Shown here: positions 1 to 64,000 of the stretch, one piece after another
How the letters are laid out: each line of letters starts with the position of its first letter
Position numbering within the stretch: the first letter of the stretch is position 1
Origin: Deltaproteobacteria bacterium
GTDB lineage: Bacteria; CG03; SLGR01; JBDRKX01
NCBI GenBank assembly: GCA_048634875.1
Contig: JAIVZN010000001.1
Coordinates: 3,858 to 67,857 of the forward strand
Length of the DNA: 64,000 bases
Reading direction: 5' to 3'
Notes under the pieces: generated by a model
What the model was told of the DNA's origin: nothing
The model's database searches: none
What the model saw: the letters and a program-made list of their open reading frames with translations, nothing else
Translations under genes and position numbers: made by a program

Positions 1-478
1 TCCATGTAGAAGAAACTTCATAGATTTTATTATCTAAAAATATCGCATTACTTTTAACTTCCGACGGAATATCTGCTTCTTTCTTTCTTTCACCAATAAC
101 AAGAGTGGTAATTTCAAGGATTTTTTGCCACTCGTGCCATGTTTTGAAGTCTTCTGCCTCATCAGTTCCAATAAGAAAATAACTTTTTTTATCTGGATAC
201 TTTTCTTTAAACATCTGAATTGTTTCAATAGAGTATCCTGAATGGTTTTTATCAAGTTCATTATCAGAAACTGTAAACCCCGGTTTATTTCTAAACCACC
301 ATTTTAACATATCTACCCGCCTGGCAGCAGGTAAACCCCGGGCCTCGCGATGGGGGGGATATTTTGCCGGCACCCAGATTAACTCTTCGGGCTTTACTGC
401 ATTATATGCTGCAAGGGCTATCTCAAGATGTCCAAGGTGAGGAGGATCAAACAATCCGCCATACAGGATATAACTCAC
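1..478 (-). CDS. nadD: Nicotinate-nucleotide adenylyltransferase (NadD), 3' end runs off window start; not in ORF track because partial
   Basis: Minus-strand translation from GTG at 478-476 gives YILYGGLFDPPHLGHLEIA...FLIGTDEAEDFKTWHEW...EVSSTW with GxFDPxHxGH and ISST motifs of NadD; GTG overlaps proA stop as GTGA. Confidence 0.75.
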   Translation of the reverse strand, partial: MSYILYGGLFDPPHLGHLEIALAAYNAVKPEELIWVPAKYPPHREARGLPAARRVDMLKWWFRNKPGFTVSDNELDKNHSGYSIETIQMFKEKYPDKKSYFLIGTDEAEDFKTWHEWQKILEITTLVIGERKKEADIPSEVKSNAIFLDNKIYEVSSTW

Positions 479-1800
479 TGACGTATCTGGCCGCTCCCGG
501 TAATAAGATATTTGTATGTTGTCAATTCCTTTAGTCCCATGGGTCCGCGGGCATGTAGTTTTTGATTTGATATACCTATCTCAGCTCCAAGCCCCATCTG
601 GTTACCATCGGTAAATCTCGTTGATGCATTACAATACACACATGCAGAATCCACATTCACCAAAAACTTTTCTTTAGCTGACACATCTTCTGTAATTATA
701 CAATCTGAGTGATGCGAGCCATATCTTTCGATGTGGTCAATAGCTTCTTCAACAGAATCAACCATTTTTATTGACAGAATCAGCGACAGATACTCAGTGC
801 TCCAGTCTTCTTCAGTTGCCATATTCATATCAACAATTTTTCTTATTCTATCATCACCCCTGAGTTCAACACCTGCCGTATTTAGTTTTTCACATATCCC
901 GGGAAGTACATCTTCAGCAACTTCTGAATGCACAAGGAGAGTCTCCACAGCATTACAGACACCCGGACGCTGAACTTTAGCGTTAAAAACAATATCTACA
1001 GTTTTTTCCACATCAGCTTCCTTATCCACATAAATATGGCACAACCCTTTGCCATGGCCGATAACCGGAATTAAACTCATTTTATGAATTGCCTTAATCA
1101 TTTCTTCGCTTCCTCGGGGTATTACAACATCTATCATACCTTTTAAGGATACTAAATACTCAATAATTTTTCTATCAGAGTCATCAATTACCAGCACAGA
1201 GCCTTCAGGTATTCCGGATTCTTTTAAGGCTTCTGTTATATAATGCCCTATAGCAAGGTTTGAATTTAAGCTTTCAGTCCCGCCGCGGAGTATTACTGCA
1301 TTTGAACTCATTATGCAAAGAGCAGCCGAATCGGCAGTAACATTAGGACGGGATTCGTAAATCATTGTTATTACCCCGAGAGGCACTCTGACCTTGGCAA
1401 TCTTTAAACCATTTGGCCTGGACCACTGACTAATTATCTCTCCGACAGGATCATCCAGCCCGGCTACTTCTCTTATGCCATCGGTCATGGATTTTATTCT
1501 TTTATCGTCAAGCAAGAGCCTGTCTATCAAACTTTCAGGAAGGTTATCCTCTCTTGCAGCTTCAATATCTATTTCATTTCTAAATTTGATATCATCAGCC
1601 TTTTTATCCAGTATATCAGCCACTCTGATTAAAGCTTCCTTCTTTTTAGAAGTAGGTATACTTCTAAGCTTTCTGCTTGCTACAACAGCATTTCTTGCAA
1701 TATTAAACACCTTTTGCTTTTTTTCCTGTTCGCCATTAATATTATTCATTTTTTCCTCTTTACAACATGACGAGATTATCTCTGTGAATAACCTCGTCAT
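475..1800 (-). CDS. proA: Gamma-glutamyl phosphate reductase (glutamate-5-semialdehyde dehydrogenase); true start may be the internal Met near 1749
   Basis: 441 aa ORF with aldehyde dehydrogenase-like ProA signature blocks (VRVPLGVI..., ILRGG, GHGKGLCHIYVD); downstream of proB. Confidence 0.9.
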   Translation of the reverse strand: MTRLFTEIISSCCKEEKMNNINGEQEKKQKVFNIARNAVVASRKLRSIPTSKKKEALIRVADILDKKADDIKFRNEIDIEAAREDNLPESLIDRLLLDDKRIKSMTDGIREVAGLDDPVGEIISQWSRPNGLKIAKVRVPLGVITMIYESRPNVTADSAALCIMSSNAVILRGGTESLNSNLAIGHYITEALKESGIPEGSVLVIDDSDRKIIEYLVSLKGMIDVVIPRGSEEMIKAIHKMSLIPVIGHGKGLCHIYVDKEADVEKTVDIVFNAKVQRPGVCNAVETLLVHSEVAEDVLPGICEKLNTAGVELRGDDRIRKIVDMNMATEEDWSTEYLSLILSIKMVDSVEEAIDHIERYGSHHSDCIITEDVSAKEKFLVNVDSACVYCNASTRFTDGNQMGLGAEIGISNQKLHARGPMGLKELTTYKYLITGSGQIRQ

Positions 1801-2836
1801 AGCCCTTGTAACCTAATATTTTTTTTATTTCGGAACTCTTTTTGCCAATTATTTTCTTTAAATCCATAGATGAATAATTTACAAGTCCACGCGCTATTTC
1901 TTCACCCCTATCCATACAGCAAACCGCGTCGCCTTCTTTAAAATTACCTAAAACTTCTTTAATTCCTACAGGCAGAAGGCTGGAATTTTTTTCCCGAATA
2001 GCGTTAACTGCGCCTCCATCAAGGACAACACCTCCTGATGGTTTCAAGCCGTATGCTATCCAGCGTTTCCTGTGAGAAACCCTGTAATTTTTTCTGGTAA
2101 AAACAGTTCCAGGGTTTTCTCCATCCGCGATTTTTTTTAACACCCCCCTAATTCTGCCGCTGGCAATATAAGTATCTGCGCCGCAGATTTTTGAAACACT
2201 CTCTGCTGCCTTTATTTTTGTAACCATTCCACCTACGCTGTAGTCTGAACCTTTTCCTTCAACTGTATTTAATATATTATCAGTTACTTTATCTACTTCT
2301 TTTATAATTTTTCCATCCTTATCCATTAACCCGTCAACATCGGTGAGTATTATTAATTTGTCGGCATCTACTTTAGAAGTTATTACCGCAGCAAGATGGT
2401 CATTATCTGAAAACTTTATTTCTTCCACTGCGACACTATCATTTTCATTTATTACAGGTATGACATTCATTTTAAGCAGGGTAAAAAGCGTGTTTCTTAT
2501 ATTCAGGTAACTTTTCCTATCCGCTAATTCCTGCACAGTTATGAGAAGCTGCCCTACAATACGATTCTGGCTGGAAAATGCCTCTTTATATAGATTCATC
2601 AAATCCGTCTGCCCCACACTGGCAACTGCCTGCTTTTCTCTTAAACTTAACTCACCTGGATTACGCTCCAGTCTCCCGCAACCCGCACCTATAGCGCCAG
2701 ATGAAACAATTATTATCTGGATTTGATTATCCAACAGTTCGCCTATTTCTTCTACAATCCTGAAAATATTATCTCTATCAAGGATACCGTTGGATCCGGT
2801 AAGTAGCCGTGTTCCTAATTTAACTACTATTCTCAT
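1760..2836 (-). CDS. proB: Glutamate 5-kinase
   Basis: 358 aa; N-terminal MRIVVKLGT kinase fold plus C-terminal PUA-like region; proB-proA adjacency. Confidence 0.9.
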   Translation of the reverse strand: MRIVVKLGTRLLTGSNGILDRDNIFRIVEEIGELLDNQIQIIIVSSGAIGAGCGRLERNPGELSLREKQAVASVGQTDLMNLYKEAFSSQNRIVGQLLITVQELADRKSYLNIRNTLFTLLKMNVIPVINENDSVAVEEIKFSDNDHLAAVITSKVDADKLIILTDVDGLMDKDGKIIKEVDKVTDNILNTVEGKGSDYSVGGMVTKIKAAESVSKICGADTYIASGRIRGVLKKIADGENPGTVFTRKNYRVSHRKRWIAYGLKPSGGVVLDGGAVNAIREKNSSLLPVGIKEVLGNFKEGDAVCCMDRGEEIARGLVNYSSMDLKKIIGKKSSEIKKILGYKGYDEVIHRDNLVML

Positions 2837-2856
2837 AAGTCACAATATTTTGCTAT

Positions 2857-3111
2857 TTAAGCAGGTATAATACTTATTACTTTTTTATCTCTGCCTTTTC
2901 TTGTAAAATCAACTTTTCCGGCTACTTTCGCAAACAGGGTATCATCTCTTCCCCTGCCTACATTAAAACCAGGATGATAACATGTCCCCCTTTGACGAAC
3001 TATAATACTCCCTGCTTTTACAACCTGTCCGCCAAATATTTTAATCCCGAGCCTGCGCCCGGCACTGTCTTTCTTGTTCTGTGTTGAACCCTTTCCTTTT
3101 TTATGTGCCAT
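2857..3111 (-). CDS. rpmA: 50S ribosomal protein L27
   Basis: 84 aa [12 protein letters not shown]...GRD, classic L27; no N-terminal propeptide. Confidence 0.95.
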
Positions 3112-3142
3112 TATTGAACCTCCTATATAAAAAGAGCCACTG

Positions 3143-3463
3143 CTAAACCTCCAATTTTATTTCTTCTACTATCACTTCAGTGTATTTCTGCCGATGTCCT
3201 ACCTTTCTTTTGTAACCCTTTCTTCTTTTCTTCTTAAAGTTTATTACCTTGGGCCCCTTGGCTAAATCTCCAACTGTTCCTTTAACCGTTACATCTTTAA
3301 GATATGGTGTCCCTACATCAATCTTATCTGAATCCCTGTAAACAAGGATATTATCCCATGTATATGCTTTCCCTTTCTCTAAACTTAAGCTATCCACTAA
3401 AACCTTATCGCCCTCTTTTACCATTACCTGCCTGCTTCCATTTTCTACTATTGCGTACTTCAT
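3143..3463 (-). CDS. rplU: 50S ribosomal protein L21
   Basis: 106 aa [12 protein letters not shown]...; L21 signature; precedes rpmA. Confidence 0.95.
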
Positions 3464-3879
3464 AATTTTAATCCTTCTAATCCTGTTTCTTCTTCTTTCT
3501 CTCTCCTCACAGCTATATCCGTAAGATATATAAATATTTCTCCTGTACCATGTATTTTAGCTTCCTCTAAATGCCCGCCCACTACCCTGCCGTCATCATC
3601 AGCAAGAGATACATGCAGATGAGCAAAAAATTTTGATGAAACATTTATAAAATTTCCCGTAAGAGAAACTATCTCCCTTGCTCTATCAAAAATATTCTCT
3701 TTATATCTTCCATGACCTAAGAAATACCCCAGTCTTATATCTTTTAACATTCCAGCGCCGCTTATAACTATTCCAAGAGGCTTCCCTGTTGATTTAAAAG
3801 CGCTGCTTAAAGATGAAACTATATCCTCGCCCTCATATAACCGCACCGCTAATATATTACTGTCTAATTTTTGCTTCAT
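3460..3879 (-). CDS. PPC/DUF296-domain (PCC, AT-hook-like) protein
   Basis: 139 aa, resembles DUF296/PPC fold proteins; 4-nt ATGA overlap with rplU start, first gene of the rplU-rpmA-proBA-nadD operon. Confidence 0.55.
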   Translation of the reverse strand: MKQKLDSNILAVRLYEGEDIVSSLSSAFKSTGKPLGIVISGAGMLKDIRLGYFLGHGRYKENIFDRAREIVSLTGNFINVSSKFFAHLHVSLADDDGRVVGGHLEEAKIHGTGEIFIYLTDIAVRREKEEETGLEGLKL

Positions 3880-3886
3880 TTAATAA

Positions 3887-3915
3887 TTTATATAATAATT
3901 AACAATTATTGTCAA
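3887..3915 (-). promoter_or_regulatory. Candidate sigma70-like promoter (TTGACA-17-TATAAA) ending 7 nt before the PPC-gene ATG, implying a leaderless transcript
   Basis: Minus-strand TTGACA at 3915-3910 and TATAAA at 3892-3887; AT-rich context so chance match is possible. Confidence 0.3.
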
Positions 3916-3931
3916 AAATTCATTTCAACCG

Positions 3932-4030
3932 CAAATAAATCCTTTATTGAGACCTAAATGATGTATTTTTTGCGACTTGTGACTTTTTATAGAAACTATG
4001 AAAACTTGTTTGACCCGGCTCATGTCTGTT
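3932..4030. repeat. Dispersed intergenic hairpin repeat, family A, copy 1 (left half plus extension variant)
   Basis: taaatcctttattgagacctaaatgatgtattttttgcgacttgtgactttttat... shared with copies at 9043, 51567, 59077. Confidence 0.85.
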
Positions 4031-4957
4031 TCATGCCGTTTTACACATCTCATAAAAATTACACCATGGACATAACCTCCTATGTTTTGCCAATGGATAA
4101 TATTCTTTTTCCCTTGGTATATTATTTCCAGGATCAAGCAAGACTTCCTTCATTTCATCTATACTATGTTTAATTTCGTTTTCAGTCTCCTTAAGAGACT
4201 CCCTGGAAATAGCAATATCCAGAGTTTTACCTGTCCCTAAATATTCTGCTCTTCCAAGTATATTCTCCTCATTAATACCATATTTTTCCCTGATATACAT
4301 ACAGTAAACACTTATCTGGTTAGGATGGCTCGAATGCTCTTTCCCTGTCTTCCAGTCAACCACTACCCATTTGCCATTGGGTCCTTCAAAGACAAGATCA
4401 GGTATTGCATAAATCGGAGTATCAAAAAGCTCAAATGTATCCATATTCTCAGTAATTCTTATTTTGCACTCATCTTTTAGAATTTCCTTTACACTATCTG
4501 ATTTTATTATATTAGGCACAGATTTCTGCATTTTGTCTTTAATTTTCTCAACAATTTCTTTTAAAACTTTACCGCCATAGTAAAATTCATGCAACATGGA
4601 ATAACTCTTAGGATTTTTAAGCCATTCCTCTCGCTTATTTATGGATTCTTTCCACGCATTATTTAATATATCCCTTACTATATTTATAAGAATTTTTTCA
4701 TCAGGGAGTTTTCCTGTTTGCGTAATAGTATTACAGGTCTTTTCCGCTGCCTGATGTACAGCACTTCCTAGAAGTAGATGAAGCCCTGTCAGTTGCTTTA
4801 AACGGTACGCCTGTTTTGACTCTGGAGAAGCTTCTTCTTCCCATCCGTTATGAGAGAGATAGTAATTGTAATAATATCTTCTCTGACATTCACTGAATGT
4901 AGATTTTCTGGATGAAGACCAGCTCCATACGGGATATTCTGTTCTTTTATATGCCAT
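4031..4957 (-). CDS. PD-(D/E)XK nuclease superfamily protein, Cas4/AddB-like with predicted 4Fe-4S cluster (standalone, no CRISPR nearby)
   Basis: N-terminal SWSSSxxSTFxECxRRYYYNYY motif, catalytic D...VVDWKTGK (D/E-x-K) and C-terminal C-x2-C-x5-C (CPWCNFYEMC). Confidence 0.7.
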   Translation of the reverse strand: MAYKRTEYPVWSWSSSRKSTFSECQRRYYYNYYLSHNGWEEEASPESKQAYRLKQLTGLHLLLGSAVHQAAEKTCNTITQTGKLPDEKILINIVRDILNNAWKESINKREEWLKNPKSYSMLHEFYYGGKVLKEIVEKIKDKMQKSVPNIIKSDSVKEILKDECKIRITENMDTFELFDTPIYAIPDLVFEGPNGKWVVVDWKTGKEHSSHPNQISVYCMYIREKYGINEENILGRAEYLGTGKTLDIAISRESLKETENEIKHSIDEMKEVLLDPGNNIPREKEYYPLAKHRRLCPWCNFYEMCKTA

Positions 4958-5116
4958 CTAAAACCTCCGGCAGGCATGGACGCCTGTCCTACTACAGCAG
5001 AGCAAGCTCTGCCACTACAATTTTTTTCTTTATCAGATAGTGCCGACTATAACAAATGCAAAAATCAAAATGTAAAAATAAAAATGACATATTAAAATTC
5101 AAAATGAAAAATTAAC

Positions 5117-5170
5117 AAATTGTAGATTTACGATTGAAAATTGTAGATTGATAAATCAAAAAATCTACAA
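5117..5170. promoter_or_regulatory. Direct and inverted repeats AAATTGTAGATT x2 / AATCTACAA in 270-bp intergenic region upstream of nuclease gene
   Basis: aaattgtagatt at 5117 and 5138, inverted partner aatctacaa at 5162; similar motif upstream of the Pur-alpha-like gene at 55534-55590. Confidence 0.4.
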
Positions 5171-5227
5171 CCAGTAAATTTAAAACAAAAAGATAATTTT
5201 TAATTTTTGATTTTTTTCAGACACCTG

Positions 5228-6652
5228 CTACACTGAAATTTTAAATTCCTCATGGTGCAGTTTGTAGTCTCTTCTCAATTTTATTTTTTTTCTTATCACT
5301 TTTTCTATATTTCCAATGCCTTTTTCATCAAAAATTTCTGCTACACGGGGATGCAGAAAAAGATTTATGAACTTTGACGGCATATGGGGTCCCTTTCTCA
5401 TAAGTTCTCTTTTTATTTTAATATACATTGTTGTCTCAGAAAATATCATACCGCTTCCTCTGCAGTAAGGACAATCCCTGCATATAATCTTTGCTATTGA
5501 TTCTTTGCGTCTCTGCCTGGTCATCTCAATTAAACCTAATCTTGTCACTGGAAATATAGTTATCTTTGCCTTGTCATCACTCATTTCCTCTTTTAATATA
5601 TTAAAGAGCCGTATTCTGTTTCTTCTCTTCTCAAGGTCTATAAAATCAATTATTACTATTCCGCCTATATCCCTTAAAATAATTTGTGAAGCTACTAACA
5701 CTGCTGCTTCCGTATTTACCTGCATTGCTGTCTCTTCCCTGTTCGACCCTTTAGTAAAACTGCCTGTATTGACATCAATTGCAGTCAGCGCTTCAGTTTG
5801 TTCTATAATTATATAGCCGCCACATTCTAAATATATTATCCTCTTCTTAAGATTCTCAATTTGTTTCTCAAGATTATTCTTTTCAAATAACGGGACATCA
5901 GATTCATACAATTTTATCTTGCCCTTTAATTCAGGAAATGTATTTTTTACAAACCCAAAAACTCTTCTGTAAACATATCTATCATTAATGAGAAAAACAA
6001 CTGTCTCTTTATCTAAAAATTCCCTTGCTGCATAAAGCACTATATCTGATTCCTCATATATAAGTCCTACGATTTTTCTTTTTTTTGCTCTACTGTATTC
6101 TTTCTTAATATGCTCCCATCTCTTAATTAGAAATTTAGCCTCTCTAACTATTTCCTTCCTATCCCTATTTAAAGCACCTGTCCGCGCAACAAAACCACCA
6201 CCATTAGGCGCAACTGAAGACATAATTTCCTTTAATCTTTTGCGTTCATTCATGTCTGTAATATTTTTTGATACACCAATTTTCGCTTCCATAGGCATAA
6301 GCACGATATATCTGCCCGGCAGAGTAATTTTACCTGTAATCTTCGCGCCTTTTTTGTGAATTTCTTCCTTATTTACCTGGATCATTACCAGTTCACCTTT
6401 TTTTATATCCCCCTGATAATCTGAAATTGACAGAAAAGCATTTCTACCTTTTCCTATATCCACAAAACAGGAATTAATCCCCTCAACAACATCTTTAACC
6501 ACCCCTAAATAAATATTTCCTATAGATTTCTTATCCGCAGCTCTGCGTATATTTAAATCAAGGAGCTTGCCATTTTTAACAATAGCAACTCTCATTTCAT
6601 CGCTATTAACATCCGCATATATGCTTTTACTCACCATTACCTCCACAAACAC
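5228..6652 (-). CDS. rng: Ribonuclease G/E family (Rne/Rng) endoribonuclease
   Basis: 474 aa with N-terminal S1 domain and RNase E/G catalytic core; 16-nt overlap with upstream TIGR03936-like gene. Confidence 0.85.
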   Translation of the reverse strand: MFVEVMVSKSIYADVNSDEMRVAIVKNGKLLDLNIRRAADKKSIGNIYLGVVKDVVEGINSCFVDIGKGRNAFLSISDYQGDIKKGELVMIQVNKEEIHKKGAKITGKITLPGRYIVLMPMEAKIGVSKNITDMNERKRLKEIMSSVAPNGGGFVARTGALNRDRKEIVREAKFLIKRWEHIKKEYSRAKKRKIVGLIYEESDIVLYAAREFLDKETVVFLINDRYVYRRVFGFVKNTFPELKGKIKLYESDVPLFEKNNLEKQIENLKKRIIYLECGGYIIIEQTEALTAIDVNTGSFTKGSNREETAMQVNTEAAVLVASQIILRDIGGIVIIDFIDLEKRRNRIRLFNILKEEMSDDKAKITIFPVTRLGLIEMTRQRRKESIAKIICRDCPYCRGSGMIFSETTMYIKIKRELMRKGPHMPSKFINLFLHPRVAEIFDEKGIGNIEKVIRKKIKLRRDYKLHHEEFKISV

Positions 6653-7164
6653 TTAATCTTTTTAATTTTAAATTCCCCTGCACCGAGGAGTTTTACAGGA
6701 TTTCTAAAACCACCGTTTTTTTTTAATACATCCAGTATAATATAATTTTTTCCTCTTTCCACAACATTTTTTAGTTCTTCTGTCTCCTCAATATTGCCTT
6801 GCAAAAATTCCACCATATACCTGAACCCTTTAAGTTCCTCATTTATTCCAGGCTCATCTCCTGATAAAATCTGCACATCCTTTATCCTTATTCCCTGAAT
6901 GGAGCTATTATTGAATCTTTCAATCTGGTATTCTTCTAAAGGACAGTTTAAAGCTACATCTATGTACTCAGCTTCACTTGAAAATCCCAGGCTAAGCGAT
7001 GGAGTAAACGAAAGTTTAATTCTCGGATTAAAACCACAGGTAAATTTTAAAGGCCACGCTGCTCTCCTCATACTTCTCTGTAATGCTTTAACCGTATCCA
7101 AATGCCCTATAAGATTCGCAGGGTACAATTTTGAATACTTAATTCTTGCTGTAACTTCACTCAT
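6637..7164 (-). CDS. Radical SAM-linked protein (DUF2344/TIGR03936-like)
   Basis: 175 aa; partner of the B12-binding radical SAM immediately upstream; conserved trio with Rne/Rng. Confidence 0.6.
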   Translation of the reverse strand: MSEVTARIKYSKLYPANLIGHLDTVKALQRSMRRAAWPLKFTCGFNPRIKLSFTPSLSLGFSSEAEYIDVALNCPLEEYQIERFNNSSIQGIRIKDVQILSGDEPGINEELKGFRYMVEFLQGNIEETEELKNVVERGKNYIILDVLKKNGGFRNPVKLLGAGEFKIKKIKCLWR

Positions 7165-7235
7165 AATTCAAAACTTGTTTTTTCTTGAGTCCAGAAAATG
7201 TGTTTTGAGTGCAATAAATCGCACCGCTACATTTC

Positions 7236-8933
7236 TTAACTTTCAACTTCAGCAAAGCGTCCTTCCAGTTTCCTACCTGCCAGCTCCATTGCCTTCTCAT
7301 ATGATTTCCTTAAAGTAACTTTGCTGAGGCCTGTTTCTACCATATCCCAGGGAAGCTCCTCCATTTTTTCAAAATCCCTATAATAATAATCCTTCCAATC
7401 CATACCATTATCTTTAAATGCCTTTTCCCAGATATTAAAGTCAAAATGCTCCCCCCATTGATCAAAACGGGCGCCATTCTTCCATGCACTATAAACTACT
7501 ACAGAAAGCGTTGAATCCGCTCTTACCATTATACTCTCTAATATATGCTGTCCGTAATGAATACCTTTAATATCTACTGCGGCTTTTTTCTTTATAAATT
7601 TAATTTTTTCTTCCAGGATATCCGGGTCATTGGCCTTAAGCCACTGAAAAGGCGTGTGAGCTTGAGGCACTAAAGGAGATATAGTAACATTTACTTTCAG
7701 TCCACTAAGTTTTCTCACTTCCCTTATAAACTCAACAATCTCCTGAATATCTTCCATTGTCTCACCGGGTAACCCGACCAAAAAATAAAGCTTTATCTTA
7801 TTCCAGCCTTTTGAGGCAGCAATCTTTGCTGCTTCTATTACATCAGCATTTTTTACATTCTTATTTATTACTCTTTTTAATTTCTCTGACGGTGTCTCAG
7901 GAGCAAAAGTTAAACCTCCTTTTTTAAGTCTTGTAAGCCTGTCAGATAATTCTCCTGGAAAGCTCGCAGGCCTCATACTGGACATCACTATAGAAACACC
8001 TAAATCCCTGAAAGCATAATGAAGTTCGTCTAAAATATCAAGAAGCTCAGGATGGTCTGTTGCAGAAAGCGAAGTAAGAGCTATTTCGTCATGACCTGTA
8101 GAAGCTACTGAATTTTTAGCAATCTCCATGATTTGTTCGGTGCTCTTCTCTCTGTACGGATTATAAATTACCGTTGCCTGACAAAACCTGCAGTTATTTT
8201 TACAGCCCCTGTTTATCTCAATATTAAGACGGTTATGCGGTATATCAACAACTGCAACAGGCGGGTTCACAGGGAAAAACTTATTATTAAACTCAGAATA
8301 TATTGCTATTTCTGTACTTTTGCTTTTACCCGGAATATATACTCCTTTCATATCAAGTGCAATATTTAAAAACTTCTCTTTATCCTGATTTTCTTCAAAT
8401 GTTTTCAGTAGTTCAGGTAACATTGCTTCTGCTTCACCAATATAAATTAAGTCAAGAAACTCTGATAATACCGCAGGATTACTACAGGCAGGCCCTCCGC
8501 CTATGATCAGCGGAGCGGAAACTTTGCGATTTCTCCTGAATAGCTCTATGCCGGCTAAATCAAGCATATTCAAAAAATTCGTATATGAAAGTTCATAATG
8601 AAAAGAGAAACCTATTATGTCAAATTCTTTTGCCGGCGACCTTGTTTCAAGAGAAAACAAGGAAATATTGTTCTGCCTCATCCATTTCTCCATATCAAGC
8701 CACGGAGCAAAGCACCTCTCGCAGGCAAAAGAACTGTGATTATTTATAATATTGCCGACAGTATGATAACCCAAACTGCTCATTCCTATAACATAATCAT
8801 CGGGGAAACACAAAAGAAACTTCTTTGCTCCTTTCTTCCCGGGATAAGAGTTCCATTCTGTACCGAGATATTTACCCGGCTTTTGAAACTGTTTTAATAC
8901 ATTTTCTGTTATCCCTACTCCCTCATTACTCAT
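7236..8933 (-). CDS. B12-binding-domain radical SAM protein (TIGR03960-like uncharacterized family)
   Basis: 565 aa; CKNNCRFCQA CxxxCxxC radical SAM motif; N-terminal B12-binding-like region. Confidence 0.8.
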   Translation of the reverse strand: MSNEGVGITENVLKQFQKPGKYLGTEWNSYPGKKGAKKFLLCFPDDYVIGMSSLGYHTVGNIINNHSSFACERCFAPWLDMEKWMRQNNISLFSLETRSPAKEFDIIGFSFHYELSYTNFLNMLDLAGIELFRRNRKVSAPLIIGGGPACSNPAVLSEFLDLIYIGEAEAMLPELLKTFEENQDKEKFLNIALDMKGVYIPGKSKSTEIAIYSEFNNKFFPVNPPVAVVDIPHNRLNIEINRGCKNNCRFCQATVIYNPYREKSTEQIMEIAKNSVASTGHDEIALTSLSATDHPELLDILDELHYAFRDLGVSIVMSSMRPASFPGELSDRLTRLKKGGLTFAPETPSEKLKRVINKNVKNADVIEAAKIAASKGWNKIKLYFLVGLPGETMEDIQEIVEFIREVRKLSGLKVNVTISPLVPQAHTPFQWLKANDPDILEEKIKFIKKKAAVDIKGIHYGQHILESIMVRADSTLSVVVYSAWKNGARFDQWGEHFDFNIWEKAFKDNGMDWKDYYYRDFEKMEELPWDMVETGLSKVTLRKSYEKAMELAGRKLEGRFAEVES

Positions 8934-9042
8934 TCTTCATTCCTTTTTTTCATATGTAAATAAACCATTTATCGGGCTTGATAAATCAAGCCCCTACAAA
9001 ATCAAGCCTTTACAGTTTTGCGTAGGGGTCAGATTTATCCGA

Positions 9043-9215
9043 CCATTTATTGAGTCCTAAATGATGCATTTTTTGCGAGCTTTAAGACTTTTGCCAAAGG
9101 CAAAAAGTCTCCGGAGCAACAAAATACATTTTTAGGGCTCAATTATTTTCACCCAGCTCCTGTACGCAGGAGCTGGATTCATCCGCTTTTGTGCTGGCTC
9201 GCCGGCATGTCCGTT
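9043..9215. repeat. Dispersed intergenic hairpin repeat family A, copy 2 (both halves plus extra hairpins)
   Basis: ccatttattgagtcctaaatgatgcattttttgcgagctttaagacttttgccaaaggcaaaaagtctccggagcaacaaaatacatttttagggctcaattattttcaccc, then cagctcctgtacgcaggagctg hairpin; region 8940-9040 also holds hairpin gggcttgataaatcaagccc. Confidence 0.85.
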
Positions 9216-10472
9216 TCACCTGCCAATAATCTCCGTTCTTCTATTTATATTTAAAAGCACCCCTATCAATGCCATAAATAAAACCATCCCTGTACCACCG
9301 TATGAAACAAGCGGGAACTGCACTCCTATTACAGGAAGTAATCCAAGAGTAACACCTGTGTTTAACACAACCTGCGCAAATATCAGCGCAAAAATTCCGC
9401 CTGCAATTAATCTGCCGCTTAAATCTTCTGTCCTTTCCATTATTCTTAAAATCTGCCAGAGCAGTATTCCTATAAAAGAAAGTATTGCTATGGCTCCCCA
9501 AATTCCAAGCTCTTCGGAAATAGTGGCAAAAATAAAATCAGTATGTCTTACGGGCAGAAATCCAAGCTGAGTCTGCGTTCCGCCAAATAAACCTTTGCCA
9601 AAAATCCTTCCCGAGCCTATCGCTAAAAGCGACTGCCTGATATTGTAACCCACGCCTAATGGATAAAGCTCAGGAATCATAAATGAAATAATCCTTTTTT
9701 TCTGGTACATTTTAAGAAAATTAGACCCTAAAATACCTGCGCCTGAAGAAATCCAGAATAAAAATATCAACCATAATAAATATTTTAAGTTTAAATATTT
9801 CAATACTTTTCTGGCTTCCATGAAAATAAAATATATAATTACAGATGCTATAAGAGGATAAAGCATGTATTTCAAATTTAATAGAGAGAGAGATTTCACG
9901 CTGAGATAACTCTCTAAAAATAAAGTTACTACCGCAATCCCCGCATATGGCAATGCTATAACCATCCAGTTTGTATTAACCGGCGCGACCTCAAGCATCA
10001 TAGCAAGGACAGGAATAAAAAGAATTGCAGAACCGGCATCAGGCTGAACTGTTACTAAAGCCATGACAATAACTGTGGGTATAAATGCATAAAGCAATCT
10101 GTTATATTTTCCTATTATTAATGCTAAAAACATAATCATTGAAAACTTTACAAATTCTACCACCTGAAAATGAAAAACTCCAAAATTAAACCATCTTCTT
10201 CCGCCGTGAATCTCAACTCCAAAAACTAATACACCAATTAACAGCAAAACTGAAACAAAATAAAATAATGGACTTAACTCTTCCAAAATTTTATACGGAA
10301 AACTCCTTAAAATAAACATAATTGCCACACCGATAAAAACTGCAAAAGTCTGTTTAATATACAGCGTCTGAAAATCCGCTGAGTTTATAGTTGAAGATAA
10401 TACCATAACTATACTCAGCATTCCTAAAAATAATGTAATCACTAAGATTATATTCTCAATTTTTTTTCTCAT
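9216..10472 (-). CDS. rodA: SEDS-family peptidoglycan glycosyltransferase RodA (FtsW/RodA/SpoVE family)
   Basis: 418 aa polytopic membrane protein; downstream of PBP2 and mreBCD. Confidence 0.85.
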   Translation of the reverse strand: MRKKIENIILVITLFLGMLSIVMVLSSTINSADFQTLYIKQTFAVFIGVAIMFILRSFPYKILEELSPLFYFVSVLLLIGVLVFGVEIHGGRRWFNFGVFHFQVVEFVKFSMIMFLALIIGKYNRLLYAFIPTVIVMALVTVQPDAGSAILFIPVLAMMLEVAPVNTNWMVIALPYAGIAVVTLFLESYLSVKSLSLLNLKYMLYPLIASVIIYFIFMEARKVLKYLNLKYLLWLIFLFWISSGAGILGSNFLKMYQKKRIISFMIPELYPLGVGYNIRQSLLAIGSGRIFGKGLFGGTQTQLGFLPVRHTDFIFATISEELGIWGAIAILSFIGILLWQILRIMERTEDLSGRLIAGGIFALIFAQVVLNTGVTLGLLPVIGVQFPLVSYGGTGMVLFMALIGVLLNINRRTEIIGR

Positions 10473-12232
10473 TTTAATTTAAACGCTTTCAAAATTCCTC
10501 TTGCTACAGGCATTGCTGATGTTGAACCATATCCGCCATTTTCTACTAAAACCACTATAGCAATCTCTGGATCATCAACAGGCGTAAAACATGCAAACCA
10601 TCCGTGATCATCGCCAGATGGAGCTTCAGCAGTGCCTGTCTTACTGGCAACTTCAAAAGGTAGATTAAGAAATTTTGCTGTCCCGTAATCCGTCACTTTT
10701 TTCATTGCCTCTTTAATTTTCTTAAATGTATCTATGGAAATATCTATATTTTTTTCAAGTTTAGGAGTATTTTTTTCCAGTACTTTCTTATCAGAAGATA
10801 CTACCATTTTAACAATATGAGGCGCGTACATCTTTCCTTCTGTTGCTATCACAGATATCATTTTTAAAATCTGCAGCGGGTTTACAAGCACATACCCCTG
10901 TCCCACACACATATTTGCAGTATCTCCGGGGTACCACCCTGTGCCGGCGTGCTTCTTTTTCCATTTCCGGTCTGGAATTAAACCTGTTTTTTCTCCTTCA
11001 AAGATGCCCTGCGATAACTTACCAAGCCCCATTTTTTTAGCATTTTTATAAATAGCATCTACCCCTATATCCATACCCAATTGATAAAAATACACATTAC
11101 AGGAATTTGCAATTGCTTCTAATAAGTTCAGCCTCCCGTGTTTTTTATCTTTCCAGCATCTATAAACTTTTTTATCGTAACCTATTTTTATAGAACCTTT
11201 ACATATATACTCAGTGTTAACATTTAAAATATCTAATTCTAACGCACTGATTGCTGTTATTAACTTAAAAACAGAGCCCGGAGCGTACTGCCCCTGTATC
11301 ACCCTGTCAAACAACGGATATTCCGGGTCCTCAAATATTTCCTTTGCTTTATCTATTGAAAGCGGTAAAGTAAAATCCTCAGGATTAAAACCCGGTTTAG
11401 AAAGCCATACAAGTATTTCGCCTGTCTCAGGTTTCATTGCAACCACCGCGCCGGCTCTATCACCCATGGCTCTCATAGCTGCTTCCTGTAAATCCCAGTC
11501 TATAGTCAACAGTAAATCATTTCCAATTTCAGGCATGCAGGTATTGATAATTCTACGGTGAGTTCCTGTAACTCCAACTTCTACTTCCTGGAAACCATCC
11601 GAACCGCGAAGCACCCCGTCATATACTTTCTCCAGTCCGCATTTGCCGACTTTATCTTTTAATTTGTACCCATATTTCTTCATTCTGCTTAATTCAAATT
11701 TATTTATTTCACCAATATATCCTAAAAAATGAGAACCATTTTCACCAAAGGGATATTTTCTCCGCGGCTCTATTTGAATTGAAGCCTGCCTGAGATGATG
11801 AATATTTTCCTCTATTTTAACTATCTCCTCTCTTGAAAGATAAGTCATAAGTTTAATTACCCCGAACGGCAGTATATCGCCGACTCTAAATCTTTTAAGA
11901 ATACTTTCCCTTGACCTGCCTGTTATCCGGGAGAGCTTTTTAGCAATCTTATTTTTTTCTTCAACACTAAGCCCGCGAGATGCAATATAAAGTGAATACA
12001 CAGGTTGATTTCCTGCAAGTTTTCTTGATTTTCTATCAAATATTCTGCCCCTTGGAGCAGGAATATAGAAATACTGTATTCTGTTTTTTTCAGCTTTCCT
12101 CCAGTAATAGTCTCCTTTTAATACCTGTAACTGAAAAAGCCTGAGTGCAAAAATTGAAAAAATCAGAATTAACAATATTTTTGCCCACCTGAATCTTTGC
12201 GCAGGCAGGAAAAAATAACTTTTATTTAGCAT
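10469..12232 (-). CDS. mrdA: Penicillin-binding protein 2 (elongasome transpeptidase)
   Basis: 587 aa; N-terminal TM, PBP dimerisation and transpeptidase domains (SxxK in LVENGGYGSTSA region); ATGA overlap with rodA. Confidence 0.85.
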   Translation of the reverse strand: MLNKSYFFLPAQRFRWAKILLILIFSIFALRLFQLQVLKGDYYWRKAEKNRIQYFYIPAPRGRIFDRKSRKLAGNQPVYSLYIASRGLSVEEKNKIAKKLSRITGRSRESILKRFRVGDILPFGVIKLMTYLSREEIVKIEENIHHLRQASIQIEPRRKYPFGENGSHFLGYIGEINKFELSRMKKYGYKLKDKVGKCGLEKVYDGVLRGSDGFQEVEVGVTGTHRRIINTCMPEIGNDLLLTIDWDLQEAAMRAMGDRAGAVVAMKPETGEILVWLSKPGFNPEDFTLPLSIDKAKEIFEDPEYPLFDRVIQGQYAPGSVFKLITAISALELDILNVNTEYICKGSIKIGYDKKVYRCWKDKKHGRLNLLEAIANSCNVYFYQLGMDIGVDAIYKNAKKMGLGKLSQGIFEGEKTGLIPDRKWKKKHAGTGWYPGDTANMCVGQGYVLVNPLQILKMISVIATEGKMYAPHIVKMVVSSDKKVLEKNTPKLEKNIDISIDTFKKIKEAMKKVTDYGTAKFLNLPFEVASKTGTAEAPSGDDHGWFACFTPVDDPEIAIVVLVENGGYGSTSAMPVARGILKAFKLK

Positions 12233-12671
12233 CTGCCTTTTTAACTAAATAATACACAATTGGCGCAAGTATGCCGTTAATACCCGCATATACAAAAATG
12301 TTTTTCAGCATTGGCGGCGGGTAATTAAAAATCAATCTTATAAAATATATAAAAAAACTAAGTAACAAAAACACTATAAATGTCAGGAAAAACTGAAAAA
12401 ATATGTTCTGCGCTGTAAATTTACCTTTTAAACTTCCAGCAAAAAAACCTATCATTGTTCTAATTAAGGCTCTTGTTCCGATTATTCCCATAACAAAAAT
12501 ATCTTCTATCAGGCCAGAGAAAAACCCAAACAGTTCACCATAATATTGACCCTTAACTAAAGATATTTCTATAGTTAAAAGAAGCATTATATTAATACCT
12601 ATACCTTCAAATGAAAAATACTTTGATAGTATCAACTGAACTACAAACCCAATTAGTAATGTCAATATCAT
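12222..12671 (-). CDS. mreD: Rod shape-determining protein MreD
   Basis: 149 aa hydrophobic multi-TM protein between mreC and mrdA. Confidence 0.65.
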   Translation of the reverse strand: MILTLLIGFVVQLILSKYFSFEGIGINIMLLLTIEISLVKGQYYGELFGFFSGLIEDIFVMGIIGTRALIRTMIGFFAGSLKGKFTAQNIFFQFFLTFIVFLLLSFFIYFIRLIFNYPPPMLKNIFVYAGINGILAPIVYYLVKKADAK

Positions 12672-12719
12672 AATAATTGGATAATAGGGGGTATTAGGTT
12701 CCCTATTCCCCTTTCCCTA

Positions 12720-13526
12720 TTACCTCTTTTTTAGCACATACACATACTTTGCATTCTGAGGATAATAAGCTCCTTTAACAACCGCATATTTACCTGTTGA
12801 AAATTCCAGTGTTTCTACTCCTGTAACTTTTCCAACATATAACGCAGGCGGGAATATGCCACCCATACCGGAAGTATATACTTCATCGCCCCTCGATATT
12901 TCAGCATCAGGAGAAAGATACTTTACTTTCAGTAACCAGCTATTATTCCCCTTTATCACTCCGCTATAAATTTTACTTACATTTACGGCGCATCTGAAAT
13001 CAGATGAAGTAATTAAAACTACTCTGCTGAAATCTTTAAACACTTCCGCTATTCTTCCTATTAACACCCAGTTTGAATCTACCGCAGTTACCACAGGCAT
13101 ATCTTCCTTTAATCCGTCATTTTCACCTTTATTTATATTAAACTCTGAAAAATAATTTTCAGGAAATTTTATTAATACTTCTGCAGGAATTACTCTGCCT
13201 CTGTATATATTTCCAAATTTCAGCAGCTTTTTTAACCTTGTGTTTTCATTTCTTAAGCTTTCAAAAACCATGTATTTGGTCTTTAAACTTTTTATTTCTT
13301 CTTTCAATTTAATATTTTCAGTATATGTATTTAGTAAGGTTTTTGAACGGCTGTAAATTGACCCTGCCTTAACAGCAGGGTATTCCACTGCCATGGATAC
13401 GGGAACCATAATTTTAACAATTATATTTTTTATTACCAATACAGCGGGCAGTTTATTAGCAATAAGTAAAAACAAACTTATTACCATAAGTACAATAAAA
13501 GTATGTAATATAACTCGTCTATTCAC
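12720..13526 (-). CDS. mreC: Rod shape-determining protein MreC
   Basis: 268 aa; N-terminal TM then coiled-coil and beta domain; follows mreB. Confidence 0.8.
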   Translation of the reverse strand: MNRRVILHTFIVLMVISLFLLIANKLPAVLVIKNIIVKIMVPVSMAVEYPAVKAGSIYSRSKTLLNTYTENIKLKEEIKSLKTKYMVFESLRNENTRLKKLLKFGNIYRGRVIPAEVLIKFPENYFSEFNINKGENDGLKEDMPVVTAVDSNWVLIGRIAEVFKDFSRVVLITSSDFRCAVNVSKIYSGVIKGNNSWLLKVKYLSPDAEISRGDEVYTSGMGGIFPPALYVGKVTGVETLEFSTGKYAVVKGAYYPQNAKYVYVLKKR

Positions 13527-13583
13527 TATTTGTAGACAGGAAGAATGGAATAATTAACTCAGCCTTTGAATGCAAGAGCGGGA

Positions 13584-14627
13584 TTAATATTTTTTGTAGT
13601 ACGGAGATATGCGCTTTGATTTTTTTAAATTGTCCATCTGCTCCAGATATTTTCCTGTGCCCATTACCACGCAATTCATAGGTTCATCTGCAATATGTAC
13701 AGGAAGAGAGGTAGCTTCTCTTAACAAGTCAGTTATCCCGCCCATCAAAGCACCGCCCCCGACCAGAACAATCCCGCGATCAACTAAATCAGCAGAAAGC
13801 TCAGGTGGAGTCTGATTAAGAGTATCTTTAATAACTTTTACTAATTCTTTCATGGGCCCTGCTAAAGATTCTCTGATATTATCAGTTGATATTGTTATGA
13901 TCTTTGGTAAACCGCTTACTAAATCTCTACCCTTTATTTCCATTTCCTTTGATTCTGTAGTTGGATATACGGAACCAATTTTTATTTTTGCTTCTTCAGC
14001 AGTTCTTTCTCCTATAATCATATTTTCTTTTTCTTTAAAATGCTCCACTATTGCCTGATCAAAGTCATCCCCTGCTATTCTTAAAGCATTTGTTAAAACC
14101 ATTCCCCCGAGGGAAATAACAGCTACTTCCGTAGTCCCTCCCCCTATATCAACAATCATATTTCCTGCAGGCTCATACACAGGCAGTTCTGCTCCAATAG
14201 CTGCTGCCATAGGCTCTTCAATAATATGTACCTGGCGCGCTCCTGCTCGCTCTGCGGATTCTCTTACCGCTCTTCTTTCAACCTCTGTGCAGGAAGATGG
14301 AACACTGATTACTATACTGGGATGTAAGAGACTTTTTCTCGTATGAACTTTTTTTATAAAATACCTTATCATCCTCTCAGTAGTCTCAAAATCAGCTATA
14401 ACTCCATTTTTAAGAGGCCTGACTGCAGTTATACTTGCAGGTGTCCTGCCGAGCATCCTTTTTGCGTCTATTCCCACTGCCAGTATATCATCAGTATCTT
14501 TGTTTATTGCAACAACAGAAGGTTCCCTTAAAACTATGCCTCTTCCTTTTACATAAACCAACACATTTGCTGTACCTAAATCTATTCCCATATCGTTTGA
14601 AAATAATCCAAATAAATAATTAAACAT
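13584..14627 (-). CDS. mreB: Actin-like rod shape-determining protein MreB (start may be Met at 14591)
   Basis: 347 aa; MGIDLGTANVLVYV... actin/Hsp70 fold signature. Confidence 0.92.
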   Translation of the reverse strand: MFNYLFGLFSNDMGIDLGTANVLVYVKGRGIVLREPSVVAINKDTDDILAVGIDAKRMLGRTPASITAVRPLKNGVIADFETTERMIRYFIKKVHTRKSLLHPSIVISVPSSCTEVERRAVRESAERAGARQVHIIEEPMAAAIGAELPVYEPAGNMIVDIGGGTTEVAVISLGGMVLTNALRIAGDDFDQAIVEHFKEKENMIIGERTAEEAKIKIGSVYPTTESKEMEIKGRDLVSGLPKIITISTDNIRESLAGPMKELVKVIKDTLNQTPPELSADLVDRGIVLVGGGALMGGITDLLREATSLPVHIADEPMNCVVMGTGKYLEQMDNLKKSKRISPYYKKY

Positions 14628-14940
14628 TAATTATTTCTAAAATACACTTCTGAGTGCCATCACCTTTTTGGGGACTGTCAAGGCGTAACATCCTGGTATA
14701 TCCTCCGCACTTAGAAATATTCGCAGGTCCTATCACACTTAACAATCTATCTACACCGTCATCCGGAAGAAACCTTGCTATGCGCCTTCTATTTACAACA
14801 TTATCTTTTTTAGCGCGGGTTATTAATTTTTCAACTCTTCTTTTAACAAGCCTTGCTGCAGGAACTGTTGTCGTAATCCTCCCCCTTTTAATTAAATGGT
14901 ATGTAAGATTCTTTATTCTTCTTTTTTCCTTAATATTCAA
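14620..14940 (-). CDS. rplQ: 50S ribosomal protein L17
   Basis: 106 aa; L17 signature; follows rpoA. Confidence 0.9.
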   Translation of the reverse strand: MNIKEKRRIKNLTYHLIKRGRITTTVPAARLVKRRVEKLITRAKKDNVVNRRRIARFLPDDGVDRLLSVIGPANISKCGGYTRMLRLDSPQKGDGTQKCILEIINV

Positions 14941-15018
14941 TGCCTAATTCTCCATTCTCTCTTTTTTTAGTGCACAATCTCTTAGTCTCCCAGTCTCCTA
15001 ATCTCCAATTCTTAATTC

Positions 15019-15975
15019 TCAATCCTTAAGTTTAAGTTCTGTGCCTTTTTCTGCATTAATCTCATCTAATCTTTCTTTAATTTTATCAACAGACTTTTTA
15101 CCTACTTTTTCAATCTCTAATATCTCTTTTTCAGACATTTCTAAAAGTTCCTCTACCACCTTTACCCCCATCTGACTCAATAAACCTGTAACTCTTGCTC
15201 CAATATTCAGGTTTGCTACCGGCATTTTTCTTATGTCTTCTTTTTCTTTTTCTTTAGACGCTGCTTCACCAAGTTCAATTTCTTCAACTTCGGATACTTC
15301 AAATACATCAAATGACTTCTTTAAAATCTGCGAAGCATAGGCAACAGACTCACTGGGTTTTATACTGCCATCAGTCCATACCTCTAAGATGAGTTTGTCA
15401 TAATCTGTTTTCTGGCCAACGCGTGCATTTTCTACATCATAACTCACTTTCCGGATTGGAGAAAATGCTGCATCTACTGGTATTTCACCTATTGCTGTAA
15501 CTTCTTCCTGTCTTGTTGCAGCTAAAGAATATCCTCTTCCCTTCTCTATAACTGCCTCCATATATAGTCTTCCGTTTTCACCTAAGGTTGCTATATGCAT
15601 TGCAGGATTAAATAATTCTATTGATTCATTTAATTTAAAATCCTGAGCCTTAACTTCCTTTCTACCGCTTACTTCTAAAGTTATAATCTGCCTTTCTTCA
15701 GTATATAACTTAAAACGCAATTGCTTTAAATTAAATATTATCTCAATTATATCCTCTTTAACTCCTTCAATAGAAGCATACTCATGATCCACGCTATCTA
15801 TCTTTACTGAAGTTATCACCGTACCTTCCATTGATGCAAGAAGTACTCTTCTCAGAGAATTACCTATAGTATGGCCATAACCTCTCTCAAATGGTTCACA
15901 AGAAAATTTCCCATAATTATCGCTTTCCTCAAGCCACTGTATTTTTCCGGGAAGCTGAAAATCCCTGAATTTCAT
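15019..15975 (-). CDS. rpoA: DNA-directed RNA polymerase alpha subunit
   Basis: 318 aa; NTD dimerisation and alpha-CTD; between rpsD and rplQ. Confidence 0.95.
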   Translation of the reverse strand: MKFRDFQLPGKIQWLEESDNYGKFSCEPFERGYGHTIGNSLRRVLLASMEGTVITSVKIDSVDHEYASIEGVKEDIIEIIFNLKQLRFKLYTEERQIITLEVSGRKEVKAQDFKLNESIELFNPAMHIATLGENGRLYMEAVIEKGRGYSLAATRQEEVTAIGEIPVDAAFSPIRKVSYDVENARVGQKTDYDKLILEVWTDGSIKPSESVAYASQILKKSFDVFEVSEVEEIELGEAASKEKEKEDIRKMPVANLNIGARVTGLLSQMGVKVVEELLEMSEKEILEIEKVGKKSVDKIKERLDEINAEKGTELKLKD

Positions 15976-16026
15976 ATATCCTCCTTCTTAAATCGTGAAG
16001 TGTTTTACTCTTTACCCTTTACGCTA

Positions 16027-16662
16027 TTATTTGCTGTACAACTCAACTATAAGACTTTCTTTAATATCTCCACCTGCTAAAGTTATCTCATCGCGAGTTG
16101 GTTTTCTTACCATAGTGCCTACAAGAGTTGAAGTATTGAGTTCAAGCCAACCCGGCCTCCCAATACCTTCTGCTTCTTTTAGCGCATCTTTTATAATTTC
16201 AAGTTTCATAAATTTTTCATTAATAGAAATCTTATCATTCTCTTTTACAATATAAGAAGGTATATTGCATATTCTTCCATTAATTTTAATCATTCTATGA
16301 AGTACCATTTGCCTTGCCTGAAGTATTGAAGATGCAAACCCGAATCTCTTCACAACATTATCAATGCGACTCTCTAATTTAATTAAAAGATTTTCACCTG
16401 TTGGACCGGCTTCTTTTTCCGCCTTCTCAAAAAATAAACGGAACTGTTTTTCTGTCATAAAAACAGTTCTTTTTACTTCCTGTTTTTCTCTTAATTGAAG
16501 GCCATACTCAGTCACCCTTTTTTTCTTTTTACCGTGTTGTCCGGGCGCATATTGTCTTTTCTCAAACGAACATTTCGCAGTTAAACATCTGGATCCCTTC
16601 AGAAAAAGTTTTTTCTTTTCTCTTCTGCATAACTTGCAAACAGCCTTTCTATATACAGCACA
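16027..16662 (-). CDS. rpsD: 30S ribosomal protein S4 (ORF-track N-extension to 16764 rejected)
   Basis: Start at MCAVYRKAVCKLCRREKKKLFLKGSRC, matching the S4 N-terminus with zinc-finger-like CxxC...C. Confidence 0.9.
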   Translation of the reverse strand, partial: CAVYRKAVCKLCRREKKKLFLKGSRCLTAKCSFEKRQYAPGQHGKKKKRVTEYGLQLREKQEVKRTVFMTEKQFRLFFEKAEKEAGPTGENLLIKLESRIDNVVKRFGFASSILQARQMVLHRMIKINGRICNIPSYIVKENDKISINEKFMKLEIIKDALKEAEGIGRPGWLELNTSTLVGTMVRKPTRDEITLAGGDIKESLIVELYSK

Positions 16663-16729
16663 CATATTTGTCACTTCCCTCCATCTTAATTGGGTAATAG
16701 GTATTGGGTTCCCCATTCCCTTTTTTTCA

Positions 16730-17125
16730 TTATACTCTTCTGGCTTTGGGTGGCCGGCATCCATTGTGAGGAATTGCAGTAATATCCTGGACAGAAATAA
16801 TTTCCAGCCCTTCTGCCTCTAAACTCCTTATTGCCGTTTCCCTTGATGAACCAGGCCCCTTAACTCTTATCCTTACCTTCCTCATTCCATTATTTTTGAT
16901 TACTTTCCTGGCTGCAGTCTGCGCAGCAAGCCCTCCTGCATACGCAGTCCCTTTTTTTGAACCTTTCATTCCAATACCGCCAGCAGTGGCCCAGGTAAGG
17001 ACATTTCCCTCTTCATCGGTTATTGAAACAATTGTATTGTTAAAAGTGCTTTTTATGTATGCTATTCCTGAATTTACCTTTACTTTTTTCTTCCGTTTTG
17101 TTTTTGTATCACTTTTTTTAGGCAT
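16730..17125 (-). CDS. rpsK: 30S ribosomal protein S11
   Basis: 131 aa; S11 signature. Confidence 0.93.
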
Positions 17126-17132
17126 ATTTTCT

Positions 17133-17507
17133 TTACCTTACTACTTTCTTTCCTTTAGTGGCAGCTCCCCGCTTTCCCTTCCTTGTTCTTGCATTAGTTT
17201 TTGTCCTCTGTCCCCGGAGCGGCAAACCCCTTTTATGTCTGTAACCCCTATAACTTCCAATTTTTGCTAACCTCTGTATATCTTCTCTTACAGATCTTCT
17301 TAATTCTCCCTCAAGCTGAAATTCCTGAACAGTCCTCTGAAGGGTATCTATTTCCTCCTCAGAAAGAGCATGAACTCTTTTTTCTCCATCAATATTAGCT
17401 TTCTCAAGAACTTCTTTAGCAATATTCGGACCTATACCATATATATAAGTTAAACTAATCTTTACCTTTTTTTCCTTGGGTATATTTATTCCTGCTATTC
17501 TAGCCAT
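17133..17507 (-). CDS. rpsM: 30S ribosomal protein S13
   Basis: 124 aa; [10 protein letters not shown]... S13. Confidence 0.95.
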
Positions 17508-17533
17508 AATTACCTTTCAACTTTTGCATTTTC

Positions 17534-17647
17534 TTAGCCCTGCCTCTGTTTATGACGCGGATTAGAGCACAACACCCTTACCACACCTTTCCTTCGTATA
17601 ACTTTACAATTTGGACATATTGGCTTTACTGATGCTCTAACTTTCAT
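17534..17647 (-). CDS. rpmJ: 50S ribosomal protein L36 (not in ORF track, <60 aa)
   Basis: Minus-strand translation [37 protein letters not shown] between infA and rpsM. Confidence 0.9.
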
Positions 17648-17662
17648 AATCTTCCTTCTTTT

Positions 17663-17884
17663 TTACCCTATTCTATATATAATTCTGCCTTTTGTAGGAT
17701 CATACCTGGTAATTTCTACCTTTACTCTATCGCCAGGTAATACTCTTATATATTTTACTCTCATTTTACCTGAAATATGCGCCAGTATCTGGCCGCCTAA
17801 GTCAAGTTTCACACGAAACATTGTATTTGGTAATGCTTCTAATACCCTACCTTCAAGTTCTACTGTATCTTTATCTGTCTTCAT
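17663..17884 (-). CDS. infA: Translation initiation factor IF-1
   Basis: 73 aa S1-like fold, [17 protein letters not shown]... IF-1 signature. Confidence 0.95.
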
Positions 17885-18648
17885 AATAAGTCAGTTAAAT
17901 TTCTATGTCCTTTTTCAGTTATAGCAACTGTGTTTTCAAAATGACATGAAAGCTGACCATCTTCTGTTACTACAGTCCAGTTGTCTTCTTTTGTTCTAAT
18001 ATTATACTTACCAACATTTATCATAGGTTCAAGCGCTAAAACCATGCCTGATTTAAGAATTAATCCTGTATTTTTTCTTCCGTAATTTGGCACCTGAGGT
18101 GGCTCATGTAATTTTCTTCCAATTCCATGCCCGACAAGATCCTTTACAACGCTGTACCCCGCACTTTCAGCTACCTGCTGTATCGCATGGGAAATATCGT
18201 ATAATTTGTTATTAGTATACATTTTTGATATTCCCATTTCAAGGGCTTTTTTAGTAACCTCAATTAAATCTTTCTCTTTTTTGCCTATTTTACCAACTCC
18301 AACTGTAAAAGCCATATCCGTATAAAAACCCTGCCATATTCCACCAATATCAATACTTATAATATCTCCTTCCTTTAATACCTTATCCATGGAAGGTACT
18401 CCATGGACTATCTCCTCATTTACAGATGTACAGATTACTGCTGGAAAAGGCGGATTCCCGTAATTTAAAAAAGCTGGCAACAATTTCTTTTTCTTAAATA
18501 ATTTTCTTGCCTTCTTATCCAAATGCATTGTTGTAATTCCAGGTGAAACCATATTTTTCAATTCCCGTGCAATTTCAGAAAGAAGCTGCCCGCCTGTATA
18601 CATTATGTTTATTTCAGTTAAATTTTTTATATCTACCATATTCCTCAA
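17881..18648 (-). CDS. map: Methionine aminopeptidase type I
   Basis: 255 aa; pita-bread fold metal ligands (D..D..H..E..E pattern). Confidence 0.9.
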
Positions 18649-18718
18649 TTCTCAATTCTTTACCTAATCTCGCAATCTCCCAGTCTCCTAATCTCCAATT
18701 TTTACTATCAAAGAACAA

Positions 18719-19249
18719 CTACACAAATGCTCTTATATCTTCAAAGATTTCATCAATTTTTCTATTGCCGTCTATCTCATTTAAAATATGCTTTTTTCTA
18801 TAATAATCAATTAAAGGTTGGGTTTGTTTATAATAAGTCTCAATTCTCGCTTTAATAGTGTCTTCTGTATCATCTTCCCTTTGTCTGTTTTTCAGCCTTT
18901 TAATTACTTCTTCCTCTGGAATTGTAATATAAAAAACCCTGTCTAAATTCTCCAATTTATCAAACTCTTCTGCCTGAATTATAGTGCGGGGAAACCCGTC
19001 TAAGATATAACCATCCTTCACATCCTCTTGACTCATTCTGTCTTTTACTATACCTAAAACTATATCATCAGGTATAAACTTTCCTTCTTTCATTATTTTT
19101 TGCACCTTTACTCCAAAATCAGTTCTTTTTTCAGCAGCATCCCTGAAAATATCTCCTGTTGAAATATGAGGAATTCTTAAAAACTCAGCAAGCTTTTTTG
19201 CCTGAGTTCCTTTACCTGCGCCTACAATTCCAATCATCACTATCTTCAC
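18719..19249 (-). CDS. adk: Adenylate kinase (short form, no zinc lid)
   Basis: 176 aa; GxxGxGKGT P-loop, between secY and map. Confidence 0.9.
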   Translation of the reverse strand: MKIVMIGIVGAGKGTQAKKLAEFLRIPHISTGDIFRDAAEKRTDFGVKVQKIMKEGKFIPDDIVLGIVKDRMSQEDVKDGYILDGFPRTIIQAEEFDKLENLDRVFYITIPEEEVIKRLKNRQREDDTEDTIKARIETYYKQTQPLIDYYRKKHILNEIDGNRKIDEIFEDIRAFV

Positions 19250-19259
19250 TCGTAACTCA

Positions 19260-20579
19260 TCACTTGATATTAAAGTGCCTGCCCTTTAACCTGCCTTTTT
19301 TCATAAACCCTTCATATTGTCTCATAATGAGATGAGACTCTAACTGACCCATGGTATCAAGAGCAACTCCCACAACAATTAAAAGAGCGGTTCCGCCAAA
19401 ATAAAAAGGGACATTAAATATTCTCTCAAAATAAGAAGGCAGAATAGCAATACAAACAATAAATATTGCGCCTACAAAAGTAATTCTCGTTAAAACTTTA
19501 TCAATAAAATCTGCTGTAGGCTTACCAGGTCTTATACCTGGAATGAAACCACCCCACTTTTTCATATTTTCTGCTATATCGCGTGGATTGAAAGTTATAG
19601 CAGTATAAAAATAACAGAAAAAAATAATAAGACCCGCATAAATAATAGTTCTTGCCCAGAAACCAGGCCTGAGATACTGGCTGATGGCTACAAAAACAGG
19701 TGAATTCGGGAAAAATTGCGATAACTGTATAGGCAAAAGAAGTACAGCCATTGAAAATATTACTGCAATAACACCTGATTGATCCACCTTCAGCGGAAGA
19801 TAAGTACTCTGCCCGCCATACATCTTTCTACCTACAACTCTTTTAGCATACTGGACTGGAATCTTTCTCTGTCCCTGCTCAACAAAAACCACTACCATAG
19901 TCACAAGCACCATTGCTGTAGTTATAAACAATGCAGTAAAAAGACTCATTTCTTCAACTCTTATCATCCTGAAAAGATTGTTTACTCCTGCAGGCATACG
20001 GGCTACAATTCCTGTAAATATAATAAGAGAGATTCCATTACCAATACCATCGTCAGTAATTCGTTCTCCAAGCCACATTATAAGAATAGTTCCTGTCATA
20101 AGAGTTATAACTGTTATAAGTTGAAATCTTAAACCAGGGTCATGCACAACCCTGACACCTCCGGTCTCCATAGACTGCATCCAGAAAGTCAGACCAAACG
20201 CCTGTATAGCTGCAATTGCCACTGCAGCATATCTTGTTATCTGGTTAATCTTTTTTCTTCCTGCTTCTCCTTCTTTTTGAAGTCTTTCAAGATAAGGTAT
20301 TGTAGTTCTGAGTAAACTCATGATAATAGAAGCATTTATATACGGCATAATACCCAGCGCAAATACTGAAAGCCTCCCAAGCGCCCCACCTGAAAACATA
20401 TCTAAAAAACCAAAGAGCGTTCCTGCCTGTGCCTCAAAAAATGCCTTTAATGTCCTTACATCTACTCCAGGCACCGGTATGGTAGTACCAATTCTATATA
20501 CCACAAGAATTAAAAGTGTAAAAAGTATCTTCTTCTTTAAATCAGCTATTTTAAAAACATTACCGAAACCTTTAAGCAT
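19260..20579 (-). CDS. secY: Preprotein translocase subunit SecY
   Basis: 439 aa, 10-TM SecY signature. Confidence 0.95.
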   Translation of the reverse strand: MLKGFGNVFKIADLKKKILFTLLILVVYRIGTTIPVPGVDVRTLKAFFEAQAGTLFGFLDMFSGGALGRLSVFALGIMPYINASIIMSLLRTTIPYLERLQKEGEAGRKKINQITRYAAVAIAAIQAFGLTFWMQSMETGGVRVVHDPGLRFQLITVITLMTGTILIMWLGERITDDGIGNGISLIIFTGIVARMPAGVNNLFRMIRVEEMSLFTALFITTAMVLVTMVVVFVEQGQRKIPVQYAKRVVGRKMYGGQSTYLPLKVDQSGVIAVIFSMAVLLLPIQLSQFFPNSPVFVAISQYLRPGFWARTIIYAGLIIFFCYFYTAITFNPRDIAENMKKWGGFIPGIRPGKPTADFIDKVLTRITFVGAIFIVCIAILPSYFERIFNVPFYFGGTALLIVVGVALDTMGQLESHLIMRQYEGFMKKGRLKGRHFNIK

Positions 20580-21021
20580 TTATCTTTCCCCCTGCTTTTT
20601 CTATCTTTTCTTTAGCTTTTACTGACAGGCTGCACCCTGATACATTTATCTTTTTCTTAATTTCCCCATTACCTAAAACCTTAACTCTGTACTTACCTTT
20701 GATTAAACCTTTTTCTTTTAGCTTTTCAGGGGACACAACTTCTCCACTTTTAAATTTATCTGAAAGCTGACTGACATTAACTATCTCTATTTTTTCAGCA
20801 AACATCTTATTGCTGAAGCCTCTCTTTGGCACTCTTCTTGTAAGAGGCATCTGTCCGCCTTCAAAACTAACTTTCTTTGAAAGTCCTGTTCTATGGCCGC
20901 TTCCTCCCCTGCCACGACCGCAACTTCTTCCTTTACCGGAAGCCGGCCCGCGGCCTTTCCTGACTTTCTTTTTCTTTGAACCTTTAGCAGGCTGTATAGA
21001 ATCTATTCTTAATATATCCAT
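20572..21021 (-). CDS. rplO: 50S ribosomal protein L15 (true start MDILRI; ORF-track extension through repeat rejected)
   Basis: L15 glycine/arginine-rich N-terminal region; start codon at 21021-21019 directly abuts repeat family B. Confidence 0.9.
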   Translation of the reverse strand: MDILRIDSIQPAKGSKKKKVRKGRGPASGKGRSCGRGRGGSGHRTGLSKKVSFEGGQMPLTRRVPKRGFSNKMFAEKIEIVNVSQLSDKFKSGEVVSPEKLKEKGLIKGKYRVKVLGNGEIKKKINVSGCSLSVKAKEKIEKAGGKINA

Positions 21022-21027
21022 CTTCTT

Positions 21028-21136
21028 TAAGGAATGTGGTATGAGGTATGTGGGAGTAGGGAATAATATCTTGCTTTCTTCAGCGAAGCGTTCTTCCATC
21101 TTCTATCTTTCCTCATTCCTATACCCTCATTCTTCA
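21028..21136. repeat. Repeat family B copy (rpsE-rplO intercistronic hairpin element, long variant)
   Basis: aaggaatgtggtatgaggtatgtgggagtagggaataa...cctcattcctataccctcattcttc; imperfectly self-complementary arms. Confidence 0.9.
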
Positions 21137-21643
21137 TTATAATTCTTTCGCCTCTTTGCCTCTGCCTTCAGCTATACACTCTTTTGTTCTAAGTCTTTTT
21201 AAACCATTTATAGTGGCGTATACAACATTAAGGGAATTTCTGGAACGCAGGCACTTTGCAAAAATATTTTTAACACCTACTGCTGTAAGTACATCCCTTG
21301 CAGGACCTCCTGCAATAATTCCTGTTCCGGGACACGCAGGTTTTAATAGAATTTCAGCCGCTCCGCATCTTCCTATTATTGAATGCGGAATAGTAAAATC
21401 TTCAGTTAATGATACATTATTCATATTTTCTTTTGCTTTAGCAATACTCTTTTCTATTGATATTCTAACATCATTTGCTTTCCCGATAGCACAGCCAATT
21501 CTGCCATTTCCATCACCAACAACAGTTAGAGTAGAAAACCCGAACCTTTTCCCACCTTTTACAACTTTAGCTACCCGCTTTATATCAACTACTCTTTCTA
21601 TTAATTCCTGGCCTTCTTTCTGTAATAATCCTGACTTTTCCAT
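21137..21643 (-). CDS. rpsE: 30S ribosomal protein S5
   Basis: 168 aa; S5 dsRBD and C-terminal domain; no rpmD (L30) between rpsE and rplO. Confidence 0.95.
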   Translation of the reverse strand: MEKSGLLQKEGQELIERVVDIKRVAKVVKGGKRFGFSTLTVVGDGNGRIGCAIGKANDVRISIEKSIAKAKENMNNVSLTEDFTIPHSIIGRCGAAEILLKPACPGTGIIAGGPARDVLTAVGVKNIFAKCLRSRNSLNVVYATINGLKRLRTKECIAEGRGKEAKEL

Positions 21644-21738
21644 TAAACCTTTCCACCTTCCACTTTTTTGCCATTCAGCCGCTCGCTGACGCTACGCTTT
21701 TCATGTATAGACATGCACTCGCTCCTTCATACTTTCCA

Positions 21739-22038
21739 CTAAAATTCCAGTCCTCCTTCTCTTGCGCCTTCAGCAAGCTCCTTAACTGCACCATGGTACT
21801 TAAATTTACCGCGGTCATAATATACTTTTTTCACTTTTTTTTCAAGAGCTTTCCCGGCAACAAGTTTCCCTACTTCATAAGCCCGTTCTTTTGGACTCTC
21901 AAACTTTTTATTCTTTATATCAAATGAAAGCGACGACACACCTGTTACAACAATACCATTAAAATCATTTATTATCTGAGCATATATATGCCTGTTTGAC
22001 CTAAAAACCGCTAATCTATGCCTTTCTATCTTTCTCAT
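21739..22038 (-). CDS. rplR: 50S ribosomal protein L18
   Basis: 99 aa ending ...AREGGLEF; followed by unusual 95-nt GC-richer spacer before rpsE. Confidence 0.9.
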
Positions 22039-22595
22039 TTGCCAGTACCTGTAAAACTACCGCCGATAGCTGTTTTTCCTGCTTTCTTTCTTACCTTTTC
22101 ACCTTTATATCTTATGCCCGAGCCCTTATAGGGTTCTGGCGGTTGAATATCTCTTATTTCAGCGGATACCTCTCCAACTTTCTGTTTATCTATCCCTGAA
22201 ATTTCAATTATATTTTTCTCAACTTTTGCCTGAATCCCTTCAGGTAGCTGAAAATCAACAGAGTGGGAAAATCCAACTTCTAAAACCAGGCTCTTTCCCT
22301 GTACTTTTGCCTTTTTTCCCCTTCCTATAATTTCTAATTTTTTACTAAATCCTTCTTTAACACCTGTTACCATATTATATATAAGTGTCCTTGTCAGCCC
22401 GTGAAGACTCCTTAATTTTATAGAATCATTTTCCCTATTTATTATTATCTGCCCTTCCTCTATACGGACTTTTATCCCATCAGGTATTTTATATTCAAGT
22501 TTTTTCCCTGAAGACTCCACTGCTATATCCTGTCCGGATATACTGACATTGACACCCTCGGTTATCTTTATTGGCATTTTTCCTATTCTACTCAT
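22035..22595 (-). CDS. rplF: 50S ribosomal protein L6 (true start [11 protein letters not shown])
   Basis: L6 two-domain signature; start codon abuts repeat family B. Confidence 0.9.
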
Positions 22596-22601
22596 CTTAT
22601 T

Positions 22602-22684
22602 TAAGGAATGTGGTATGAGGTATGTGGGAGTAGGGAATAATTTTTTTCCCCTCATTCCTCATTCCTATACCCTCATTCTTCGTT
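22602..22684. repeat. Repeat family B copy (rpsH-rplF junction)
   Basis: Near-identical to 21028 and 24151 copies. Confidence 0.9.
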
Positions 22685-23083
22685 CTACCACACATATAAA
22701 ATTACTTCACCGCCAAGATGGTTCTTTCTGCATTCCTTATCAGTCAGCAAACCTCTTGAAGTTGATATTATTGCTCTTCCCAAACCCTCAAGTACTTTTG
22801 GAATGTTATCTACTCCAACATAAATCCTGCGGCTGAGATGTGAAATTCTCTTTATATCCTGTATTACAGAATCGCCATCCACCGTATATTTTAAATATAT
22901 TTTCAATATTCCCTGTTTGTTATCTTCAATATTTTTATAATTTGCAATATATCCCTCATCCTTTAAAAGGCGGGCAATCTCCTGCATTATTTTTGACGAC
23001 GAAACATCAACCTGGCTCTTTTTCCGCACAAGAGCATTTTTTACACGACAAATCATATCTGATATTGGATCTGTTACTACCAT
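22685..23083 (-). CDS. rpsH: 30S ribosomal protein S8
   Basis: 132 aa; S8 signature. Confidence 0.95.
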
Positions 23084-23262
23084 GATGATTTTACAACTCC
23101 CGGAATTTTTCCTTCAGACGCTAACTTTCTAAAACATAGCCTGCATATACCGAAATCTCTCATAAATGCACGCCTTCGCCCGCATAAATTGCATCTGTTA
23201 TACTTCTGTACCTTATACTTTGGTTCTCTCTTCTGTTTTACTACTAATGCTTTTCTTGCCAT
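23077..23262 (-). CDS. rpsZ: 30S ribosomal protein S14 type Z (zinc-binding)
   Basis: 61 aa with CxxC...CxxC. Confidence 0.92.
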
Positions 23263-23287
23263 CTTCCTTTTAACCTTCCATTTTCAA

Positions 23288-23836
23288 CTATTTAACAAAC
23301 GGAAATCCCAACAACTCAAACAGCTTTATGGATTTTTCCCTGTCTTTTTTGTCAGTAACAATTGTAATACTCATCCCTTTAATTGATTTTAGCTTATCCA
23401 TATCAACCTCAGGGAAAATTGATTCATCTGTAATACCTATAGTTAAATTTCCTTGAATATCAAACCTTCTTTTTAAACCGCTAAAATCTCTTATTCTCGG
23501 AATTGCTATCCTGAGCAGCTTTTCTAAAAACCCGTACATCATTTTTCCACGCAGAGTAACTCTGCATCCAATAGGCATTCCTTTTCTTAGTGTAAAATTA
23601 GATATGGCCTTTTTTGCCCTTGTAACAGAAGGTTGCTGCCCTGTTATTGAGACAATTTCATTCATAGCTTCTTCTAAAACACTTTTGTCGTCCTTTGCAG
23701 ATTTCAAACCCATATTGATCACTATTTTTTCTATTTCAGGAAGAGCATATACATTTTTAACCTTAAACTCTTTTAACATCTCGGGAATTACTTCCTCTGT
23801 ATATTTTTTATATAATAATGCTGATATCTGCCTCAT
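23288..23836 (-). CDS. rplE: 50S ribosomal protein L5
   Basis: 182 aa; L5 signature. Confidence 0.95.
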   Translation of the reverse strand: MRQISALLYKKYTEEVIPEMLKEFKVKNVYALPEIEKIVINMGLKSAKDDKSVLEEAMNEIVSITGQQPSVTRAKKAISNFTLRKGMPIGCRVTLRGKMMYGFLEKLLRIAIPRIRDFSGLKRRFDIQGNLTIGITDESIFPEVDMDKLKSIKGMSITIVTDKKDREKSIKLFELLGFPFVK

Positions 23837-24144
23837 ACAATCATCTCACCGCATTTCTTACAGACTCTTACTTTCTCGCCATCTTCTAACCTGTCAAACT
23901 TTATTCTTGTAGGCTGTGAACACTTTGGACATACAAGCTGAAGGTTTGAAATATGGACAGAAGCTTCTTTTTCTACAACTCCACCCGGATTCTGCTGGGT
24001 CGGACGTGTATGTCTCTTAACAATATTAATTTTTGAGACTATAACACGGTTAGAATTCGCAAATATTTTCATAACCTCGCCCTGCTTTCCCTTATCTTTA
24101 CCTTTTTTTACTATAACCGTATCTTTTTTCTTAATCTTTAACAT
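23833..24144 (-). CDS. rplX: 50S ribosomal protein L24 with C-terminal CxxC...CxxC zinc-ribbon extension
   Basis: KOW domain MLKIKKKDTVIVKKGKDKGKQG..., then CPKCSQPTRIKFDRLEDGEKVRVCKKCGEMIV. Confidence 0.88.
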   Translation of the reverse strand: MLKIKKKDTVIVKKGKDKGKQGEVMKIFANSNRVIVSKINIVKRHTRPTQQNPGGVVEKEASVHISNLQLVCPKCSQPTRIKFDRLEDGEKVRVCKKCGEMIV

Positions 24145-24150
24145 TTTCTT

Positions 24151-24231
24151 TAAGGAATGTGGTATGAGATATGTGGGAGAAGGGAATAAACATTTTTCCC
24201 TCATTCCTCATTCCTATACCCTCATTCTTCA
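24151..24231. repeat. Repeat family B copy (rplN-rplX junction)
   Basis: Near-identical to 21028 and 22602 copies. Confidence 0.9.
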
Positions 24232-24600
24232 TTATATTACCTCCGGAGCAAGTGAAATTATTTTTGTAAATTCTTTCTCTCTTAACTCCATTGCTATCGG
24301 ACCGAATACCCTGGTTCCTCTGGGTTGTTTTTTTTCATCTATTAAAACAGCGCCGTTATCATCAAATCTTACAACAGTTCCATCTTTCCTTTTAACAGGA
24401 TATTTAGTTCTAACTATCACTGCTTTTACTACCTCTCCCTTTGAAACACCGCTGGCAGGAATAGCATCCTTAACTGCGCCTACAATTATATCGCCAACCC
24501 TGGCGTATCTTTTTCTTGTACCTCCAAGTACATTAATACACTGTATTTTTTTTGCCCCGGAATTATCCACAACATTTAATAAGGTTTCCCTCTGAATCAT
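24232..24600 (-). CDS. rplN: 50S ribosomal protein L14 (start [10 protein letters not shown])
   Basis: L14 signature; ATGA overlap with rpsQ. Confidence 0.93.
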
Positions 24601-24857
24601 TCCCTGACCTCTACTACACGCCATCTCTTTAATTTACTCATTGGCCGTGATTCCTCAATGACAACTGTGTTGCCTAACTTAGATATCTCTTTCGCGTCAT
24701 GGGCATAAAATTTTTTTCTCTTCTTTATAGCCTTTTGATACAACCGATGACGAACAAGCCGCTCTACTTCCACCACTCTCGTGTTTTTTACCTTGTCGCC
24801 TACCACAACTCCCTGAAGCCTTTTTCTTGAAGTTTTCTTGTAATTATTATTTTTCAT
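24597..24857 (-). CDS. rpsQ: 30S ribosomal protein S17
   Basis: 86 aa OB-fold S17. Confidence 0.93.
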
Positions 24858-25138
24858 CCAGCCCTTTCTCCTTTCTTTTTCTCCTTCTTCTTTTTATCCG
24901 GCTCCACCTTTGTAATTTGTTTTTCTTCAGAATTGAAAGGGCGGGGTTCACTCTTCATCTCACTAACAACAGTTATAATTTTTGCAATATCTCTTCTAAT
25001 TATCCTGAGCCTCAGTGGATTTTTTAATGTTCCTGAAGCATGCCCGAATCTAAATTCCATATTCTTTTTCCTTAAATCCTCTAATCTGCTTTCAAGCTCA
25101 CCAATAGTTTCTTTTCGTAAATCCTGAACTTTTAACAT
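24854..25138 (-). CDS. rpmC: 50S ribosomal protein L29 with lysine-rich C-terminal tail
   Basis: 94 aa; L29 helical core then [18 protein letters not shown] extension. Confidence 0.88.
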
Positions 25139-25554
25139 TATTGATATTCACCCCTTGCGACAAATCTACATTTTATAGGCAACTTTGCAATAGCTAATTT
25201 CATTGCTTTTTTCGCATCTTCTTTATCTAAACCCTCAAGTTCAAATAAAATTCTTCCGGGCTTCACCACTGCTACATATCCTTCAATATCACCCTTTCCT
25301 TTTCCCATTCTTGTTTCAGCAGGCTGTTTTGTCACAGGCAGGTCAGGAAATATTCTTATCCAGACTTTTCCACCCCGTTTCATGTAGCGGGTAATAGCAA
25401 CCCTTGCTGCTTCTATTTGTTTTTCTGTAATCCACGCAGGCTCTACCGCCTTTAAGGCAAACTCGCCAAAACTAATCAGGCTGCCTCTAACAGCTTTGCC
25501 CTTCATACGGCCCCTGTGTTTCTTGCGGTATTTAACTCTTTTAGGTCTCAACAT
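25138..25554 (-). CDS. rplP: 50S ribosomal protein L16
   Basis: 138 aa; [19 protein letters not shown]. Confidence 0.95.
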
Positions 25555-26197
25555 CTTCCTTGTACAGGGACTCCCTTAATACCTCTCCGTTGCAAATCCA
25601 GACTTTTACACCTATATTACCATAAGTCGTTTTAGCCTCACAAAAACCATAATCTATATCTGCCCTTAAAGTCTGAAGAGGGATTCTTCCTTTTTTCATC
25701 CATTCAGTTCGGGCTATTTCTGAACCGTTTAACCTGCCGCTCACTGCTATTTTAACTCCCTGCACTCCCTCTTCCATTGCATTGGATACTGCTCTTTTTA
25801 ATATGCTCCTGAATCTTATCTTTTTTACAAGAGCCGTAGCAATACTTTCGGCAATTAAACGGGCATCTGTATTAGGTCTCTTTATCTGTTCAATATTTAT
25901 AATGGAGCGTTTTCCTGTCATATCATCAATCTCATTTTTTATATTCTCAACTTCAGATCCACCTCTTCCAATTATAATTCCAGGTTTATCTGTATGTATT
26001 GTAACCCTTATTGTTTCGCCCATTCTCTCTATCTCTATTTTTGAAATTCCAATATTCTTGACACGATTTCTGATATATTTTCTTACCTTTTCATCCTCAA
26101 CAATAAACCTCGGCATTTCTTTAAGATTAAACCATCTTGACTGCCACGTCTTATTTATTCCTAATCTAAACCCTATTGGATGTACTTTTTGTCCCAT
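25541..26197 (-). CDS. rpsC: 30S ribosomal protein S3
   Basis: 218 aa; KH domain S3. Confidence 0.95.
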
Positions 26198-26535
26198 TAT
26201 ATCTCCCTCTTTTTTTCTCCTACCTCAATTTCTATGTGAGCAGTGGGTCTTCTTAAAATATCAGCTCTCCCCATTGCTCTCGGGCGCATTCTCTTTAATA
26301 CAGGCCCGTGACCAACCCAGGCCTTTATTATGCTTATTTTTTCTATAGAATCCACTGCGCCTGCATTTGCAACTGCTGATTCAAGCGTTTGCTTTACCGG
26401 TTCTACAGCCCTTCTGTTTATAAACTTCAAAATCCAGTATGCTTTGTCCACTCTTTTACCCCTGATTTTATCCAGCACTAAATTTATCTTTCTTGGGCTC
26501 ATTCTGATATATTTTGTTCTTGCTTTTCCAATCAT
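26197..26535 (-). CDS. rplV: 50S ribosomal protein L22
   Basis: 112 aa. Confidence 0.93.
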
Positions 26536-26825
26536 TTTTTCATTGATGCATCTATTTCCTTAGAATGCCCTGCTCCATGGCCTTTGAACCACCGCGTCGG
26601 GGAAAACTCCCCGAGACGATGACCGACCATATCTTCAGTTATTAATACTTCTATAAATTTTTTTCCATTATGAACTGGTATAGTTAAACCAACAAAATCA
26701 GGTATTATCATTGAACTCCTTGAATATGTGGGAGCAGTTTTCTTACTTCCGCCAGCCCTGGCTCTTCTAACTTTCTTTAATAACCTTTCTTCAACAAAAG
26801 GACCTTTTTTTGCAGATCTACCCAT
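26532..26825 (-). CDS. rpsS: 30S ribosomal protein S19
   Basis: 97 aa. Confidence 0.95.
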
Positions 26826-27649
26826 TACTTTTTTCTCCTCCGCACTATCATTTTATCAGATGCTTTATTTTTTTTGCGTGTTTTTACACCTCTACATTTC
26901 TTGCCCCATGGATTTGACGGTATATTATTTCCCTTGCTCTTTCCTCTGCCTCCACCATGAGGATGATCTACAGAATTCATTGCAGTTCCTCTAACCCTTG
27001 GCCTTTGCCCCCTGTGTCTGGTAGCGCCGGCAAAACCCAATTTGATTTTCTCATGATCGGCATTGCCAATTTTTCCTATGGTAGCCGCGCAGTTCGCATT
27101 TATCCTGCGGACTTCACCTGAGGGAAACTTCACCAGGACAAATTTTTCCTCCTTTGCAGTAAGTGTTGCTTCCCCGCCTGCACATCTTACTAAAATCCCT
27201 CCCTGACCTGGATTTAATTCAATGCCATGAATTACTGTTCCTTCAGGAATATATTTTAACGGTCTTGTATTCCCAATTTTAAGTGGAGCATTTTCTCCAC
27301 TTTGCACCTTATATCCGACTTTCAATCCATCAGGGTGCAGAATATACGATTTTGTTCCATCAGCATATTGTATAAGAGCAAGATTTGCAGAACGATTTGG
27401 ATCATACTCTACAGCTAACACATTAGCTTCATCGCTCCTGGCTCTCTTAAAATCAATTATTCTTATTTTCTGTTTACTGCCACCTCCACGATGCCTTATA
27501 GTTACTCTTCCATAACTATTGCGTCCACCGCTTTTCTTTTTTGTGATAGTTAGAGACTTCTCGGGGTTTTCCTTGGTTATTTCATCTTTCTTTACCCTTG
27601 AACTACCTCTTCTTGCCGGTGTTAATGCTTTGTATTTTATTATAGCCAT
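26825..27649 (-). CDS. rplB: 50S ribosomal protein L2
   Basis: 274 aa. Confidence 0.95.
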
Positions 27650-27673
27650 TCTTCTATCTTCTATCTTCCATCT

Positions 27674-27961
27674 TTACGGTCCTTCCATTAGCTTAATTCT
27701 GTCACCTTCTTTTAAAGTAACTATAGCTTTTTTTCTTTTAGAAGTTTTTCCCGTAAATCTTCCTAATCTTTTTGGTTTCCCCGCTACAGACTGAGTATTA
27801 ACTGAAAGTACTGTAACGCCAAAAACACTTTCAACTGCACTTTTAACCTCTTTCTTGTTTGCCCTCAAATCCACATAAAAAGTAAATTTATTTTTTTCTA
27901 ACTTATCATTTGTGGTTTTTTCTGTTACCACAGGGCCCATCAATATATCATATCCTGACAT
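27674..27961 (-). CDS. rplW: 50S ribosomal protein L23 (start MSGYDIL; the upstream Met at 27979 would overlap rplD)
   Basis: L23 signature YDILMGPVVTEK. Confidence 0.9.
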   Translation of the reverse strand: MSGYDILMGPVVTEKTTNDKLEKNKFTFYVDLRANKKEVKSAVESVFGVTVLSVNTQSVAGKPKRLGRFTGKTSKRKKAIVTLKEGDRIKLMEGP

Positions 27962-27962
27962 C

Positions 27963-28601
27963 TTACTTTCCACTTTCAACCTTCAACTTTCCACCCTCTC
28001 CCAAACCCCTTGAACTTAAGAAGCTATCCCATGCTTTTTGAGAAAATAATATTTTTTCATGTTCTAATAATCTGTATGCATTAATATCTTTCCAGAGTGT
28101 TACTGTAACATTCTTTATATTTCTAAATAACCGCAAAATTTCAGGATTCCTTTCTTCTAATAAAACTAAAGTTTTGATGCTATTGTCATTAAATATATCT
28201 TTCAAAAAAGCAACAGCTAACTTTGTCTTAGGTTCTTTAAATTCAATTTTATCAACTACTTTCAAATTATTTTCTTTTATTCGCTGTACAATCATCTGCA
28301 CAGTGGCTATCTGTTTCTTTTTCTTTGGTATCCTTTTCTTAAATGACTGTTCCCGTGTAGGGCCAAATGTAACTCCACCGCCTCTCCATATCGGCGATCT
28401 GTTAGAACCTGCCCTTGCCCTGCCTGTTCCTTTCTGCCTCCATGGTTTTTTCCCTCCGCCTGACACCTCCGAAATAGTCTTAGTACATGCATTACCGCTT
28501 CGCTTGTTAGCTAAAACCACAGTTACCACTTCATGCAAAAGCGCCTTATTAACTTTAGTCTCTTTTAATTTTTCTGGTAATTCTGGTATTACTGCTTTCA
28601 T
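27963..28601 (-). CDS. rplD: 50S ribosomal protein L4
   Basis: 212 aa; C-terminal codons (KLKVESGK) are encoded by the GTTGAAAGTGG SD-like motif. Confidence 0.93.
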   Translation of the reverse strand: MKAVIPELPEKLKETKVNKALLHEVVTVVLANKRSGNACTKTISEVSGGGKKPWRQKGTGRARAGSNRSPIWRGGGVTFGPTREQSFKKRIPKKKKQIATVQMIVQRIKENNLKVVDKIEFKEPKTKLAVAFLKDIFNDNSIKTLVLLEERNPEILRLFRNIKNVTVTLWKDINAYRLLEHEKILFSQKAWDSFLSSRGLGEGGKLKVESGK

Positions 28602-29215
28602 TTTTTAATATTTTTCTGTAAAAAAAGCAGGCTCTTTCTTGGTCCAGGAACAGCACCTTTAACAATTATAATATTTTCATTCTTGTTAATATCCATAACT
28701 TCTAAATTCCAGACTGAAACCTTTGTCCCGCCTTTTCTTCCTGCCATTTTCACTCCAGGAAAAACTCTGGAAGGAGAAGCTGCCTGCCCTATAGAACCTG
28801 GTGCCCGGTGAAACCTTGAACCATGCCCGCCAGGGCCTCCTTTAAAGCCCCACCTTTTTATAACCCCTGTAAAACCCTTTCCCTTGGATATACCCTGAAT
28901 ATCTATCTTTTCGCCAATCTCAAAAACATCCACATAAAGTTTTGCGCCTATTTCCGGGGGTTCTGTATTCTTCCCATACCATTTAACAACCTTTAGATAC
29001 TTTAAAGGCGGTAATTTTTTCTTCTTCAAATATCCAAGCTCGGGCTTATTCAGCCGGGATTCCCTGATTTCTTCATACCCGATTTTAATTTTATTATCTT
29101 CCCTGCCAACAACATAACACGGCCCGCAGGAAATCAAAGATACAGGAATACTGTTTCCTTCTATATCAAACCATCTTGACATCCCTATTTTAATTCCTAA
29201 TAATCCATGTATCAT
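28598..29215 (-). CDS. rplC: 50S ribosomal protein L3
   Basis: 205 aa. Confidence 0.95.
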   Translation of the reverse strand: MIHGLLGIKIGMSRWFDIEGNSIPVSLISCGPCYVVGREDNKIKIGYEEIRESRLNKPELGYLKKKKLPPLKYLKVVKWYGKNTEPPEIGAKLYVDVFEIGEKIDIQGISKGKGFTGVIKRWGFKGGPGGHGSRFHRAPGSIGQAASPSRVFPGVKMAGRKGGTKVSVWNLEVMDINKNENIIIVKGAVPGPRKSLLFLQKNIKK

Positions 29216-29282
29216 CTTAATCTTTCCATTTTATATTAAACATTTTTATTTTAGATTTGTTAATTTTAATCCCCAATTTCCT

Positions 29283-29594
29283 TTATGCCTTTATCTCCAC
29301 CCCGATGCCTGAAGGAAGCTCTAATTTACCAAGTTCATCAACTGTTACCGAAGTCGGATTATGTATGTAAATTAATCTCTTATGTATCCGCATTTCAAAT
29401 TGATCCATACCCCTTTTATCCACATGAGGCGACCTCAGTACTGAATATTTCTTTATTCTTGTCGGAAGCAGTATCGGGCCGGAAACCCTGGAGCCTGTTC
29501 TGGTAATTGTATCTACTATGCGCTTGACAGATTTATCAAGCATCCTGTGGTCATATCCCTTTAATTTAATCTGTATTTTCTGTTCAACCGCCAT
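29283..29594 (-). CDS. rpsJ: 30S ribosomal protein S10
   Basis: 103 aa. Confidence 0.95.
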
Positions 29595-30784
29595 TATTCA
29601 ACTACTTCAGCTACAACACCCGCTCCAACCGTATGTCCGCCTTCCCTTATCGCAAACCTGAGTCCCTGCTCCATTGCCACTGCCTGTATTAACTCGCCCT
29701 CTATATCCACATTATCGCCGGGCATCACCATCTCCCTGCCTTCAGGTAACTTTAACACTCCTGTCACATCTGTCGTACGAAAATAAAATTGAGGCCTGTA
29801 TCCGCTGAAAAACGGAGTGTGTCGCCCGCCTTCTTCCTTGCTTAATATATATACCTTCCCCTTAAACTTCTTATGCGGTGTTATCGTCTTAGGCGCCGCT
29901 ATCACCTGACCCCTCTCTATCTGCGTCTTATCTACACCTCGAAGCAACACTCCTATGTTGTCGCCGGCCTGCGCCTCTTCCATCTCCTTGCGAAACATCT
30001 CTACTCCTGTTACCACGGTCTCCTTACTGTCCATTAATCCCACTATCTCTACCTTGTCCGATACCTTTACCTTACCCCTCTCTACCCTGCCTGTCGCTAC
30101 TGTACCGCGCCCTGTTATTGAAAATACATCTTCTACGCTCATCAAAAACGGCTTATCAACTTCCCTGTCAGGCTGGGGTATATTCGCATCCAGCGCTTCC
30201 ATTAATTCCCCTATTACTTTACCTTCATCGCTATCCGCCTCACTATTTAACGCCTTTAACGCAGAACCCTTTATTATTGGTATATCATCTCCGGGAAACT
30301 CATATTTGTTTAATAATTCCCTTATCTCTAACTCTACTAACTCCAACAACTCAGGATCATCTACCTGATCTACCTTATTCATAAATACTACCATTGCAGG
30401 CACGCCTACCTGCCTCGCTAACAATATATGTTCCTTTGTCTGAGGCATCGGACCATCTGCCGCCGACACCACCAGTATCGCGCCGTCCATCTGCGCCGCT
30501 CCTGTTATCATATTCTTTATATAATCCGCATGACCGGGACAGTCTATATGCGCATAATGCCTGTTCTCTGTCTCATATTCCACATGCGCTGTCGCTATCG
30601 TTAAACCCCTCTCCTTTTCCTCGGGCGCATTGTCTATCTCATCTACATTCTTGCAGGATGCCAGTCCTTTGGAACTTAAATATCTCAATATCGCTGCTGT
30701 TAATGTCGTCTTCCCGTGATCTACATGCCCTATTGTCCCTACATTAACATGAGGCTTTGTCCTCTGAAATTTTTCCTTTGCCAT
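29594..30784 (-). CDS. tuf: Elongation factor Tu (copy 1, str-operon copy)
   Basis: 396 aa GHVDHGKTT...; ~98% identical at nt level to second copy at 45306-46496. Confidence 0.97.
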
Positions 30785-30798
30785 CTCTTCCTCCTTCT

Positions 30799-32853
30799 TT
30801 ATCCCAGCATCTTATCAGAAATTTGTTTTGGTAACTTCTGAAAATATAAAGGCTCCATAGAATATGTAGCCCTCCCCTGTGTTAATGACCGGAGCGCTGT
30901 TGCATAGCCAAACATCTCTGAAAGAGGTGCTTCACCTTTTATAATTTTATTTTCCTCTTCATTTATTAACTCTTTAACACTGCCCCTTCTGGAATTAATA
31001 TCTTCTAATACATCGCCTAAATATTCATTTTGAACCATAATTTCTATTTTCATTATAGGCTCAAGAAAAATAGATACCCCATTCTGTAGTGCCTTTTTAG
31101 TAACTTTAGATGCCGCTATCTTAAAAGCAAGTTTTGATGAATCAACCTCATGGAACGAACCATCTAAAAGGGTTGCTTTAATATCGGTTACTTCAAATCC
31201 TCTTAACACACCATTTGTTAAAGATTCCGAGACACCCTCTTCTATTGAAGGAATAAATTCCTTTGGTATTTTCCCTTCTCTTATCTTATTTTCAAATATT
31301 ATACCTTCTCCTAATTCAAGCGGCTTAAATTCCATTACTACATGACCGTATTGACCCCTGCCGCCTGTCTGTTTTATATGTCTTTCTTCTACTGAAACTT
31401 TTTTAGTAATTGTCTCTTTATATGTCACTACAGGCTCGGACACCCTGCAATTTATACTAAATTCATCCCGCAACCTCTCTACAATCACTTCCAAATGAAG
31501 TTCACCCATTCCCTTAATAATAATCTGTCCGCTTTCCTTGTCAACTTTCAATTTTAATGTCGGATCTTCTGAAATAAGCTTACTTAAAGCATCGCCGAGT
31601 CTTTCTTCTTCTGTCTTATTTGCAGCTTCTATTGCTACTGAAGCTACAGGTTCGGGAAAATGTATCGGCTCTAAAAGTATTGGATTCTTTTCATCACATA
31701 AATTATCTCCTGTAGAAGTTTTTTTAAGCCCTACAATTGCAGCAATTTCTCCTGCGGAAATTTTGTCTCTGTCAAGCCTTGAATTTGCATGCATTTCAAG
31801 TATCCTTGAAATACGCTCTCTCTTTTTTAAATTAAGATTATATATCATACCACCTTTTTTTAATGTACCAGAATACACCCTTATATAAACAAGCCTTCCT
31901 ACATATGGATCAGACATAATCTTAAAAACCAAGGCAGAAAAAGGAGAATCAGTATCTGCAATTCTATCTTCATCCATATTAGTTAGAGGATTAATTCCCT
32001 TAACAGGCGGAATATTCAAAGGGGAAGGCAGATAATCTACTATTGCATCCATCAATAATTGAATCCCTTTATTCTTCAGTGCTGCCCCGCAAAACACAGG
32101 TATAAATTTATAGGTTACTGTCGCCTCCCTTATAGCGTCTTTTAAAAGAGCCACAGGAATTTTTTCTTCTTCAATATATTTTTCCATTACCCTATCATCA
32201 ATTTCAGCAACTGCCTCAATTAATTTTCCCCTCATCTTTACAGCTTCTAGAAGCATTTCACCGGGTATCTCGGTAATTTCTATCTTCTCTCCAATCTTAT
32301 CTAAATGAATCTTGGCATTCATTTCAACTAAATCAATTATACCCTTAAAATCATCTTCATGCCCCAAAGGAAGCTGAACTGGACAGGCATGCGTGGCTTT
32401 TAATCTATCTCTTATTTCACCAACCACTTTCATGAAATCCGCACCCACCCTGTCCATTTTATTTACAAATGTTATTCTGGGAACTTTATACCTGTTAGCC
32501 TGCCGCCATACTGTTTCTGACTGCGGCTGTACTCCGCCGACACCACAAAAAACTACCACACAGCCATCTAATATCCGGAGCGACCTTTCAACTTCAACAG
32601 TGAAATCAACATGTCCTGGAGTATCAATAATATTCACTATACTGCCATTCCAGTTGCATGTAGTTGCAGCAGAAGTAATTGTAATACCTCTTTCCTGTTC
32701 CTGTTTCATCCAGTCCATTACTGCGGTACCGTCATGAACTTCACCCATTTTGTAAGTTTTCCCTGTATAATAAAGTATTCTCTCGGTAACAGTAGTCTTT
32801 CCTGCATCTATATGAGCAACAATGCCTATATTTCTAATTTTGTTTAAATCCAT
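30799..32853 (-). CDS. fusA: Elongation factor G (likely start [11 protein letters not shown]; ORF-track start 32934 adds 27 aa of leader)
   Basis: [10 protein letters not shown]-domain and domains II-V. Confidence 0.95.
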
Positions 32854-32975
32854 AAAATTTTGTCGGTTTAGTGATTCTAAATCCTTCAATCTCCAATCTA
32901 AAATTTTTTCATTTTTACATTGAACATTGAACATTTTATTTTTCCACTTTCAACCTTCCACTTTCAACTTTTCAT

Positions 32976-33449
32976 TTACCATCTGTAATGTGCAAATGCC
33001 TTGTTTGCCTCAGCCATCTTATGAGTATCTTCACGCTTTTTAACAGCTGCGCCTTCTCTCCTTGCAGCTGAAATTATTTCTCCGGCTAATCTTTCATTCA
33101 TAGCCTTACCTTCTTTAGCGCGGGCAAATCCCACCAGCCACCTTATACCAAGCACAATGCTCCTCTTCCGCGATACTTCAACAGGAACCTGGTAAGTAGC
33201 GCCGCCAACTCTGCGCGATTTCACTTCTAAAACAGGTTTTACATTTGATAAAGCTTTATCTAAAGCCTGTTGAGGCGAACAATTTAATTTATCGCCTGCC
33301 AAATCTAATGCATCATAACATATTCTGTATGCAATGCTCTTTTTGCCTCCCCACATGATTTTATTAACTAACATTTCAATTACTTCACTGGAATATCTAA
33401 TATCAACTTTTTTCTTATCCTTTAGATGCCTTTTTATTTTTCTACTCAT
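32976..33449 (-). CDS. rpsG: 30S ribosomal protein S7
   Basis: 157 aa. Confidence 0.95.
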
Positions 33450-33452
33450 TAT

Positions 33453-33824
33453 TTAACTTCCCGCTTTCTCTCCATATTTTGAACGCCCCTGTTTGCGTCC
33501 CGAAACACCTGTAGTATCCAATACTCCTCTTATTATATGATACCTGACACCAGGTAAATCTTTAACACGCCCCCCCCTGATCAGCACTATTGAATGTTCC
33601 TGTAAGTTATGTCCTTCCCCTGGAATGTATGCAGTAACATCTACTCCGCTTGTAAGCTTTACCCTTGCAACCTTTCTTAATGCAGAATTCGGCTTTTTAG
33701 GTGTAGTAGTATATACCCTGACACAAACCCCTCTCTTCTGCGGGCAACTGTTAAGCGCAGGCATCTTACACTTCTTTACATGTTTTTTTCTTCCATTTTT
33801 TATTAGCTGATTTATAGTTGGCAT
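33453..33824 (-). CDS. rpsL: 30S ribosomal protein S12
   Basis: 123 aa [14 protein letters not shown]. Confidence 0.96.
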
Positions 33825-33847
33825 AATTTACCTTCCACTTTCCACTT

Positions 33848-36800
33848 TCAACTTTTCCTCTGTCCTTTCCTTGTAACAAACCCTGTTCCTACGGGAATTA
33901 ATTTTCCTATAATAACATTTTCTTTTAAACCTTTCAAATAATCAACCTGACCAGCTACAGCCGCTTCAGTTAAAATCCTGGTTGTTTCCTGAAAGGACGC
34001 TGCTGATATAAAACTTTCTCCAGCAAGTGATGCTTTCGCAATACCAAGCAGTTTAGAAGTATGACGAGCCGGCCGTTTACCTTTTTCTTCCATTTCTTTA
34101 TTAATTTTATCTACAACACGTTTCTTTACAATTTCTTTTTCAAGTAAGGTAGTATCTCCGCTATCAACAATCTGCACAAAAGAAAGCATCTGTCTTATTA
34201 TAATTTCAATATGTCTGTCATTAATTTTCACACCCTGGAGTCTATAAACTCCCTGAACTTCATTAACCAGATACTCCTGCACATCCTTCTCGCCCTTTAC
34301 CATCAGCATATCATGCGGATTTATCGGCCCGTCAGTAAGAGGCTCCCCTGCGTAAACCTTATCTCCTTCATAAACAACCAGATGTTTTCCAGGCGGCATT
34401 GTATATGTACGCGGCTCGGTTTTTTCACTTTCAATTGTAACTTTAAACGCACCTTTTTCCGTTATCCCAAGCCTCACAACACCATCTACCTCTGTTATTA
34501 TTGCGCAGTTTTTTGGTTTACGGGCTTCAAAGAGTTCCGTAACCCTCGGTAATCCGCCTGTAATATCCCTTGTTTTAATTACTTCCTGTGGAATCTTTGC
34601 CAATATATCTCCCACCTTAACTTCACTACCTTCATTAGCAACTAAATGCGTATCCACAGGTAACGGGTAATTGTTCTTTTCGCCACCGGGAGTATGTACC
34701 TCCATCTGAGGATGTAATTTTGGTGATTTATACGGAATTATTACTCTTTCCGTTCTGCCTGTTGCCTGATTAATCTCCTCTTTTACTGTAATTCCCTCTA
34801 TTATATCCTTTAATTTTAATTTTCCATCAACTTCATTAATTATCGGCATGGAAAATGGGTCCCATTCAGTAAGGACATCACCCCGCTTTACAGGCTGCCC
34901 TTTTTTCAATGGTCTCTTATAGAGCCTTGCTCCGTATCTTAAATCATACTCATCAATTATTTTTCCATTTTTTCTAATAACAAGCTTACCTTTCCTGGAA
35001 ACATTAATATACTCTCCCTTTGAATTTTTAATTGACTTTACTCCTACAAATTCAACATCTCCATTATAATGGGAAACAATAGCTGATCTTTGAGCAACCC
35101 TTGAAGCTGTACCACCAATGTGAAATGTTCTAAGAGTTAACTGAGTCCCAGGCTCGCCTATAGATTGAGCTGCTATTATTCCAACAGCAAGCCCCGGCCT
35201 GGCAAGTTTGCCTGTAGAGAGGTCAGTTCCATAACATTTACTGCATATACCATTCTTAGTTTCACAGGTCAGCGCAGAGCGGATTCTGATATTTGTAATC
35301 TCACTTTTTTCAATTCTTTCTGCGGCCTTACGGCTTATTAATTCATCTTCAGAAACTATCTTTTCATCAGTGACAGGATCAACAACACTTTGCAGGCTGA
35401 CTCTGCCTTCAATTCTTGATGCAAAGTCTTCTATTACCTCATTCCCCTCTTTCATAGCACCAACTCTTATGCCGTTTACGGTCGCACAATCTTCTTCTAC
35501 AACTACAACATTATGCGCAACATCAACAAGACGCCTTGTAAGATACCCGGCATCTGCTGTTTTTAAAGCAGTATCCGCTAAACCTTTACGGCCCCCGTGC
35601 GTAGAAATAAAATACTCTAATACAGTCAGGCCTTCCCTGAAGTTTGATTTTATCGGAGATTCTATTATTTCACCAGTTGCTCCGGTAACCTTCTTTTGAG
35701 GCCTCGACATCAGACCTCTCATTCCGCCAAGCTGCCTAACCTGATCAATGGAACCTCTTGCTCCGGAAGTTGCCATAAGCTGCACCGGATTAAATTTGCG
35801 AGCCTTACTATCATATATTTCCGCATCTTTTCCCTTGATCTCTTTTATCATTCTATCAGCAATCTGTTCAGTTACATGACTCCAGATATCAATAATGTTA
35901 TTATACCTTTCAACATTTGTAATTATTCCCTTACTATAATTTTTTTCTACTTCCTTAACTTTATTTTCTGCTTTTTTTATAAGTTCTTCCTTATTGGTAG
36001 GCACATGCATATCATCAATGGAAAGAGATATGCCGCTCAGCGTTGCATACTTGTATCCAAGCTTTTTTATTTTATCAAGCAACTGAATGGTTTTATATTT
36101 ACCTTTTCCCCAGAAACACTTTTCCACAATTTCATTCATCACTTTCTTTGTTATTTCTTTATTTACATATTCTAAATCTTCAGGTAAATAACTGTTAAAT
36201 ATAACCCTTCCGACAGAAGTATAGTCTTTCCACATATCAGGAGCATTAAAATCTTTTTTAGACCAGCTTTTATCTTCCTTTATTTTATTTATACCCTTTA
36301 CTTTTATGCGCGCATGCAGGTCAATTTCATCTGAATAAAAAGCGCTTTCAACTTCTTCTGACGATGAAAATATATTTCCTTCACCTTTTACCCCTCTTTT
36401 TATTTTTGATAAATAATTGCATCCCATAACAATATCCTGAGTAGGAGTCACTATTGATGCTCCATTAGACGGAGAAATAATATTGTTTGTGGCTAATACC
36501 ATTATCTTTGCTTCTATACAGCTTTCAGGAGATATTGGCACATGAACAGCCATCTGGTCACCGTCAAAGTCAGCATTAAATGCAGCAGTTACTAAAGGAT
36601 GAAGCTGTATGGCTTTTCCTTCTATCAAAACAGGTTCAAATGCCTGGATACCCAATCTATGAAGCGTGGGCGCCCTGTTTAATAAAACGGGATGCTCTGC
36701 AATAATATCTTCTAAGATATCAAAAATCTCAGGTCCCTTTGCCTCAAGCATGGGCCTTGCTGTTTTTAAGTTTGAAGCCAAACCTTTCTTCAGCAAATCT

Positions 36801-37969
36801 CTTAATATAAAAGGGCTGTATAATTCAAGAGCCATTTCCTTGGGCAAACCGCATTGATTTAACTTAAGGTGCGGCCCTACAACTATAACCGATCTACCTG
36901 AATAATCCACTCTCTTACCTAATAAGTTTCTTCTAAATCTCCCCTGTTTTCCTTTTATGGTATCCGAAAGAGACTTTAACGGACGATTCCCTGTTCCTGT
37001 TACTACCTTACCGCGCGCGCCATTTTGTATAAGAGCATCTACTGCCTCCTGCAGCAATCTCTTTTCATTGTGCAGCATCACAGTCGGCGCGCCCATTTCG
37101 GAAATCTGCTTCAGGCGGTTATTACGGTTTATAATTCTTCTATATAAATCATTTAAATCTGAAGAAGCAAATTTCCCGCCTTTCAGCGGAACAAGCGGCC
37201 TTAAATCGGGAGGGATTACAGGGACGCATGTCATTAACATATTTGTCGGAACATTACCTGACTTTATAAAATCCTCAATAACTTTTAATCTGCGTCTCCA
37301 GTGCCTTCTCTGTCCCTTCCCGCCCTTGTCGGATTCAAGATTCCTGCGAATATCTTTTGCAATTTTCTTTAAATCTACCGTTTTTAGAAGTTTATAAATA
37401 GCTTCTCCGCCAATCAGAGCCTCAAAATCAGTGCCATATTCCTCTGTAAGCACCTGATAATCCTCTATAGAAATTAAATCCCCTACCTTCAACCTTTTAT
37501 CGCCAAGCCTTATACTTTTATCTACAACTTTTGTTATTATATATGCTGCATAATAGACAATTCTCTCAACATCCGATCTTTTTAAATCTAAAATCATACC
37601 TATTCTTGAAGGCGGCTTGCGCATATACCAGATATGGGCAACAGAAACAGCTAATTCAATATGTCCCATTCTTTCACGGCGCACTTCCTTTTCCGTTACT
37701 TCAACACCGCATCTTTCACATACCACACCCCTGTGGCGGGGATATTTATAGCGACCGCAATTACATTCATAATCCTTTATAGGTCCAAAAATCCTTTCAC
37801 AAAACAAACCGTCTCTTTCAGCTCTGAATGTCCTGTAATTTATAGTTTCCGGTTTCTTAACTTCCCCATATGACCATTCCCTGATATCTTTAGGAGATGC
37901 AATCATTAATTTAATAGAATTAAAATTATCGTAATTTAATTTCTCAACTGCCTTTTCTTTTTTATTCAT
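33848..37969 (-). CDS. rpoC: DNA-directed RNA polymerase beta' subunit
   Basis: 1373 aa; NADFDGD catalytic motif, zinc-binding CxxC segments. Confidence 0.97.
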
Positions 37970-40900
37970 TTTCTTTCCTGTTTTCCAGCAGTACTTTCAT
38001 GCCTAATCCCTGCAGTTCCTTTACCAGTACCTTGAAGGACTCAGGAATACCCGGTTCCTGTATCTCCTCGCCTTTTATTATTGCTTCATGCACTGCAGTT
38101 CTTGCTTTGACATCGTCACTTTTATAAGTTAACAGTTCCTGTAATAAATAAGCTGAGCCATATCCTTCCATTGCCCAGACTTCCATTTCTCCAAATCTCT
38201 GCCCGCCAAACATAGCTTTTCCGCCTAAAGGCTGGCGGGTTATTAATGAATAAGGCCCTGTAGCACGAGCGTGCATTTTATCTTCAGCCATATGTTCTAA
38301 CTTCATTACGTACATGTAACCAATAGTTACATTATCCCAGAGAGCTTCTCCTGTTCTTCCGTCGTAAAGTTTAGTTCTGCCAGTTGCAGGAAGTTTATTC
38401 TTTTTTAACATCTGCTTCACATCTTCCTCAGTTGCTCCATCAAATACCGGTGTAACTACCTGAATATTTTCCTGTTTTGCAGCCCAGCCGATATGCGCTT
38501 CAAGAATCTGTCCGACATTCATCCTTGAAGGCACACCTAATGGATTTAAAATTACATCAATTGGAATACCGTCTTCTGTGTACGGCATATCTTCTTCAGG
38601 GAGAATTCTTGAAATAACACCTTTATTTCCGTGCCTGCCTGCAACTTTATCACCGACAGAAATTTTTCTCATGCATGCAATATAAACTTTCACCTTCTTT
38701 GAAACCATAACAGGAAACTCATCACCTCTATCAATAGTAGAAATTTCCTTCTTTTTATCTTTTTCCAATTTCATTATAAGAGACTGAGTCAATGCACCAT
38801 TTCGTTCCTTACGGGTTTCATATTCTTTCTTTGAAAGTTTTTTCTCCTTTACCTGATGGTACATCTTCTGGGTCATTGAGTTTCTTTCTCTTCTCAGTTC
38901 TTCTATTTGTTTATTATATTTATCTTCTATTTGCTGGATTAATTTCTGTCTCTTCTTTTTTGTCAGGCTGCCTTTCCGCTGGAATATTTCAACTCTTATT
39001 ACCTTTCCTTCCACACCGGGACGAACCCTGAGCGAAGTATCTTTTGTCTCCTCAGCCTTTTTACCAAATATTGTCTTTAAAAGTCTTACTTCTGGAGTGT
39101 ATCTCGTTTTGCCTTTTGGTGTAATTTTCCCTACAAGAATATCATTTGCCCGCACATGTGACCCGACCCTGACTATCCCATTTTCATCCAAGTTCCCTAA
39201 TTTATGCTGGCTGACATTCGGGATATCACGGGTAATTTCTTCACTGCCCATTTTCAAATCCCTTGCTTCTACTTCTTCCTCACGAATATGTATAGATGTG
39301 AACATATCCTCTTTAACAAGTTTCTCTGATATTAAAACAGCATCTTCAAAATTGTATCCTTCCCATGACATAAAAGCAACTAATAGATTCCTGCCTAATG
39401 CAAGCTGTCCTTTTGCAGTAGCAGGTCCATCTGCAAGAATATCACCTTTTTTTACTTTAGCGCCTTTTGAAACAACCGGTATCTGGTTACAATTTGTATC
39501 CTGGTTACTCCTTACATATTTTTTTAATTCATATATATCTAAAGCTTCAGGAGAAATTGTCTTTTCATGGTTCTTATGCCACACTACAATGCGGCCGCCA
39601 TCTACATAAATTACTTCCCCTGCCCTCCTTGCAGTTACTAATGCGCCTGAATTTTCAGCAACAATACTCTCCATGCCAGTAGCTACTATAGGTGGTTCAG
39701 TTATCATTAATGGGAGTGCCTGCCTCATCATATTTGAACCCATAAGAGCGCGGTTAGCATCATCGTGTTCAAGAAATGGTACCAACCCTGCAGAAGCTCC
39801 TACCATCTGTCTGGATGAAATATCAACATAATTAATATCCTTTTTCTTAACCAGCGGGAAAGTGCCCCTCTGTCTTGTAATTATTAAACCATCCTGTAAA
39901 TTACCATTCTTATCTACGCTATTGGCAGGTGCTACTATATTTTCATCTTCAATATCAGCAGTAAGATATTCTATTTTATTTGTAACCTTACCTGCCTCAA
40001 CTTTTCTATATGGAGTTTCTATTAACCCATATTTATTTATTCTTGCATAAATGGCAAGAGAAGTCCTGAGTCCTATATTTGCGCCTTCCGGTGTTTCTAT
40101 TGGACATATCCTGCCGTAATGGGTATGATGAACATCTCTGACCTCAAATCCCGCCCTCTTACGACTTAAACCTCCCGGCCCGAGCGCAGAAGTCCTTCGT
40201 TTATGGGTAAGTTCTGCCAGCGGATTTGTCTGAGCCATAAACTGCGATAATTCACCTGTGCCAAAAAACTTATTAATTGCCGCAGAAATTGGCACAGGAT
40301 TTATAAGTGACGACGGTGTAGCATCTTCCACGGAGAGTAAATTCATCTTACTCTTTACTAAACGGGTAAGATGACTAATACCACGTCTCAACTGATTTTC
40401 AAGCTGTTCTCCTACTGTCCTCACCCTGCGGTTTCCAAGATGATCAATATCATCTACCTCTCCGCCAATACCATTATTTAACATAATTATATATTTCATT
40501 GTGCATATTATATCTGCGGGCACAAGATTTCTCTTATTCTTATCAGATAACGGAATATTATCTTTTTTATATATCTCATTCAATTTTTTGTTTATTTTAA
40601 ATCTTCCAACTTTTGTAAGATCATATTTTTTTATTCCTTTAAAAAATAAAGTATCAAAATATTCCTCGGCCGCTTCAGGAGTTATATACTGCTGTGACCG
40701 TAGAATTTTAAAAATTTCAAAAATTGCATCCATTTTAGAAGTAATACTGTCTTTATTTAATGTAAGATGTATAGTCTGGTCATTAACAGTCTTTCCAGTC
40801 TGCCACTGGTTAAAATCAGCAAGCTCTACTTTTCTCACGCCATATTTTCTCCACTTGGTCAATATGGCTTTATTTATTACCTGGTTCGGTCTTCCAAGGA

Positions 40901-41684
40901 ATTCATTCTCAGCCTCTTTACTTCCTGCTGCATCCGGCTCTGTTACAATAATTTTCCCAATTAACTGGTCGCTTCTTTTTCCCCTGATATCAACTATCTT
41001 TGTTTTATAAAACAATCTCAAAATATCTTCATCTTTTTCCCAGCCCATAGCCTTAAGTATAACAGTTGCAGGAACTTTACGCTTGCGGTTAATCCGCATA
41101 AATAATTCATTTTGATTGTTATATTCAAATTCTATCCAGGAACCGCGATACGGCACTATTCTTCCTACATAAAGAGATTTTCCAAGATTAGAAATACCTT
41201 TCTTTTCATCTTCTTCAAAATTAACACCAGGGGATCTATGTAATTGATTTACTACAACCCTTTCCACGCCATTTATTATAAAGGTTCCTGTTTCAGTCAT
41301 CATAGGCAAATCAAACAGGTATATCTCTTCTTCCCTGATTTCCGGTTTTGCTCTACCTTCTAATTTAACCTCCAGAGAAAATTTAACTTTTAAAGGAGAA
41401 GCATAAGTTATATCTCTTTTAACTGATTCATTAAGGTCGTAAGTTGACTCTTCCACCTTATAACTTACAAAATTTAACTTCATACTTCCGTCTATGTTTT
41501 CCACAGGGAAAATATCCTCAAACAATCCATGAAGACCCTGTGATTTCATTTCTCCGCCTTTAGCATCTTTCTGTAAAAATTCATCATATGATTTCTGCTG
41601 AACCTGAATCAAATCAGGAAGTTCAAGCAATGACCGCCTTGAGGAAAAATCTCTCTGTTTATCTGGAATATCAAAATGTAACAT
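37962..41684 (-). CDS. rpoB: DNA-directed RNA polymerase beta subunit
   Basis: 1240 aa; conserved beta regions incl. GEMEVWAMEGYG. Confidence 0.97.
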   Translation of the reverse strand: MLHFDIPDKQRDFSSRRSLLELPDLIQVQQKSYDEFLQKDAKGGEMKSQGLHGLFEDIFPVENIDGSMKLNFVSYKVEESTYDLNESVKRDITYASPLKVKFSLEVKLEGRAKPEIREEEIYLFDLPMMTETGTFIINGVERVVVNQLHRSPGVNFEEDEKKGISNLGKSLYVGRIVPYRGSWIEFEYNNQNELFMRINRKRKVPATVILKAMGWEKDEDILRLFYKTKIVDIRGKRSDQLIGKIIVTEPDAAGSKEAENEFLGRPNQVINKAILTKWRKYGVRKVELADFNQWQTGKTVNDQTIHLTLNKDSITSKMDAIFEIFKILRSQQYITPEAAEEYFDTLFFKGIKKYDLTKVGRFKINKKLNEIYKKDNIPLSDKNKRNLVPADIICTMKYIIMLNNGIGGEVDDIDHLGNRRVRTVGEQLENQLRRGISHLTRLVKSKMNLLSVEDATPSSLINPVPISAAINKFFGTGELSQFMAQTNPLAELTHKRRTSALGPGGLSRKRAGFEVRDVHHTHYGRICPIETPEGANIGLRTSLAIYARINKYGLIETPYRKVEAGKVTNKIEYLTADIEDENIVAPANSVDKNGNLQDGLIITRQRGTFPLVKKKDINYVDISSRQMVGASAGLVPFLEHDDANRALMGSNMMRQALPLMITEPPIVATGMESIVAENSGALVTARRAGEVIYVDGGRIVVWHKNHEKTISPEALDIYELKKYVRSNQDTNCNQIPVVSKGAKVKKGDILADGPATAKGQLALGRNLLVAFMSWEGYNFEDAVLISEKLVKEDMFTSIHIREEEVEARDLKMGSEEITRDIPNVSQHKLGNLDENGIVRVGSHVRANDILVGKITPKGKTRYTPEVRLLKTIFGKKAEETKDTSLRVRPGVEGKVIRVEIFQRKGSLTKKKRQKLIQQIEDKYNKQIEELRRERNSMTQKMYHQVKEKKLSKKEYETRKERNGALTQSLIMKLEKDKKKEISTIDRGDEFPVMVSKKVKVYIACMRKISVGDKVAGRHGNKGVISRILPEEDMPYTEDGIPIDVILNPLGVPSRMNVGQILEAHIGWAAKQENIQVVTPVFDGATEEDVKQMLKKNKLPATGRTKLYDGRTGEALWDNVTIGYMYVMKLEHMAEDKMHARATGPYSLITRQPLGGKAMFGGQRFGEMEVWAMEGYGSAYLLQELLTYKSDDVKARTAVHEAIIKGEEIQEPGIPESFKVLVKELQGLGMKVLLENRKENE

Positions 41685-42082
41685 TACTTAAGTTCCACTG
41701 TAGCTCCCTGTTCTTCAAGTTGTTCCTTTAATTTCTGGGCTGTTTCCTTATCCACGCCTTCTTTGACTGCTTTAGGAGCTCCATCTACAAGGGCTTTAGC
41801 TTCTTTCAAACCTAAAGCAGTTATCTCGCGAACTACTTTAATAACCTGAATTTTTTTATTGCCGGCAGCCATAAGCATAACATCAAATTCAGATTTCTCT
41901 TCTTCAGCAGCGACTGCAGCAACCGCGCCACCTGCTGCAACCATACCCGCAGGAGCAGCAGCTGAAACTCCAAATCTTTCTTCCATAGATGATACAAGTT
42001 CTGAAAGTTCCAATACTGTTAATTTCTCAATTTCCTCTAAAATCTTATCAGTACTACTTTTTTTTTCTGTTGTTGTTGTCAT
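41684..42082 (-). CDS. rplL: 50S ribosomal protein L7/L12
   Basis: 132 aa; Ala-rich hinge and CTD; SD GGAGG 8 nt upstream. Confidence 0.95.
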
Positions 42083-42095
42083 TTTATTCCTCCTT

Positions 42096-42160
42096 GTTCC
42101 GTGAAGCGTAAAGCGTAAATCGTGAAGTCTTTTTCATCTTTACGCTTTACCCTTCACGCT
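42096..42160. repeat. Repeat family C hairpin (GTAAAGCGTAAA/TTTACGCTTTAC arms) spanning rplJ stop to rplL SD
   Basis: cgtgaagcgtaaagcgtaaatcgtgaagtctttttcatctttacgctttacccttcacgc; related copies at 46515, 46661, 56914, 15990. Confidence 0.8.
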
Positions 42161-42670
42161 TTTTAAATCATTTAAAGCATATAAAACTTTTTTGATTACC
42201 CCGGCTAATGAATTACATAAGCCCTGGATTGGGGCATTTAAAGCATATACTGTCTTAGCTATCATTACATCTTTAGATGGCAAATCTGCTATTTTCTCAA
42301 TTTGAGAGCTATTCATAAAGGTATCCATTATAATAGCTGCTTTAAATTCCATTAATTTATTTTCATCAACATATCCTTTAAAAATTTTTATTGCCTTAGA
42401 TGGATCTTCGTTGCCTAATAAAACTGCTACAGGTCCTTTAAAAAATTCTTTAATATCAAAATAACTTTCAATACCTGCTTCTTCAATAGCCCGGAGCGCC
42501 AGTCTGTTCTTAACCACTCGCATTTTACAATCAGCTTCCTTTAATTTTTTTCTTAACTCATTAATACTATTAACGCCAAGACCCTGGTATAGAGTAAGTA
42601 TTACACTTTTTGAATTTTTTAACTCTTCAACAAATCCCTTAACAAATTGTTTTTTTTCTTTTAACTGCAT
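42140..42670 (-). CDS. rplJ: 50S ribosomal protein L10
   Basis: 176 aa; 177-nt leader upstream (42671-42847). Confidence 0.93.
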   Translation of the reverse strand: MQLKEKKQFVKGFVEELKNSKSVILTLYQGLGVNSINELRKKLKEADCKMRVVKNRLALRAIEEAGIESYFDIKEFFKGPVAVLLGNEDPSKAIKIFKGYVDENKLMEFKAAIIMDTFMNSSQIEKIADLPSKDVMIAKTVYALNAPIQGLCNSLAGVIKKVLYALNDLKSVKGKA

Positions 42671-42847
42671 TTTTTTAATTTCTTTTTATACATTTTACCC
42701 TGTTAACCAGCAATATTTAAAATTCAACTGGCGCACAAGTCAACTTATATAAGCTACTATACTACCAAAAAAAACTTAATTTTGTCAAATTTTCTTATTT
42801 TTTAATTCCAAATTCTCAATTTTTCACCTAATCTCTTCTTTCCAATT

Positions 42848-43522
42848 CTATACGGTCACATTCACTGACAGTCCCATTGTAGAAGCTATAGATATTTTTT
42901 TAATAAACTTCCCTTTTGCCGAAGCAGGGCGATTCTTTTTTATAGTATTTATATAATGATTAAAATTCTCAATAATTTTTTCAGGTGGAAAAGAAACCTT
43001 GCCTAAAATACCATGAATTACTCCCTTTTTATCCATTTTAAATTCCACTCTCCCCTTTTTAACACTTTCTACAGCTTCAATAACATTTTTTGTAACAGTT
43101 CCTGATTTAGGAGACGGCATAAGTCCTTTAGGCCCTAACACCTTGCCAAATCTTCCAAGGTCTTTCATACAATCAGGTGTTGCAATAAGAACATCAAAAT
43201 TTATATTACCTTTTTTTACTTCTTCAATAACATTATCCAGGCCTGCTAAACATGCTCCGGCAGAAATAGCATCTTCAATATCCTTATCATCCTTGGTTAC
43301 CACTGCAATTTTTACTTCTTTTCCTGTTCCATGCGGCAAACTTACACTTCCTCTGACCATCTGGTCAGATTTGACAGGGTCCACTCCAAGAACAACTGCT
43401 ATTTCTACAGACTCATCAAATTTTGCAGTAGATGTCTCTTTTATTTTTTCTACAGCTTCACTGATATCATACTCAATTTTCCCAATTTTCTTCTTTAACT
43501 CTTTATATCTTTTACTTCTCAT
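42848..43522 (-). CDS. rplA: 50S ribosomal protein L1
   Basis: 224 aa. Confidence 0.95.
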   Translation of the reverse strand: MRSKRYKELKKKIGKIEYDISEAVEKIKETSTAKFDESVEIAVVLGVDPVKSDQMVRGSVSLPHGTGKEVKIAVVTKDDKDIEDAISAGACLAGLDNVIEEVKKGNINFDVLIATPDCMKDLGRFGKVLGPKGLMPSPKSGTVTKNVIEAVESVKKGRVEFKMDKKGVIHGILGKVSFPPEKIIENFNHYINTIKKNRPASAKGKFIKKISIASTMGLSVNVTV

Positions 43523-43650
43523 CTCTCATTATCCTTACATCTATAAATCTCCCTCTAACTTCTTTCCAGAGAAATTCAGAGATTGAGAAACTGTGTTAGA
43601 AATTAAGAAAATAGAAAACAGATATTAAGAATATTTTGATTTTTAAATTT

Positions 43651-43705
43651 CTTAATCTCTTCTCAGTCTCTTAATCTCCTAATCTCCTAATCTCCTAATC
43701 TCTAA
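43651..43705. repeat. Tandem short repeat (CTAATCTCC x3 on plus strand = GGAGATTAG in mRNA sense) in rplK-rplA spacer
   Basis: tctcagtctcttaatctcctaatctcctaatctcctaatctctaat; similar motifs at 14981-15018, 18655-18705, 45010-45030, 50500-50535. Confidence 0.8.
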
Positions 43706-44126
43706 TTTTTATTCCCATACTTCTTGCTGTACCCTTTACCATCTGCATTGCTGCTTCAATATCATCTGTATTTAAATCAGGTAGTTTTTCTTTTGCTATT
43801 TCTCTTACCTGTTCTTCGGTTACTTCACCTACCTTCTCTTTATTAGGTGTTGAACTTGCAACAGCTATTCCAACAGCTTTTTTCAATAAAGAAGATACAG
43901 GCGCAACTTTTGTCTCAAATGTAAAACTTTTATCCTTATAAACAAATATTTCAACAGGGACAATCATTCCAGCTTCCCTGTTTTTTGTTTTCTCATTAAA
44001 CAGCTTACAAAAATCCATAATATTTACACCTTTTTGCCCAAGAGCAGGCCCGACAGGAGGCGCAGGGGTTGCTTTACCTGCTGGAATTTGAAGTTTTATT
44101 TTTGATTCTACTTGCTTTTTTGCCAT
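43695..44126 (-). CDS. rplK: 50S ribosomal protein L11
   Basis: 143 aa; PPVGPALG motif. Confidence 0.95.
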
Positions 44127-44249
44127 AATACCATTCAGTCTCTCACTCCTCCATGCTTAAACATGCGTTCATGACATTCGGTCGTTCAAGGCATTCAGTC
44201 GCTCTCTTCATTTGGATTAACCAACGTTTGCTCCCTCATCCCTCATCCC

Positions 44250-44804
44250 TCATACTTTCTCCACTTGCAGAAAATCCAACTCCACCGGAGTTATCCTTCC
44301 AAATATTGTAACCATTACACGGACCTTCTGTTTTGCTTCATCAGCATCTTCCACAATACCCATAAAATTATCAAAAGGACCATCAATAATTCTGACCCTA
44401 TCCCCTTCCTTAAAAAATATTTCGGATTGAGGCTCCTCTTCCTTCTTCTTATCAATCATATTTTTTATCTTTTCAAATTCTTTCTTTTGAAGAGGAACAG
44501 GATTTTCTTTTTTTCCGCAAAGAAAATCCATAACTCCCTGGATATTCTTTAAATTCCAATAAGTTTCATCATCCATTATCATATTTATTAATATATATGA
44601 AGGAAAAAAATCTTTCTCTATTACCTGTTTTTTCCCTTTTCTAAGGGCAATAACTTCATTATATGGTATCAGTACTTCAAAAATTTTGTTATCCAGCCCC
44701 TTACTTTTTTTCAATTTTTCTATATAATTCTTTACCTTTTCTTCATATCCCGTATAGGTATTAATTACATACCATTTCCCTTCTTTCTTATTATTCTCAA
44801 TCAT
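44250..44804 (-). CDS. nusG: Transcription termination/antitermination factor NusG
   Basis: 184 aa; NGN and KOW domains. Confidence 0.9.
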   Translation of the reverse strand: MIENNKKEGKWYVINTYTGYEEKVKNYIEKLKKSKGLDNKIFEVLIPYNEVIALRKGKKQVIEKDFFPSYILINMIMDDETYWNLKNIQGVMDFLCGKKENPVPLQKKEFEKIKNMIDKKKEEEPQSEIFFKEGDRVRIIDGPFDNFMGIVEDADEAKQKVRVMVTIFGRITPVELDFLQVEKV

Positions 44805-44986
44805 TGTACCACCACATTTAATAACCAGGAAAGGATAAAATCAACTACCCCTATATATGAAGCAATGATTAAAACTAATACAATCACTACAATTGTAGAA
44901 GCAATAAGTTCCTTTTTTCCCGGCCAGGTTACTTTTTCTACTTCAGATAAAACTTCCCTCAAAAATCCTTTGACTTTTTTAATCAT
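44801..44986 (-). CDS. secE: Preprotein translocase subunit SecE
   Basis: 61 aa single-TM protein directly upstream of nusG. Confidence 0.85.
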   Translation of the reverse strand: MIKKVKGFLREVLSEVEKVTWPGKKELIASTIVVIVLVLIIASYIGVVDFILSWLLNVVVQ

Positions 44987-45062
44987 TTAACTTTCCGTTT
45001 TCTTTTCATTCACCCAGGTTTCCTAATCTCCTATTATATTTCCACCTTCATACTTTCCACAT

Positions 45063-45140
45063 CTGGCAGGCCTGGCAGGACTTGAACCTGCAACCCCCGG
45101 TTTTGGAGACCGGTGCGCTAGCCAATTGCGCCACAGGCCT
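45063..45140 (-). tRNA. tRNA-Trp (anticodon CCA)
   Basis: Manual fold: AGGCCTG acceptor, anticodon loop CTCCAAA, T-arm GCAGGTTCAAGTCCTGC, encoded CCA. Confidence 0.85.
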
Positions 45141-45141
45141 T

Positions 45142-45306
45142 TTATCCCTTAATTGACTTATGCACCGTATGCTTTCTACAAAACCTACAGTGCTTCTTTA
45201 ATTCTAACTTATCCTGTCTGTGAAGTTTATTTCTTCTGTATGTATAGTTTCGGCGTTTACACTCCTGACATTCAAGATGCTGAACTATCCTATCCTTTTT
45301 TGCCAT
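45142..45306 (-). CDS. rpmG: 50S ribosomal protein L33 (not in ORF track)
   Basis: [54 protein letters not shown]; zinc-ribbon L33; start overlaps tuf stop (TAATG). Confidence 0.9.
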   Translation of the reverse strand: MAKKDRIVQHLECQECKRRNYTYRRNKLHRQDKLELKKHCRFCRKHTVHKSIKG

Positions 45307-46496
45307 TATTCAATTACCTCAGCTACAACACCAGCTCCAACCGTATGTCCGCCTTCCCTTATCGCAAACCTGAGTCCCTGCTCCATTGCCACTGCCTGTA
45401 TTAACTCGCCCTCCATATCCACATTATCTCCTGGCATCACCATCTCCCTGCCCTCTGGTAACTTTAACACTCCTGTCACATCTGTCGTACGAAAATAAAA
45501 TTGTGGCCTGTATCCGCTGAAAAACGGTGTGTGTCGCCCGCCTTCTTCTTTGCTTAATATATATATCTTCCCCTTGAACTTCGTGTGCGGTGTTATCGTC
45601 TTAGGCGCCGCTATCACCTGCCCCCTCTCTATCTGCGTCTTATCTACACCGCGCAGCAACACTCCTATGTTGTCGCCGGCCTGCGCCTCTTCCATCTCCT
45701 TGCGAAACATCTCTACTCCTGTTACCACGGTCTCCTTGCTTTCCATTAATCCCACTATCTCTACCTTGTCCGATACCTTTACCTTACCCCTCTCTACCCT
45801 GCCTGTCGCTACTGTACCGCGCCCTGTTATTGAAAATACATCTTCTACGCTCATCAAAAACGGCTTATCAACTTCCCTGTCAGGCTGGGGTATATTCGCA
45901 TCCAGCGCTTCCATTAATTCCCCTATTACTTTACCTTCATCGCTATCCGCCTCACTATTTAACGCCTTTAACGCAGAACCCTTTATTATTGGTATATCAT
46001 CTCCGGGAAACTCATATTTGTTTAATAATTCCCTTATCTCTAACTCTACTAACTCCAACAACTCAGGATCATCTACCTGATCTACCTTATTCATAAATAC
46101 TACTATTGCTGGCACGCCTACCTGCCTCGCTAATAATATATGTTCCTTTGTCTGAGGCATCGGACCATCTGCCGCCGACACCACCAGTATCGCGCCATCC
46201 ATCTGCGCCGCTCCTGTTATCATGTTCTTTATATAATCCGCATGACCGGGACAGTCTATATGCGCATAATGCCTCAAGTCTGTCTCATATTCCACATGCG
46301 CTGTCGCTATCGTCAATCCCCTCTCCTTTTCCTCGGGCGCATTGTCTATCTCATCTACATTCTTACAGGATGCCAGTCCTTTGGAACTTAAATACTTCAA
46401 TATCGCTGCCGTTAATGTCGTCTTCCCGTGATCTACATGCCCTATTGTCCCTACATTAACATGAGGCTTTGTCCTCTGAAATTTTTCCTTTGCCAT
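45306..46496 (-). CDS. tuf: Elongation factor Tu (copy 2, tufB-like, downstream of tRNA cluster)
   Basis: 396 aa; differs from copy 1 at ~6 residues. Confidence 0.97.
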
Positions 46497-46514
46497 ATCT
46501 TCCTCCTCTTTATT

Positions 46515-46570
46515 TCCGTAAAGCGTAAAGCGTAAATCGTGAAGTGTTTTTTTTTACCCTTTACGCTTTA
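46515..46570. repeat. Repeat family C hairpin between tRNA-Thr(GGT) and tuf
   Basis: ccgtaaagcgtaaagcgtaaatcgtgaagtgtttttttttaccctttacgctttactctttacg. Confidence 0.8.
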
Positions 46571-46576
46571 CTCTTT

Positions 46577-46652
46577 ACGACCATGGTGGAGCTGGGAACG
46601 GGATTCGAACCCGTGACCTCATGCTTACCATGCATGTGCTCTACCAGCTGAG
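46577..46652 (-). tRNA. tRNA-Thr (anticodon GGT)
   Basis: GCTGGGATAGCTCAGCTGGTAGAGCACATGCATGGTAAGCATGAGGTCACGGGTTCGAATCCCGTTCCCAGCTCCA. Confidence 0.88.
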
Positions 46653-46660
46653 CTATCCCA

Positions 46661-46712
46661 GCATCATAAACCGTAAAGCGTAAATCGTGAAGTGTTTTTC
46701 TCTTTACCCTTT
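46661..46712. repeat. Repeat family C hairpin between tRNA-Gly and tRNA-Thr(GGT)
   Basis: ccgtaaagcgtaaatcgtgaagtgtttttctctttaccctttacgctttac. Confidence 0.8.
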
Positions 46713-46714
46713 AC

Positions 46715-46788
46715 GCTTTACAACCCTGGAGCGGGTGATGGGGATCGAACCCACATTACTAGCTTGGAAGGCTAGGGCTTTACCACTA
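46715..46788 (-). tRNA. tRNA-Gly (anticodon TCC)
   Basis: GCGGGTGTAGCTTAGTGGTAAAGCCCTAGCCTTCCAAGCTAGTAATGTGGGTTCGATCCCCATCACCCGCTCCA. Confidence 0.88.
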
Positions 46789-46833
46789 AGCTACACCCGC
46801 CTTACTAATTCAAATTTTGCATTTTTCCACCTT

Positions 46834-46919
46834 GGTGGACAGGGGAGGATTCGAACCTCCGTAGGACAACGTCCGACAGATTTACAGTCTGTTGCCTTTA
46901 ACCTCTCAGCCACCTGTCC
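46834..46919 (-). tRNA. tRNA-Tyr (anticodon GTA), long variable arm
   Basis: GGACAGG...CAGACTGTAAATCTG anticodon arm, variable arm CGGACGTTGTCC, T-arm GGAGGTTCGAATCCTCC, CCA encoded. Confidence 0.85.
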
Positions 46920-47002
46920 TCCTCTATATTTTAGGAATATGAGATGAGGTATACGGAACTAGAGAACAAAAAAAATTTTTCCTCATTCCTCATTCCTTCT
47001 AT
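46920..47002. repeat. Degenerate repeat family B copy filling the tRNA-Thr(TGT)/tRNA-Tyr spacer
   Basis: aggaatatgagatgaggtatacggaactagagaac...cctcattcctcattcct shares both arms with the spc-operon copies. Confidence 0.65.
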
Positions 47003-47078
47003 TGGAGCCGATGACAGGAATTGAACCCGTAACCTGCTCATTACAAGTGAGCTGCTCTGCCAGTTGAGCTACATCGGC
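47003..47078 (-). tRNA. tRNA-Thr (anticodon TGT)
   Basis: GCCGATGTAGCTCAACTGGCAGAGCAGCTCACTTGTAATGAGCAGGTTACGGGTTCAATTCCTGTCATCGGCTCCA. Confidence 0.88.
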
Positions 47079-47096
47079 ATTAAAATCAATATGAGA

Positions 47097-47125
47097 ATAT
47101 TAATTAAATATATAAATTTTGTCAA
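47097..47125 (-). promoter_or_regulatory. Consensus-like sigma70 promoter for the tRNA-tuf-secE-nusG-rplKAJL-rpoBC transcription unit
   Basis: Minus strand TTGACA (47125-47120), 17-nt spacer, TAATAT (47102-47097), about 18 nt upstream of tRNA-Thr 5' end. Confidence 0.6.
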
Positions 47126-47141
47126 ATTTTGTAGGATTTTC

Positions 47142-47203
47142 TTGCCAAATTTCTTCCAAATTCTTCCAAATTCTTGACAATTATAAATAAATGTATTAAT
47201 ATT
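47142..47203 (+). promoter_or_regulatory. Divergent plus-strand promoter TTGACA-17-TAATAT preceded by three direct CCAAATTCTT repeats; predicted near-leaderless start for the M23 peptidase gene
   Basis: gccaaatttcttccaaattcttccaaattcTTGACAattataaataaatgtatTAATATtttattgttcATG. Confidence 0.5.
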
Positions 47204-47212
47204 TTATTGTTC

Positions 47213-48127
47213 ATGTTAAAAAGTTTTAAAATTTGGTTCAGTAAAAAAATTACAATAATATTTGCTCCAAGCCATGGCAGCAGGTCATTTCATATACAAT
47301 TATCATATCCATTTACAACATTTCTCCTGTTGTTAATTGTATCAATATTTACTGTAGGCGGATATTTTTCAAAGGTTTATATCAGCTATATTCATGCAAT
47401 TGAAGCAAATAAAAAATTAGTTGAAGAGAAAAACCTATATTCAACAAAAGTTGAAGAAACCCTTAATATGCTCCAGAAAGTTAAAAACATTGAAGTTCGC
47501 CTAAAAGGCATGCTTGGGATGAAATCAACAAGAAATATTATTGAAAACTATCATATAGGCGGAGCGCATTCAAAGGATAAAGTAAACCTTCCTATTGAGA
47601 TTAATTCTATCTATGAACAAAACCGTTTTAATTCAAACATAAATGAAGTAAAGAGAGAAACCTGGGAACAGCAGCAAAATATTAAATACATAGAAAATTT
47701 TATTAATAAAAAAAGAAATATGCTTCTGTCCACTCCTTCTATCTGGCCTGTTTTTGGCTATATGACAAGCGGTTATGGCTGGAGAACACATCCCATACTC
47801 AAAAGGAGGGAATATCACAGAGCAATAGATATATACAGCGTTCTTGAAAGGCGTTCCCCAATAAGAGCAACTGCGCAAGGCAGAATAATTGTTGCAGGCT
47901 GGGCAGGTTCATATGGCAAAACAATAATAATAGACCATGGTAATGGATTTTCTACAAGATACTGCCATTGTTCTAAAATACTGGTAAAACAGGGAGAAAG
48001 AGTTGAACATGGACAAATAATTGCATATATCGGGAATACAGGGCTTTCTACAGGGCCGCATCTGCATTATGAAGTATGGTACAGGGGAAAACCTGTAAAC
48101 CCCCTGCGTTTTGTTAAAGAGAGGTAA
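47213..48127 (+). CDS. M23 family (LytM-domain) metallopeptidase with N-terminal TM helix (ORF track begins at TTG 47174; ATG 47213 preferred)
   Basis: HxxxD...HLHYE zinc-peptidase motifs (RAIDIY..., GPHLHYEVW). Confidence 0.85.
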   Translation: MLKSFKIWFSKKITIIFAPSHGSRSFHIQLSYPFTTFLLLLIVSIFTVGGYFSKVYISYIHAIEANKKLVEEKNLYSTKVEETLNMLQKVKNIEVRLKGMLGMKSTRNIIENYHIGGAHSKDKVNLPIEINSIYEQNRFNSNINEVKRETWEQQQNIKYIENFINKKRNMLLSTPSIWPVFGYMTSGYGWRTHPILKRREYHRAIDIYSVLERRSPIRATAQGRIIVAGWAGSYGKTIIIDHGNGFSTRYCHCSKILVKQGERVEHGQIIAYIGNTGLSTGPHLHYEVWYRGKPVNPLRFVKER

Positions 48128-48130
48128 CTT

Positions 48131-48538
48131 TTGAACAAATTAAATAAAAAGATATTCGGTAAAATAGAAACTCTAATCAGTCAGGATACAAAGATAGAAG
48201 GCACAATTGAAGCATCAGGAACACTTAGAATTGATGGAACTGTAATAGGCGGTATCAGTAAGGCTTCAGGCGTTATAATCGGCGCTACAGGAATTATAGA
48301 AGGAAATATTAATGCGCAAGGAGTAAGCCATGCAGGAAAAGTAATTGGAAATATAAATGCTGAATCCTCACTTGAGTTAATGCATGAATCTGTTTTACAG
48401 GGTGACATAAGAACAGCCCAGCTTTCCATAGCTGAAGGCGCTCACTTTGATGGCTCCTGCTCAATGATTAGTGAAAAGAACAATGAAGCATCGGGGTTTT
48501 CCAAAGAAACTCTAGAAACAACAGAAGAACCTACCTGA
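48131..48538 (+). CDS. Bactofilin (DUF583) cytoskeletal protein
   Basis: 135 aa beta-helical bactofilin repeats (GTIEASGTLRIDGTVIGG...). Confidence 0.8.
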   Translation: MNKLNKKIFGKIETLISQDTKIEGTIEASGTLRIDGTVIGGISKASGVIIGATGIIEGNINAQGVSHAGKVIGNINAESSLELMHESVLQGDIRTAQLSIAEGAHFDGSCSMISEKNNEASGFSKETLETTEEPT

Positions 48539-49046
48539 GAAATTCAATAGTTTCATCTATTTTTTCTTTCACGCTTCTATTTTTAACCATATCCTTTGAA
48601 ATTAAAAGATGTTCAATTGTTCGAGAATATTTTAACTCTTTCAAGGATTCACATGCCCTGAGCCTCACTATCTCCTTTTCAGTATTATTTTCTATTACCT
48701 CAATAAGCGGGATTATATTATCCTTATTTGCAATAAAACCAAGTATATCAACTATCCAGAATCTGAATTTCCAGTTTTGCGATACCTTTAATTTCTCAAC
48801 AAGAACAGGAGATACCGCTGTTCCGATATCCATCATCTCAACTGACTCATTCATTGTATTTCTTCCGAGGTAGCCGAGATCATACTCCTTAGCTATTTCT
48901 TCTACTTTTTCTAATACACTTTCCGCTTTTTGCCAGGTCTCTGTATCTATCTTTTTTTTAGGAACAACGGGAATTTTATGAGGCATTCTGACAACGCTGC
49001 AGCCTGATAAAAAAATAATTATTAATAATGTTTTAATGAAAGACAT
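48531..49046 (-). CDS. Putative lipoprotein with HEAT/armadillo-like repeats
   Basis: Signal peptide plus lipobox LSGCS; convergent with bactofilin, 8-nt overlap. Confidence 0.5.
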   Translation of the reverse strand: MSFIKTLLIIIFLSGCSVVRMPHKIPVVPKKKIDTETWQKAESVLEKVEEIAKEYDLGYLGRNTMNESVEMMDIGTAVSPVLVEKLKVSQNWKFRFWIVDILGFIANKDNIIPLIEVIENNTEKEIVRLRACESLKELKYSRTIEHLLISKDMVKNRSVKEKIDETIEFLR

Positions 49047-50044
49047 TTAAATAACTTCTGAGCTTTTATATCTGTAAGAAATGCAACCAAATCACAGGCG
49101 GCCCTCTGAGCTGTCTCATTTTTCAAATACGGCATCTCTTCAATAACAAAATCGCAGTTATCTGTGTAATATTTATACAGGAAAGCTATGATTTCTCTGG
49201 CTTTTTTGTCCCTTTGTGCAACCCGTGGTAATTTATATACATAATCATACAGGAACTGTCTGAGTTCATCAGTTGCGGTCATTACGCCTTCACTCATCTC
49301 AATATGTTTTTTCCCCACGCTTTCTTTTATTACACACTCAAGCATTGTAACTAACCTGCTTTCAAAATTGTGTCCAAGTATTTCACCTGTACCCGCAGGT
49401 AAGTCCTCTTTTGAAATTATTCCCATGTTAAACGCATCATCTATGTCGTGATTAATATACGCAAACCAGTCTGCAAACTGAACAACCTCTCCTTCTATAC
49501 TTGATGCGCGGTTGACACCATCATGGAGACTTACAATACTTAATGTCCCCTTTGAGTGCTGACTGATTCCATCTTTTACTTCACAAGTCAAATTCAAACC
49601 TTCACCATTGTTCTCAATTAACTCAACAATCCTTATACCCTGATCGCTGTGTGCAAATTTAAAAGGAGTCAGTTCGTCAAGAACTTCTTCTCCAATATGG
49701 CCAAAAGGCGTATGTCCAAGATCATGCCCGAGCGCTATAGCTTCAACTAAATCCTGATTTAAATTAAGAGCCCTTGCAATATATCTTGATATTGCAGCAA
49801 CTTCTAATGTATGAGTAAGGCGCGTTCTGAAATCCTCGCCGCTTGTTGAAAGAAAAACCTGGGTTTTATGCTTTAACAGGCGGAAACTCAATGAATGTAA
49901 AATTTTATCCCTGTCTTTCTGAAACTCAGTCCTTACAGAACAAAATTCTTCTTCTCTGCCGCGTCCTTTTGTGAGAGTATTTAAAGTAGCAAAAGATGAA
50001 AGATTTTCCTTTTCCCACTTTTCAATTTTCTCACGGGTGTTCAT
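49022..50044 (-). CDS. dgt: dGTP triphosphohydrolase-like HD-domain protein
   Basis: 340 aa; HD motif (HDLGHTPFGH), dGTPase family architecture. Confidence 0.8.
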   Translation of the reverse strand: MNTREKIEKWEKENLSSFATLNTLTKGRGREEEFCSVRTEFQKDRDKILHSLSFRLLKHKTQVFLSTSGEDFRTRLTHTLEVAAISRYIARALNLNQDLVEAIALGHDLGHTPFGHIGEEVLDELTPFKFAHSDQGIRIVELIENNGEGLNLTCEVKDGISQHSKGTLSIVSLHDGVNRASSIEGEVVQFADWFAYINHDIDDAFNMGIISKEDLPAGTGEILGHNFESRLVTMLECVIKESVGKKHIEMSEGVMTATDELRQFLYDYVYKLPRVAQRDKKAREIIAFLYKYYTDNCDFVIEEMPYLKNETAQRAACDLVAFLTDIKAQKLFKCLSLKHY

Positions 50045-50478
50045 TGCTTTCCCTTTAGATCTTCTAAATTTTTTCTAAAAACATCGCCTTTATCAAAATG
50101 CGGTATTAACTCCTCAGCCATATACATATTATAATCTCCATTAACGCCGCAGCAGAAAACTTCCGCAGATTTACCAAATTCTATCAGGACCTGCCTGCAC
50201 GCTCCGCATGGCAATGAGAGATTCTTATCAGAAGTCACCACTGCGAGTCTCTTTATTTCTCTTTCACCCTCAGAAATTGCTTTTGTAATTGCCACCCTTT
50301 CAGCGCAGATTGTTAAGCCATATGAAGAATTTTCAATATTACAGCCGCCATAAACATTCCCTGAACCACATTCCACGGCTGCACCAACCTTAAAATTACT
50401 GTACGGTTCATATGCCGTTTCCCTGTATTTTACTGCTGTTTCTATTAATTTTTCTTTTGCCATTTCTCCTCCACACAT
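50041..50478 (-). CDS. cdd: Cytidine deaminase
   Basis: 145 aa; CAERVA...PCGACRQVL zinc-binding motifs. Confidence 0.9.
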   Translation of the reverse strand: MCGGEMAKEKLIETAVKYRETAYEPYSNFKVGAAVECGSGNVYGGCNIENSSYGLTICAERVAITKAISEGEREIKRLAVVTSDKNLSLPCGACRQVLIEFGKSAEVFCCGVNGDYNMYMAEELIPHFDKGDVFRKNLEDLKGKQ

Positions 50479-50537
50479 TAGCGCACAAGTTAATTTTTAT
50501 GTCCTAATCTCTTAATCTCGTAATTTCCTAATCGCAT

Positions 50538-51560
50538 TCATTTTATCAGTCTGCCGCATTCTTCCATGACCAGTTTTCTTAATTTATCTTTCTCTTCAGT
50601 CTCCATGAAGGCAGCTTCAACACCATTCATTATAATCTCAACAAGTTCACTTATAGAAATTCCTATCTCCATTGCCTTTTCAAATTCGTATGTTAAATCT
50701 ATTCCGCTTACACCCCTGTCATCTGTGTTTAATGTAACTTTAATGCTACTTGCAATAAATTTTTTTACCGGATGAGTATTATAATCTTTAACAACCTGTG
50801 TATGTATATTTGATGTAAGACATATTTCAAACGGGATTCTTTTTAAAGCCATTTCACGCATTAATTTTTCATCTTCAACAAGTGTAACACCATGCCCTAT
50901 TCTATCAGCGCCTATCTGTACAGCTTCCCTGATATATTCAGGACCTGCTGCTTCGCCTGCATGAATAGTTACAGATACTCCCTCATTTTTGCATATCTGA
51001 ATTGGTTTTTCAAAATCCCTCAGTGGGAATTTATTCTCATCGCCAGCAACATCAATGCCAGAGACACCCTCATTCCTTAATTCCACCGCACATTTTGCAG
51101 CCTGGATTGAATCCTCCAGCGGAGTTCCGCGATACAAACACAGCAGCACCCCGCACTTTATGGGAAATTCTTTTTCACCCTTTTTAACTCCTCTTAGTAC
51201 TGCTTCCACAACATCAGGTATGGGGAATTTTTCAGTTTTCTGAAGCACAGGAGCAAACCTTATCTCAAGATACTTCACATTTTCTTCAGCGCAATCCCTG
51301 CATAATTCATATGATATCCTCTCCTGTGCATATGGGTTTGTCAAAAGCGGGTAAAAGACTTCAAATCTCTTTAGAAAGTCGCTTAAACATTTACAATTAA
51401 TGGACACTCTTACAAATTTTCTCAAATCCTTTACATTGTCAGCAGGCAAAGAAAAATTCTGCATTTTAGCAAGCTCCAAAATCGTAGAAGTTCTTATGGA
51501 GCCATCTAAATGACAATGTAAATCAACTTTAGGTAATTTTCTTATAATTTCCTCTTTCAC
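50538..51560 (-). CDS. add: Adenosine deaminase (GTG start)
   Basis: 340 aa; LPKVDLHCHLDGS metal-binding signature. Confidence 0.88.
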   Translation of the reverse strand: MKEEIIRKLPKVDLHCHLDGSIRTSTILELAKMQNFSLPADNVKDLRKFVRVSINCKCLSDFLKRFEVFYPLLTNPYAQERISYELCRDCAEENVKYLEIRFAPVLQKTEKFPIPDVVEAVLRGVKKGEKEFPIKCGVLLCLYRGTPLEDSIQAAKCAVELRNEGVSGIDVAGDENKFPLRDFEKPIQICKNEGVSVTIHAGEAAGPEYIREAVQIGADRIGHGVTLVEDEKLMREMALKRIPFEICLTSNIHTQVVKDYNTHPVKKFIASSIKVTLNTDDRGVSGIDLTYEFEKAMEIGISISELVEIIMNGVEAAFMETEEKDKLRKLVMEECGRLIK

Positions 51561-51566
51561 TTGTAA

Positions 51567-51700
51567 ATAAATCCTTTATTGAGACCTAAATGATGTATTT
51601 TTTGCGACTTGTGACTTTTTAGTCTCCGGAGCAACAAAATGTATTTTTAGGGCTCGATTATTTTCACCCACTTTTGTGCCGGCGAGCCGGCTTGTCCGTT
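51567..51700. repeat. Repeat family A copy 3 (compact, both halves)
   Basis: taaatcctttattgagacctaaatgatgtattttttgcgacttgtgactttttagtctccggagcaacaaaatgtatttttagggctcgattattttcaccc...; its terminal AAAGGA supplies the SD for add. Confidence 0.85.
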
Positions 51701-51731
51701 CCATGTCTTTTTTGACATTACCAAAGATATT

Positions 51732-52373
51732 TTATCTACGGGATTGATAAATTACGGAAACGACTTTTTCAACTCCTTCATATAATTTTCTGAAATCATT
51801 TCCTTCTTCTGTATCAGGATTAATAAATATTACAAGCATCGGAAGTTTTTTCTTTAACATATCTTTATCATCGAATCCGTATGTCTCTTCCATTTCTTTC
51901 CTTGAAACTAAATGGTCATCAGAACCTGCTTCTATTGCCTTCTGATGACGACGGACATTCCTCTTCCAGCATATATCAAAAGGCACATCAAGATAAACCA
52001 CAATTGCCTGCCGGAGAATCTTTTTTGAAAAATTATTAAGGATGGAATGAACATAATTCGGCCTTGAAAATTCAATAAAAAGAATAGTGTCGGAAATTTC
52101 GGACTCCATTAATTTCAGCACATCTCTATTAACTTCTTTTAAGATGTCATCCCACACCGTATTATCAGTAACTTTGTATCCGCTGTCTTCAGTCAGGCGG
52201 CATTTTCTCCACTGGCCGGTTCTTTCATCTTCCTGAAATATCGCCCACAATTTCGGGAAGTCATCAATCCGGGTAAAATTCTTAAAGAGATTTCCCTCTT
52301 TAAGCTTCTCCACTATACAACGATAAAACTCTGATTTGCCCGAGCCGGGAGTTCCAAGTAAAAAAACAATCAT
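51732..52373 (-). CDS. P-loop NTPase, kinase-like (AAA_33/zeta-toxin/nucleoside-kinase-like), function unknown
   Basis: 213 aa; Walker A LLGTPGSGKS; small kinase-sized protein. Confidence 0.55.
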   Translation of the reverse strand: MIVFLLGTPGSGKSEFYRCIVEKLKEGNLFKNFTRIDDFPKLWAIFQEDERTGQWRKCRLTEDSGYKVTDNTVWDDILKEVNRDVLKLMESEISDTILFIEFSRPNYVHSILNNFSKKILRQAIVVYLDVPFDICWKRNVRRHQKAIEAGSDDHLVSRKEMEETYGFDDKDMLKKKLPMLVIFINPDTEEGNDFRKLYEGVEKVVSVIYQSRR

Positions 52374-53347
52374 CAGTTAAAAATCCTGTTTAAATACTCA
52401 GTCTCTTTTTGCAAAATTTCCTTTGCATTCAACAATTCATTTATTTCTCTTACTGCTGTTTCAACAACAACAATTTCAAGTTTTTTTTCATAGAACTTTT
52501 TTGCGAGACTAATTAAGTTTTCTTTTTTGAGAAACCCTTTTTCATAATAAAGCGGAGGGTGGAATTTTTTTATAACAGGAATATAATCATTAAGATGCAC
52601 TTCATATAAAAGACTTTCAGGTATTTCATCAAAGACCGATTCAGGTGGTTCTGGAATCTTTTTATCTTTATCAACATCAACCCTTGTAAACCAGTGGCCT
52701 ATATCAAAACAATATTTAATATTCATTCCCTTTTTATTAACAGTATTTATAATATCCAGTAGTTCGTTGTTTTCAACTCCGAAACTGTCAAATGCAGTGT
52801 TATTTTCTAAATGAAATACAATATTCCTTTTTTCAGCATAAGGGTATAACTCCTGTAAAGTTTTTACGAGAGATTCTTTTAACATCACAAGATATTCTCC
52901 AACTGCCTGATAGAAAGGTACGGCGCCTGGATGCATCACCAACGATATACAGCCTAACTTAGAGGCAAAATCTATGTATCTTTTCTGTAGTTCAACTGCA
53001 ATTTTCCTGTCAGATTCCTGAAATGCACATGTTGAAGCAGCTGCATATGTATAAGGTAAATGAAGTGAAATTGTCATATCAGTATTTATTGCATATTTTC
53101 CTGCTTTCTTTATCTCATCATCGCTAATTTCAAGAAACGGATTCGGCACACCTCCATCTAATTCTATATGAGTCAACCCTATTTCCCTGCCTACCTTAAG
53201 CTGATTTATTATATCCCTTTTTGCCCGTATCTGGACGCGGGCGTCCATATTATACACAGGAAGTTTCCCGTCTTTGAAAAGTATTCTTTCCTCATCATTT
53301 AAGAACGAGGCTTCAAGCATATTTGTAAAATTTCTTCCAATTCTCAT
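52373..53347 (-). CDS. Xylose-isomerase-like TIM-barrel protein (sugar phosphate isomerase/epimerase family)
   Basis: Metal-ligand pattern HLPY...MHPG...HLENN...DIGHW...HLND typical of AP_endonuc_2 fold; ATGA overlap with PfkB gene if start at 53347. Confidence 0.6.
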   Translation of the reverse strand: MRIGRNFTNMLEASFLNDEERILFKDGKLPVYNMDARVQIRAKRDIINQLKVGREIGLTHIELDGGVPNPFLEISDDEIKKAGKYAINTDMTISLHLPYTYAAASTCAFQESDRKIAVELQKRYIDFASKLGCISLVMHPGAVPFYQAVGEYLVMLKESLVKTLQELYPYAEKRNIVFHLENNTAFDSFGVENNELLDIINTVNKKGMNIKYCFDIGHWFTRVDVDKDKKIPEPPESVFDEIPESLLYEVHLNDYIPVIKKFHPPLYYEKGFLKKENLISLAKKFYEKKLEIVVVETAVREINELLNAKEILQKETEYLNRIFN

Positions 53348-54291
53348 CTTGTGATTTTTATATTCTCCATATAAGAAATATTGCGCAAACAGCATAACCG
53401 CTTACTTACTTCCTTTAAATCCACATTCTTTAACACATCTACACTGAACCCTTCTACTGTAAAAGATGCCACCACGCTACCAACGGCAACTGCGGACCGT
53501 ATAGTATCAGGATTTACATTATCCGCCGAAGCAAGGTATCCCATAAAACCACCGGCAAAACTATCCCCTGCGCCTGTAGGATCAACTACATTTTCCAGAG
53601 GAATAGAAGGCGCTGAAAAAACCTGAATTTCATTTTCTTTGCCTTTATAAAACATCGTTACCCCATATTCGCCCTGTTTAACTATTATAACTTCTGGGCC
53701 CCATGTAAGAATCTTACGGCAGGCTCTCACTAAATTTACTTCCTCCGCTAATTGCCTTGCCTCAGCATCGTTTACTAAAAGAAAATCGGTGATTTCTAAA
53801 ACTTTAAGTAAATCGTCTCTTTTACTCTCAATCCAGTAATTCATTGTATCCGTAGCAATTATACCAGGATTTTTCATCTCTTTAGCAACTTTTAGCTGAA
53901 TTACAGGATCAATATTTGCCAGAAAAAGATAATTTATCTCCTGCTGATAAGGGAAAAGCCGGGGGTTAAAGTCAGCAAAAACATTAAGTTCTGTTTTTAA
54001 AGTATGAGCAACATTAAAATCAAAATCATACCTTCCCTGCCATAGAAAAGTCTTCCCTTTTTCTTTTTTTATGCCCTGTGTGTCTATGCCTCTTTCATTT
54101 AATGAACTTATATGTTCGGGAGGAAAATCTTCTCCTACCACACCTACCATACTAGCCTTAGAGAACAAACTGCAGGCATAGGAAAAATATACTGCTGACC
54201 CGCCTAAAGAATCTTTTCTGCTTTCAAAAGGCGTTTCAATATCATCCAGGGCGACAGAGCCAACTACTAAAACTTTATTTTCTTTACTCAC
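53344..54291 (-). CDS. PfkB/ribokinase-family sugar or nucleoside kinase
   Basis: 315 aa; DPTGAGDSFAGGF ribokinase signature 2, N-terminal GG dipeptide region. Confidence 0.8.
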   Translation of the reverse strand: MSKENKVLVVGSVALDDIETPFESRKDSLGGSAVYFSYACSLFSKASMVGVVGEDFPPEHISSLNERGIDTQGIKKEKGKTFLWQGRYDFDFNVAHTLKTELNVFADFNPRLFPYQQEINYLFLANIDPVIQLKVAKEMKNPGIIATDTMNYWIESKRDDLLKVLEITDFLLVNDAEARQLAEEVNLVRACRKILTWGPEVIIVKQGEYGVTMFYKGKENEIQVFSAPSIPLENVVDPTGAGDSFAGGFMGYLASADNVNPDTIRSAVAVGSVVASFTVEGFSVDVLKNVDLKEVSKRLCCLRNISYMENIKITR

Positions 54292-54299
54292 TGATTTTT

Positions 54300-54380
54300 G
54301 CCTGTAAGGCGTTAAAAAAAAGTCGTTTTAATAGACTTTTTTAGCCGAGCACACTTGTTATAGCAAGCTCGGCCACTACA
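54300..54380 (-). terminator. Tandem hairpins after MTA phosphorylase gene; second is a rho-independent terminator
   Basis: Minus sense: GGCCGAGCttgctataacaagtgtGCTCGGC, then AAAAAGTCtattaaaacGACTTTTTTTT. Confidence 0.6.
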
Positions 54381-54382
54381 TT

Positions 54383-55255
54383 TTACTTTAGATACTTTCC
54401 AACTAAAATACCCAGATCTTTTTTCATATTTTCATCTATCTTTTCAGGCGCAGTCATAATTGCATTCTTCAGAGCTTCATTACAACTACATCTGCTCAGT
54501 TCTTCTTTAGTTAACTCGGGGATGAGCCTACGCAGGATTTCTTTTGCATGTCCTGCATTTTCCAACAACTGTTTAACCACCATTTCTACAGTAACAGCAC
54601 CATGTTCTGGATGCCAGCAATCATAATCAGTAACCAGCGCCAGTGTGGCATAACAAATTTCCGCTTCCCTGGCAAGCTTGGCTTCAGGCATTGCAGTCAT
54701 ACCTATAATATCAACGCCCCAGTTTCTATAAATCAGCGATTCTCCGAGAGTAGAAAACTGCGGGCCCTCCATGCAGATATAAGTTCCGCCGCCATGAACT
54801 TTCAACCCGTCTATCCGGCAAGCTTTATAAAGTTCATCGGAGAGAACAGGACATACAGGATTAGAAAACCCTATATGCGCAACCATTCCATTGCCAAAAA
54901 AAGTAGATGCCCTGTTTTTTGTGAAATCAAAAAACTGATTTACAACTACCACATCACCAGGAGCAATATTTTCTTTCATACTGCCTACTGCACTTAGAGA
55001 TATTATCTTACTGCATCCTAATTTCTTTAAAGCAAAGATGTTTGCCCTGTAATTAACCCCTGAAGGCGTATAACAATGCCCCCTGCCGTGACGGGCAAGA
55101 AATGCAACCTCCACTCCTTCTAACTCGCCTACTATAATACTATCCGAAGGACTACCAAAAGGCGTATCAACTACAACTTCCCTGATATTTTTAATGCCGT
55201 CTAATTGATAAAGGCCGCTACCGCCAATTACAGCTAATTTAACTTCTTCTTTCAT
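54383..55255 (-). CDS. mtnP: S-methyl-5'-thioadenosine phosphorylase (PNP family 2); start likely MKEEVKLAVIGGSG
   Basis: AVIGGSGLY..., PNP/MTAP fold with C-terminal conserved block; ORF-track start 55309. Confidence 0.8.
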   Translation of the reverse strand: MKEEVKLAVIGGSGLYQLDGIKNIREVVVDTPFGSPSDSIIVGELEGVEVAFLARHGRGHCYTPSGVNYRANIFALKKLGCSKIISLSAVGSMKENIAPGDVVVVNQFFDFTKNRASTFFGNGMVAHIGFSNPVCPVLSDELYKACRIDGLKVHGGGTYICMEGPQFSTLGESLIYRNWGVDIIGMTAMPEAKLAREAEICYATLALVTDYDCWHPEHGAVTVEMVVKQLLENAGHAKEILRRLIPELTKEELSRCSCNEALKNAIMTAPEKIDENMKKDLGILVGKYLK

Positions 55256-55523
55256 TTTTACTCTCTGTAAAATAGTCCAGTGTATTTTTGAGGTTTTCAA
55301 CAAATTCACCTAAAAAGTCTTCAGATACTGTCATAAAATTTCTGATGTAACTGTTTTCCTCACCCATGCGGGGACGGCTCTCGGTTATTTTTACAAACCT
55401 GCCATTTTCGTTTTGCTTTACATCAAAGAAAAAAGTTTTACCCTTGTCTGTCTTAAACCTGTAAGACACTAATACATTATCCCTGTTTTCTTCCATCTTT
55501 CCCTCCTGTCTCTTCAGCTTCAT
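55239..55523 (-). CDS. Pur-alpha-like nucleic-acid-binding protein (DUF3276-like)
   Basis: 94 aa; YRFKTDKGKTFFFDVKQNENGRFVKITE resembles bacterial PUR repeat proteins. Confidence 0.45.
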   Translation of the reverse strand: MKLKRQEGKMEENRDNVLVSYRFKTDKGKTFFFDVKQNENGRFVKITESRPRMGEENSYIRNFMTVSEDFLGEFVENLKNTLDYFTESKNERRS

Positions 55524-55605
55524 TGTAAAATGAAAATTGTAAATATTAAATTTTAAATTTTCTTATTTTGTCTATTCTTTAAATTTACAATCTTTAATTT
55601 TCAAT

Positions 55606-56913
55606 TCAACATTCTTTGAATGTTGCTGCTTTTTCCATATCCATAATAAGTTTTGAAAACACTTCTAATGACTCGGCAAGTGTCACTCCACTTTTCCTTG
55701 TCTTGCATTCAGCCGCCCTGTAATGTCCACCGCCTGTAATCTGTTCTTTGTTATTATACTTTTCTACTAAACGCTTTGCTAAATTAGAGCATATCTTACC
55801 TGCATGTATGTAATCATCCGTACCCCTGATAGAAAAATGTATTCCTCCGTCTAATTCTCTGTTTACCATTATAAATAATACTTCTCTATCTATGGATTCT
55901 TCTTTTAATTTGTTTAAATATACCGAACCTGCCATAGGCATAAGTAAAACTCTGTATCCTAAAAACAAATACACATCGGTAGTTCCCAGTGTTGTAAGAA
56001 GTGTGATGCTGGAAAAACTTTCAATAGTTTTTTCCCAGTCCTTCCTGAAATATTCATAAATCAGGTTTACCCTGTACCTGTCAATTGTGTTATCTATAAA
56101 ATCATGGAGATTCTTCCAATCAAATCTTTCGCAGTATTTCTCCATAACCAGAAAACTAAATTCACTCTGATTGATATCTTTTAATTCATCATGCCTGTCA
56201 TTGTAAAAATACTGAAATCCGCCACCGCCCAGCGCAAAATACAACTCTGTTATTTGATTTAAAAGTGTTGTCTTTTCTCTCTGATTTACCTCAAACATAG
56301 TCGGGTATGAATCTATTTTTTTTATCAAGTTTTTAAATTGTTCCTCAACCTTTTCTTTGTAAAAAGCACTAACATATTCAGATACTATATCGGTTGCAGG
56401 TTCAACTGCCCAATCTCCCTTCAATCCTACAAGCGCGAGGAAATCATCATACTTTTCTCCTTTTCCAAGATAGGTCATCAGCATATGCGCAAGGTATGAA
56501 GCCGAACACATTTTATAAGATATCGTATTGGGATTTATCAACAAACATTTTTTAATCTCCCCAATTGGCGGATGGTGATCTATTACAAGGAATTTTTCTA
56601 CTTTATCCACATATTTATCATAATATTCCATTGTTCCTTTATCAGAAACAATAACCATATAATAATTATCTTTCTTTAATTCATCATTTAACTGGCTCTC
56701 TGCAAGCTCGTAAGTTGCAGGCAATTTTACCTGAGCCCTGCCTCCCATCATCCGAACCAGCCTCTTTAGTATACAGCCGCTTGACAATCCATCAGGGTCA
56801 TCGTGCGTAAAAATTAAAACTTTTCTGCCTTTAATTTCTTTAAAAGTCTCTGCTGCTGAAATCCAGTTATTCTCTTTAAACTCTTTTATTACAAAATCTT
56901 TATACGACATCAC
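55606..56913 (-). CDS. DHH/DHHA1 phosphoesterase (NrnA-like nanoRNase/pAp phosphatase family)
   Basis: 435 aa; DHH motif (VIDHHP) and C-terminal GGGH DHHA1 motif. Confidence 0.75.
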   Translation of the reverse strand: MMSYKDFVIKEFKENNWISAAETFKEIKGRKVLIFTHDDPDGLSSGCILKRLVRMMGGRAQVKLPATYELAESQLNDELKKDNYYMVIVSDKGTMEYYDKYVDKVEKFLVIDHHPPIGEIKKCLLINPNTISYKMCSASYLAHMLMTYLGKGEKYDDFLALVGLKGDWAVEPATDIVSEYVSAFYKEKVEEQFKNLIKKIDSYPTMFEVNQREKTTLLNQITELYFALGGGGFQYFYNDRHDELKDINQSEFSFLVMEKYCERFDWKNLHDFIDNTIDRYRVNLIYEYFRKDWEKTIESFSSITLLTTLGTTDVYLFLGYRVLLMPMAGSVYLNKLKEESIDREVLFIMVNRELDGGIHFSIRGTDDYIHAGKICSNLAKRLVEKYNNKEQITGGGHYRAAECKTRKSGVTLAESLEVFSKLIMDMEKAATFKEC

Positions 56914-56946
56914 TCTTTACTCTTTACGCTTCACGCTTTTACGCAT

Positions 56947-58257
56947 TTAATTAATTACTTCATAGATCAAAGATGGCGGTTCTACTTTTTTCTCACTAAA
57001 CTCCAGTGAACTCAGATAATCCATGGCAACCCGGCTCATATCAGCAACTTTTGATGAATATAAGCAGGCAACCGCCTCTCCAACTGAAACCATGTCTCCT
57101 ATCTTTTTATAGACTTCTATCCCTGATGTATTGTCTATTTTTTCTCCTACCCGCTCTCTTCCCGCACCGATAGTTAGAGCGCACATGCCAATACTTCTTG
57201 TATCTATTGATTTAATAAATCCCGCTACAGTGCTTGTTACTTCAAATTTATATTTAGCCGGCTTTAATAAGTTATCCGGTTCATCCGGGACCTCTGCAGT
57301 TCCCCCCTGTTCAGCTATCATCTGACGGAATTTTTTCAGGGCTTTTCCGTTACTTAAATTCTCCTTAGCCATCTTTTTAGCTTCGCGGGTATCGCGAGCT
57401 GCATCCCCCATTACAAGCATTCTTGAAGCCAGTTCAATTATTACTGTTTTTATATCCTCAAACCCTTCCTCTCCTTTCATTATCCGGATAGCCTGTTTGA
57501 TTTCCATGCCATTTCCTATTACACGCCCGAGCGGCTGGCTCATATCAGAGATTATAGCTGCCATCTTCCTTTTATAGGATTTCCCAATGCTTATCATGCT
57601 TTCTGCAAGTTTCCTGGCATCTTCAAATTCCCTCATAAATGCCCCTGAACCGGTCTTCACATCGAGAACCAGTCCATCTGCGCCTTCAGCAATTTTTTTA
57701 CTCATTATGCTTGCAGATATAAGGGGAATGCTGTCCACTGTTGCTGTAACATCTCTCAAAGAATACATTTTCTTATCAGCAGGGGCAATATTTTCAGTCT
57801 GTCCAATCATTGCAACACCAATCTTTTTTAACTGCTCCAAAAATTCATGGGGAGTTAAATCAACCCTGAAGCCCGGTATTGATTCTAATTTATCAAGGGT
57901 GCCGCCTGTATGGCCTAAACTTCTTCCGCTCATCATAGGTACCACCACACCAAATGAGGCAACAAGGGGCGCAAGAGTAATTGATACCCCATCCCCTACC
58001 CCGCCTGTTGAGTGTTTATCTATGGCTTTTCCTCCTGTCTCACCCAAATTTATTTGCTCCCCCGATTCCACCATAATACTTGTAAACTCATAAAGTTCCT
58101 CAGTATTCATTCCTTTAAAATAAACTGCCATTAAAAATGCTGACATCTGATAGGGAGGAACTTTCCCATTTAAAAAACCCTCCACCATAAACTGCAGCTC
58201 CCGATGCGACAGGGACAAACCCTCTCTCTTTTTTAATATTATATTATAAGTATTCAA
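56947..58257 (-). CDS. pdp: Pyrimidine-nucleoside (thymidine) phosphorylase
   Basis: 436 aa; DKHSTGGVGD phosphate-binding signature. Confidence 0.9.
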   Translation of the reverse strand: MNTYNIILKKREGLSLSHRELQFMVEGFLNGKVPPYQMSAFLMAVYFKGMNTEELYEFTSIMVESGEQINLGETGGKAIDKHSTGGVGDGVSITLAPLVASFGVVVPMMSGRSLGHTGGTLDKLESIPGFRVDLTPHEFLEQLKKIGVAMIGQTENIAPADKKMYSLRDVTATVDSIPLISASIMSKKIAEGADGLVLDVKTGSGAFMREFEDARKLAESMISIGKSYKRKMAAIISDMSQPLGRVIGNGMEIKQAIRIMKGEEGFEDIKTVIIELASRMLVMGDAARDTREAKKMAKENLSNGKALKKFRQMIAEQGGTAEVPDEPDNLLKPAKYKFEVTSTVAGFIKSIDTRSIGMCALTIGAGRERVGEKIDNTSGIEVYKKIGDMVSVGEAVACLYSSKVADMSRVAMDYLSSLEFSEKKVEPPSLIYEVIN

Positions 58258-59035
58258 GTAATTTTCTGATAAATATTTTAAATTTTTCCTGAGCCATTTG
58301 AGTAGTTTTGATAACTTCCTCGTGGGATAATGGACTGCCTGTAATACCTGCAGCCATATTTGTTGTCATGGATAATCCTAACACCTTAATTCCTAAACTA
58401 TTTGCAACAATAACTTCAGGCACTGTTGACATTCCTACAATATCTGCCCCTATCTTACGAGCCATTCTTATCTCAGCAGGTGTTTCATAAGAAGGGCCGC
58501 TCATAGCTAAGTATACACCCTCTTTTATTTCCATATTAAGCATACTGGCAGTCTGATGCGCAAGTTCTCTTAATTTACTGTTATAAGCATCAGTCATATC
58601 AATAAAATCAGCACTACCTATCAAAGGATTGGCGCCCATCATATTTATATGATCGGAAATAACAACAATATCTCCTGGCAAAAAATTTTCATTCACTGCT
58701 CCAGTAGCACTTGTAACAATTAATTTTTCTACTCCAAGTGCAGCCATAACTCTTACAGGAAAACAAACTTCCCTGATAGTATAACCTTCATAATAATGCA
58801 CCCTTCCTGAAAGAGCTACTATATCTACACCTGAAAATCGCCCTGCTACAACTTCCCCTTTGTGACCCTCTACAGTTAATGTAGGAAATTTTGGTATCTC
58901 TTCAAATTTAATTGTAACAGAATCCTTAAACTCATCTGTTAAATCTCCAAAACCGCTACCAAGTATTATTCCTGTTTTTGGTTGAACTTTTATCCCTGAT
59001 TTAATTTTTTCTAATGCTTCTAATACTTTATCCAT
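58244..59035 (-). CDS. punA: Purine nucleoside phosphorylase (PNP family 1, trimeric PunA type)
   Basis: 263 aa; GIILGSGFG...VALSGRVHYYEG...MSGPSYETPAE motifs. Confidence 0.88.
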   Translation of the reverse strand: MDKVLEALEKIKSGIKVQPKTGIILGSGFGDLTDEFKDSVTIKFEEIPKFPTLTVEGHKGEVVAGRFSGVDIVALSGRVHYYEGYTIREVCFPVRVMAALGVEKLIVTSATGAVNENFLPGDIVVISDHINMMGANPLIGSADFIDMTDAYNSKLRELAHQTASMLNMEIKEGVYLAMSGPSYETPAEIRMARKIGADIVGMSTVPEVIVANSLGIKVLGLSMTTNMAAGITGSPLSHEEVIKTTQMAQEKFKIFIRKLLEYL

Positions 59036-59076
59036 ATAAAATACTTACCTTTCGACATAATTCCTTTCATGTGTAA

Positions 59077-59292
59077 GTAAATCCTTTATTGAGACCTAAA
59101 TGATGTATTTTTTGCGACTTGGGACTTTTTAGTGAAACTATGCCGTTAAAAAACTAAAATTTGTTTGACTCAGCTCTTGCCTGCAAGGGCTGGGGAGTTT
59201 TTTAGTTTTAGGCATAGTTTCATATGCCAAAGGCAAAAAGTCTCCGGAGCAACAAAATACATTTTTAGGGCTCAATTATTTTCATCCTCTTT
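59077..59292. repeat. Repeat family A copy 4 (extended variant with nested hairpin insert); right end replaced by group II intron
   Basis: Shares both halves with copies 2 and 3; diverges from them at ...attattttcat|cctctttgag. Confidence 0.85.
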
Positions 59293-59524
59293 GAGTGAAT
59301 CTGTAGAATAGAGAATTGGCGTAGTAGTTTAGGTTAAGCCTATTTGTTTCTGCCCCTTTCGTCTGGCAGTGCCTCAATATCTTATCCATGCTCTATCTCC
59401 AACTCCCCCTCATCAAACCATGCAGGAAGTTCTCCTTCACACGGCTTTCCGATAACCACTCGTCTAAAAGCTTTCACTATTTAGCCACTTTCTATTGGTA
59501 GTTAAATAATATATCCCCAACACC

Positions 59525-59773
59525 TTATACAGAATAACGGTCTGGATATTTGTTAAATCCAAATCCTTTCTTCTGTTTGCGTTTTTGTATAAAACGTCTA
59601 ACTTTATTCTCTGTGTAATATCGGAGTTTACCAAACCATTTTGAGGAATTTCCTTCAATGAAGTAGTTAGCCCACCCTCTTATTACAGGATTAAGCCTTG
59701 AAACAATTACCTCTGCCTTTTCTGGTATTCGGTGATTGGTTATCTTTCTTATCCTGTTTCTGATTACACTCAT
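59525..59773 (-). pseudogene. Group II intron maturase (X/GIIM) domain in a different frame from the RT ORF; no En domain
   Basis: 82 aa; LNPVIRGWANYF hallmark; separated from RT ORF by a ~45-nt frame change. Confidence 0.75.
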
Positions 59774-59818
59774 AGCTTTAGCTGATGGAAAGGATATGAT
59801 ATACCTTATCTTCTTTCT

Positions 59819-60769
59819 TTAATCATATACCTTCTTAAAACTAAAGCCAAGAAAGGTGAATTTGTCTTTCTCCATATCCAGTATTTTTGTCTTCTCCTTA
59901 TTTAGCTTTAAGTTTAATCCCTTAATTACTTTAATTAAGGTCTCCCATATTTCCTGTGGATACCTACAAGATAGAATGACAAAATCATCTGCATACCTTA
60001 TGAGATGAGCAGCAAGTTTGGATTCATATCTTTTCTTCCAGATTTTATCTAACTCATTAAGATAGATATTCGCCAGAAGAGGCGATATTATCCCTCCTTG
60101 TGGAGTGCCAGATATGTTATTTCTTAAGATTGCCTTTTCACTTACTACTCCTGCTGTTAGCCATTGTTTTATTAGCCTGAGAATGTTCTTATCACATACC
60201 CTTTTAGCTATTAGTTCTAACAAACGGTTATGGGATATAGTGTCAAAGTATGAGCTTAAGTCAGCGTCAACTACATATCTATAGCCCCTATTCAATAGCC
60301 TTTTAATTATCTTCAAGGCTTGATGGGCTGAACGCTTCGGTCTAAATCCATATGAACAATCCTGAAATTCAGCTTCAAAAATAGGTTCTATTACTATCTT
60401 TACTGCCATCTGTGCCACTCTATCCTTGACAGTAGGAATTCCTAAAGGTCTTTTAGTTTTATCAGGTTTGGATATATAGACTCTTTTGACCTTGTCGGGT
60501 CCATAAACCTTCTTCTTTAGTTCTCTTTGGATTCCTTTAAGAAATTCTTCTACCCCCATTTGCACAATCTCTTCAATCGTTTTGTCATCTATCCCTGCAC
60601 ACCCTTTATTACTGCAAACCCTTCTCCAACTCTCCACAAAAACATCCCACCGATAGACCTTATCATACAGAGTATAAAAACGCTTTACCTCCTTTCGCTT
60701 TGCCTTTAGATATAGCCCCCTCTGAAATTCCCGAACCTTTTCTCGGGGAGTTAATAGCCTTTTTGGCAA
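59819..60769 (-). CDS. Group II intron reverse transcriptase (RT domain; ORF terminates before maturase domain)
   Basis: 316 aa; ...PQGGIISPLLANIYL..., IRYADDFVIL, GFSFKK. Confidence 0.9.
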   Translation of the reverse strand: MPKRLLTPREKVREFQRGLYLKAKRKEVKRFYTLYDKVYRWDVFVESWRRVCSNKGCAGIDDKTIEEIVQMGVEEFLKGIQRELKKKVYGPDKVKRVYISKPDKTKRPLGIPTVKDRVAQMAVKIVIEPIFEAEFQDCSYGFRPKRSAHQALKIIKRLLNRGYRYVVDADLSSYFDTISHNRLLELIAKRVCDKNILRLIKQWLTAGVVSEKAILRNNISGTPQGGIISPLLANIYLNELDKIWKKRYESKLAAHLIRYADDFVILSCRYPQEIWETLIKVIKGLNLKLNKEKTKILDMEKDKFTFLGFSFKKVYD

Positions 60770-61795
60770 TCTCCCAGTCCTTCCTTCGGGGGCATAGTTA
60801 ATAATGCCCCTTCACTCTGTCTTAGTTTTGTTGTCTCTTGACTTCATAAGTTCGCCTAAAAAACAGCCATTTAGGCTGTTTTTCTTTATGTCTCCGTTTA
60901 TGAGTATATCCGACCACCTTAATAACCTCCTTTGACTTCGGATTTCCCTTATACAAAGAAGCCTTTCGTTATCAAGGCTCTCCCAAGTTCCCTTCGTAAT
61001 CTTTCTCAGCATACCGCCCCTGATACCCCGAGTAGAGTCACCCCTTCTTACTCCTGTTAATCCAAGATGACTGTCGGGCTTCCCTCAAACATGAAAAGGT
61101 CGCCTCTACTTCTTAATGAACTAACGAGTCTACTTATAGGTTCATTCACATTACGGTCTGCTGTTTTGCGTCTCCCAACTAAATCGGGATTTGTCGAGTG
61201 GCTAAAGCTTCGAGATTAGTCCCTTATCTTCACTCCTCGCTACATAACCGAACAGGAAATTATTATGACTGACACCTTTCAGTCAGTTAGATTACAAAGA
61301 GCTTTTCTTGACATGCCATGTCCCTTTCTTATTATTGTTATATAATACATAGTTTTTAATTGCTTATCAAATTTTTTACCAACAATATCTCCGACAATAT
61401 AAATCAATGGGACAATATATACTATTTTAATCAAAGTTATTTTAGCACAAATTTTTCTTATGGGCAAATATGAGTCTTATCCCAAGACTGGATGGGTCAA
61501 GATATTTATTATTAAGGGTATGTTCAACATTACGAAAGATATTTGAAATATATGAGCAAGCGAAAAGACGATGTTGGCAATTACAATTAGAGTTTCAATA
61601 ATTGGAATAGTTGTTAATAACTTTTTGATATACAGGGATAAGGGGGATAAAAGGACAAGTGCATCCAAAAGTCTGGGTTTTGCCTGAATATATAGGGAAA
61701 TCTGGTTAGTACGGTGTAATTCCTTGACTTTTATTCCAAAGAAAGAAATATAGGATAGATTTTTTCAGCTAAAAAGCTGATTTTGGCGGAAGCCA

Positions 61796-61811
61796 GGAAC
61801 CAATATCGGTT
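61796..61811. promoter_or_regulatory. Perfect 5-6-5 palindrome GAACCaatatcGGTTC ~95 nt upstream of the secreted-repeat-protein gene (candidate operator)
   Basis: Seen directly; followed by AT-rich -10-like tataat at 61854-61859 and strong SD AAGGAGGA before ATG 61905. Confidence 0.35.
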
Positions 61812-61904
61812 CTTGGATCGTGAATTTATATTATACAATGATATAAAAAAGAAGTATAATTAATATGTATTTTCAAGGTTTTATAGATTTTAAGGAGGAT
61901 AATC

Positions 61905-64000
61905 ATGAGAATAAATAAGTTCTTTCCGAGAACGTTGGCATTTATTATCGCAGTACTGTTCTGTATCAGCGCTACTTCGTCATCGGCTGTACCAAGTTTA
62001 ATTAATTTTCAGGGCGTACTTAAGGATTCTGACGGTAAAGCTGTGGCTGGAAGCAAGAGTATTGTCTTTGATATTTATACCAAGGAAAGCGGCGGGAGTG
62101 CTGTATGGAGTGTAACGGAAGTTGTTTCACTTGATTCCAAAGGCTTATACAGCGTGATGCTTGATGTGAGCGAGCTGGATTTTGATGTCCAGTACTGGCT
62201 GGGGGTAGATGTGGCCGGAGATGGCGAGATGACCCCGAGATACAAATTGGCATGTACAGGATATGCGATGAATGCAAAGAAACTGGACGGCCATGTTGCG
62301 TCGTATTACCTCAACTGGTCTAATATAACTAATATGCCTGAGGAATTTTCTGACGGAGATGATATCGGAGCAGGTGAATCAATACTTGCTGTGCAGTTAA
62401 ATGACGTTAATATCTCAAGTCCAACTGCTGCGATTGATTTCAATTCAAGTCATTTCAGTGTGACAAAGGAGGGGAGCTATGAGTCTGATGTAAGCATAAC
62501 TACTGCCCCCTATGCCCTGATGGCTGGAACAGCGAGTTATGTCTCGGGTAATATGGACGCAAATACTCTGGACGGGCTGGACAGTGCAGCATTCCAGCTT
62601 GCTCTGGATACGCCGGCATGGAAGGCGGCTGACAGCGCAAAGTTAAACGGCAGGGCTTATACTGCTTATGTGTCTACAGATGCCATAGATCAGGTTATCG
62701 GAGGGACAAAGACCTTTGTTGCCCACCCGAAAATAGCTGTATATACTGCACCAATTGCTAATGAAGAATATGCTCCCAAGCAATATGTAGATGACAGTGC
62801 TGTGGCCGGAGCTGCTGTAAAGAGTGCCACTAACACGTTTACCGGACAGAATACTTTTGTGAATATGGTCACTGTTTCAAGTGATGTTCTTGTGACAGGA
62901 GGGCTTTCCGTGACCGGCCAGGGCGGATATTCTATTCAGACAAGTTCCGGGATTAAAGTGGGCGGATCGATAAATACGGGGGAGGATGGGACCGGATATG
63001 ATATTAACTTTTACGGAGATAGTTCCGGCGGCCGTTTTTTATGGGATGAAGCAAAAATGGCATTAAGAGCCGGCATAGACTCTGACGGGACTCACTGGGA
63101 TAATGATAATGTCGGTTCGCAGTCTCTTGCTACAGGCAGCAATTGTATTGCCAAGGGACAGTGCGCTGTAGCAATGGGTCAAGATTCCCACGCGCTTTAT
63201 CCTGCTTCTTTTGCTGTGGGAGGCAATGCGTATGCAATCAATAATTATGCAGTTGCAATGGGAGTTAATACTGTTGCTTTCGGACAGCAGTCATTCGCTA
63301 CTGGAGGGGCTACTTTAGCCAAGGGTATTTCTTCTACAGCAATGGGAGACAGTACTGTCGCCGGAGGAGATTATTCTTTTGCTGCGGGCAGAAAGTCAAG
63401 CGCAACAGCCCGGGGCGCATTTGCCATCTCAGATTCGGTGGAAGCACAGTTCCTGGTCGATACCCAGGATGCGTTCGGCGCAAGGTTTCAGGGGGGATAC
63501 AGTTTAACCGGTGGTGAGGTGAGTATTTCCAGTAATGTTGCGGTAAACGGTAAGCTTACAGTATCTGAAGCTGCGGGGTATTCGGGAGACATTGTCGTAG
63601 TATCAACCGGGGCAGTGAATCTGTTCCGGGTTAATTCATCCGGTGATGTATATGCGCATAAGGCTTTTCATGATACAGGAGCGGATTACGCGGAATGGTT
63701 CGAGAAGGAAGGCAGTATAGCAGAGAATGATGTAGTGGGCTTGAACGTCCTGACCGGGAAGGCAAGGAAGTACCTGAGAGGTGATGTTGTTTTAGGTGTC
63801 TGTTCATCAAATCCGGGTTTTGTGGGGAATAGGGATATAAATAAGAATGAAGAAGATATGAAGAGTAATCATGTACTTGTCGGGCTTATGGGCCAGCTGG
63901 ATTTTAATAAGGAACAGGTGGAGATTGCAGACGGCAGAGTGATAACAAAAGACGGGAAACAAATCGGATACCTTTTATCTAACGGGAATATGTTTTTAAG
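61905..64000 (+). CDS. Secreted tail-fibre-like / YadA-head-like beta-repeat protein, 5' portion (continues beyond window; not in ORF track)
   Basis: ATG with AAGGAGGA SD; signal peptide MRINKFFPRTLAFIIAVLFCISATSSSA; N-terminal INFQGVLKDSDGKAVAG...VFDIYTKESGGSAVWS module; then repeats of SxAxGxxAxAxG type. Confidence 0.7.
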   Translation, partial: MRINKFFPRTLAFIIAVLFCISATSSSAVPSLINFQGVLKDSDGKAVAGSKSIVFDIYTKESGGSAVWSVTEVVSLDSKGLYSVMLDVSELDFDVQYWLGVDVAGDGEMTPRYKLACTGYAMNAKKLDGHVASYYLNWSNITNMPEEFSDGDDIGAGESILAVQLNDVNISSPTAAIDFNSSHFSVTKEGSYESDVSITTAPYALMAGTASYVSGNMDANTLDGLDSAAFQLALDTPAWKAADSAKLNGRAYTAYVSTDAIDQVIGGTKTFVAHPKIAVYTAPIANEEYAPKQYVDDSAVAGAAVKSATNTFTGQNTFVNMVTVSSDVLVTGGLSVTGQGGYSIQTSSGIKVGGSINTGEDGTGYDINFYGDSSGGRFLWDEAKMALRAGIDSDGTHWDNDNVGSQSLATGSNCIAKGQCAVAMGQDSHALYPASFAVGGNAYAINNYAVAMGVNTVAFGQQSFATGGATLAKGISSTAMGDSTVAGGDYSFAAGRKSSATARGAFAISDSVEAQFLVDTQDAFGARFQGGYSLTGGEVSISSNVAVNGKLTVSEAAGYSGDIVVVSTGAVNLFRVNSSGDVYAHKAFHDTGADYAEWFEKEGSIAENDVVGLNVLTGKARKYLRGDVVLGVCSSNPGFVGNRDINKNEEDMKSNHVLVGLMGQLDFNKEQVEIADGRVITKDGKQIGYLLSNGNMFL

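Follow-up and report, generated by a model that had tools for sequence, protein, structure and literature searches.

Family A, an intergenic palindromic repeat found in a 64-kb window (the whole stretch of 64,000 nt analysed here), is on balance probably a lineage-restricted, non-autonomous and non-coding MITE-like element that is co-transcribed within operons and behaves like the ERIC, Correia and BOX repeats. Within reach of the data, it is confined to one species-level lineage. Judged by its sequence, it also looks like a new family, which belongs to no named one, falls outside the definition of REP and matches no Rfam family. An earlier interpretation made from the letters of the window alone (the sequence-only reading) had proposed a MITE/REP-like mobile repeat. 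This proposal is supported: the repeat is non-coding, dispersed between unrelated flanks and variable between strains, with imperfect terminal inverted repeats, a narrow distribution and contig breaks inside it.

Copies of the repeat in the window

We scanned the window with a 32-mer from the left half of the repeat, which matched at 3944, 9047, 51576 and 59086 with zero to two mismatches, and with a 44-mer from the right half, which matched at 9108, 51623 and 59241 with zero to three. None of 100 shuffled controls contained any match to either. When each copy was compared with the window by sensitive blastn, only the same four places were found (pairwise E-values among copies: 1e-8 to 1e-24), with 60-220 nt common to the four copies. 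The four intergenic copies, all in the same orientation, are thus located where the sequence-only reading had put them (Table 1). It had also named the possibility that they are parts of a larger duplicated region. Segmental duplication is ruled out as their source, since blastn similarity between copies is limited to ~45-135 nt and the flanks are unrelated.

An nhmmer profile search detected a fifth piece of 31 nt (E 0.003) that the earlier count had missed; a 26-nt stretch of it is 100% identical to a divergent copy, A', of a sister strain. The tally is four copies and one fragment in the 64 kb of the window, and four copies in ~60 kb of the sister strain. Copies measure 100-225 nt and are non-coding, with ORFs of only 2-16 codons; this agrees with the size of a MITE, which stays below ~400 bp, and with the lack of a transposase gene in such elements.

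The hairpins named earlier were confirmed: agacttttgcc/ggcaaaaagtct, cagctcctg/caggagctg, and the pair gccggcGAgccggc and gctggcTCgccggc, in which the loop is flipped. Conservation extends 15-20 nt beyond the ends first given, with ...TTTAYTTRC-NNN-TGAAA on one side and GGRTGAAAATAAT on the other (R side). Copy 1 is not the left half only, as had been stated, because it also contains the right part of the inner palindrome X, whose right half recurs in copy 2' of the sister strain, and a remnant of module M. Copy 2 reaches further left, to 8956, because a 70-nt foreign insertion splits off its terminal block.

Table 1. Family A copies, their parts and a nested insertion in the window
Feature	Position	Strand	Description
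Copy 1, truncated form	3931-4033	-	M remnant, right part of X and L arm; without R arm
Copy 1, M remnant			Overlaps TGA stop of PD-(D/E)XK nuclease gene
L-arm fragment of divergent subfamily A'	7181-7211	-	Adjoins GTAG-tagged hairpin (~7209-7230)
Copy 2, displaced terminal block	8956-8972	-	GGTTTATTTAC (gene orientation); contiguous with L arm in sister strain
Insertion nested in copy 2 (70 nt, not Family A)	8973-9042	.	Absent at this site in sister strain
Copy 2, main body	9043-9218	-	Module M, GC hairpin, R arm, side hairpin, L arm
Copy 2, side hairpin			Perfect, AGACTTTTGCC-AAA-GGCAAAAAGTCT
Copy 2, R arm	9108-9154
Copy 2, hairpin	9152-9177		CCCAGCTCCTG..CAGGAGCTGG
Copy 2, module M	9178-9218		Overlaps rodA stop codon
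Copy 3, terminal block		-	Carries AAAGGA and add GTG start (51558-51560)
Copy 3	51563-51702	-	Module M, R and L arms; X and side hairpin probably deleted
Copy 3, module M	51670-51700		Hairpin GCCGGC-GA-GCCGGC
Copy 4, full-length, master-like form	59074-59298	-	Between group II intron and punA
Copy 4, order in gene orientation			GGATGAAAATAAT; R arm; side hairpin TTTTTGCC-TTT-GGCA; inner palindrome X; L arm; AAAGGATTTACTTAC
Copy 4, inner palindrome X	59133-59222	-	TGAAACTATGCC...GGCATAGTTTCA; GC-rich apex hairpin 59169-59194, then T-run on + strand only

Architecture and folding

The master form of Family A comprises ~200-215 nt and consists of two imperfectly complementary ~45-nt arms, a small side hairpin, the inner 90-nt palindrome X and a GC-rich apex. 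Its left and right halves are imperfect reverse complements, and each complete copy folds as one long hairpin with nested side hairpins. The terminal inverted repeats are imperfect and 30-45 nt long. Like the terminal inverted repeats or long hairpin of a MITE, the arms TTGAGCCCTAAAAATGTATTTTGTTGC and GCAAAAAATACATCATTTAGGTCTCAA are imperfectly complementary. RNA folding gave −69.9 kcal/mol for copy 2 (z −5.3) and −65.4 kcal/mol for copy 4 (z −5.5), with z −5.1 for a further form, and the short copy 3 folded more weakly (z ~ −2). When copy 4 was folded as DNA, z was −9.7 for the + strand and −7.5 for the - strand.

An alignment of all forms showed that copy 4 and A' are collinear over ~190-200 nt with 72% identity and share the order R arm, side hairpin, X-left, GC-rich apex, X-right, L arm. 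Because two subfamilies that differ at 28% of positions have this full layout in common, we regard the long form as the ancestral architecture. Copies 1, 2 and 3, the sister copy 2' and a 50-nt stub, 4', are probably most simply explained as internal deletions of it. In the alignment, the deletion end-points of copies 2 and 3 are located at the bases of internal stems; across the derived forms, the end-points coincide either with such stem bases or with short direct repeats. Internal deletions of such a kind are to be expected in long palindromes. The sequence-only reading had seen a core surrounded by variable nested modules, with 120 bp inserted in copy 4; the reverse is probably true, given the full architecture of the 28%-divergent A'. 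The deletion series is a caution for annotation, as modular-looking repeats need not arise by insertions.

Comparison with a sister strain

We compared the window with contigs of a sister strain (ERZ25746724, ERZ23498918 and SRR22302362), which are 96-99% identical to it in coding DNA (~97.5% in genes). Different forms were found at four of the five comparable sites; the nuclease-PCC site, which holds copy 1, was unchanged (97% identity between the strains). The spacer before punA contains the 216-nt copy 4 in the window and, in two independent assemblies of the sister strain, only GGATGAAAATAATTGAGCCCTAAAAATATATCATTTAGGTCTCAATAAAGGATTTA, the outer ~50 nt. In this stub, the outer arm ends are joined at the repeated hexamer AAAAAT and ~165 inner nt are missing. 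At the rodA-rSAM site, both strains carry module M plus a GC-rich hairpin as well as the L arm, and differ in having the R arm and side hairpin (window) versus the right half of X without R arm (sister). The spacer between the RNase G and nuclease genes contains the complete, 28%-divergent A' copy in the sister strain only, the window having unrelated AT-rich repeats. The rSAM-DUF2344 spacer measures 71 nt in the window, with a GTAG-tagged hairpin and the A' arm fragment, and 8 nt in the sister strain. That strains with ~97.5% identical genes differ at four of five sites indicates rapid remodelling of such palindromes.

The presence/absence polymorphism typical of MITEs was also seen: the A' copy is found only in the sister strain, the A' fragment only in the window, and the family is absent from a relative with 67% identity. 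A filled-versus-empty comparison in a related strain, which had been suggested as a check, revealed the differing forms described above, and no clean pair for a complete copy was found among the compared sites. The sister contigs reach only 60-86 nt past the gene upstream of the copy 3 site, and one of them ends in the likely 5' end of a group II intron. Several short-read contigs begin or end inside the repeat, which proves only that at least two copies exist. The repeats break short-read assemblies of this lineage and could serve as strain markers. No Family A copy was present in 20 kb of sister-strain ribosomal operons or in the 6 kb beyond the window.

Distribution

The conserved core had no match in 185,579 GTDB representative genomes. 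In the JGI metagenomes, the 22-base core was not found, and a relaxed palindromic core gave one match, by chance, in a GC-rich contig. IMG/VR contained no match to Family A, and none was obtained with plasmids and phages. The next relative, GCA_024449895.1, has the same gene order and 67% amino-acid identity in two flanking proteins; it showed no trace of Family A, its spacers being 17-31 nt long or unrelated. A genome scan guided by add found only a 40%-identical Clostridium MAG, and an L11 look-up matched only contigs of the same strain.

Identical flanking proteins are encoded in the MAGs GCA_048634415.1 and GCA_030601005.1, and the best named homologues of two flanking proteins belong to Elusimicrobiota MAGs (52-67% identity). 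A full-text literature search yielded no paper describing such repeats in Elusimicrobiota. Family A documents a small-repeat family in an Elusimicrobiota-like lineage.

The copies had no match at gathering threshold in Rfam release 15. With three copies searched on both strands, nothing came near threshold, the best sub-threshold scores being 17-19 bits versus thresholds of 55-144.

Genomic context and orientation

All genes around the copies are on the minus strand, and each copy occupies a spacer between two co-directional genes: the PD-(D/E)XK nuclease and PCC-domain genes (copy 1), rodA and a TIGR03960-type radical SAM gene (copy 2), a KTI12-like kinase gene and add (copy 3), and the group II intron and punA (copy 4). 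Copies 1 and 2 overlap the TGA stop codon of the upstream gene. The earlier remark that copies are always 5' of minus-strand genes carries no information, as they are equally 3' of the upstream gene. Since all copies are located inside co-directional gene arrays, they would be co-transcribed as long mRNA hairpins.

The presence of copies before add and punA raised the question of a riboswitch or leader for nucleoside salvage. This was ruled out: the other two copies precede unrelated genes, and the sister punA copy is a stub.

Six independent sites show a single orientation relative to the genes. The + strand, which is antisense to the genes, was predicted to fold better by 10-17 kcal/mol in three of four compared copies: −25.3 versus −15.7 kcal/mol on the sense strand for copy 3, −80.1 versus −63.3 kcal/mol for copy 4 and −80.3 versus −65.5 kcal/mol for A'. 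For copy 2, both strands were equal. The + strand has four to seven G.U pairs at places of A.C mismatches on the sense strand, and DNA folding parameters gave an asymmetry in the same direction as RNA. Better folding of the antisense strand, as modelled for these three copies, is not predicted by a purely neutral selfish repeat. The asymmetry is largely inherited from the common ancestor and hence weak evidence. The gene-sense strand is very G-rich (GC3 skew +0.32; GC skew of the + strand in the window, −0.25) and therefore probably the leading strand. Mutational skew is an unlikely cause of the antisense-strand G.U surplus, because strong skew predicts the opposite strand.

A terminator scan flagged no intrinsic terminator on the gene-sense strand in any copy; the only terminator-like site was the X apex of copy 4, on the antisense (+) strand. 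Copies in the opposite orientation would probably terminate operon transcription and be lost, so that only the orientation with the hairpin-plus-T-run on the antisense strand would survive; this may explain the single orientation at the six sites.

Taken together, our results suggest the following course of events for a MITE-like repeat. A trans-acting factor may spread copies to intergenic spacers. After landing, copies would decay fast, losing hairpin segments by internal deletion between short direct repeats. Recombination between copies, together with such deletions, could generate the apparently modular variants. Other small palindromes, for example GTAG-tagged REP-like dimers, may in turn insert into copies. 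For at least one gene, add, the terminal block of the element may supply both ribosome-binding site and start codon.

Other repeats and genes in the neighbourhood

The 70-nt insertion that splits copy 2 consists of two inverted GTAG-tagged hairpins with GATTTATC loops (z −3.7 and −4.0), which are joined tail to tail as a REP-like dimer; the 8-bp direct repeat ccatttat is present on either side (8965-8972 and 9043-9050). The dimer fits the published definition of a tail-to-tail GTAG REP dimer (PMC3733652). Single units of the GTAG hairpin occur elsewhere in the sister strain. The loop GATTTATC is common to the GTAG hairpins at 8965-9050 and ~7209-7230 of the window and at 13630-13655 and 18951-18979 of the sister sequence L007. 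Their stems differ and compensate (GGGCTT/AAGCCC, GGCGC/GCGCC, GGTC/GACC, GTGC/GCAC). Between flanking genes that are ~98% identical, the whole spacer from RNase G to the PD-(D/E)XK nuclease is replaced (window 4958-5227 versus L007 13623-13898): it contains AAATCTACAAT-type repeats and two GTAG-tagged hairpins in the window, and a GTAG hairpin and the A' copy in the sister strain.

A group II intron (~59300-61285, - strand; Rfam match 61146-61281) directly adjoins copy 4 at the R end. The reverse-transcriptase ORF of the intron is in two parts, with the RVT domain at 59819-60769 and the GIIM domain at 59525-59773, and no near-identical paralogues of this reverse transcriptase were found. At the corresponding site, the sister strain has only an ORF-less group II intron remnant (L017 8650-9040). 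At its copy 3 site (L017 16500-16559), the sister strain has an apparently different group II intron, whose 5' end is GTGTGCCGAG. The insertion point is 2 nt past a small stem-loop and coincides exactly with the start of module M in the window.

Spacers just upstream of gene starts often contain short tandem 7-8-nt units that are purine-rich in gene sense, such as GGAGATTA, GGAATGA, CGTAAAG and GAAAGTG (14950-15006, 18640-18696, 43631-43703, 22639-22696, 24188-24245, 42097-42163, 46514-46721 and 8902-8941). These tracts are often inverted blocks able to pair (e.g. 42100-42158). They differ in length and unit between the two strains, and similar ones are present in the relative with 67% identity.

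Nearly all genes of the window are on one strand. The only long + strand ORF near the copies is at 61887-63998; it has at least 704 codons and a signal-peptide-like start, and runs off the window end. Two tuf (EF-Tu) genes (29594-30784 and 45306-46496, - strand) share a 300-nt stretch with 95% identity (repeat D1). Four clustered tRNA genes (Thr, Tyr, Gly, Thr) precede the second tuf, and tRNA-Trp is located just downstream of this tuf. At 3880-3925 (- strand), TTGACA and TATAAA are separated by 17 nt and end 7 nt before the ATG of the PCC-domain gene. The sister strain conserves this arrangement, which points to a transcript, with no leader or almost none, that starts just downstream of copy 1.

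Alternative explanations

Among the alternatives, we place first the possibility that Family A is a single-strand-DNA mobile hairpin of the REP/RAYT or IS200/IS605 kind, which inserts at TGAAA and is recognised as a folded + strand by a tyrosine/HUH transposase; even so we consider it unlikely. Copies 2, 3, 4 and 4' are bracketed by TGAAA, identical everywhere. In gene orientation, the complete copies and the modules M and X all begin with this pentamer, which is found again after the L end; in copies 1 and 2, the first TGAAA includes the upstream stop codon. The array TGAAA-M-TGAA-hairpin-TGAAA-core-TGAAA in copy 2 resembles serial insertions at one target. The single orientation in a region of very strong GC skew, the markedly better folding of one strand through G.T/G.U pairs and the GTAG-tagged REP-like hairpins in the same spacers would also be consistent with such an element.

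However, TGAAA occurs four times per kb on the gene-sense strand anyway and is inherited with the copies, and the divergent A' lacks it at its ends. The target-site duplications of MITEs are direct repeats that vary between sites, or a short target that is fixed. As far as the sequence goes, the bracket could be a duplicated fixed insertion target or, equally, the element's own sequence. Family A is without the GTAG/CGTC tag and is 5-10 times longer than REP. No transposase, no IS with matching ends, no Y1/HUH transposase gene and no RAYT were seen in the ~110 kb of sequence fetched for this species. In the IS608 model, the active strand is expected on the lagging-strand template. The better-folding strand of Family A is the leading-strand template, opposite to this expectation.

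Second, and likewise improbable, Family A could be a selected cis-acting RNA of operons that combines an inter-cistronic hairpin for mRNA processing or stability with a portable translation-initiation region. All copies are in one orientation between co-directional genes. Copies 1-4 and the forms of the sister strain share a conserved terminal block on the L side, AAAGGATTTAYTTRC-NNN-DTGAAA (D: A, G or T). The block resembles a translation-initiation region, with AAAGGA, 11-13 nt and then A/G/T-TG AAA. In copy 3, add can start at the GTG at the earliest; the conserved LPKVDLHCHLDG motif follows 9 codons later, and AAAGGA is located 11 nt upstream of the GTG. The sequence-only reading had taken this AAAGGA for the Shine-Dalgarno sequence of add. 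It is plausible as a putative ribosome-binding site, and the GTG, too, is inside the conserved block. The equivalent position in the other copies opens upstream ORFs of 2-16 codons, one of them overlapping the start of punA. Effects on mRNA stability or RBS/ATG signals of their own are known for REP, ERIC and Correia elements (PMC3184786).

Against a selected RNA, no functional relationship links the genes downstream of the copies (those for a PCC-domain and a radical SAM protein, add and punA). At punA, ~165 of 216 nt are gone from the sister strain, as is the whole R arm at rodA, with flanking genes that are still intact. Moreover, the sense-strand fold is the weaker one, and the next relative, with its short or unrelated spacers, does not conserve the element.

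In third place comes a doubtful extension of the single-strand hypothesis. It holds that Family A, M and X together represent an undescribed site-specific single-strand-DNA element, which would use TGAAA as its insertion target (in many cases the TGA-AA of a stop codon), duplicate the pentamer, build mosaic spacers by serial insertions and be recognised as a one-strand hairpin, and whose terminal ribosome-binding site and start codon would have been adopted by add. Should the TGAAA bracket and the donated start codon be confirmed across the genome, Family A would neatly exemplify a mobile element that provides translation signals.

It is very unlikely that the repeat serves as a terminator or insulator on the antisense strand, similar to SPRITE, with a + strand hairpin plus T-run that stops antisense transcription into the operons. 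The X apex does form a canonical terminator-like site on the + strand only (11-bp stem with 6 G-C, followed by GAGTTTTTTA), the long core hairpin is followed by TATTTTCA on this strand, and the + strand folds better. However, the core hairpin is A/T-rich at its base and was flagged by the terminator scan in none of the copies, X is deleted in most copies, and no + strand promoter or gene that needs termination is located nearby. Selection against terminators on the sense strand explains the orientation equally well. A small RNA gene or promoter cassette, also raised by the sequence-only reading, is scarcely credible despite the strong predicted structure, as there is no Rfam family at or near threshold, no recurring promoter-like site in the conserved core (the promoter scan gave only single 9/12 matches to sigma-70-like sites, one in copy 2 and one in copy 4), a terminator-like site only in antisense, and tolerated loss of most of the structure between strains.

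Comparison with known repeat families

A MITE-like repeat, the explanation that we prefer, has several described counterparts. Like ERIC, Family A is an imperfect palindrome of 100-200 nt that is non-coding, strain-variable and located in intergenic regions that are, or for Family A would be, transcribed. ERIC copies reportedly vary by internal deletions and insertions at fixed positions. The two have no sequence relationship and belong to different phyla, and ERIC is present in tens to hundreds of copies, whereas only a handful of Family A copies have been seen so far. ERIC (IRU) is listed as a MITE of ~127 bp flanked by a TA duplication (PMC3184786); in Family A, by contrast, the only bracket is TGAAA, which does not vary.

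The Correia elements (CREE/NEMIS) of Neisseria are MITEs of ~104-157 bp with TA target duplication, an IHF site and functional promoters (PMC3184786). Family A resembles them in that it has terminal inverted repeats, copies of full length next to internally deleted ones, and locations that vary between strains, as well as in its probable co-transcription with neighbours and its putative ability to contribute expression signals. Unlike in Correia elements, a recurring promoter was not found in the scans of Family A. The BOX elements of Streptococcus pneumoniae are MITE-like, modular and 67-637 bp long (PMC3184786). Common to BOX and Family A are the modular look, conserved end modules pairing around a variable centre, transcription (probable for Family A) and a predicted RNA fold. 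However, BOX varies by tandem copies of the middle module and Family A by nested deletions of a single palindrome.

REP sequences are stem-loops of 20-40 nt with an unpaired GTAG or CGTC tag at one end, and Elusimicrobiota are absent from the phyla listed for GTAG/CGTC REPs in a 2013 survey (PMC3733652). With 130-215 nt and no such tag, Family A differs from REP, and RAYT was not seen; only the 8973-9042 insert and the ~7209-7230 hairpin carry GTAG by a stem-loop. Family A shares with REP, REPIN and BIME the location in spacers just downstream of genes, the mosaics with other repeats, the orientation bias and single-strand folding. In Anabaena variabilis, GTAG dimers are found inside long palindromes (PMC3733652), and the GTAG dimer inside copy 2 is an exact parallel.

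Follow-up and report, generated by a model that had tools for sequence, protein, structure and literature searches.

Family 1, a repeat that fills three spacers of the spc ribosomal operon in the window (the whole 64-kb stretch of DNA analysed here), is best explained as a lineage-specific, non-coding, dispersed hairpin repeat. It would be one of many families with fast turnover and would be tolerated through preserved translational coupling; we put this reading at roughly 65%. We read it as behaving like a MITE or REPIN, with recent, strain-variable copies, in an uncultured Elusimicrobia-like bacterium. Its interpretation as a conserved element controlling the ribosomal operon is not supported. 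Few gene arrays of bacteria are as conserved and compact as the ribosomal protein operons, whose junctions usually span a few bases or overlap. Within the one species studied here, the locus evolves fastest at its non-overlapping r-protein junctions, and hairpin families replace one another there despite removing the ribosome-binding site of essential genes.

The spc genes studied here are all encoded on the minus strand. Copies A, B and C of family 1 occupy the complete spacers rpsE>rplO, rpsH>rplF and rplN>rplX, and copy D lies between two tRNA genes (Table 1). A family profile finds exactly these four copies in the 64 kb, all in one orientation, with scores of 88.8, 88.6, 82.4 and 58.4 bits (E 2e-26 to 6e-17). 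The lowest score and the E-value of 6e-17 belong to copy D, which is degenerate and lacks the first heptamer units; the first-pass annotation had already placed a degenerate copy there. A 25-nt core of the 5′ arm has three exact matches in the window and a 26-nt core of the 3′ arm has three with at most one mismatch, while 100 shuffles lead us to expect none of either. The same junction sequences are present in the independent assemblies GCA_048634415.1 and GCA_030601005.1 and in Logan SRR19020590, and the repeats are therefore not an assembly artefact. The three junction repeats had been called identical. This holds for both arms of A and B, but A has a different loop sequence with about 28 additional nt, and the 3′ arm of C carries two substitutions (B and C are 89% identical over 95 nt). 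They had also been described as ending 6–7 nt before the ATG, whereas the similarity extends over the complete interval between the upstream stop (TAATGAAGAATGAGG) and the ATG itself (CCTTAAAGAAGATG), with an onset 0–3 nt past the stop codon.

Over its entire length the element forms an imperfect inverted repeat, and it has the terminal inverted repeats of a MITE. This symmetry is real, since the family profile also picks up its own reverse complement (E=4e-4). In the 5′ arm, heptamers of the unit GAGGAAT are repeated in tandem, and the complete layout is (GAGGAAT)n, loop and complementary array, with both arms degenerate heptamer arrays. The arms have about 40% G+C. The copies are bordered by TAA...TTAA (A and C) or TAG...TTAA (B). 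GTAG occurs only internally, on the plus strand of copies A and B, and is gone in C. No promoter-like or terminator-like site was found inside the elements, and exact-match scans of GTDB representatives and JGI metagenomes gave no match.

Table 1. Features discussed in the text, with positions in the window.
Feature	Position	Strand	Remarks
Family-1 copy A	21022–21136	-	entire 115-nt spacer, rpsE stop (21137–21139) to rplO ATG (21021–21019)
Family-1 copy B	22596–22684	-	entire 89-nt spacer, rpsH stop (22685–22687) to rplF ATG (22595–22593); predicted stem with 5′ arm ~22678–22646 and 3′ arm ~22637–22606
Family-1 copy C	24145–24231	-	entire 87-nt spacer, rplN stop (24232–24234) to rplX ATG (24144–24142); predicted stem with 5′ arm ~24231–24196, loop 24195–24187 and 3′ arm 24186–24151
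Family-1 copy D	46920–47002	-	fills the spacer tRNA-Thr(tgt) (47003–47078) > tRNA-Tyr (46833–46919)
5′-arm heptamer array, copy A	21109–21138	-	TRF, 4.3 copies
5′-arm heptamer array, copy B	22650–22678	-	TRF, 4.1 copies
5′-arm heptamer array, copy C	24199–24233	-	TRF period 7, 5.0 copies; CCTCATT on the plus strand, AATGAGG on the mRNA strand
5′-arm heptamer array, copy D	46979–46997	-	TRF, 2.7 copies
Mini-ORF via copy A	21027–21137	-	ATG overlaps rpsE stop (TAATG); in-frame internal ATG at 21116, GAGGG + 7 nt upstream; stop TAA 21029–21027, 5 nt remain to rplO ATG; 9/500 shuffles as long
Mini-ORF via copy B	22597–22662	-	SD-led ATG at 22662 (GAGGG-TATAGGA-ATG); stop TAA 22599–22597, 1 nt remains to rplF ATG; 77/500 shuffles as long
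Mini-ORF via copy C	24131–24232	-	ATG overlaps rplN stop (TAATG); in-frame internal SD-led ATG at 24211; stop TAA 24133–24131, starting 11 nt past the A of rplX ATG; 4/500 shuffles as long
rplO (L15)	20572–21021	-	true start 21021; gene callers extend to 21099 (175 aa)
rplF (L6)	22035–22595	-	true start 22595; gene callers extend to 22655 (206 aa)
rplX (L24)	23833–24144	-	true start 24144; gene callers extend to 24204 (123 aa)
rplR>rpsE insert	21644–21738	-	95 nt, different from family 1
GGGAA/CCCAA hairpin	16683–16742	-	rpsK>rpsD; different family, 44 nt
CGTAAAG-family heptamer-array hairpins (n=2)	46497–46586, 46663–46726	-	either side of tRNA-Thr(ggt), in the tRNA-Gly>tRNA-Thr and tRNA-Thr>tuf spacers
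CGTAAAG family, additional copy	42083–42139
GGAGATTA-family long hairpin	43523–43694	-	rplK>rplA spacer
Direct GGAGATTA-unit arrays	14941–15018, 18649–18718, 50479–50537
Families found in place of family 1 in other strains	12672–12719, 55522–55606
PurA/DUF3276-like ORF	55239–55523

Occupancy of the junctions differs between strains whose flanking genes are 96–99% identical. At the family-1 junctions other strains have unrelated hairpin families, footprints or nothing, although copy A is also found in strain L004. Three unrelated families occupy rpsH>rplF across three strains, and two each occupy rplN>rplX and rpsE>rplO; families that replace family 1 elsewhere also sit in the window. Other junctions vary in the same way. 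The secY>adk spacer has four allele lengths (10, 52, 58 and 79 nt), rplR>rpsE measures 95 nt in the window versus 0 nt in L004 and L013 (a TAAATG junction), and rpsK>rpsD measures 11, 19 or 55 nt. The hairpin at the last junction is absent in L003 and L016, which have the 11-nt spacer, and L013, L017 and L019 have a footprint-like spacer of 19 nt. Junctions with a 4-nt ATGA overlap are free of invasion in every strain compared. In the nearest other relatives sampled (S8 protein 73–78% identical) the element is absent and the spacers at these junctions are 1–7 nt long. Insertion polymorphism and multiple dispersed copies (four in 64 kb) are likewise MITE features. The first-pass annotation had listed a site-specific MITE among four candidate roles. 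It is the best fit of the four, in that the family is dispersed and strain-variable, with its tRNA-spacer copy lying outside any start-codon context.

Mobility would depend on a putative trans-acting enzyme. No transposase or RAYT-like gene was seen within the 64-kb window, which carries a degenerate group II intron RT. Family 1 shows no clean target-site duplication, and no empty site exists among the strains compared. In other families, the difference between filled and empty alleles extends to adjacent bases and to the stop and start codons; the swapped segments take in both codons and neighbouring bases, which is not a simple cut-and-paste signature.

The window contains 31 arrays of period 7 or 8, compared with 2–8 in 20 shuffles. 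Units of the heptamer families include GAGGAAT, CGTAAAG, GGAGATTA, GTGGAAA, AAAATGC and others, and the CGTAAAG, AAAATGC and AATTGTAAA families have no GGA or GAGG motif. The species carries at least seven or eight such hairpin families, which would spread and turn over rapidly. In the packed r-protein operons their survival would be limited to the few non-overlapping stop>start junctions, together with tRNA spacers.

As the first-pass annotation had reported, the three genes downstream of family 1 lack a Shine-Dalgarno sequence. Predicted anti-SD pairing is −1.0, +2.3 and −1.0 kcal/mol at the three starts, versus −9 to −12 kcal/mol for SD-bearing genes of the window, and L24, L6 and L15 resemble overlap-coupled genes in this respect. 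The element would be co-transcribed with the operon and would have displaced the SD of all three; we infer that insertion is tolerated because translational coupling is preserved. Two routes can be proposed. Fold-back of the hairpin could leave only a few nucleotides between the upstream stop and the downstream ATG. Alternatively, the GAGGG-N7-ATG in the 5′ arm of each junction copy, joined by TAATG in A and C, could open a mini-ORF across the element, whose termination may hand ribosomes over to the SD-less start. The mini-ORFs have 21–36 codons; relative to the A of the downstream ATG, their ends lie anywhere from 8 nt ahead of it to 11 nt past it. The rplR>rpsE insert similarly contains an SD-led ORF of 23 codons with a stop that overlaps the rpsE ATG (TAATG). 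Eight of 24 distinct junction inserts have an ORF that covers at least 70% of the insert and ends at the next start, compared with 1.5 in shuffles and 2.9 in rotations (P≤0.0015); these eight derive from only about five independent families. A relay ORF is not universal, as there is none at the rpsH>rplF elements of L004 and L013 nor in the secY>adk fills. Composition also favours open frames, since the purine-rich arms have an ATG in each heptamer and the pyrimidine-rich arms have no stops. The translational coupling suggested earlier can be kept in a modified version: coupling probably permits insertion and is not why the element exists.

Inverted GGAATGA/GGAATTA arrays of the same polarity are also present in diverse viral contigs (41–67% GC), where they are 2.4–3.8 times commoner than in a composition-matched control, and the palindromes are all of one polarity. 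This hints at a wider, uncharacterised repeat class. It is conceivable, though on balance unlikely, that inverted heptamer-array palindromes form an undescribed class of elements shared by the bacterium and diverse phage contigs, always built as purine-rich array, loop and pyrimidine-rich array. A dedicated mechanism would then insert them exactly from stop to start, and those persisting in essential operons would compensate for themselves, with coupling to the SD-less gene restored either by fold-back or by a relay ORF of the form SD-ATG...stop.

The arrays may instead be platforms for an RNA- or ssDNA-binding factor (S1, CsrA-like, HutP-like with NAG-N4 periodicity, or PUR-like) or ribosome standby sites, with the hairpin as a masked form and a post-transcriptional function. 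Their frequency far above chance fits such a role, as do the inverted arrays of the viral contigs and the position next to start codons at many junctions, where some include a working SD. Start-adjacent TAACTGA heptamers, r-protein operons included, have been proposed as regulator sites (PMC4679880), and the window has a PurA/DUF3276-like ORF. However, at least seven different heptamers or octamers can stand in for one another at the same junctions, and a binding platform would therefore need many specific binders, or none; the families devoid of GGA and GAGG are a further difficulty. We regard this explanation as rather improbable.

Slightly more improbable still is that the spc operon carries a dedicated cis-regulatory RNA (an RNase III site, attenuator or translational operator) that tunes the stoichiometry of L15, L6 and L24; the first-pass annotation had also put forward the first two of these roles. 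Family 1 does lie exactly between cistrons in a single orientation, removes the SD and has a long imperfect stem of about 26–28 interrupted predicted pairs. The hairpin is, however, thermodynamically modest and folds no better than shuffles: the MFE is −24.9 to −26.3 kcal/mol, the z-score against dinucleotide shuffles is only −0.8 to −2.1, and the antisense strand folds 4–6 kcal/mol more stably than the mRNA strand. None of 15 consensus pairs shows a compensatory change, and covariation is thus absent. Rfam at gathering threshold recognizes the tRNAs and the group II intron and leaves family 1 unmatched, and an E-value search on family 1 gives just chance-level matches to miRNA precursors (E=0.5–4.4). 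The replacement by unrelated sequences in sister strains, the short spacers of the relatives and the copy between two tRNAs all speak against such regulation. An r-protein autoregulatory leader or a known structured RNA was considered separately and rejected, with Rfam, covariation and conservation in relatives all negative.

An equally improbable explanation is that the repeats are not mobile and arose in place, by replication slippage of SD-like heptamers and fold-back (quasi-palindrome) templating, followed by recombination or gene conversion between strains and junctions. Unit numbers do differ between 99.9% identical strains, with indels of 7 and 17 nt, and some alleles look like partial remnants, for example GTTACGA at secY>adk and the one of 19 nt at rpsK>rpsD. 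The swap of the stop-to-start segment without target-site duplication and the single polarity of all palindromes would also be accommodated. Against this, the three junction copies have near-identical arms and the fourth is found in a tRNA operon at a distance of 22 kb, and copying is therefore needed between loci that share no flanking homology; identical families moreover reappear at unrelated loci of different strains.

Least credible of all is the proposal that the in-frame ATGs of the 5′ arm are real starts that give L6, L24 and L15 N-terminal extensions of 20–26 residues, as in public gene calls (206, 123 and 175 aa): the frame is open and AGGA precedes the in-frame ATG by 7 nt in B and C, but a pyrimidine-rich arm is expected to leave a frame open and the nearest other relatives sampled begin at the conserved MSR.../ML... 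start. The extensions are false, as the first-pass annotation had concluded, because other junction families hold in-frame stops, with which callers give a 186-aa L6 (L004, L013) and a 103-aa L24 (L004, L026). A coding insert in frame, like the Rickettsia palindromic element, was rejected: the extension is not conserved and alternative inserts contain in-frame stops.

The inserts have a practical effect in public MAG annotations, where they cause false N-termini of L6, L24 and L15. If the proposed tolerance through fold-back and relay mini-ORF is true, it would show how selfish DNA can colonise essential operons without cost and would provide a natural allele series for the reach of termination-reinitiation coupling.

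Phage T4 gene 38/25 hairpins and TAATG/ATGA overlaps are examples of split ribosome-binding sites and reinitiation coupling. They resemble the present case in that an SD-less cistron can still be translated with the help of an RNA loop-out hairpin or of a short ORF upstream that ends at the next start, but they are mechanisms and not element families, and here the coupling is deduced from sequence. Split sites and coupling are reviewed in PMC12548453. Organelle hairpin repeats, e.g. in sponge mitochondria, comprise several families that invade short spacers of a compact genome (PMC2800124), and family 1 shares this repeated invasion in the absence of a known transposase. They belong to another genetic system, with heptamer periodicity not reported and no issue of translational coupling (PMC2800124).

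REP/REPIN sequences are repetitive extragenic palindromes and hairpin doublets mobilised by RAYT transposases (PMC3116915, PMC3733652), with a hallmark G+C-rich palindrome of 20–40 nt and a conserved GTAG or CGTC head (PMC3733652, PMC3184786); bacterial MITEs co-transcribed with operons are reviewed in PMC3184786. Family 1 is similarly short, non-coding and extragenic, with several dispersed copies of strain-variable occupancy right after stop codons inside operons, and its inverted units would form a long imperfect hairpin of ~80–110 nt. It differs in its arms, which are AT-rich degenerate heptamer arrays lacking the conserved head, in the lack of any RAYT gene within the window, and in the coexistence of many unrelated families with few copies each per 64 kb. 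Correia/NEMIS (Neisseria) and ERIC/IRU (enterobacteria) are imperfect inverted repeats of ~80–150 nt, intergenic, co-transcribed and strain-variable in presence, and their RNA hairpin can influence processing or stability. Family 1 matches them in size, whole-element inverted repeat, placement and variable presence. It is unrelated in sequence, has no clear TA or other target-site duplication and no known parent IS, shows a 7-nt periodicity within the arms and fills the full stop-to-start interval. Heptamer repeats in intergenic regions are known too, among them the cyanobacterial STRR. The TAACTGA repeats of Beggiatoaceae, Cyanobacteria and Bacteroidetes are intergenic tandem units that end a few nucleotides from starts, including r-protein operon junctions (fusA, L3, S4), and mostly replace a canonical SD; their function and origin are unknown (PMC4679880). 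The 5′ arms of family 1 share the head-to-tail 7-nt units (4–5 copies by TRF), the position beside the start and the lack of an SD. Their units are neither TAACTGA nor the STRR units CCCCAGT, TTGGTCA or CAACAGT. Those repeats are direct arrays with essentially one heptamer per genome, whereas here there are many heptamers, the family-1 array pairs with its own complement into a predicted hairpin, and strains differ by the exchange of whole inserts.

Nearly every gene from 1 to 46.5 kb of the window (37.6% G+C) lies on the minus strand, and this region is the S10-spc-alpha ribosomal-protein cluster. The family-1 repeat, a hairpin element built of GAGGAAT-type heptamers, occupies three of its intercistronic spacers (copies A, B and C) and one tRNA spacer (copy D). 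Three exact matches to a 25-nt core of the 5′ arm are present, and three matches to a 26-nt core of the 3′ arm have no more than one mismatch; by chance, no such match is expected for either core. A family-1 profile search of the 64 kb finds exactly four copies in a single orientation, and these are the three near-identical repeats and the tRNA-spacer copy reported in the first-pass annotation. A fifth candidate at 8902-8941 was dismissed (nhmmer E=4). Exact-match scans of GTDB species representatives (with the 3′ arm) and of JGI metagenomes (with the 5′ arm) gave no match. The copies resemble each other all the way from the stop codon of the preceding gene (in A and C, TAATGAAGAATGAGG) to the downstream ATG (CCTTAAAGAAGATG), so the element is the entire intercistronic interval. 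A and B have the same arms, and the loop of A is longer and of different sequence. Copy C differs from both by two substitutions in the 3′ arm.

Positions of the repeat copies and of other features in the window
Feature	Location or content	Position	Strand	Size or score
Family 1, copy A	rpsE>rplO spacer	21136..21022	-	115 nt
Family 1, copy B	rpsH>rplF spacer	22684..22596	-	89 nt
Family 1, copy C	rplN>rplX spacer	24231..24145	-	87 nt
Family 1, copy D	fills tRNA-Thr>tRNA-Tyr spacer	47002..46920	-	58.4 bits, E=6e-17
Families replacing family 1 in other strains	heptamer-array hairpin at the second site	12672-12719; 55522-55606
PurA/DUF3276-like ORF	downstream of hairpin	55239-55523	-	94 aa
Separate dispersed repeat	four sites	3880-4030; 8934-9215; 51561-51731; 59036-59524
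nusG>rplK spacer	(GAGGGAT)n array and 17-nt repeat	44127-44249
adk		18719-19249
secY>adk spacer		19250-19259		10 nt
rpmJ (L36)		17508-17662	-
rpmG (L33)		45141-45305	-
tuf copies		29590-30799; 45302-46507
tuf strain differences		29702-29873; 45414-45585
Promoter region	upstream of tRNA-tuf operon	47079-47173	-
Group II intron remnant	RT ORF	59525-60769	-	316 aa
Group II intron remnant	maturase-domain ORF	61146-61281	-	82 aa

Comparison with relatives is the decisive evidence on the nature of these elements. Contigs of the same species were retrieved by exact-protein look-up; some are 99-100% identical (GCA_048634415.1, GCA_030601005.1, SRR19020590) and others 96-97% (SRR19174372, SRR29278629, ERZ25746724 and others). 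Between strains, the coding flanks align perfectly on either side, up to the stop codon and onward from the ATG, and the intervals are wholly different. At rpsH>rplF, where the window has family 1, strain contig L004 has a GGTAATA/GGGAA hairpin and L013 a GATTGTA hairpin. At rplN>rplX, family 1 in the window corresponds to a AATTGTAAAATG hairpin in L004 and L026. At rpsE>rplO the window and L004 share family 1, and L013 carries an AAAATGC hairpin. The window has an rplR>rpsE spacer of 95 nt, where L004 and L013 read TAAATG, and alleles of 10, 52, 58 or 79 nt are found at secY>adk and of 11, 19 or 55 nt at rpsK>rpsD. A 99%-identical strain differs from the window by inserts of 44 and 42 nt, and a 99.97%-identical strain by unit-number changes of 7 and 17 nt. 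Junctions with a 4-nt ATGA overlap are the same in every strain compared. Among species representatives the nearest is an Elusimicrobia MAG, whose S8 is 73% identical (55-58% for Endomicrobiellum species). There the same three junctions measure 1, 7 and 5 nt, and a length of 6 nt is seen in a JGI contig whose S8 is 78% identical. An element regulating the ribosomal operon, as had been proposed earlier, is not supported, given different hairpins or none at the same junctions in sister strains and 1-7 nt in the nearest other relatives sampled. Such complete differences in junction content between near-identical strains with intact flanks are what fast-turnover dispersed repeats filtered by selection would leave, and not what a conserved operon regulator would.

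The same strains show further spacer features. The infA>rpmJ and rpmJ>rpsM spacers of L013 carry additional purine arrays and a CGTAAAG-family hairpin. The short genes rpmJ and rpmG lie within apparent long gaps of the 60-aa ORF list. In strain contig L021 (ERZ25746724), an insert at rplD>rplW (~11900-11985) is related to the rplR>rpsE spacer of the window (HEKRSV.ERLNGKKVE.GK frame) and is joined in frame to the C-terminus of L4, which is called there at 233 aa, not 212 aa.

In the 5′ arm the heptamers are arrayed in tandem (TRF period 7, 4.1-5.0 copies, unit AATGAGG on the mRNA strand), and the 3′ arm carries a degenerate complement of this array. A match of the family-1 profile to its own reverse complement (E=4e-4) shows that the inverted symmetry is real. 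The RNA stem is predicted to be weak (MFE -24.9 to -26.3 kcal/mol; z -0.8 to -2.1 against dinucleotide shuffles). The stem-loop predicted in the first-pass annotation stands as inverted arms with a weak stem. Among the four copies, whose near-identity leaves little room for covariation, 0/15 pairs show a compensatory change. A hairpin shaped for the mRNA strand is rejected, since family 1 folds better by 4-6 kcal/mol as antisense (-30.2 to -31.0) than as sense (-24.5 to -26.3), and 20 junction hairpins of all families sum to -395 kcal/mol sense and -387 antisense, favouring neither strand. Rfam has no match to the elements at the gathering threshold, only chance-level miRNA-precursor matches at the E-value threshold, and coding-strand scans find no promoter or terminator within them. 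Upstream of the tRNA-tuf operon, a near-consensus promoter (TTGACA-17-TAATAT) follows three 10-nt direct repeats (GAATTTGGAA).

As had been noted, L15, L6 and L24 lack an SD: anti-SD complementarity is -1.0 (L24), +2.3 (L6) and -1.0 kcal/mol (L15), compared with -9 to -12 for SD-bearing genes. In this near absence they resemble overlap-coupled genes, so they must rely on the preceding cistron. The stem begins 0-3 nt past the upstream stop and finishes 6 nt short of the ATG, so folding would juxtapose stop and start, and a terminating ribosome would melt the stem base; this is one feature by which coupling could survive. The 5′ arm of every copy does contain the SD-like tracts described earlier, as GAGGG-TATAGGA-ATG, and in A and C a TAATG also overlaps the preceding stop. 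Starting at these ATGs, the ORF traverses the loop and 3′ arm. Between its TAA and the next ATG lie 5 nt in A and 1 nt in B; in C the TAA begins 11 nt after the A of the ATG. Such a mini-ORF, or relay, could preserve coupling to the downstream SD-less start. Of 24 distinct junction inserts, 8 have a relay ORF that covers 70% or more of the insert, against 1.5 in arm-wise shuffles and 2.9 in rotations (P≤0.0015), where the positives represent only about five independent families and arm composition favours open frames. One example is the SD-led ORF of the 95-nt rplR>rpsE insert, whose stop overlaps the rpsE start as TAATG. In several SD-less inserts a relay ORF is absent. Judged from these frames, preservation of coupling by relays is plausible but tentative.

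In-frame ATGs in the 5′ arm also lead gene callers to report extended proteins. L6, L24 and L15 are called at 206, 123 and 175 aa in the NCBI MAGs, and at 186, 103 and 150 aa in strains with other inserts; in the nearest other relatives sampled they begin at the conserved ATG. The extensions are thus false, as first suspected. A look-up of the 186-aa L6 gave no match, since the database record is the extended product. A protein search with the element open frames for other genes with such an extension gave no match, because cluster representatives are unextended forms.

Family 1 is not special among the repeats of the window. Tandem arrays of period 7/8 number 31, against 2-8 in 20 dinucleotide shuffles, and nearly all are intergenic. 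Further units form direct arrays or array-loop-complement hairpins: CGTAAAG (between tRNAs, before tuf and before rplL), GGAGATTA, GTGGAAA, GAGGGAT, GATAGAA, GGGAA/CCCAA and AATTGTAAA. Two families that replace family 1 in other strains are also present, at loci of the window other than those junctions. The nusG>rplK spacer differs in unit number from the near-identical strain L012, which suggests slippage-type instability. A separate dispersed repeat has conserved, partly complementary ends of ~60-85 nt (GGGTGAAAATAATTGAGCCCTAAAAATGTATTTTGTTGC... and ...GCAAAAAATACATCATTTAGGTCTCAATAAAGGATTTATTTAC) around variable cores, and by sequence it looks like a conventional MITE.

Comparable palindromes occur in viral contigs. 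Among IMG/VR stretches the 16-mer GGAATGAGGAATGAGG is found in 64 and GGAATTAGGAATTAGG in 103, compared with 27 for a composition-matched control heptamer. A complementary array lies within 200 nt downstream of 25/162 occurrences (16/71 and 9/91), never upstream, and in 0/27 controls. GGAATGA/GGAATTA arrays, a loop and TCATTCC/TAATTCC follow in this order, many times per contig in some (L031, L032, L039, L042, L049, L057, L058, L063, L065, L075 and others). The G+C content of the host viral contigs is 41-67%. Most of the elements are intergenic, and their start is often ~0-20 nt from a stop codon. Every palindrome seen, in the window and in viral contigs, runs from purine-rich array through loop to pyrimidine-rich array, and the opposite was never seen. 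Reading this as an orientation bias, purine arm first on the mRNA strand, is rejected because such a palindrome shows this polarity whichever strand is read. A viral contig with many of these heptamers had no BLAST match among GenBank phages. The genome is full of purine-rich arrays, and directly downstream of one heptamer-array hairpin lies an ORF whose matches to PurA ssDNA/RNA-binding protein and DUF3276 only just exceed the threshold. Single strands rich in purines are the ligands of PUR proteins.

Because the arms are identical at separate junctions whose flanks are unrelated, copying between loci must have taken place. Both the stop and the start codon belong to the segment that is swapped between strains. 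At secY>adk (window, L003, L013, L018) the 10-nt allele is TGA...GTG, and all three insert-bearing alleles, each of a different family, have a TAA stop and ATG start; the insert appears to supply its own stop and start. Partial insert remnants are present at junctions. Our leading guess, by analogy with REP/RAYT, is spread by a trans-acting enzyme that works on hairpins. No transposase was seen in the window; what it does have is a degenerate group II intron, with split reverse transcriptase and maturase-domain ORFs and a match to Rfam group-II-D1D4-4 (63.7 bits). The rival to such an enzyme is slippage combined with fold-back templating and recombination. The window has two tuf copies, each of which matches the copy at the opposite locus in the other strain at 99.6-99.7% identity, and their strain differences are mirror images, suggesting gene conversion between both copies.

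The interest of the finding lies in within-species turnover at essential junctions, a possible self-compensating coupling relay and a wider class of heptamer palindromes. A site-specific MITE had been among the options: strain turnover supports family 1 as MITE-like in behaviour, and it may be a classical MITE. No clean target-site duplication is seen at the inserts. Literature searches on the heptamers and on ribosomal-operon MITEs found nothing, including any paper that mentions these strings. Unlike REP/REPIN, family 1 has neither a G+C-rich palindrome nor a GTAG/CGTC head. The nearest published parallel is the TAACTGA heptamer repeats, which abut start codons, also inside r-protein operons, and replace the SD (PMC4679880). 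We class family 1 as a previously undescribed variant among small intergenic repeats of known kinds.

Follow-up and report, generated by a model that had tools for sequence, protein, structure and literature searches.

Which reaction is contributed by the uncharacterized proteins of a bacterial nucleoside gene cluster, i.e. a PfkB-family kinase, a TIM-barrel protein and a small P-loop kinase? The cluster lies in the window, the whole 64-kb stretch of DNA analyzed, which comes from an uncultured Elusimicrobiota-like bacterium. The original prediction connected the three proteins to a route from pentose 1-phosphates into central metabolism. A real cluster, coupled genes and a conserved neighbourhood were confirmed, while the scheme of a PfkB ribose-1-phosphate kinase followed by a TIM-barrel isomerase was not sustained. 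Judged from sequence and neighbourhood, the TIM-barrel protein and the P-loop kinase probably catalyze an undescribed step of nucleotide recycling.

Gene content of the cluster

Positions 49022-59035 are filled by eleven minus-strand open reading frames (ORFs), not ten as first counted. An ORF check of the window placed all of them within these limits, the stop of a dGTPase gene (49022) and the start of a purine nucleoside phosphorylase gene (59035). Families were assigned in searches with Pfam and NCBIfam models, and NCBIfam bit scores were judged against the model cutoffs. The predicted nucleoside cluster on one strand is present with all eleven ORFs and their family matches. Related loci were collected in two scans, comprising 73 TIM-centred loci and, reciprocally, 39 P-loop-centred loci.

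The first gene in the direction of transcription encodes a purine nucleoside phosphorylase (PNP) of the inosine/guanosine type (58244..59035; NF006054, 354 bits, cutoff 218). It is followed by a pyrimidine-nucleoside (thymidine) phosphorylase (PyNP, 56947..58257; TIGR02644, 538 bits, cutoff 409) and a DHH/DHHA1 phosphoesterase (55606..56913; PF01368 and PF02272), which is present in 30 of the 73 loci. The latter had been described as NrnA-like. Its closest solved relatives in a PDB search are the archaeal RecJ/GAN nucleases 5x4h, 5ghr and 6tvv, and the model NF053576 (RecJ_archaeal) is matched at 8.5e-19, under the cutoff. A predicted ssDNA/RNA-binding protein with Pur-alpha repeats (55239..55523; PF04845 and DUF3276) matched PDB entry 8chu at E 1e-9 and also 3nm7 from Borrelia. 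Its gene was found in 4/73 genome loci and one further metagenome locus. The third phosphorylase belongs to the MTA/purine nucleoside phosphorylase (MTAP) family (54383..55255, start set at M19; TIGR01694, 312 bits, cutoff 275).

The PfkB-family kinase (53344..54291, GTG start; PF00294, E 3e-24) resembles 3KD6. The TIM barrel has a xylose-isomerase fold and is MJ1311/Nfo-like (52373..53347, 324 aa; AP_endonuc_2 PF01261, E 2e-23). The P-loop kinase (51732..52373, 213 aa) yielded weak matches to KTI12, AAA_18 and AAA_33 only. The start of the TIM gene, placed differently before, was moved to M17 (ATG at 53347), since MRIGRNFTN opens every homologue. With this start, the gene overlaps the PfkB stop by ATGA, and TGATG is common to the TIM stop and the P-loop kinase start. 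The PfkB, TIM and P-loop genes are predicted to be co-transcribed and translationally coupled in the window. Adenosine deaminase (ADA, 50538..51560; TIGR01430, 297 bits, cutoff 216) comes after the P-loop kinase in 23/73 loci. A cytidine deaminase of the tetrameric type (cdd, 50041..50478; TIGR01354, 135 bits, cutoff 113) has a stop overlapping the dGTPase start by 4 nt. This dGTP/dNTP triphosphohydrolase (49022..50044; NF002327, 418 bits, cutoff 393) matched both HD and HD_assoc of Pfam and stands at the cluster end in 10 related loci.

Bacterial nucleoside clusters (E. coli deoCABD, cdd and add; Bacillus pdp-deoB type) likewise comprise purine and pyrimidine phosphorylases and both deaminases. 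In contrast to them, the cluster has neither a phosphopentomutase (deoB) nor a deoxyribose-phosphate aldolase (deoC), and it adds MTAP as third phosphorylase, the dGTPase, the RecJ-like DHH protein and the Pur-alpha-like protein. Clusters of this type also add the TIM/P-loop pair and, optionally, PfkB and a Clp1-family kinase. The lack of deoB and deoC, already recognized for the cluster, also applies to the ORFs scanned in the remainder of the window, which covers only 64 kb of the genome. These ORFs concern cell shape, the ribosome, RNA polymerase and proline; deoB, deoC, rbsK, an e2b2 isomerase and RuBisCO were not found among them. The cluster is located beside core genes for the ribosome and RNA polymerase.

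Conservation of the gene order

The gene order was seen again in MAGs of Elusimicrobiota, Sumerlaeota, Ignavibacteria and Caldiserica. This far exceeds what chance would produce. An identical order repeats on dozens of MAG contigs that are independent of one another and represent several phyla. The conserved core of uncharacterized proteins consists of the TIM barrel and the P-loop kinase without PfkB, and not of the trio originally assumed. Both genes are adjacent in 61 of the 73 TIM-centred and 33 of the 39 P-loop-centred loci. In most cases their coding regions abut or overlap, and the Walker A motif begins at most 30 nt from the TIM stop in 81/112 pairs. MTAP is located immediately upstream of the pair, or of PfkB and the pair, in 33 loci. 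A second, paralogous TIM/P-loop pair with identical catalytic residues occurs in 17-18 loci. Pair 1 directly follows MTAP and pair 2 directly follows PyNP; the same two insertion sites recur in at least four phyla.

In Hadarchaeota, the pair stands alone with no nucleoside genes or phosphorylases nearby, and several bacterial clades also harbor it without nucleoside genes. These occurrences, together with the ribosomal and RNA polymerase genes beside the cluster, would suit an unrelated housekeeping module, such as DNA repair together with an NMP kinase, that is carried along within a syntenic block and has no common pathway with its neighbours. The recurrent insertion sites, the duplication of the pair inside the cluster and the translational coupling of its genes render this explanation improbable.

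The PfkB-family kinase

PfkB is an optional, accessory member of the cluster, present in 19/73 loci and absent from 54. It belongs to a widespread family, with over 8000 members sharing about 50% identity, that occurs stand-alone in Anaeromyxobacter and Nitrospirota. The protein passes no NCBIfam equivalog. Two ribose-1-phosphate kinase models yielded 49 and 30 bits, with cutoffs of 330 and 500, respectively. In the PDB, 3KD6 was matched over the full length (1.5e-82); the title of this Chlorobium tepidum PfkB-family kinase presumably names a nucleoside kinase with AMP bound. After the uncharacterized 3KD6, the nearest characterized solved relative is the nucleoside kinase MJ0406 (2e-10). PfkB may be an add-on nucleoside kinase of the adenosine type.

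In the route first proposed, PfkB phosphorylates a pentose 1-phosphate, isomerization of the resulting bisphosphate or of a similar sugar phosphate falls to the TIM barrel, and one more phosphate is added by the P-loop kinase towards central metabolism. The model was the archaeal pentose-bisphosphate pathways, which consist of a PfkB-family ribose-1-phosphate kinase, an R15P isomerase and RuBisCO or a Ru1P aldolase. Here too, phosphorylases adjoin a PfkB kinase and no mutase is present in the cluster; the coupling of the three genes in the window and four isomerase-type ligands of the TIM protein also agree with the route. It is nevertheless very improbable. PfkB is missing from 54 of the 73 loci, belongs to a housekeeping-like stand-alone family and stays far under both ribose-1-phosphate kinase cutoffs. 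Known R15P isomerases are of the e2b2 fold, and neither such an isomerase nor RuBisCO is among the scanned window ORFs. Chemistry of the xylose-isomerase type needs a free carbonyl, which a 1-phosphorylated furanose lacks. The ligands of the TIM protein are of the Nfo type, and its extra invariant His residues correspond to Nfo.

The TIM-barrel protein

Eight of the nine zinc ligands of endonuclease IV (Nfo) are kept in the TIM protein, all eight being invariant in 38 bacterial and archaeal sequences. The ninth ligand, D229, falls opposite K261, a position that is not conserved; the hhalign probability was only 60%. The top NCBIfam matches are CbiR (31 bits, cutoff 105) and nfo (30.6 bits, cutoff 129.65). 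CbiR and Nfo are also the best models for the nearest relatives, CbiR for most of the nearest outgroup sequences. The best solved sequence match is the uncharacterized MJ1311 (PDB 3WQO, 1.5e-13), which is reportedly without a DNA-binding groove. With Nfo and MJ1311, the protein has in common the xylose-isomerase-like TIM barrel and eight of nine aligned ligands of the trinuclear zinc site. MJ1311 has been listed among the Nfo homologues (PMC2770678). CbiR, a member of the AP endonuclease 2 superfamily, splits a small-molecule phosphodiester at the nucleoside 3′-O (PMC7733943). The TIM protein belongs to the same superfamily. Unlike CbiR, it has no cobamide genes near its locus and represents a sharply separate family, with only 13 clusters at E<=1e-30. 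It differs from Nfo in a score far under the nfo cutoff, the missing D229, about 30 added residues (three helices) between strands 1 and 2, and the kinase partner.

The eight ligands and the CbiR/Nfo-scoring relatives favour a putative metal-dependent phosphoesterase resembling endonuclease IV, MJ1311 and CbiR over an isomerase. Against this reading counts the conservation of E181, D215, H251 and E296, residues used by isomerases and epimerases, which leaves room for isomerase chemistry. The earlier proposal of a sugar-phosphate isomerase agrees less with the ligand set, the relatives and the nucleic-acid enzymes encoded nearby.

The P-loop kinase

The P-loop protein contains a Walker A motif (GTPGSGKS), R35-x-D37-D38-F-P after strand 2, E101-F-S-R104 and R138-N-V-R-R142. 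Walker A, the Asp after strand 2 and RxxxR align with PSTK. These motifs suggest an ATP-dependent hydroxyl kinase with Asp as general base and an RxxxR lid. No Pfam or NCBIfam family model is passed convincingly, the KTI12 match being partial (24.9 bits, cutoff 22), and weak dNK matches occurred in 19/39 family members. In contrast to PSTK/KTI12, dNK/TMPK and other small P-loop kinases, the family has its own invariant motifs (DDFP, TxDGGY and DDHLVSREEMExTYxxDD). Acidic and aromatic residues abound on the invariant surface. Any substrate is a guess, because PSTK, dNK, NMP kinases and gluconate kinase are about equally distant. A fusion of the protein with a second kinase domain, which is dNK/TMPK-like, was seen in 27 metagenome loci. 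Three loci encode it without the TIM barrel, beside cdd, ADA or MTAP.

Proposed function of the pair

Further nucleic-acid enzymes are encoded in related clusters. A true RecJ and a Clp1-family polynucleotide kinase recur, and at one locus (L054) Clp1 directly follows TIM. In a single clade, LigA is located directly upstream of the pair, with the order HAD-LigA-TIM-P-loop in four loci.

The cluster is best read as running from nucleic acid via nucleoside to base. From family membership, the RecJ-like DHH nuclease, the Pur-alpha-like single-strand binder and the dNTP triphosphohydrolase are predicted sources of nucleotides and nucleosides, which the two deaminases and three phosphorylases would interconvert and cleave. 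As a tentative explanation, possible though short of probable, the TIM/P-loop pair of this conserved recycling cluster relocates phosphate on nucleosides, nucleotides or oligonucleotide ends. The TIM enzyme would expose a free hydroxyl by hydrolyzing a sugar-O-phosphate ester, its targets being a 3′-phosphate, 2′,3′-cyclic phosphate or 3′-linked ester on nucleotides or at the ends of short oligonucleotides. Metal-independent cleavage of RNA or DNA generates such 3′ groups. The P-loop kinase would next phosphorylate the 5′-OH, and the products could enter salvage as 5′-nucleotides or serve as substrates of the 5′-phosphate-dependent DHH exonuclease. Two paralogous pairs may act on different substrate classes, purine and pyrimidine or ribo and deoxy.

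The cross-phylum conservation of membership and order supports a recycling cluster, while adjacency, the TGATG overlap and the duplicate pair after PyNP support a two-enzyme module. For the phosphoesterase speak the Nfo ligands, the CbiR and nfo matches, the CbiR precedent and the relatedness to MJ1311; for the kinase, the PSTK-aligned motifs, the weak dNK matches, the dNK/TMPK-like fusion and the neighbours cdd, ADA and MTAP. The DHH, RecJ, Clp1 and LigA partners also support phosphate relocation. The Hadarchaeota pair without nucleoside neighbours and the D229/K261 mismatch count against it. So does the consideration that pentose phosphates would be just as plausible substrates of a phosphatase coupled to a kinase.

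In that case, the P-loop kinase would phosphorylate O5 of (deoxy)ribose 1-phosphate and the TIM enzyme remove the 1-phosphate, yielding (deoxy)ribose 5-phosphate in an ATP-consuming bypass of phosphopentomutase without isomerization. In a variant, the pair acts like PhnP/PhnN towards PRPP; PhnN, a ribose-1,5-bisphosphate kinase, is itself a P-loop enzyme. The chemistry fits, each pair directly follows a phosphorylase, and no mutase or aldolase is encoded in the cluster or the other scanned window ORFs. One pair would act on ribose and the other on deoxyribose, and the tandem-kinase fusion might reflect two successive phosphorylations. However, this bypass wastes the energy of phosphorolysis, and PGM/PMM-type mutases may be encoded elsewhere in the genome. 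Since it also leaves the recurrent Clp1, RecJ and LigA partners and the lone Hadarchaeota pair unexplained, it is regarded as rather doubtful.

The pairing of a P-loop hydroxyl kinase with a metal phosphoesterase is characteristic of the T4 and bacterial Pnkp enzymes, and is likewise found in Clostridium Pnkp/Hen1 and mammalian PNKP. The putative activities reside here in two separate proteins, and the phosphoesterase adopts a TIM barrel instead of a HAD or calcineurin-like fold. Accepting this analogy, the TIM protein would be a 3′-phosphatase/3′-diesterase or AP endonuclease and the P-loop protein a 5′-OH polynucleotide kinase, preparing DNA or RNA strands for ligation in repair or for DHH/RecJ digestion. 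The Nfo ligand set, the PNK/PSTK-type motifs, the four HAD-LigA-TIM-P-loop loci and the adjoining RecJ-like nucleases and Pur-alpha single-strand binder point in this direction, and the lone Hadarchaeota pair suits housekeeping repair. A dedicated strand-end role is nonetheless fairly unlikely: with the Clp1-family kinase, the same clusters would contain up to three 5′-kinases, and the LigA link is restricted to one clade. The acidic and aromatic invariant surface of the P-loop kinase, its occurrence beside cdd without TIM, its dNK/TMPK-like fusion and the reportedly groove-less MJ1311 also argue against it. Of the original proposals, the fallback of a nucleoside kinase and an Nfo-like enzyme in nucleic-acid turnover fits better than the archaeal-style scheme.

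Gene content and layout of the cluster

Eleven consecutive minus-strand genes fill positions 49022-59035, as found by ORF listing and translation of the window, so the nucleoside cluster of the original prediction is real. Six products score above cutoff in curated equivalog or subfamily models (Pfam and NCBIfam scans): a dGTPase (NF002327), a cytidine deaminase (cdd, TIGR01354), an adenosine deaminase (ADA, TIGR01430), and the three nucleoside phosphorylases, MTAP (TIGR01694), pyrimidine-nucleoside phosphorylase (PyNP, TIGR02644) and purine-nucleoside phosphorylase (PNP, NF006054). The Pur-alpha-like protein (PurA) is confirmed in its identity (PF04845; PDB Pur-alpha, E 1e-9). The DHH/DHHA1 protein is nearest to archaeal RecJ/GAN nucleases, and the earlier label NrnA-like was dropped for these closer relatives. 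Three genes are assigned at superfamily level only: a PfkB kinase, an AP_endonuc_2 TIM barrel of xylose-isomerase fold (TIM, 52373-53347, minus strand) and, directly downstream, a 213-aa P-loop kinase (51732-52373, minus strand). The housekeeping parts define the cluster as a predicted recycling route in which nucleic acid is broken down to nucleosides and these to bases.

Coupling of the unusual genes is borne out by the DNA. With TIM beginning at M17, the start common to all homologues, its start codon shares ATGA with the PfkB stop, and the TIM stop and kinase start overlap in TGATG. The trio is bounded by spacers of 92 and 171 nt. A promoter and terminator scan returned nothing exceeding shuffled expectation. 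The window has a GC content of ~37%, and homologues of TIM carry Elusimicrobiota names. A reading as defence island was rejected: PADLOC models matched the generic dGTPase and ADA domains only and gave no match for TIM, P-loop kinase, PfkB, DHH or phosphorylases, which argues against an anti-phage system.

Conservation of the neighbourhood

A scan for TIM homologues in one genome per species yielded 75 loci, all from uncultured lineages. They belong to Elusimicrobiota/Endomicrobiia, Sumerlaeota, Ignavibacteria, Hydrogenedentota, Caldiserica, Lindowbacteria, a Spirochaetia bin, unclassified bacteria and many Hadarchaeota. For locus maps, the eleven window proteins were placed by phmmer onto six-frame ORFs of related loci. 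The full order, PNP-PyNP-[TIM2-Ploop2]-DHH-(PurA)-MTAP-(PfkB)-TIM-Ploop-ADA-cdd-dGTPase, was found again in Elusimicrobiota, Sumerlaeota, Ignavibacteria and Caldiserica; the neighbourhood is thus conserved across several phyla, and a lack of such conservation, which would have counted against the original prediction, is not seen. Among 73 loci with a TIM match, the P-loop kinase occurs in 61, MTAP in 33, DHH in 30, ADA in 23, PfkB in 19, PyNP in 11, dGTPase in 10, cdd and PNP in 8 each and PurA in 4, all of these being lower bounds, as many contigs are short. A second, divergent TIM/P-loop pair (TIM2/Ploop2) directly follows PyNP in 17-18 loci and keeps every catalytic-looking residue.

When metagenome contigs were scanned in turn from the kinase, TIM lay immediately upstream in 33 of the 39 loci that could be decided. 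The other six lack TIM; cdd is immediately upstream in three of them and a Clp1-family gene downstream in one. Walker A starts ≤30 nt from the TIM stop in 81 of 112 TIM-to-kinase pairs, so the coding regions abut or overlap like those of the window. The conserved uncharacterised unit is the TIM/P-loop pair, and PfkB is accessory. The cluster type is already known; the pair embedded in it represents two orphan families, neither of which has a characterised member. Hadarchaeota carry the pair on its own. That it elsewhere merely travels in synteny with the cluster appears improbable, with the solitary archaeal pairs on one side of the balance and the gene order shared by several phyla on the other. 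The Hadarchaeota neighbours (IlvE, ThiC, a class V aminotransferase and a metallophosphoesterase) were rejected as a functional clue, this being mere synteny among close relatives.

Divergent TIM homologues without an adjoining kinase occur in Lindowbacteria and relatives (L051, L055, L056, L062) and as second copies in Hadarchaeota (L065-L067); they may have a different function. The Lindowbacteria copies adjoin TCA-cycle genes, and the histidine of their HLND motif is replaced (IQIGD). An apparent fusion of TIM to an extra domain in Lindowbacteria (L055) was discarded, the long ORF being a high-GC artefact.

PfkB kinase and known pentose pathways

The kinase belongs to the PfkB superfamily (PF00294, 86.3 bits against a gathering score of 25.8), and the GG and DPTGAGD motifs are seen in its sequence. 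Its best PDB match is the uncharacterised 3KD6 (1.5e-82); the nucleoside kinase MJ0406 matches at 2e-10 and human ADK at 5e-6. No curated NCBIfam equivalog is passed (NF041164: 53 bits against 450). The role of ribose-1-phosphate kinase proposed for it finds no footing, since it scores far under cutoff in both models, with 29.6 bits against 500 for NF041134 and 49.2 against 330 for NF053626, and is encoded in only 19 of 73 TIM loci. Alignment to these models is confined to the C-terminal ATP region. PfkB has more than 8000 homologues at ~50% identity, and those of Anaeromyxobacter and Nitrospirota lie in unrelated housekeeping surroundings.

A deo-type nucleoside catabolic operon carries deoB and deoC beside the phosphorylases. 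Neither was found among the cluster genes, in agreement with the original prediction, nor among the other scanned window ORFs or in Pfam annotations of two related cluster-bearing loci, and the cluster is not of this type; the phmmer locus maps comprised the eleven window proteins as queries, with no deoB or deoC query. No rbsK was found among scanned ORFs in the rest of the window, which are cell-shape, ribosomal, RNA polymerase and proline genes. The archaeal pentose-bisphosphate pathway comprises an e2b2 R15P isomerase and RuBisCO or Ru1P aldolase. All of these are absent from the cluster, the related loci and the scanned window ORFs, which sets the cluster apart from that pathway.

TIM-barrel protein

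The TIM family is compact and sharply bounded. A search of 1.84 billion protein representatives at 50% identity gave only 13 clusters at E≤1e-30 and 54 at 1e-10. Columns are ~59% identical on average, and members, whether bacterial or archaeal, share 46-77% identity with the window protein. The protein shows the TIM-barrel fold and Glu-Asp-His-Glu metal site of PF01261 epimerases and isomerases. By itself the fold does not discriminate between functions; the sequence does somewhat better.

The best curated models are CbiR (NF041277, 31.3 bits against a cutoff of 105) and nfo (TIGR00587, 30.6 against 129.65), both far under cutoff. No curated epimerase or isomerase equivalog is passed, the best being fructoselysine 3-epimerase (27 bits against 305), then IolO (15.5 against 300). 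The CbiR model is the best scorer for six of the ten nearest out-group proteins. CbiR is a small-molecule phosphodiesterase of the same superfamily and frees a nucleoside 3′-OH (PMC7733943). No cobamide genes were found in any related locus mapped or annotated. Among solved structures, MJ1311 is closest in sequence (1.5e-13), followed by Art22 and then several endonucleases IV; PMC2770678 lists MJ1311 as the Methanocaldococcus jannaschii EndoIV homologue.

Ligand pairing with Escherichia coli Nfo, its sequence checked against 1QTW beforehand, was taken from HMMER and hhalign alignments; near Nfo H69, hhalign was offset by three residues relative to HMMER with three other Nfo structures, and HMMER was used. 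Eight of the nine trinuclear zinc ligands align with invariant TIM residues in this sequence alignment. H96, H139, E181, D215, H218, H251, H263 and E296 of TIM correspond to H69, H109, E145, D179, H182, H216, H231 and E261 of Nfo, respectively, and the non-conserved K261 occupies the position of Nfo D229. Ketose epimerases are known to use the E/D/H/E subset alone, and the His equivalents of H69, H109 and H231 are part of the Nfo trinuclear centre. The structure of MJ1311 solved by Uechi and colleagues in 2014 reportedly has the Nfo zinc residues and lacks the DNA groove. Compared with Nfo, strands 1 and 2 of the TIM model are separated by ~30 additional residues, which form three helices and include the invariant D35, Q39 and K43. 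TIM is read as a putative metal-dependent phosphoesterase, with isomerase or epimerase chemistry as the less likely alternative.

The isomerase role originally given to TIM gives way with the failed equivalogs and the aligned Nfo ligands. A kinase-isomerase pentose-bisphosphate scheme, in which PfkB would phosphorylate ribose-1-phosphate ahead of TIM, has the coupling of the three genes and the four isomerase-type ligands on its side and is very improbable in the face of the sub-cutoff kinase scores, the TIM loci without PfkB and the Nfo-like histidines. The fallback of the same prediction, a nucleoside kinase with an Nfo-like enzyme in nucleic-acid turnover, fits better. Conservation and coupling stand from that interpretation, and the assignments of ribose-1-phosphate kinase and isomerase do not.

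P-loop kinase

The closest matches of the kinase family profile are, in this order, PSTK (8e-6), a dNK-family kinase (4e-4) and UMP-CMP kinase; against the PSTK model TIGR03574 the window protein scores 29.7 bits compared with 290. Member-wise Pfam matches are weak, with AAA_18 in 34, AAA_33 in 26, dNK in 19 and KTI12 in 18 of 39 members. KTI12 is reached by the window kinase with 24.9 bits against 22, the alignment being partial. Walker A (G7-S14), D37/D38 and R138/R142 are invariant and align with PSTK. An invariant R35-x-D37-D38-F-P closes strand 2 at the PSTK Asp, and the invariant R138-N-x-x-R142 aligns with the PSTK RxxxR motif. E101-x-x-R104 is also invariant, and the blocks TxDGGY and DDHLVSREEMExTYxxDD are invariant and specific to the family. 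The motif set is typical of hydroxyl-phosphorylating kinases.

In 27 metagenome loci the kinase domain follows another P-loop kinase domain, of dNK/TMPK-like type, within one fused protein. This fusion family (L136-L162, e.g. L142:7332-8687) comprises proteins of ~440 aa from a high-GC lineage, and its rear domain is 35-38% identical to the P-loop kinase family of the window. Neighbours of the fusion genes in these loci were uninformative.

Proposed function of the pair

Several cluster variants encode a Clp1-family polynucleotide-kinase-like protein (PF16575, E 4e-35), counted in 11 genome and 6 metagenome loci. The gene lies inside or just after the cluster (L017:10170-11414, L024:5834-6292, L080:11765-13381, L096:986-2933) and is usually preceded by a conserved protein of ~110-150 aa (234 aa in L096), for which Pfam gave no match. 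On a Spirochaetia contig, TIM is directly followed by Clp1. A true RecJ is encoded upstream of the cluster in some variants, including L086, and the order HAD-LigA-TIM-P-loop occurs in one bacterial clade. The RecJ-like nucleases and LigA would suit a split PNKP-like system for polynucleotide end healing, a reading that is unlikely, as the co-occurring Clp1-family kinase and the P-loop kinase beside cdd without TIM speak against it.

Tentatively, and with clearly less than even confidence, the pair is read as a phosphoesterase/hydroxyl-kinase couple that would relocate phosphate on nucleosides, nucleotides or short oligonucleotide ends. A 3′-dephosphorylation or decyclisation would come first and be followed by 5′-phosphorylation. 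Phosphate relocation would account for the Nfo/CbiR-like centre and the kinase motifs, the obligate coupling and the duplicated pairs. It would likewise account for the kinase beside cdd, ADA or MTAP without TIM, for the tandem-kinase fusion and for the partnership with nucleases and Clp1. Doubtful is a route in which a kinase and a phosphatase would lead from (deoxy)ribose-1-phosphate to the 5-phosphate, or towards PRPP; the phosphorylases directly ahead of the pairs and the lack of deoB among the scanned genes favour it, and the Clp1, RecJ and LigA partners and the solitary Hadarchaeota pairs do not.

Scavenging of nucleosides and nucleic acids is considered a major lifestyle of many uncultured subsurface lineages, in which the steps from degraded nucleic acids to usable nucleotides and sugars are still 'hypothetical' genes. 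There is a fair chance, somewhat short of even, that the pair constitutes a previously unrecognised two-enzyme metabolic step of several uncultured bacterial phyla and Hadarchaeota, either in salvage or as a mutase bypass. Salvage would possibly convert 3′- or 2′,3′-cyclic nucleotides into 5′-nucleotides. The bypass would possibly lead (deoxy)ribose-1-phosphate into central metabolism by a kinase and a phosphatase around phosphopentomutase. If true, either form would be the first case in nucleotide metabolism of a small-molecule role for a trinuclear centre of the endonuclease IV type. A literature search on the cluster, 3KD6 and RNA-repair kinase/TIM pairs gave nothing usable. The two-gene module is now delimited, with fixed positions within a conserved nucleoside cluster and concrete candidate substrates. 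Once assigned biochemically, the two orphan families would gain an annotation, the range of reactions ascribed to the endonuclease IV/xylose-isomerase superfamily would widen, and the metabolism of Elusimicrobiota, Hadarchaeota and related phyla could be reconstructed better.

Surroundings of the cluster

Directly downstream on the same strand (45064-47078, minus strand, and 15000-46500) are tRNAs for Trp, Thr, Gly, Tyr and Thr and, among the scanned ORFs, L1, L10, NusG, S4, SecY, adenylate kinase, methionine aminopeptidase and RpoA. By size and position alone, ORFs of 1240 and 1373 aa fit rpoB/rpoC, and two 396-aa ORFs fit a duplicated tuf. At 47174-49046 the plus strand encodes an M23 peptidase and a bactofilin, and on the minus strand a HEAT-repeat lipoprotein-like ORF shares 25 nt with the 3′ end of the dGTPase gene.

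Immediately upstream of PNP lies a group II intron (59303-61281, minus strand). Its D1-D4 match, RF02003, lies at 61146-61281, and the domain V/VI match at 59303-59449 (36.7 bits) is slightly below the gathering score. The intron-encoded protein is split into two ORFs, a reverse transcriptase (59819-60769) and a maturase C-terminal part (59525-59773), which suggests a frameshifted or decaying copy. A plus-strand ORF with a signal-peptide-like N-terminus (61907-64000) runs past the window end and accounts for the GC jump (0.47) and the GC-skew reversal in the last 2 kb.

Follow-up and report, generated by a model that had tools for sequence, protein, structure and literature searches.

The window, by which we mean the whole 64,000-nucleotide stretch of DNA that was analysed, contains on its minus strand a bacterial group II intron of ordinary type (59303-61316; 2,014 nt), present there in a single copy. 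Taken as a whole, the locus is very probably explained by an endonuclease-less intron that inserted long ago through EBS1/IBS1 pairing, has since decayed neutrally, and is separate from the family A repeat next to it. The region is best annotated as a group II intron pseudo-element rather than as two independent genes for RT and maturase; apart from its correct annotation, the locus is of little importance.

Extent and ribozyme parts of the intron

The first-pass annotation had placed a minus-strand group II intron in this region, and its presence is supported by a match to the Rfam model RF02003 (63.7 bits), a match to RF00029 over domains V and VI, and matches to the Pfam families RVT_1 and GIIM. 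The intron sits in a leader, with a promoter-like region on one side and a nucleoside-phosphorylase operon on the other. Rfam covariance models, which had been proposed as a check, located the domains; both ends of the intron were fixed by comparison with related introns at other insertion sites. As delimited in this way, and in keeping with the Rfam matches, the EBS1/IBS1 covariation, and the common 3' end, the intron is complete and runs from 5' GCAUG to UCUAC 3'. Its 5' end, at 61316, is set by a 7-bp EBS1/IBS1 pairing that covaries across six distinct sites. In this pairing, the EBS1 loop of domain I (CAUGUUU; 61087-61093, minus strand; intron positions 224-230) matches IBS1, the last 7 nt of the 5' exon (GGACAUG; 61317-61323, minus strand), with two G-U pairs included. 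Complementarity between the domain I loop (intron positions 220-230) and the last 7 nt of the intron's own 5' exon was found in the window and in the related loci L003/L006, L005, L050, L052/L135, and L136/L137. The L004 intron fits the pattern by inspection and L007 does not, and a scan for complementarity, the only approach used for EBS2/IBS2, returned no consistent site. The 3' end, at 59303, is marked by a terminal ...UCUAC that is common to 5 distinct introns and beyond which their flanks diverge. Removal of the intron is predicted to give the ligated minus-strand exon junction ...GGGACAUG joined to AGAUUCACUC... (GGACAUG then AGAUUC).

Three other placements of the ends were considered and dropped. 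A 5' end at 61314, which aligns AUGUC with the GUGCC of the relatives, was rejected on two grounds: in every relative, the end of the EBS1/IBS1 pairing is located another 2 nt upstream, and the homologous pentanucleotide in L136/L137 is GUGUG. A start of the element at approximately 61458-61475, where the sister allele L001 departs from the window, was rejected because the 5' exon is shared with L130, L132, L133, and L138. This breakpoint is a strain difference upstream of the leader, and L001 has, within its first 300 nt, a poly-G run of the kind typical of junk sequence at contig ends. For L005, an alternative 3' end suggested by Rfam (position 4031) was set aside in favor of the ...UCUAC common to the five introns.

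Within these limits, the 5' part of domain I (61146-61281, minus strand) carries the match to RF02003 (group-II-D1D4-4; gathering score of 49; E 1.2e-11). The 5'-terminal pentanucleotide GCAUG (61312-61316, minus strand) aligns with the GUGUG of L136/L137 and with the GCGUG or GCGCG of the other relatives, and the terminus of the lineage, which directly follows IBS1, reads GCGYG and is homologous to GUGYG. Since the sister allele L138 has GCGUG at the same insertion site, the A3 of GCAUG is a mutation specific to the window; this G3-to-A change could be tolerated or compensated.

In domain V (59415-59447, minus strand), the lower stem has 9 bp and includes the AGC triad, and the upper stem has 4 bp, with a bulge of 2 nt (CU) and a loop of 5 nt. 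The domain scores 36.7 bits with RF00029, which is under the gathering score of 40, and its pairing is backed by covariation, with 13/13 pairs kept in 5 introns and 1 compensatory pair. The first-pass annotation was right about this domain, which it had placed at 59414-59448 with its AGC triad and an 8-bp lower stem. In two relatives, L004 and L006, a second intron is nested within domain V (twintrons). Domain VI (59303-59411, minus strand) is unusually long, with a 13-bp basal helix, a bulged branch-point A at 59309 (7th from the 3' end), and a distal extension of ~80 nt; the intron terminates in ...UAC at 59303 (AY type). Pairing in the basal helix is complete (100%) across 5 introns, 5 of its pairs having changed on both sides, and the distal part is common to L052/L135 and shorter in L003, L005, and L136. 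When domain V and the basal domain VI helix were evaluated together, they were 100% paired with 6 compensatory pairs, and 0 of 500 shuffles reached the observed values.

Across 201 ribozyme columns that are otherwise invariant in 7 relatives, the window differs at 22. This divergence falls within the relatives' mutual range (2-42), and part of it consists of compensatory changes, so a degree of constraint may still act on the RNA. Judged by sequence, the ribozyme core apart from the GCAUG terminus (EBS1, domain V, and domain VI with its branch-point A) looks intact. Domain IVa contains a lineage-specific insertion of ~45 nt (60854-60898, minus strand), found once in the window, which carries a terminator-like hairpin at 60858-60885 (CAGCC-UAAAU-GGCUG, then U6) that a terminator scan lists on the plus strand. 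This insertion is also present in L001, L130, and L138 and is absent from all relatives in other organisms.

Lesions in the intron-encoded protein and in sister alleles

The intron-encoded protein (IEP) pseudogene, comprising RT and X/maturase domains, spans 59464-60847 on the minus strand, from an ATG at 60845-60847 to a restored-frame stop, TAG, at 59464-59466. As the first-pass annotation had described, it includes an RT open reading frame with YADD (59819-60769; Pfam RVT_1, E 3.7e-39) and a maturase segment with RGWANYF (59525-59773; Pfam GIIM, E 2.2e-15). These two segments had been assigned to different frames, which proved incorrect: they are in the same frame (60769 - 59773 = 996 = 332 x 3), with a single TAA between them. 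In a tblastn search with the intact relative P0001, residues 6-445 aligned in a single frame from 60847 to 59534 with 75.7% identity, and residues 446-467 aligned in the next frame. The proposal of a decaying intron was sound, but the frameshift lies not between RT and maturase but at 59533/59534, where there is an extra T. Identity to the closest intact IEPs, which have lengths of 452-476 aa, is 72-77%. An endonuclease domain is absent, as had been claimed, and the intact relatives stop ~35 aa past domain X.

The damage to the window IEP comprises three lesions, all on the minus strand. A nonsense TGA at codon 12 (60812-60814) is CGA in L001 and L138. The in-frame TAA between the RT and X domains (59819-59821) is GAA (Glu) in L138 and ATA or GGA in more distant relatives. 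Finally, the extra T at 59533-59534, a +1 change and the only frameshift in the window IEP, removes the last ~22 residues, with LYKVLGIYYLTTNRKWLNSESF still readable in the next frame. As read from the DNA, the IEP gene is killed by these two stop codons and one frameshift, and we infer that the intron is at present unable to move by itself; an intact copy elsewhere in the genome could supply the maturase in trans.

All sister alleles share the insertion site of the window intron, and the damage is independent in each. L001/L129, from a second NCBI assembly, carry a TAA and an extra T identical to those of the window. L138 is 96% identical and has GCGUG, CGA, and GAA at three positions that are mutated in the window, along with indels of its own (-1, +4, and -7). 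In L130/L132/L133, three deletions have left an intron remnant of ~290 nt. A search of the sister strains for an intron-free (empty) version of the locus found none, as each strain has either the intron or a remnant of it. That these strains share one insertion but differ in its damage points to an old insertion that is decaying neutrally and not to an assembly error. The sister alleles, some full length with point lesions, another full length with indels, and others reduced to a ~290-nt remnant, offer a small, clean illustration of the speed at which a non-essential intergenic intron decays in bacteria.

In the history that we propose, an endonuclease-less group II intron would have reverse-spliced, presumably, into the leader upstream of the nucleoside-phosphorylase operon, with its target picked through the 7-bp EBS1/IBS1 pairing with the unique sequence GGACAUG. 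The insertion would date to the common ancestor of several closely related strains. Later decay, which appears to have been neutral, would have introduced the codon-12 TGA, the RT/X TAA, and the +1 frameshift near the C-terminus of the window IEP, and during this decay the RNA 5' terminus would have mutated from GCGUG to GCAUG. The neighboring family A element would be a separate MITE-like repeat in the same intergenic region.

Two other readings of the damaged intron were weighed against this history. If the stops and the frameshift were sequencing or assembly errors, a possibility raised in the first-pass annotation, the intron would be intact and active. Multi-copy elements are often misassembled in metagenome bins, and a SNP cluster in L001, confined to the D1-D4a part of the intron, could reflect allele mixing. 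However, the TAA and the extra T recur identically in the second NCBI assembly, the window holds three independent lesions, and the different disabling indels of the 96%-identical L138, together with the ~290-nt remnant in L130, form the pattern expected of real decay, which makes the error reading most improbable. We consider it similarly far-fetched that the dead intron has been co-opted as a regulatory part of the leader of the nucleoside-phosphorylase operon, controlling it, for instance, via the terminator-like hairpin or an internal promoter. The intron does lie between promoter-like hexamers (61370-61342; 10/12 matches) and the operon, but such matches number 11 compared with 9.3 in shuffled sequence and show no excess. 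All sister alleles, the L130 remnant included, retain the ~45-nt insertion with its hairpin and U-tract, and ~160 nt upstream of the intron are conserved among strains that differ further upstream; shared ancestry alone, however, predicts retention in a few closely related strains, and the deletions in L130 look haphazard.

The neighboring family A repeat

Family A occurs at four loci in the window as intergenic, non-coding elements of about 120-230 bp with imperfect inverted termini of ~35 bp. Copy 4 (long form; 59059-59292) is complete, lies outside the intron, and is separated from it by a unique 3'-exon spacer (59293-59302, minus strand). Short direct repeats flank two of the copies (TTTCAC/TTTCAC at 51549-51675 and TTTCAT/TTTCAT at 59059-59292), although four copies are too few to prove target-site duplication. 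In size, inverted termini, copy-variable short direct repeats, and intergenic non-coding position, family A resembles MITE-like bacterial repeats; in contrast to these, no parent transposon was identified and only four copies were seen. Family A gave no Rfam match even at E = 1 and its RNA fold is unremarkable (z = -0.74), so its interpretation as a structured RNA or a known family was dropped.

The first-pass annotation had noted that copy 4 diverges from the other copies at approximately 59294 and had suggested that the intron, or its 3' flank, had taken the place of the element's right end. The divergence itself was confirmed, with the match to the other family A copies ceasing at approximately 59287-59292. 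The replacement was not, as copy 4 has the same right end as the copies at 9046-9155 and 51549-51675; family A naturally terminates in ...ATTATTTTCAY, and the intron 3' end at 59303 falls 10-17 nt beyond this point. This short distance is one of two observations that favor a view of the repeat as the homing or retrotransposition target of the intron, or the reverse, the other being that the copy at 51549-51675 has GGACAAG, one mismatch from IBS1, ~30 nt past its right end. Target recognition by group II introns, however, takes place mainly in the 5' exon, which here is unique sequence that pairs with EBS1 (IBS1, 61317-61323), and the repeat lies on the opposite, 3'-exon side of the intron, from +11 onward. 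Copy 4 is, moreover, complete, with TTTCAT on both sides. The flanks of eight related intron loci, which represent 7 distinct insertion sites, are unrelated and lack family A sequence. A search for family A elements lacking an intron, as had been recommended, showed that the other three copies in the window are intron free. Both the targeting of the repeat and the replacement of its right end are therefore very unlikely, and no mechanistic link between the family A repeat and the intron should be drawn.

Relationship to known group II introns

Bacterial group II introns with endonuclease-less IEPs are found in IEP classes A, C, D, E, F, and g1-g4 (PMC3552965, PMC4424553). The window intron is like these in its six-domain ribozyme, its domain IV open reading frame for RT and X/maturase without a D/En region, its EBS1/IBS1 target recognition, and its domain VI branch-point A, while its lineage differs in having GCGYG instead of GUGYG and a domain VI of ~60-110 nt. 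Class C (IIC) is exemplified by GsI-IIC and the Eubacterium rectale intron (PDB 6ar1 and 7uim) and by B.h.I1 (PMC1702495). Among proteins of solved structure, IIC RTs are the best matches to the window IEP (~214 bits, compared with 180 bits for a IIB RT), a slight margin over IIB/IIA in similarity scores against PDB proteins. Domain I of the window intron is likewise compact, with EBS1 ~225 nt from the 5' end, and the match to RF02003 is shared with the introns L011 and L013, which directly follow intrinsic terminators. IIC introns have a short IBS1/EBS1 pairing of 3-4 bp and typically no IBS2/EBS2, whereas the IBS1/EBS1 pairing of the window subfamily is 7 bp. No strong, terminator-like stem-loop was found in the 50-nt 5' exons of the window intron and 7 relatives, whose folding energies range from -1 to -13 kcal/mol and are mostly weak, in contrast to the clear terminators of L011 and L013 (-19 to -25 kcal/mol). 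The window intron thus differs from the IIC pattern, in which the intron inserts directly after an intrinsic terminator or attC stem-loop. Assignment to a class by PDB similarity, by the Rfam D1-D4 models, and from the literature was attempted, with no conclusive outcome from any of them.

We tentatively raise the possibility, which we regard as doubtful, that the window intron and its relatives represent an undescribed structural variety of endonuclease-less introns that is IIC-like in size and Rfam match. Its four distinguishing traits would be a conserved C2 (GCGYG), a 7-bp EBS1 without terminator targeting, a domain VI of 60-110 nt, and a domain V into which a second intron has repeatedly inserted. 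The C2 terminus, the long domain VI, and the domain V twintron might interest specialists in group II introns, as variations on known themes.

Degenerate or fragmented group II introns are known in bacteria as "introns with degenerate IEPs" (PMC4424553), and the window intron resembles them, with no substantive difference, in its IEP inactivated by point mutations, its intergenic site, and its further-deleted sister remnants. Altered 5' termini and shifted 5' splice sites have been described among fungal rRNA introns and in a Clostridium tetani intron (PMC4424553, PMC4024640). The window terminus also departs from GUGYG with the junction still defined by IBS1/EBS1; unlike in those introns, the change here is a single conserved U2 to C in the subfamily, with no shift of the splice site, and L136/L137 keep GUGUG. 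Among the relatives, which come from groundwater or sediment, the closest with names belong to Nitrospinota and Omnitrophica MAGs.

Boundaries and identity of the intron

The minus strand of the window carries a single, complete group II intron (59303-61316), identified by Rfam, Pfam and comparison with related introns gathered from metagenome and genome contigs. The first-pass annotation had correctly recognized it, and both ends can now be placed; the element is real, but it is an ordinary example of a degenerate group II intron. The D1-D4 model RF02003 matches 61146-61281 with 63.7 bits (gathering score, 49), and under relaxed thresholds the domain V/VI model RF00029 matches 59303-59449 with 36.7 bits, a long domain VI insertion holding it just short of the gathering score. 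Pfam RVT_1 matches the open reading frame (ORF) at 59819-60769 (E = 3.7e-39), and the group II maturase domain GIIM matches the segment at 59525-59818 (E = 2.2e-15); the YADD and RGWANYF motifs are both found in these ORF segments. No second copy was detected in the 64-kb window by tblastn and blastn.

Among eight related loci, homology at the 5' end begins at G(C/U)G(Y)GCCAAG. In the window intron, a domain I loop (EBS1; intron positions 220-230) is a perfect complement of the final 7 nt of the intron's own 5' exon (IBS1), with CAUGUUU facing GGACAUG. At other insertion sites the pairs are CUAACGG with CCGUUAG (L003 and L006), AAACUGC with GCAGUUU (L005), GUUCUGA with UCAGAAC (L050), UUAUACG with CGUAUAA (L052/L135), ACAACGU with ACGUUGU (L136/L137) and, where the pattern fits by inspection, AACAAAG with CUUUGUU (L004); L007 has no such match. 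This covariation places the 5' splice site directly ahead of the GCGYG whose first G is window position 61316. Because L136/L137 have a canonical GUGUG at these five positions, the GCGYG of the subfamily is a GUGYG whose second base is C. Five distinct introns share the 3' end ...UCUAC and diverge directly after it, setting the intron's 3' end at 59303. The near-identical 5' exon targets of L003 and L006 (ATGAATCCCGTTAG and ATGAGCCCCGTTAG), which come from different samples, suggest that the beginning of a small ORF serves as a conserved homing site.

Lesions in the intron-encoded protein and its sister alleles

The first-pass annotation had placed the reverse transcriptase (RT) and maturase of the intron-encoded protein (IEP) in different frames. 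The two ORFs in fact share one frame, with a single TAA between them, and the 467-residue IEP of an intact relative (P0001) aligns by tblastn in one frame, at 75.7% identity, from 60847 to 59534; the final 22 residues alone fall in the next frame. The IEP gene therefore has three lesions, all on the minus strand: codon 12 is TGA (60812-60814), the TAA (59819-59821) separates RT from X, and one extra T (59533/59534) removes the conserved C terminus. After the extra T the shifted frame reads ...YLYKVLGIYYLTTNRKWLNSESF; the C terminus of the relatives reads ...YLYGKLGLYYLTTNRLRLSSENL. The reported disruption thus stands, but its description does not, as there are two stops and a frameshift that lies near the C terminus, not between RT and maturase. 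The absence of an endonuclease domain was borne out in the window and in all intact relatives.

Sister loci with the same insertion site were recovered from other assemblies via near-identical versions of the neighboring phosphorylase gene. L001/L129 (GCA_048634415.1) shares the TAA and the extra T, reads CGA where the window has TGA and carries a cluster of single-nucleotide polymorphisms in D1-D4a. L138, 96% identical to the window over 1826 nt and with an identical 5' exon, has GCGUG as its 5' terminus, reads codon 12 as CGA and has GAA in place of the TAA; its ORF bears indels of its own (-1, +4 and -7). In L130, L132 and L133, about 290 nt of intron is left (L130:5647-6000) after three deletions, one in D1, one of ~100 nt at the ORF N terminus between AGGGGGC repeats, and one running from the ORF to the 3' end; the adjoining family A repeat is also shortened to its outer termini. 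Because one insertion site holds differently damaged alleles, the insertion is ancestral to these strains. An assembly error, earlier offered as a source of the frameshift, is very unlikely, since the lineages share the insertion but carry differing damage. The stop codons in the window are single-base changes from sense codons kept in a sister allele. The other reading offered, a decaying intron, is supported by the separate lesions, a pattern that would be the signature of neutral decay.

The intergenic region and family A

Genes of divergent orientation flank the intron. Downstream, past family A copy 4, is a purine-nucleoside phosphorylase gene (58244-59035, minus strand) in one operon with a pyrimidine-nucleoside phosphorylase gene (56947-58257, minus strand). 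About 160 nt upstream of the intron is conserved among strains and contains promoter-like hexamers; such matches are not commoner than in shuffled sequence. The strains are alike from the operon up to ~61475 and wholly different beyond it: a large gene for a secreted protein (plus strand, from about 61905) follows in the window and an ECF sigma-factor cluster in L130, and a third sequence, including a poly-G run, makes up the first 300 nt of L001.

Family A, a small repeat, occurs at 3917-4000 (left half only), 9046-9155 (with a ~70-nt insertion at its left end), 51549-51675 and 59059-59292 (the long copy 4). Its imperfect inverted termini of ~35 bp, and the flanking direct repeats of two copies, which match within a copy but vary between copies (TTTCAC/TTTCAC and TTTCAT/TTTCAT), make it look like a MITE; it matches no Rfam family, and its RNA fold is of no unusual stability. 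A palindrome nested in copy 4 includes a strong terminator-like hairpin on the plus strand (59169-59194), and two other copies adjoin GC-rich hairpins at their right ends (9155 and 51675). The first-pass annotation proposed that the intron had replaced the right end of copy 4. However, copy 4 shares its end point with the other copies, which means that no part was replaced, and the last base of the intron is 10-17 nt beyond. Its suggestion that the repeat is a homing target is likewise unsupported: target recognition sits on the opposite side, in unique sequence, family A is absent from the flanks of relatives at seven other distinct sites, and the other family A copies in the window lack the intron. 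The intron and copy 4 just occupy one intergenic region, and the proposed link between them does not hold.

Ribozyme state and classification

A composite alignment covering five introns shows full (100%) pairing in domain V and in the basal helix of domain VI (13 bp, with A 59309 bulged), and six pairs are changed on both sides; none of 500 shuffles matched these values, and slid controls were only 38-52% paired. This lineage has an unusually long domain VI, ~105 nt in the window and L052/L135 and ~60-65 nt in L003, L005 and L136. Domains V and VI of the window intron are predicted to be intact; EBS1 still matches its own exon, and several window-specific domain I substitutions are compensatory. 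Of 201 columns that are otherwise invariant, 22 set the window apart from seven relatives; about ten of the 22 are alignment noise around an insertion, and the figure falls inside the relatives' range against each other. The clear defect in the ribozyme would be the change of G3 to A at the 5' terminus, present also in L001 and absent from L138. Domain IVa holds an extra ~45 nt (60854-60898, minus strand) shortly before the IEP start; this insertion carries a near-perfect terminator-like hairpin, AAAAACAGCC UAAAU GGCUGUUUUUU, and a U-tract (60858-60885). It is found in all sister alleles, even the ~290-nt remnant of L130, and in none of the relatives outside this host lineage.

The best solved-structure matches of the IEP are, marginally, IIC RTs (214 bits versus 180 for a IIB RT). 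RF02003 scores higher on introns of Paenibacillus (L013) and Dehalobacter (L011) that lie directly after intrinsic terminators, and insertion at such positions is IIC behavior. In contrast to class C, the window's subfamily has a 7-bp EBS1, and its 5' exons lack a strong terminator-like stem-loop; we therefore did not adopt that class.

In L004 (from ~4391) and L006 (from ~2065, with a second RF02003 match at 2089-2233), a second group II intron is nested in the outer domain V at an identical position, after GGAAAGCCGUGU. The two loci come from independent sources, a Logan contig and a Nitrospinota MAG. The nested pair would be a twintron, whose inner intron must leave before the outer domain V forms. 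Elsewhere in the window, two nearly identical EF-Tu (tuf) genes on the minus strand (29594-30784 and 45306-46496) account for repeat D1 (300 nt, 95% identical); one adjoins S10/L3 ribosomal protein genes, and five clustered tRNA genes (45067-47078) lie beside the other. At 21019-24245, a sequence of ~95-130 nt (CATCTT.TTTAAGGAATGTGGTATGAGGTATGTGGGAG...) occurs three times, spaced ~1.55 kb apart; the copies probably lie within upstream regions common to tandem paralogous genes.
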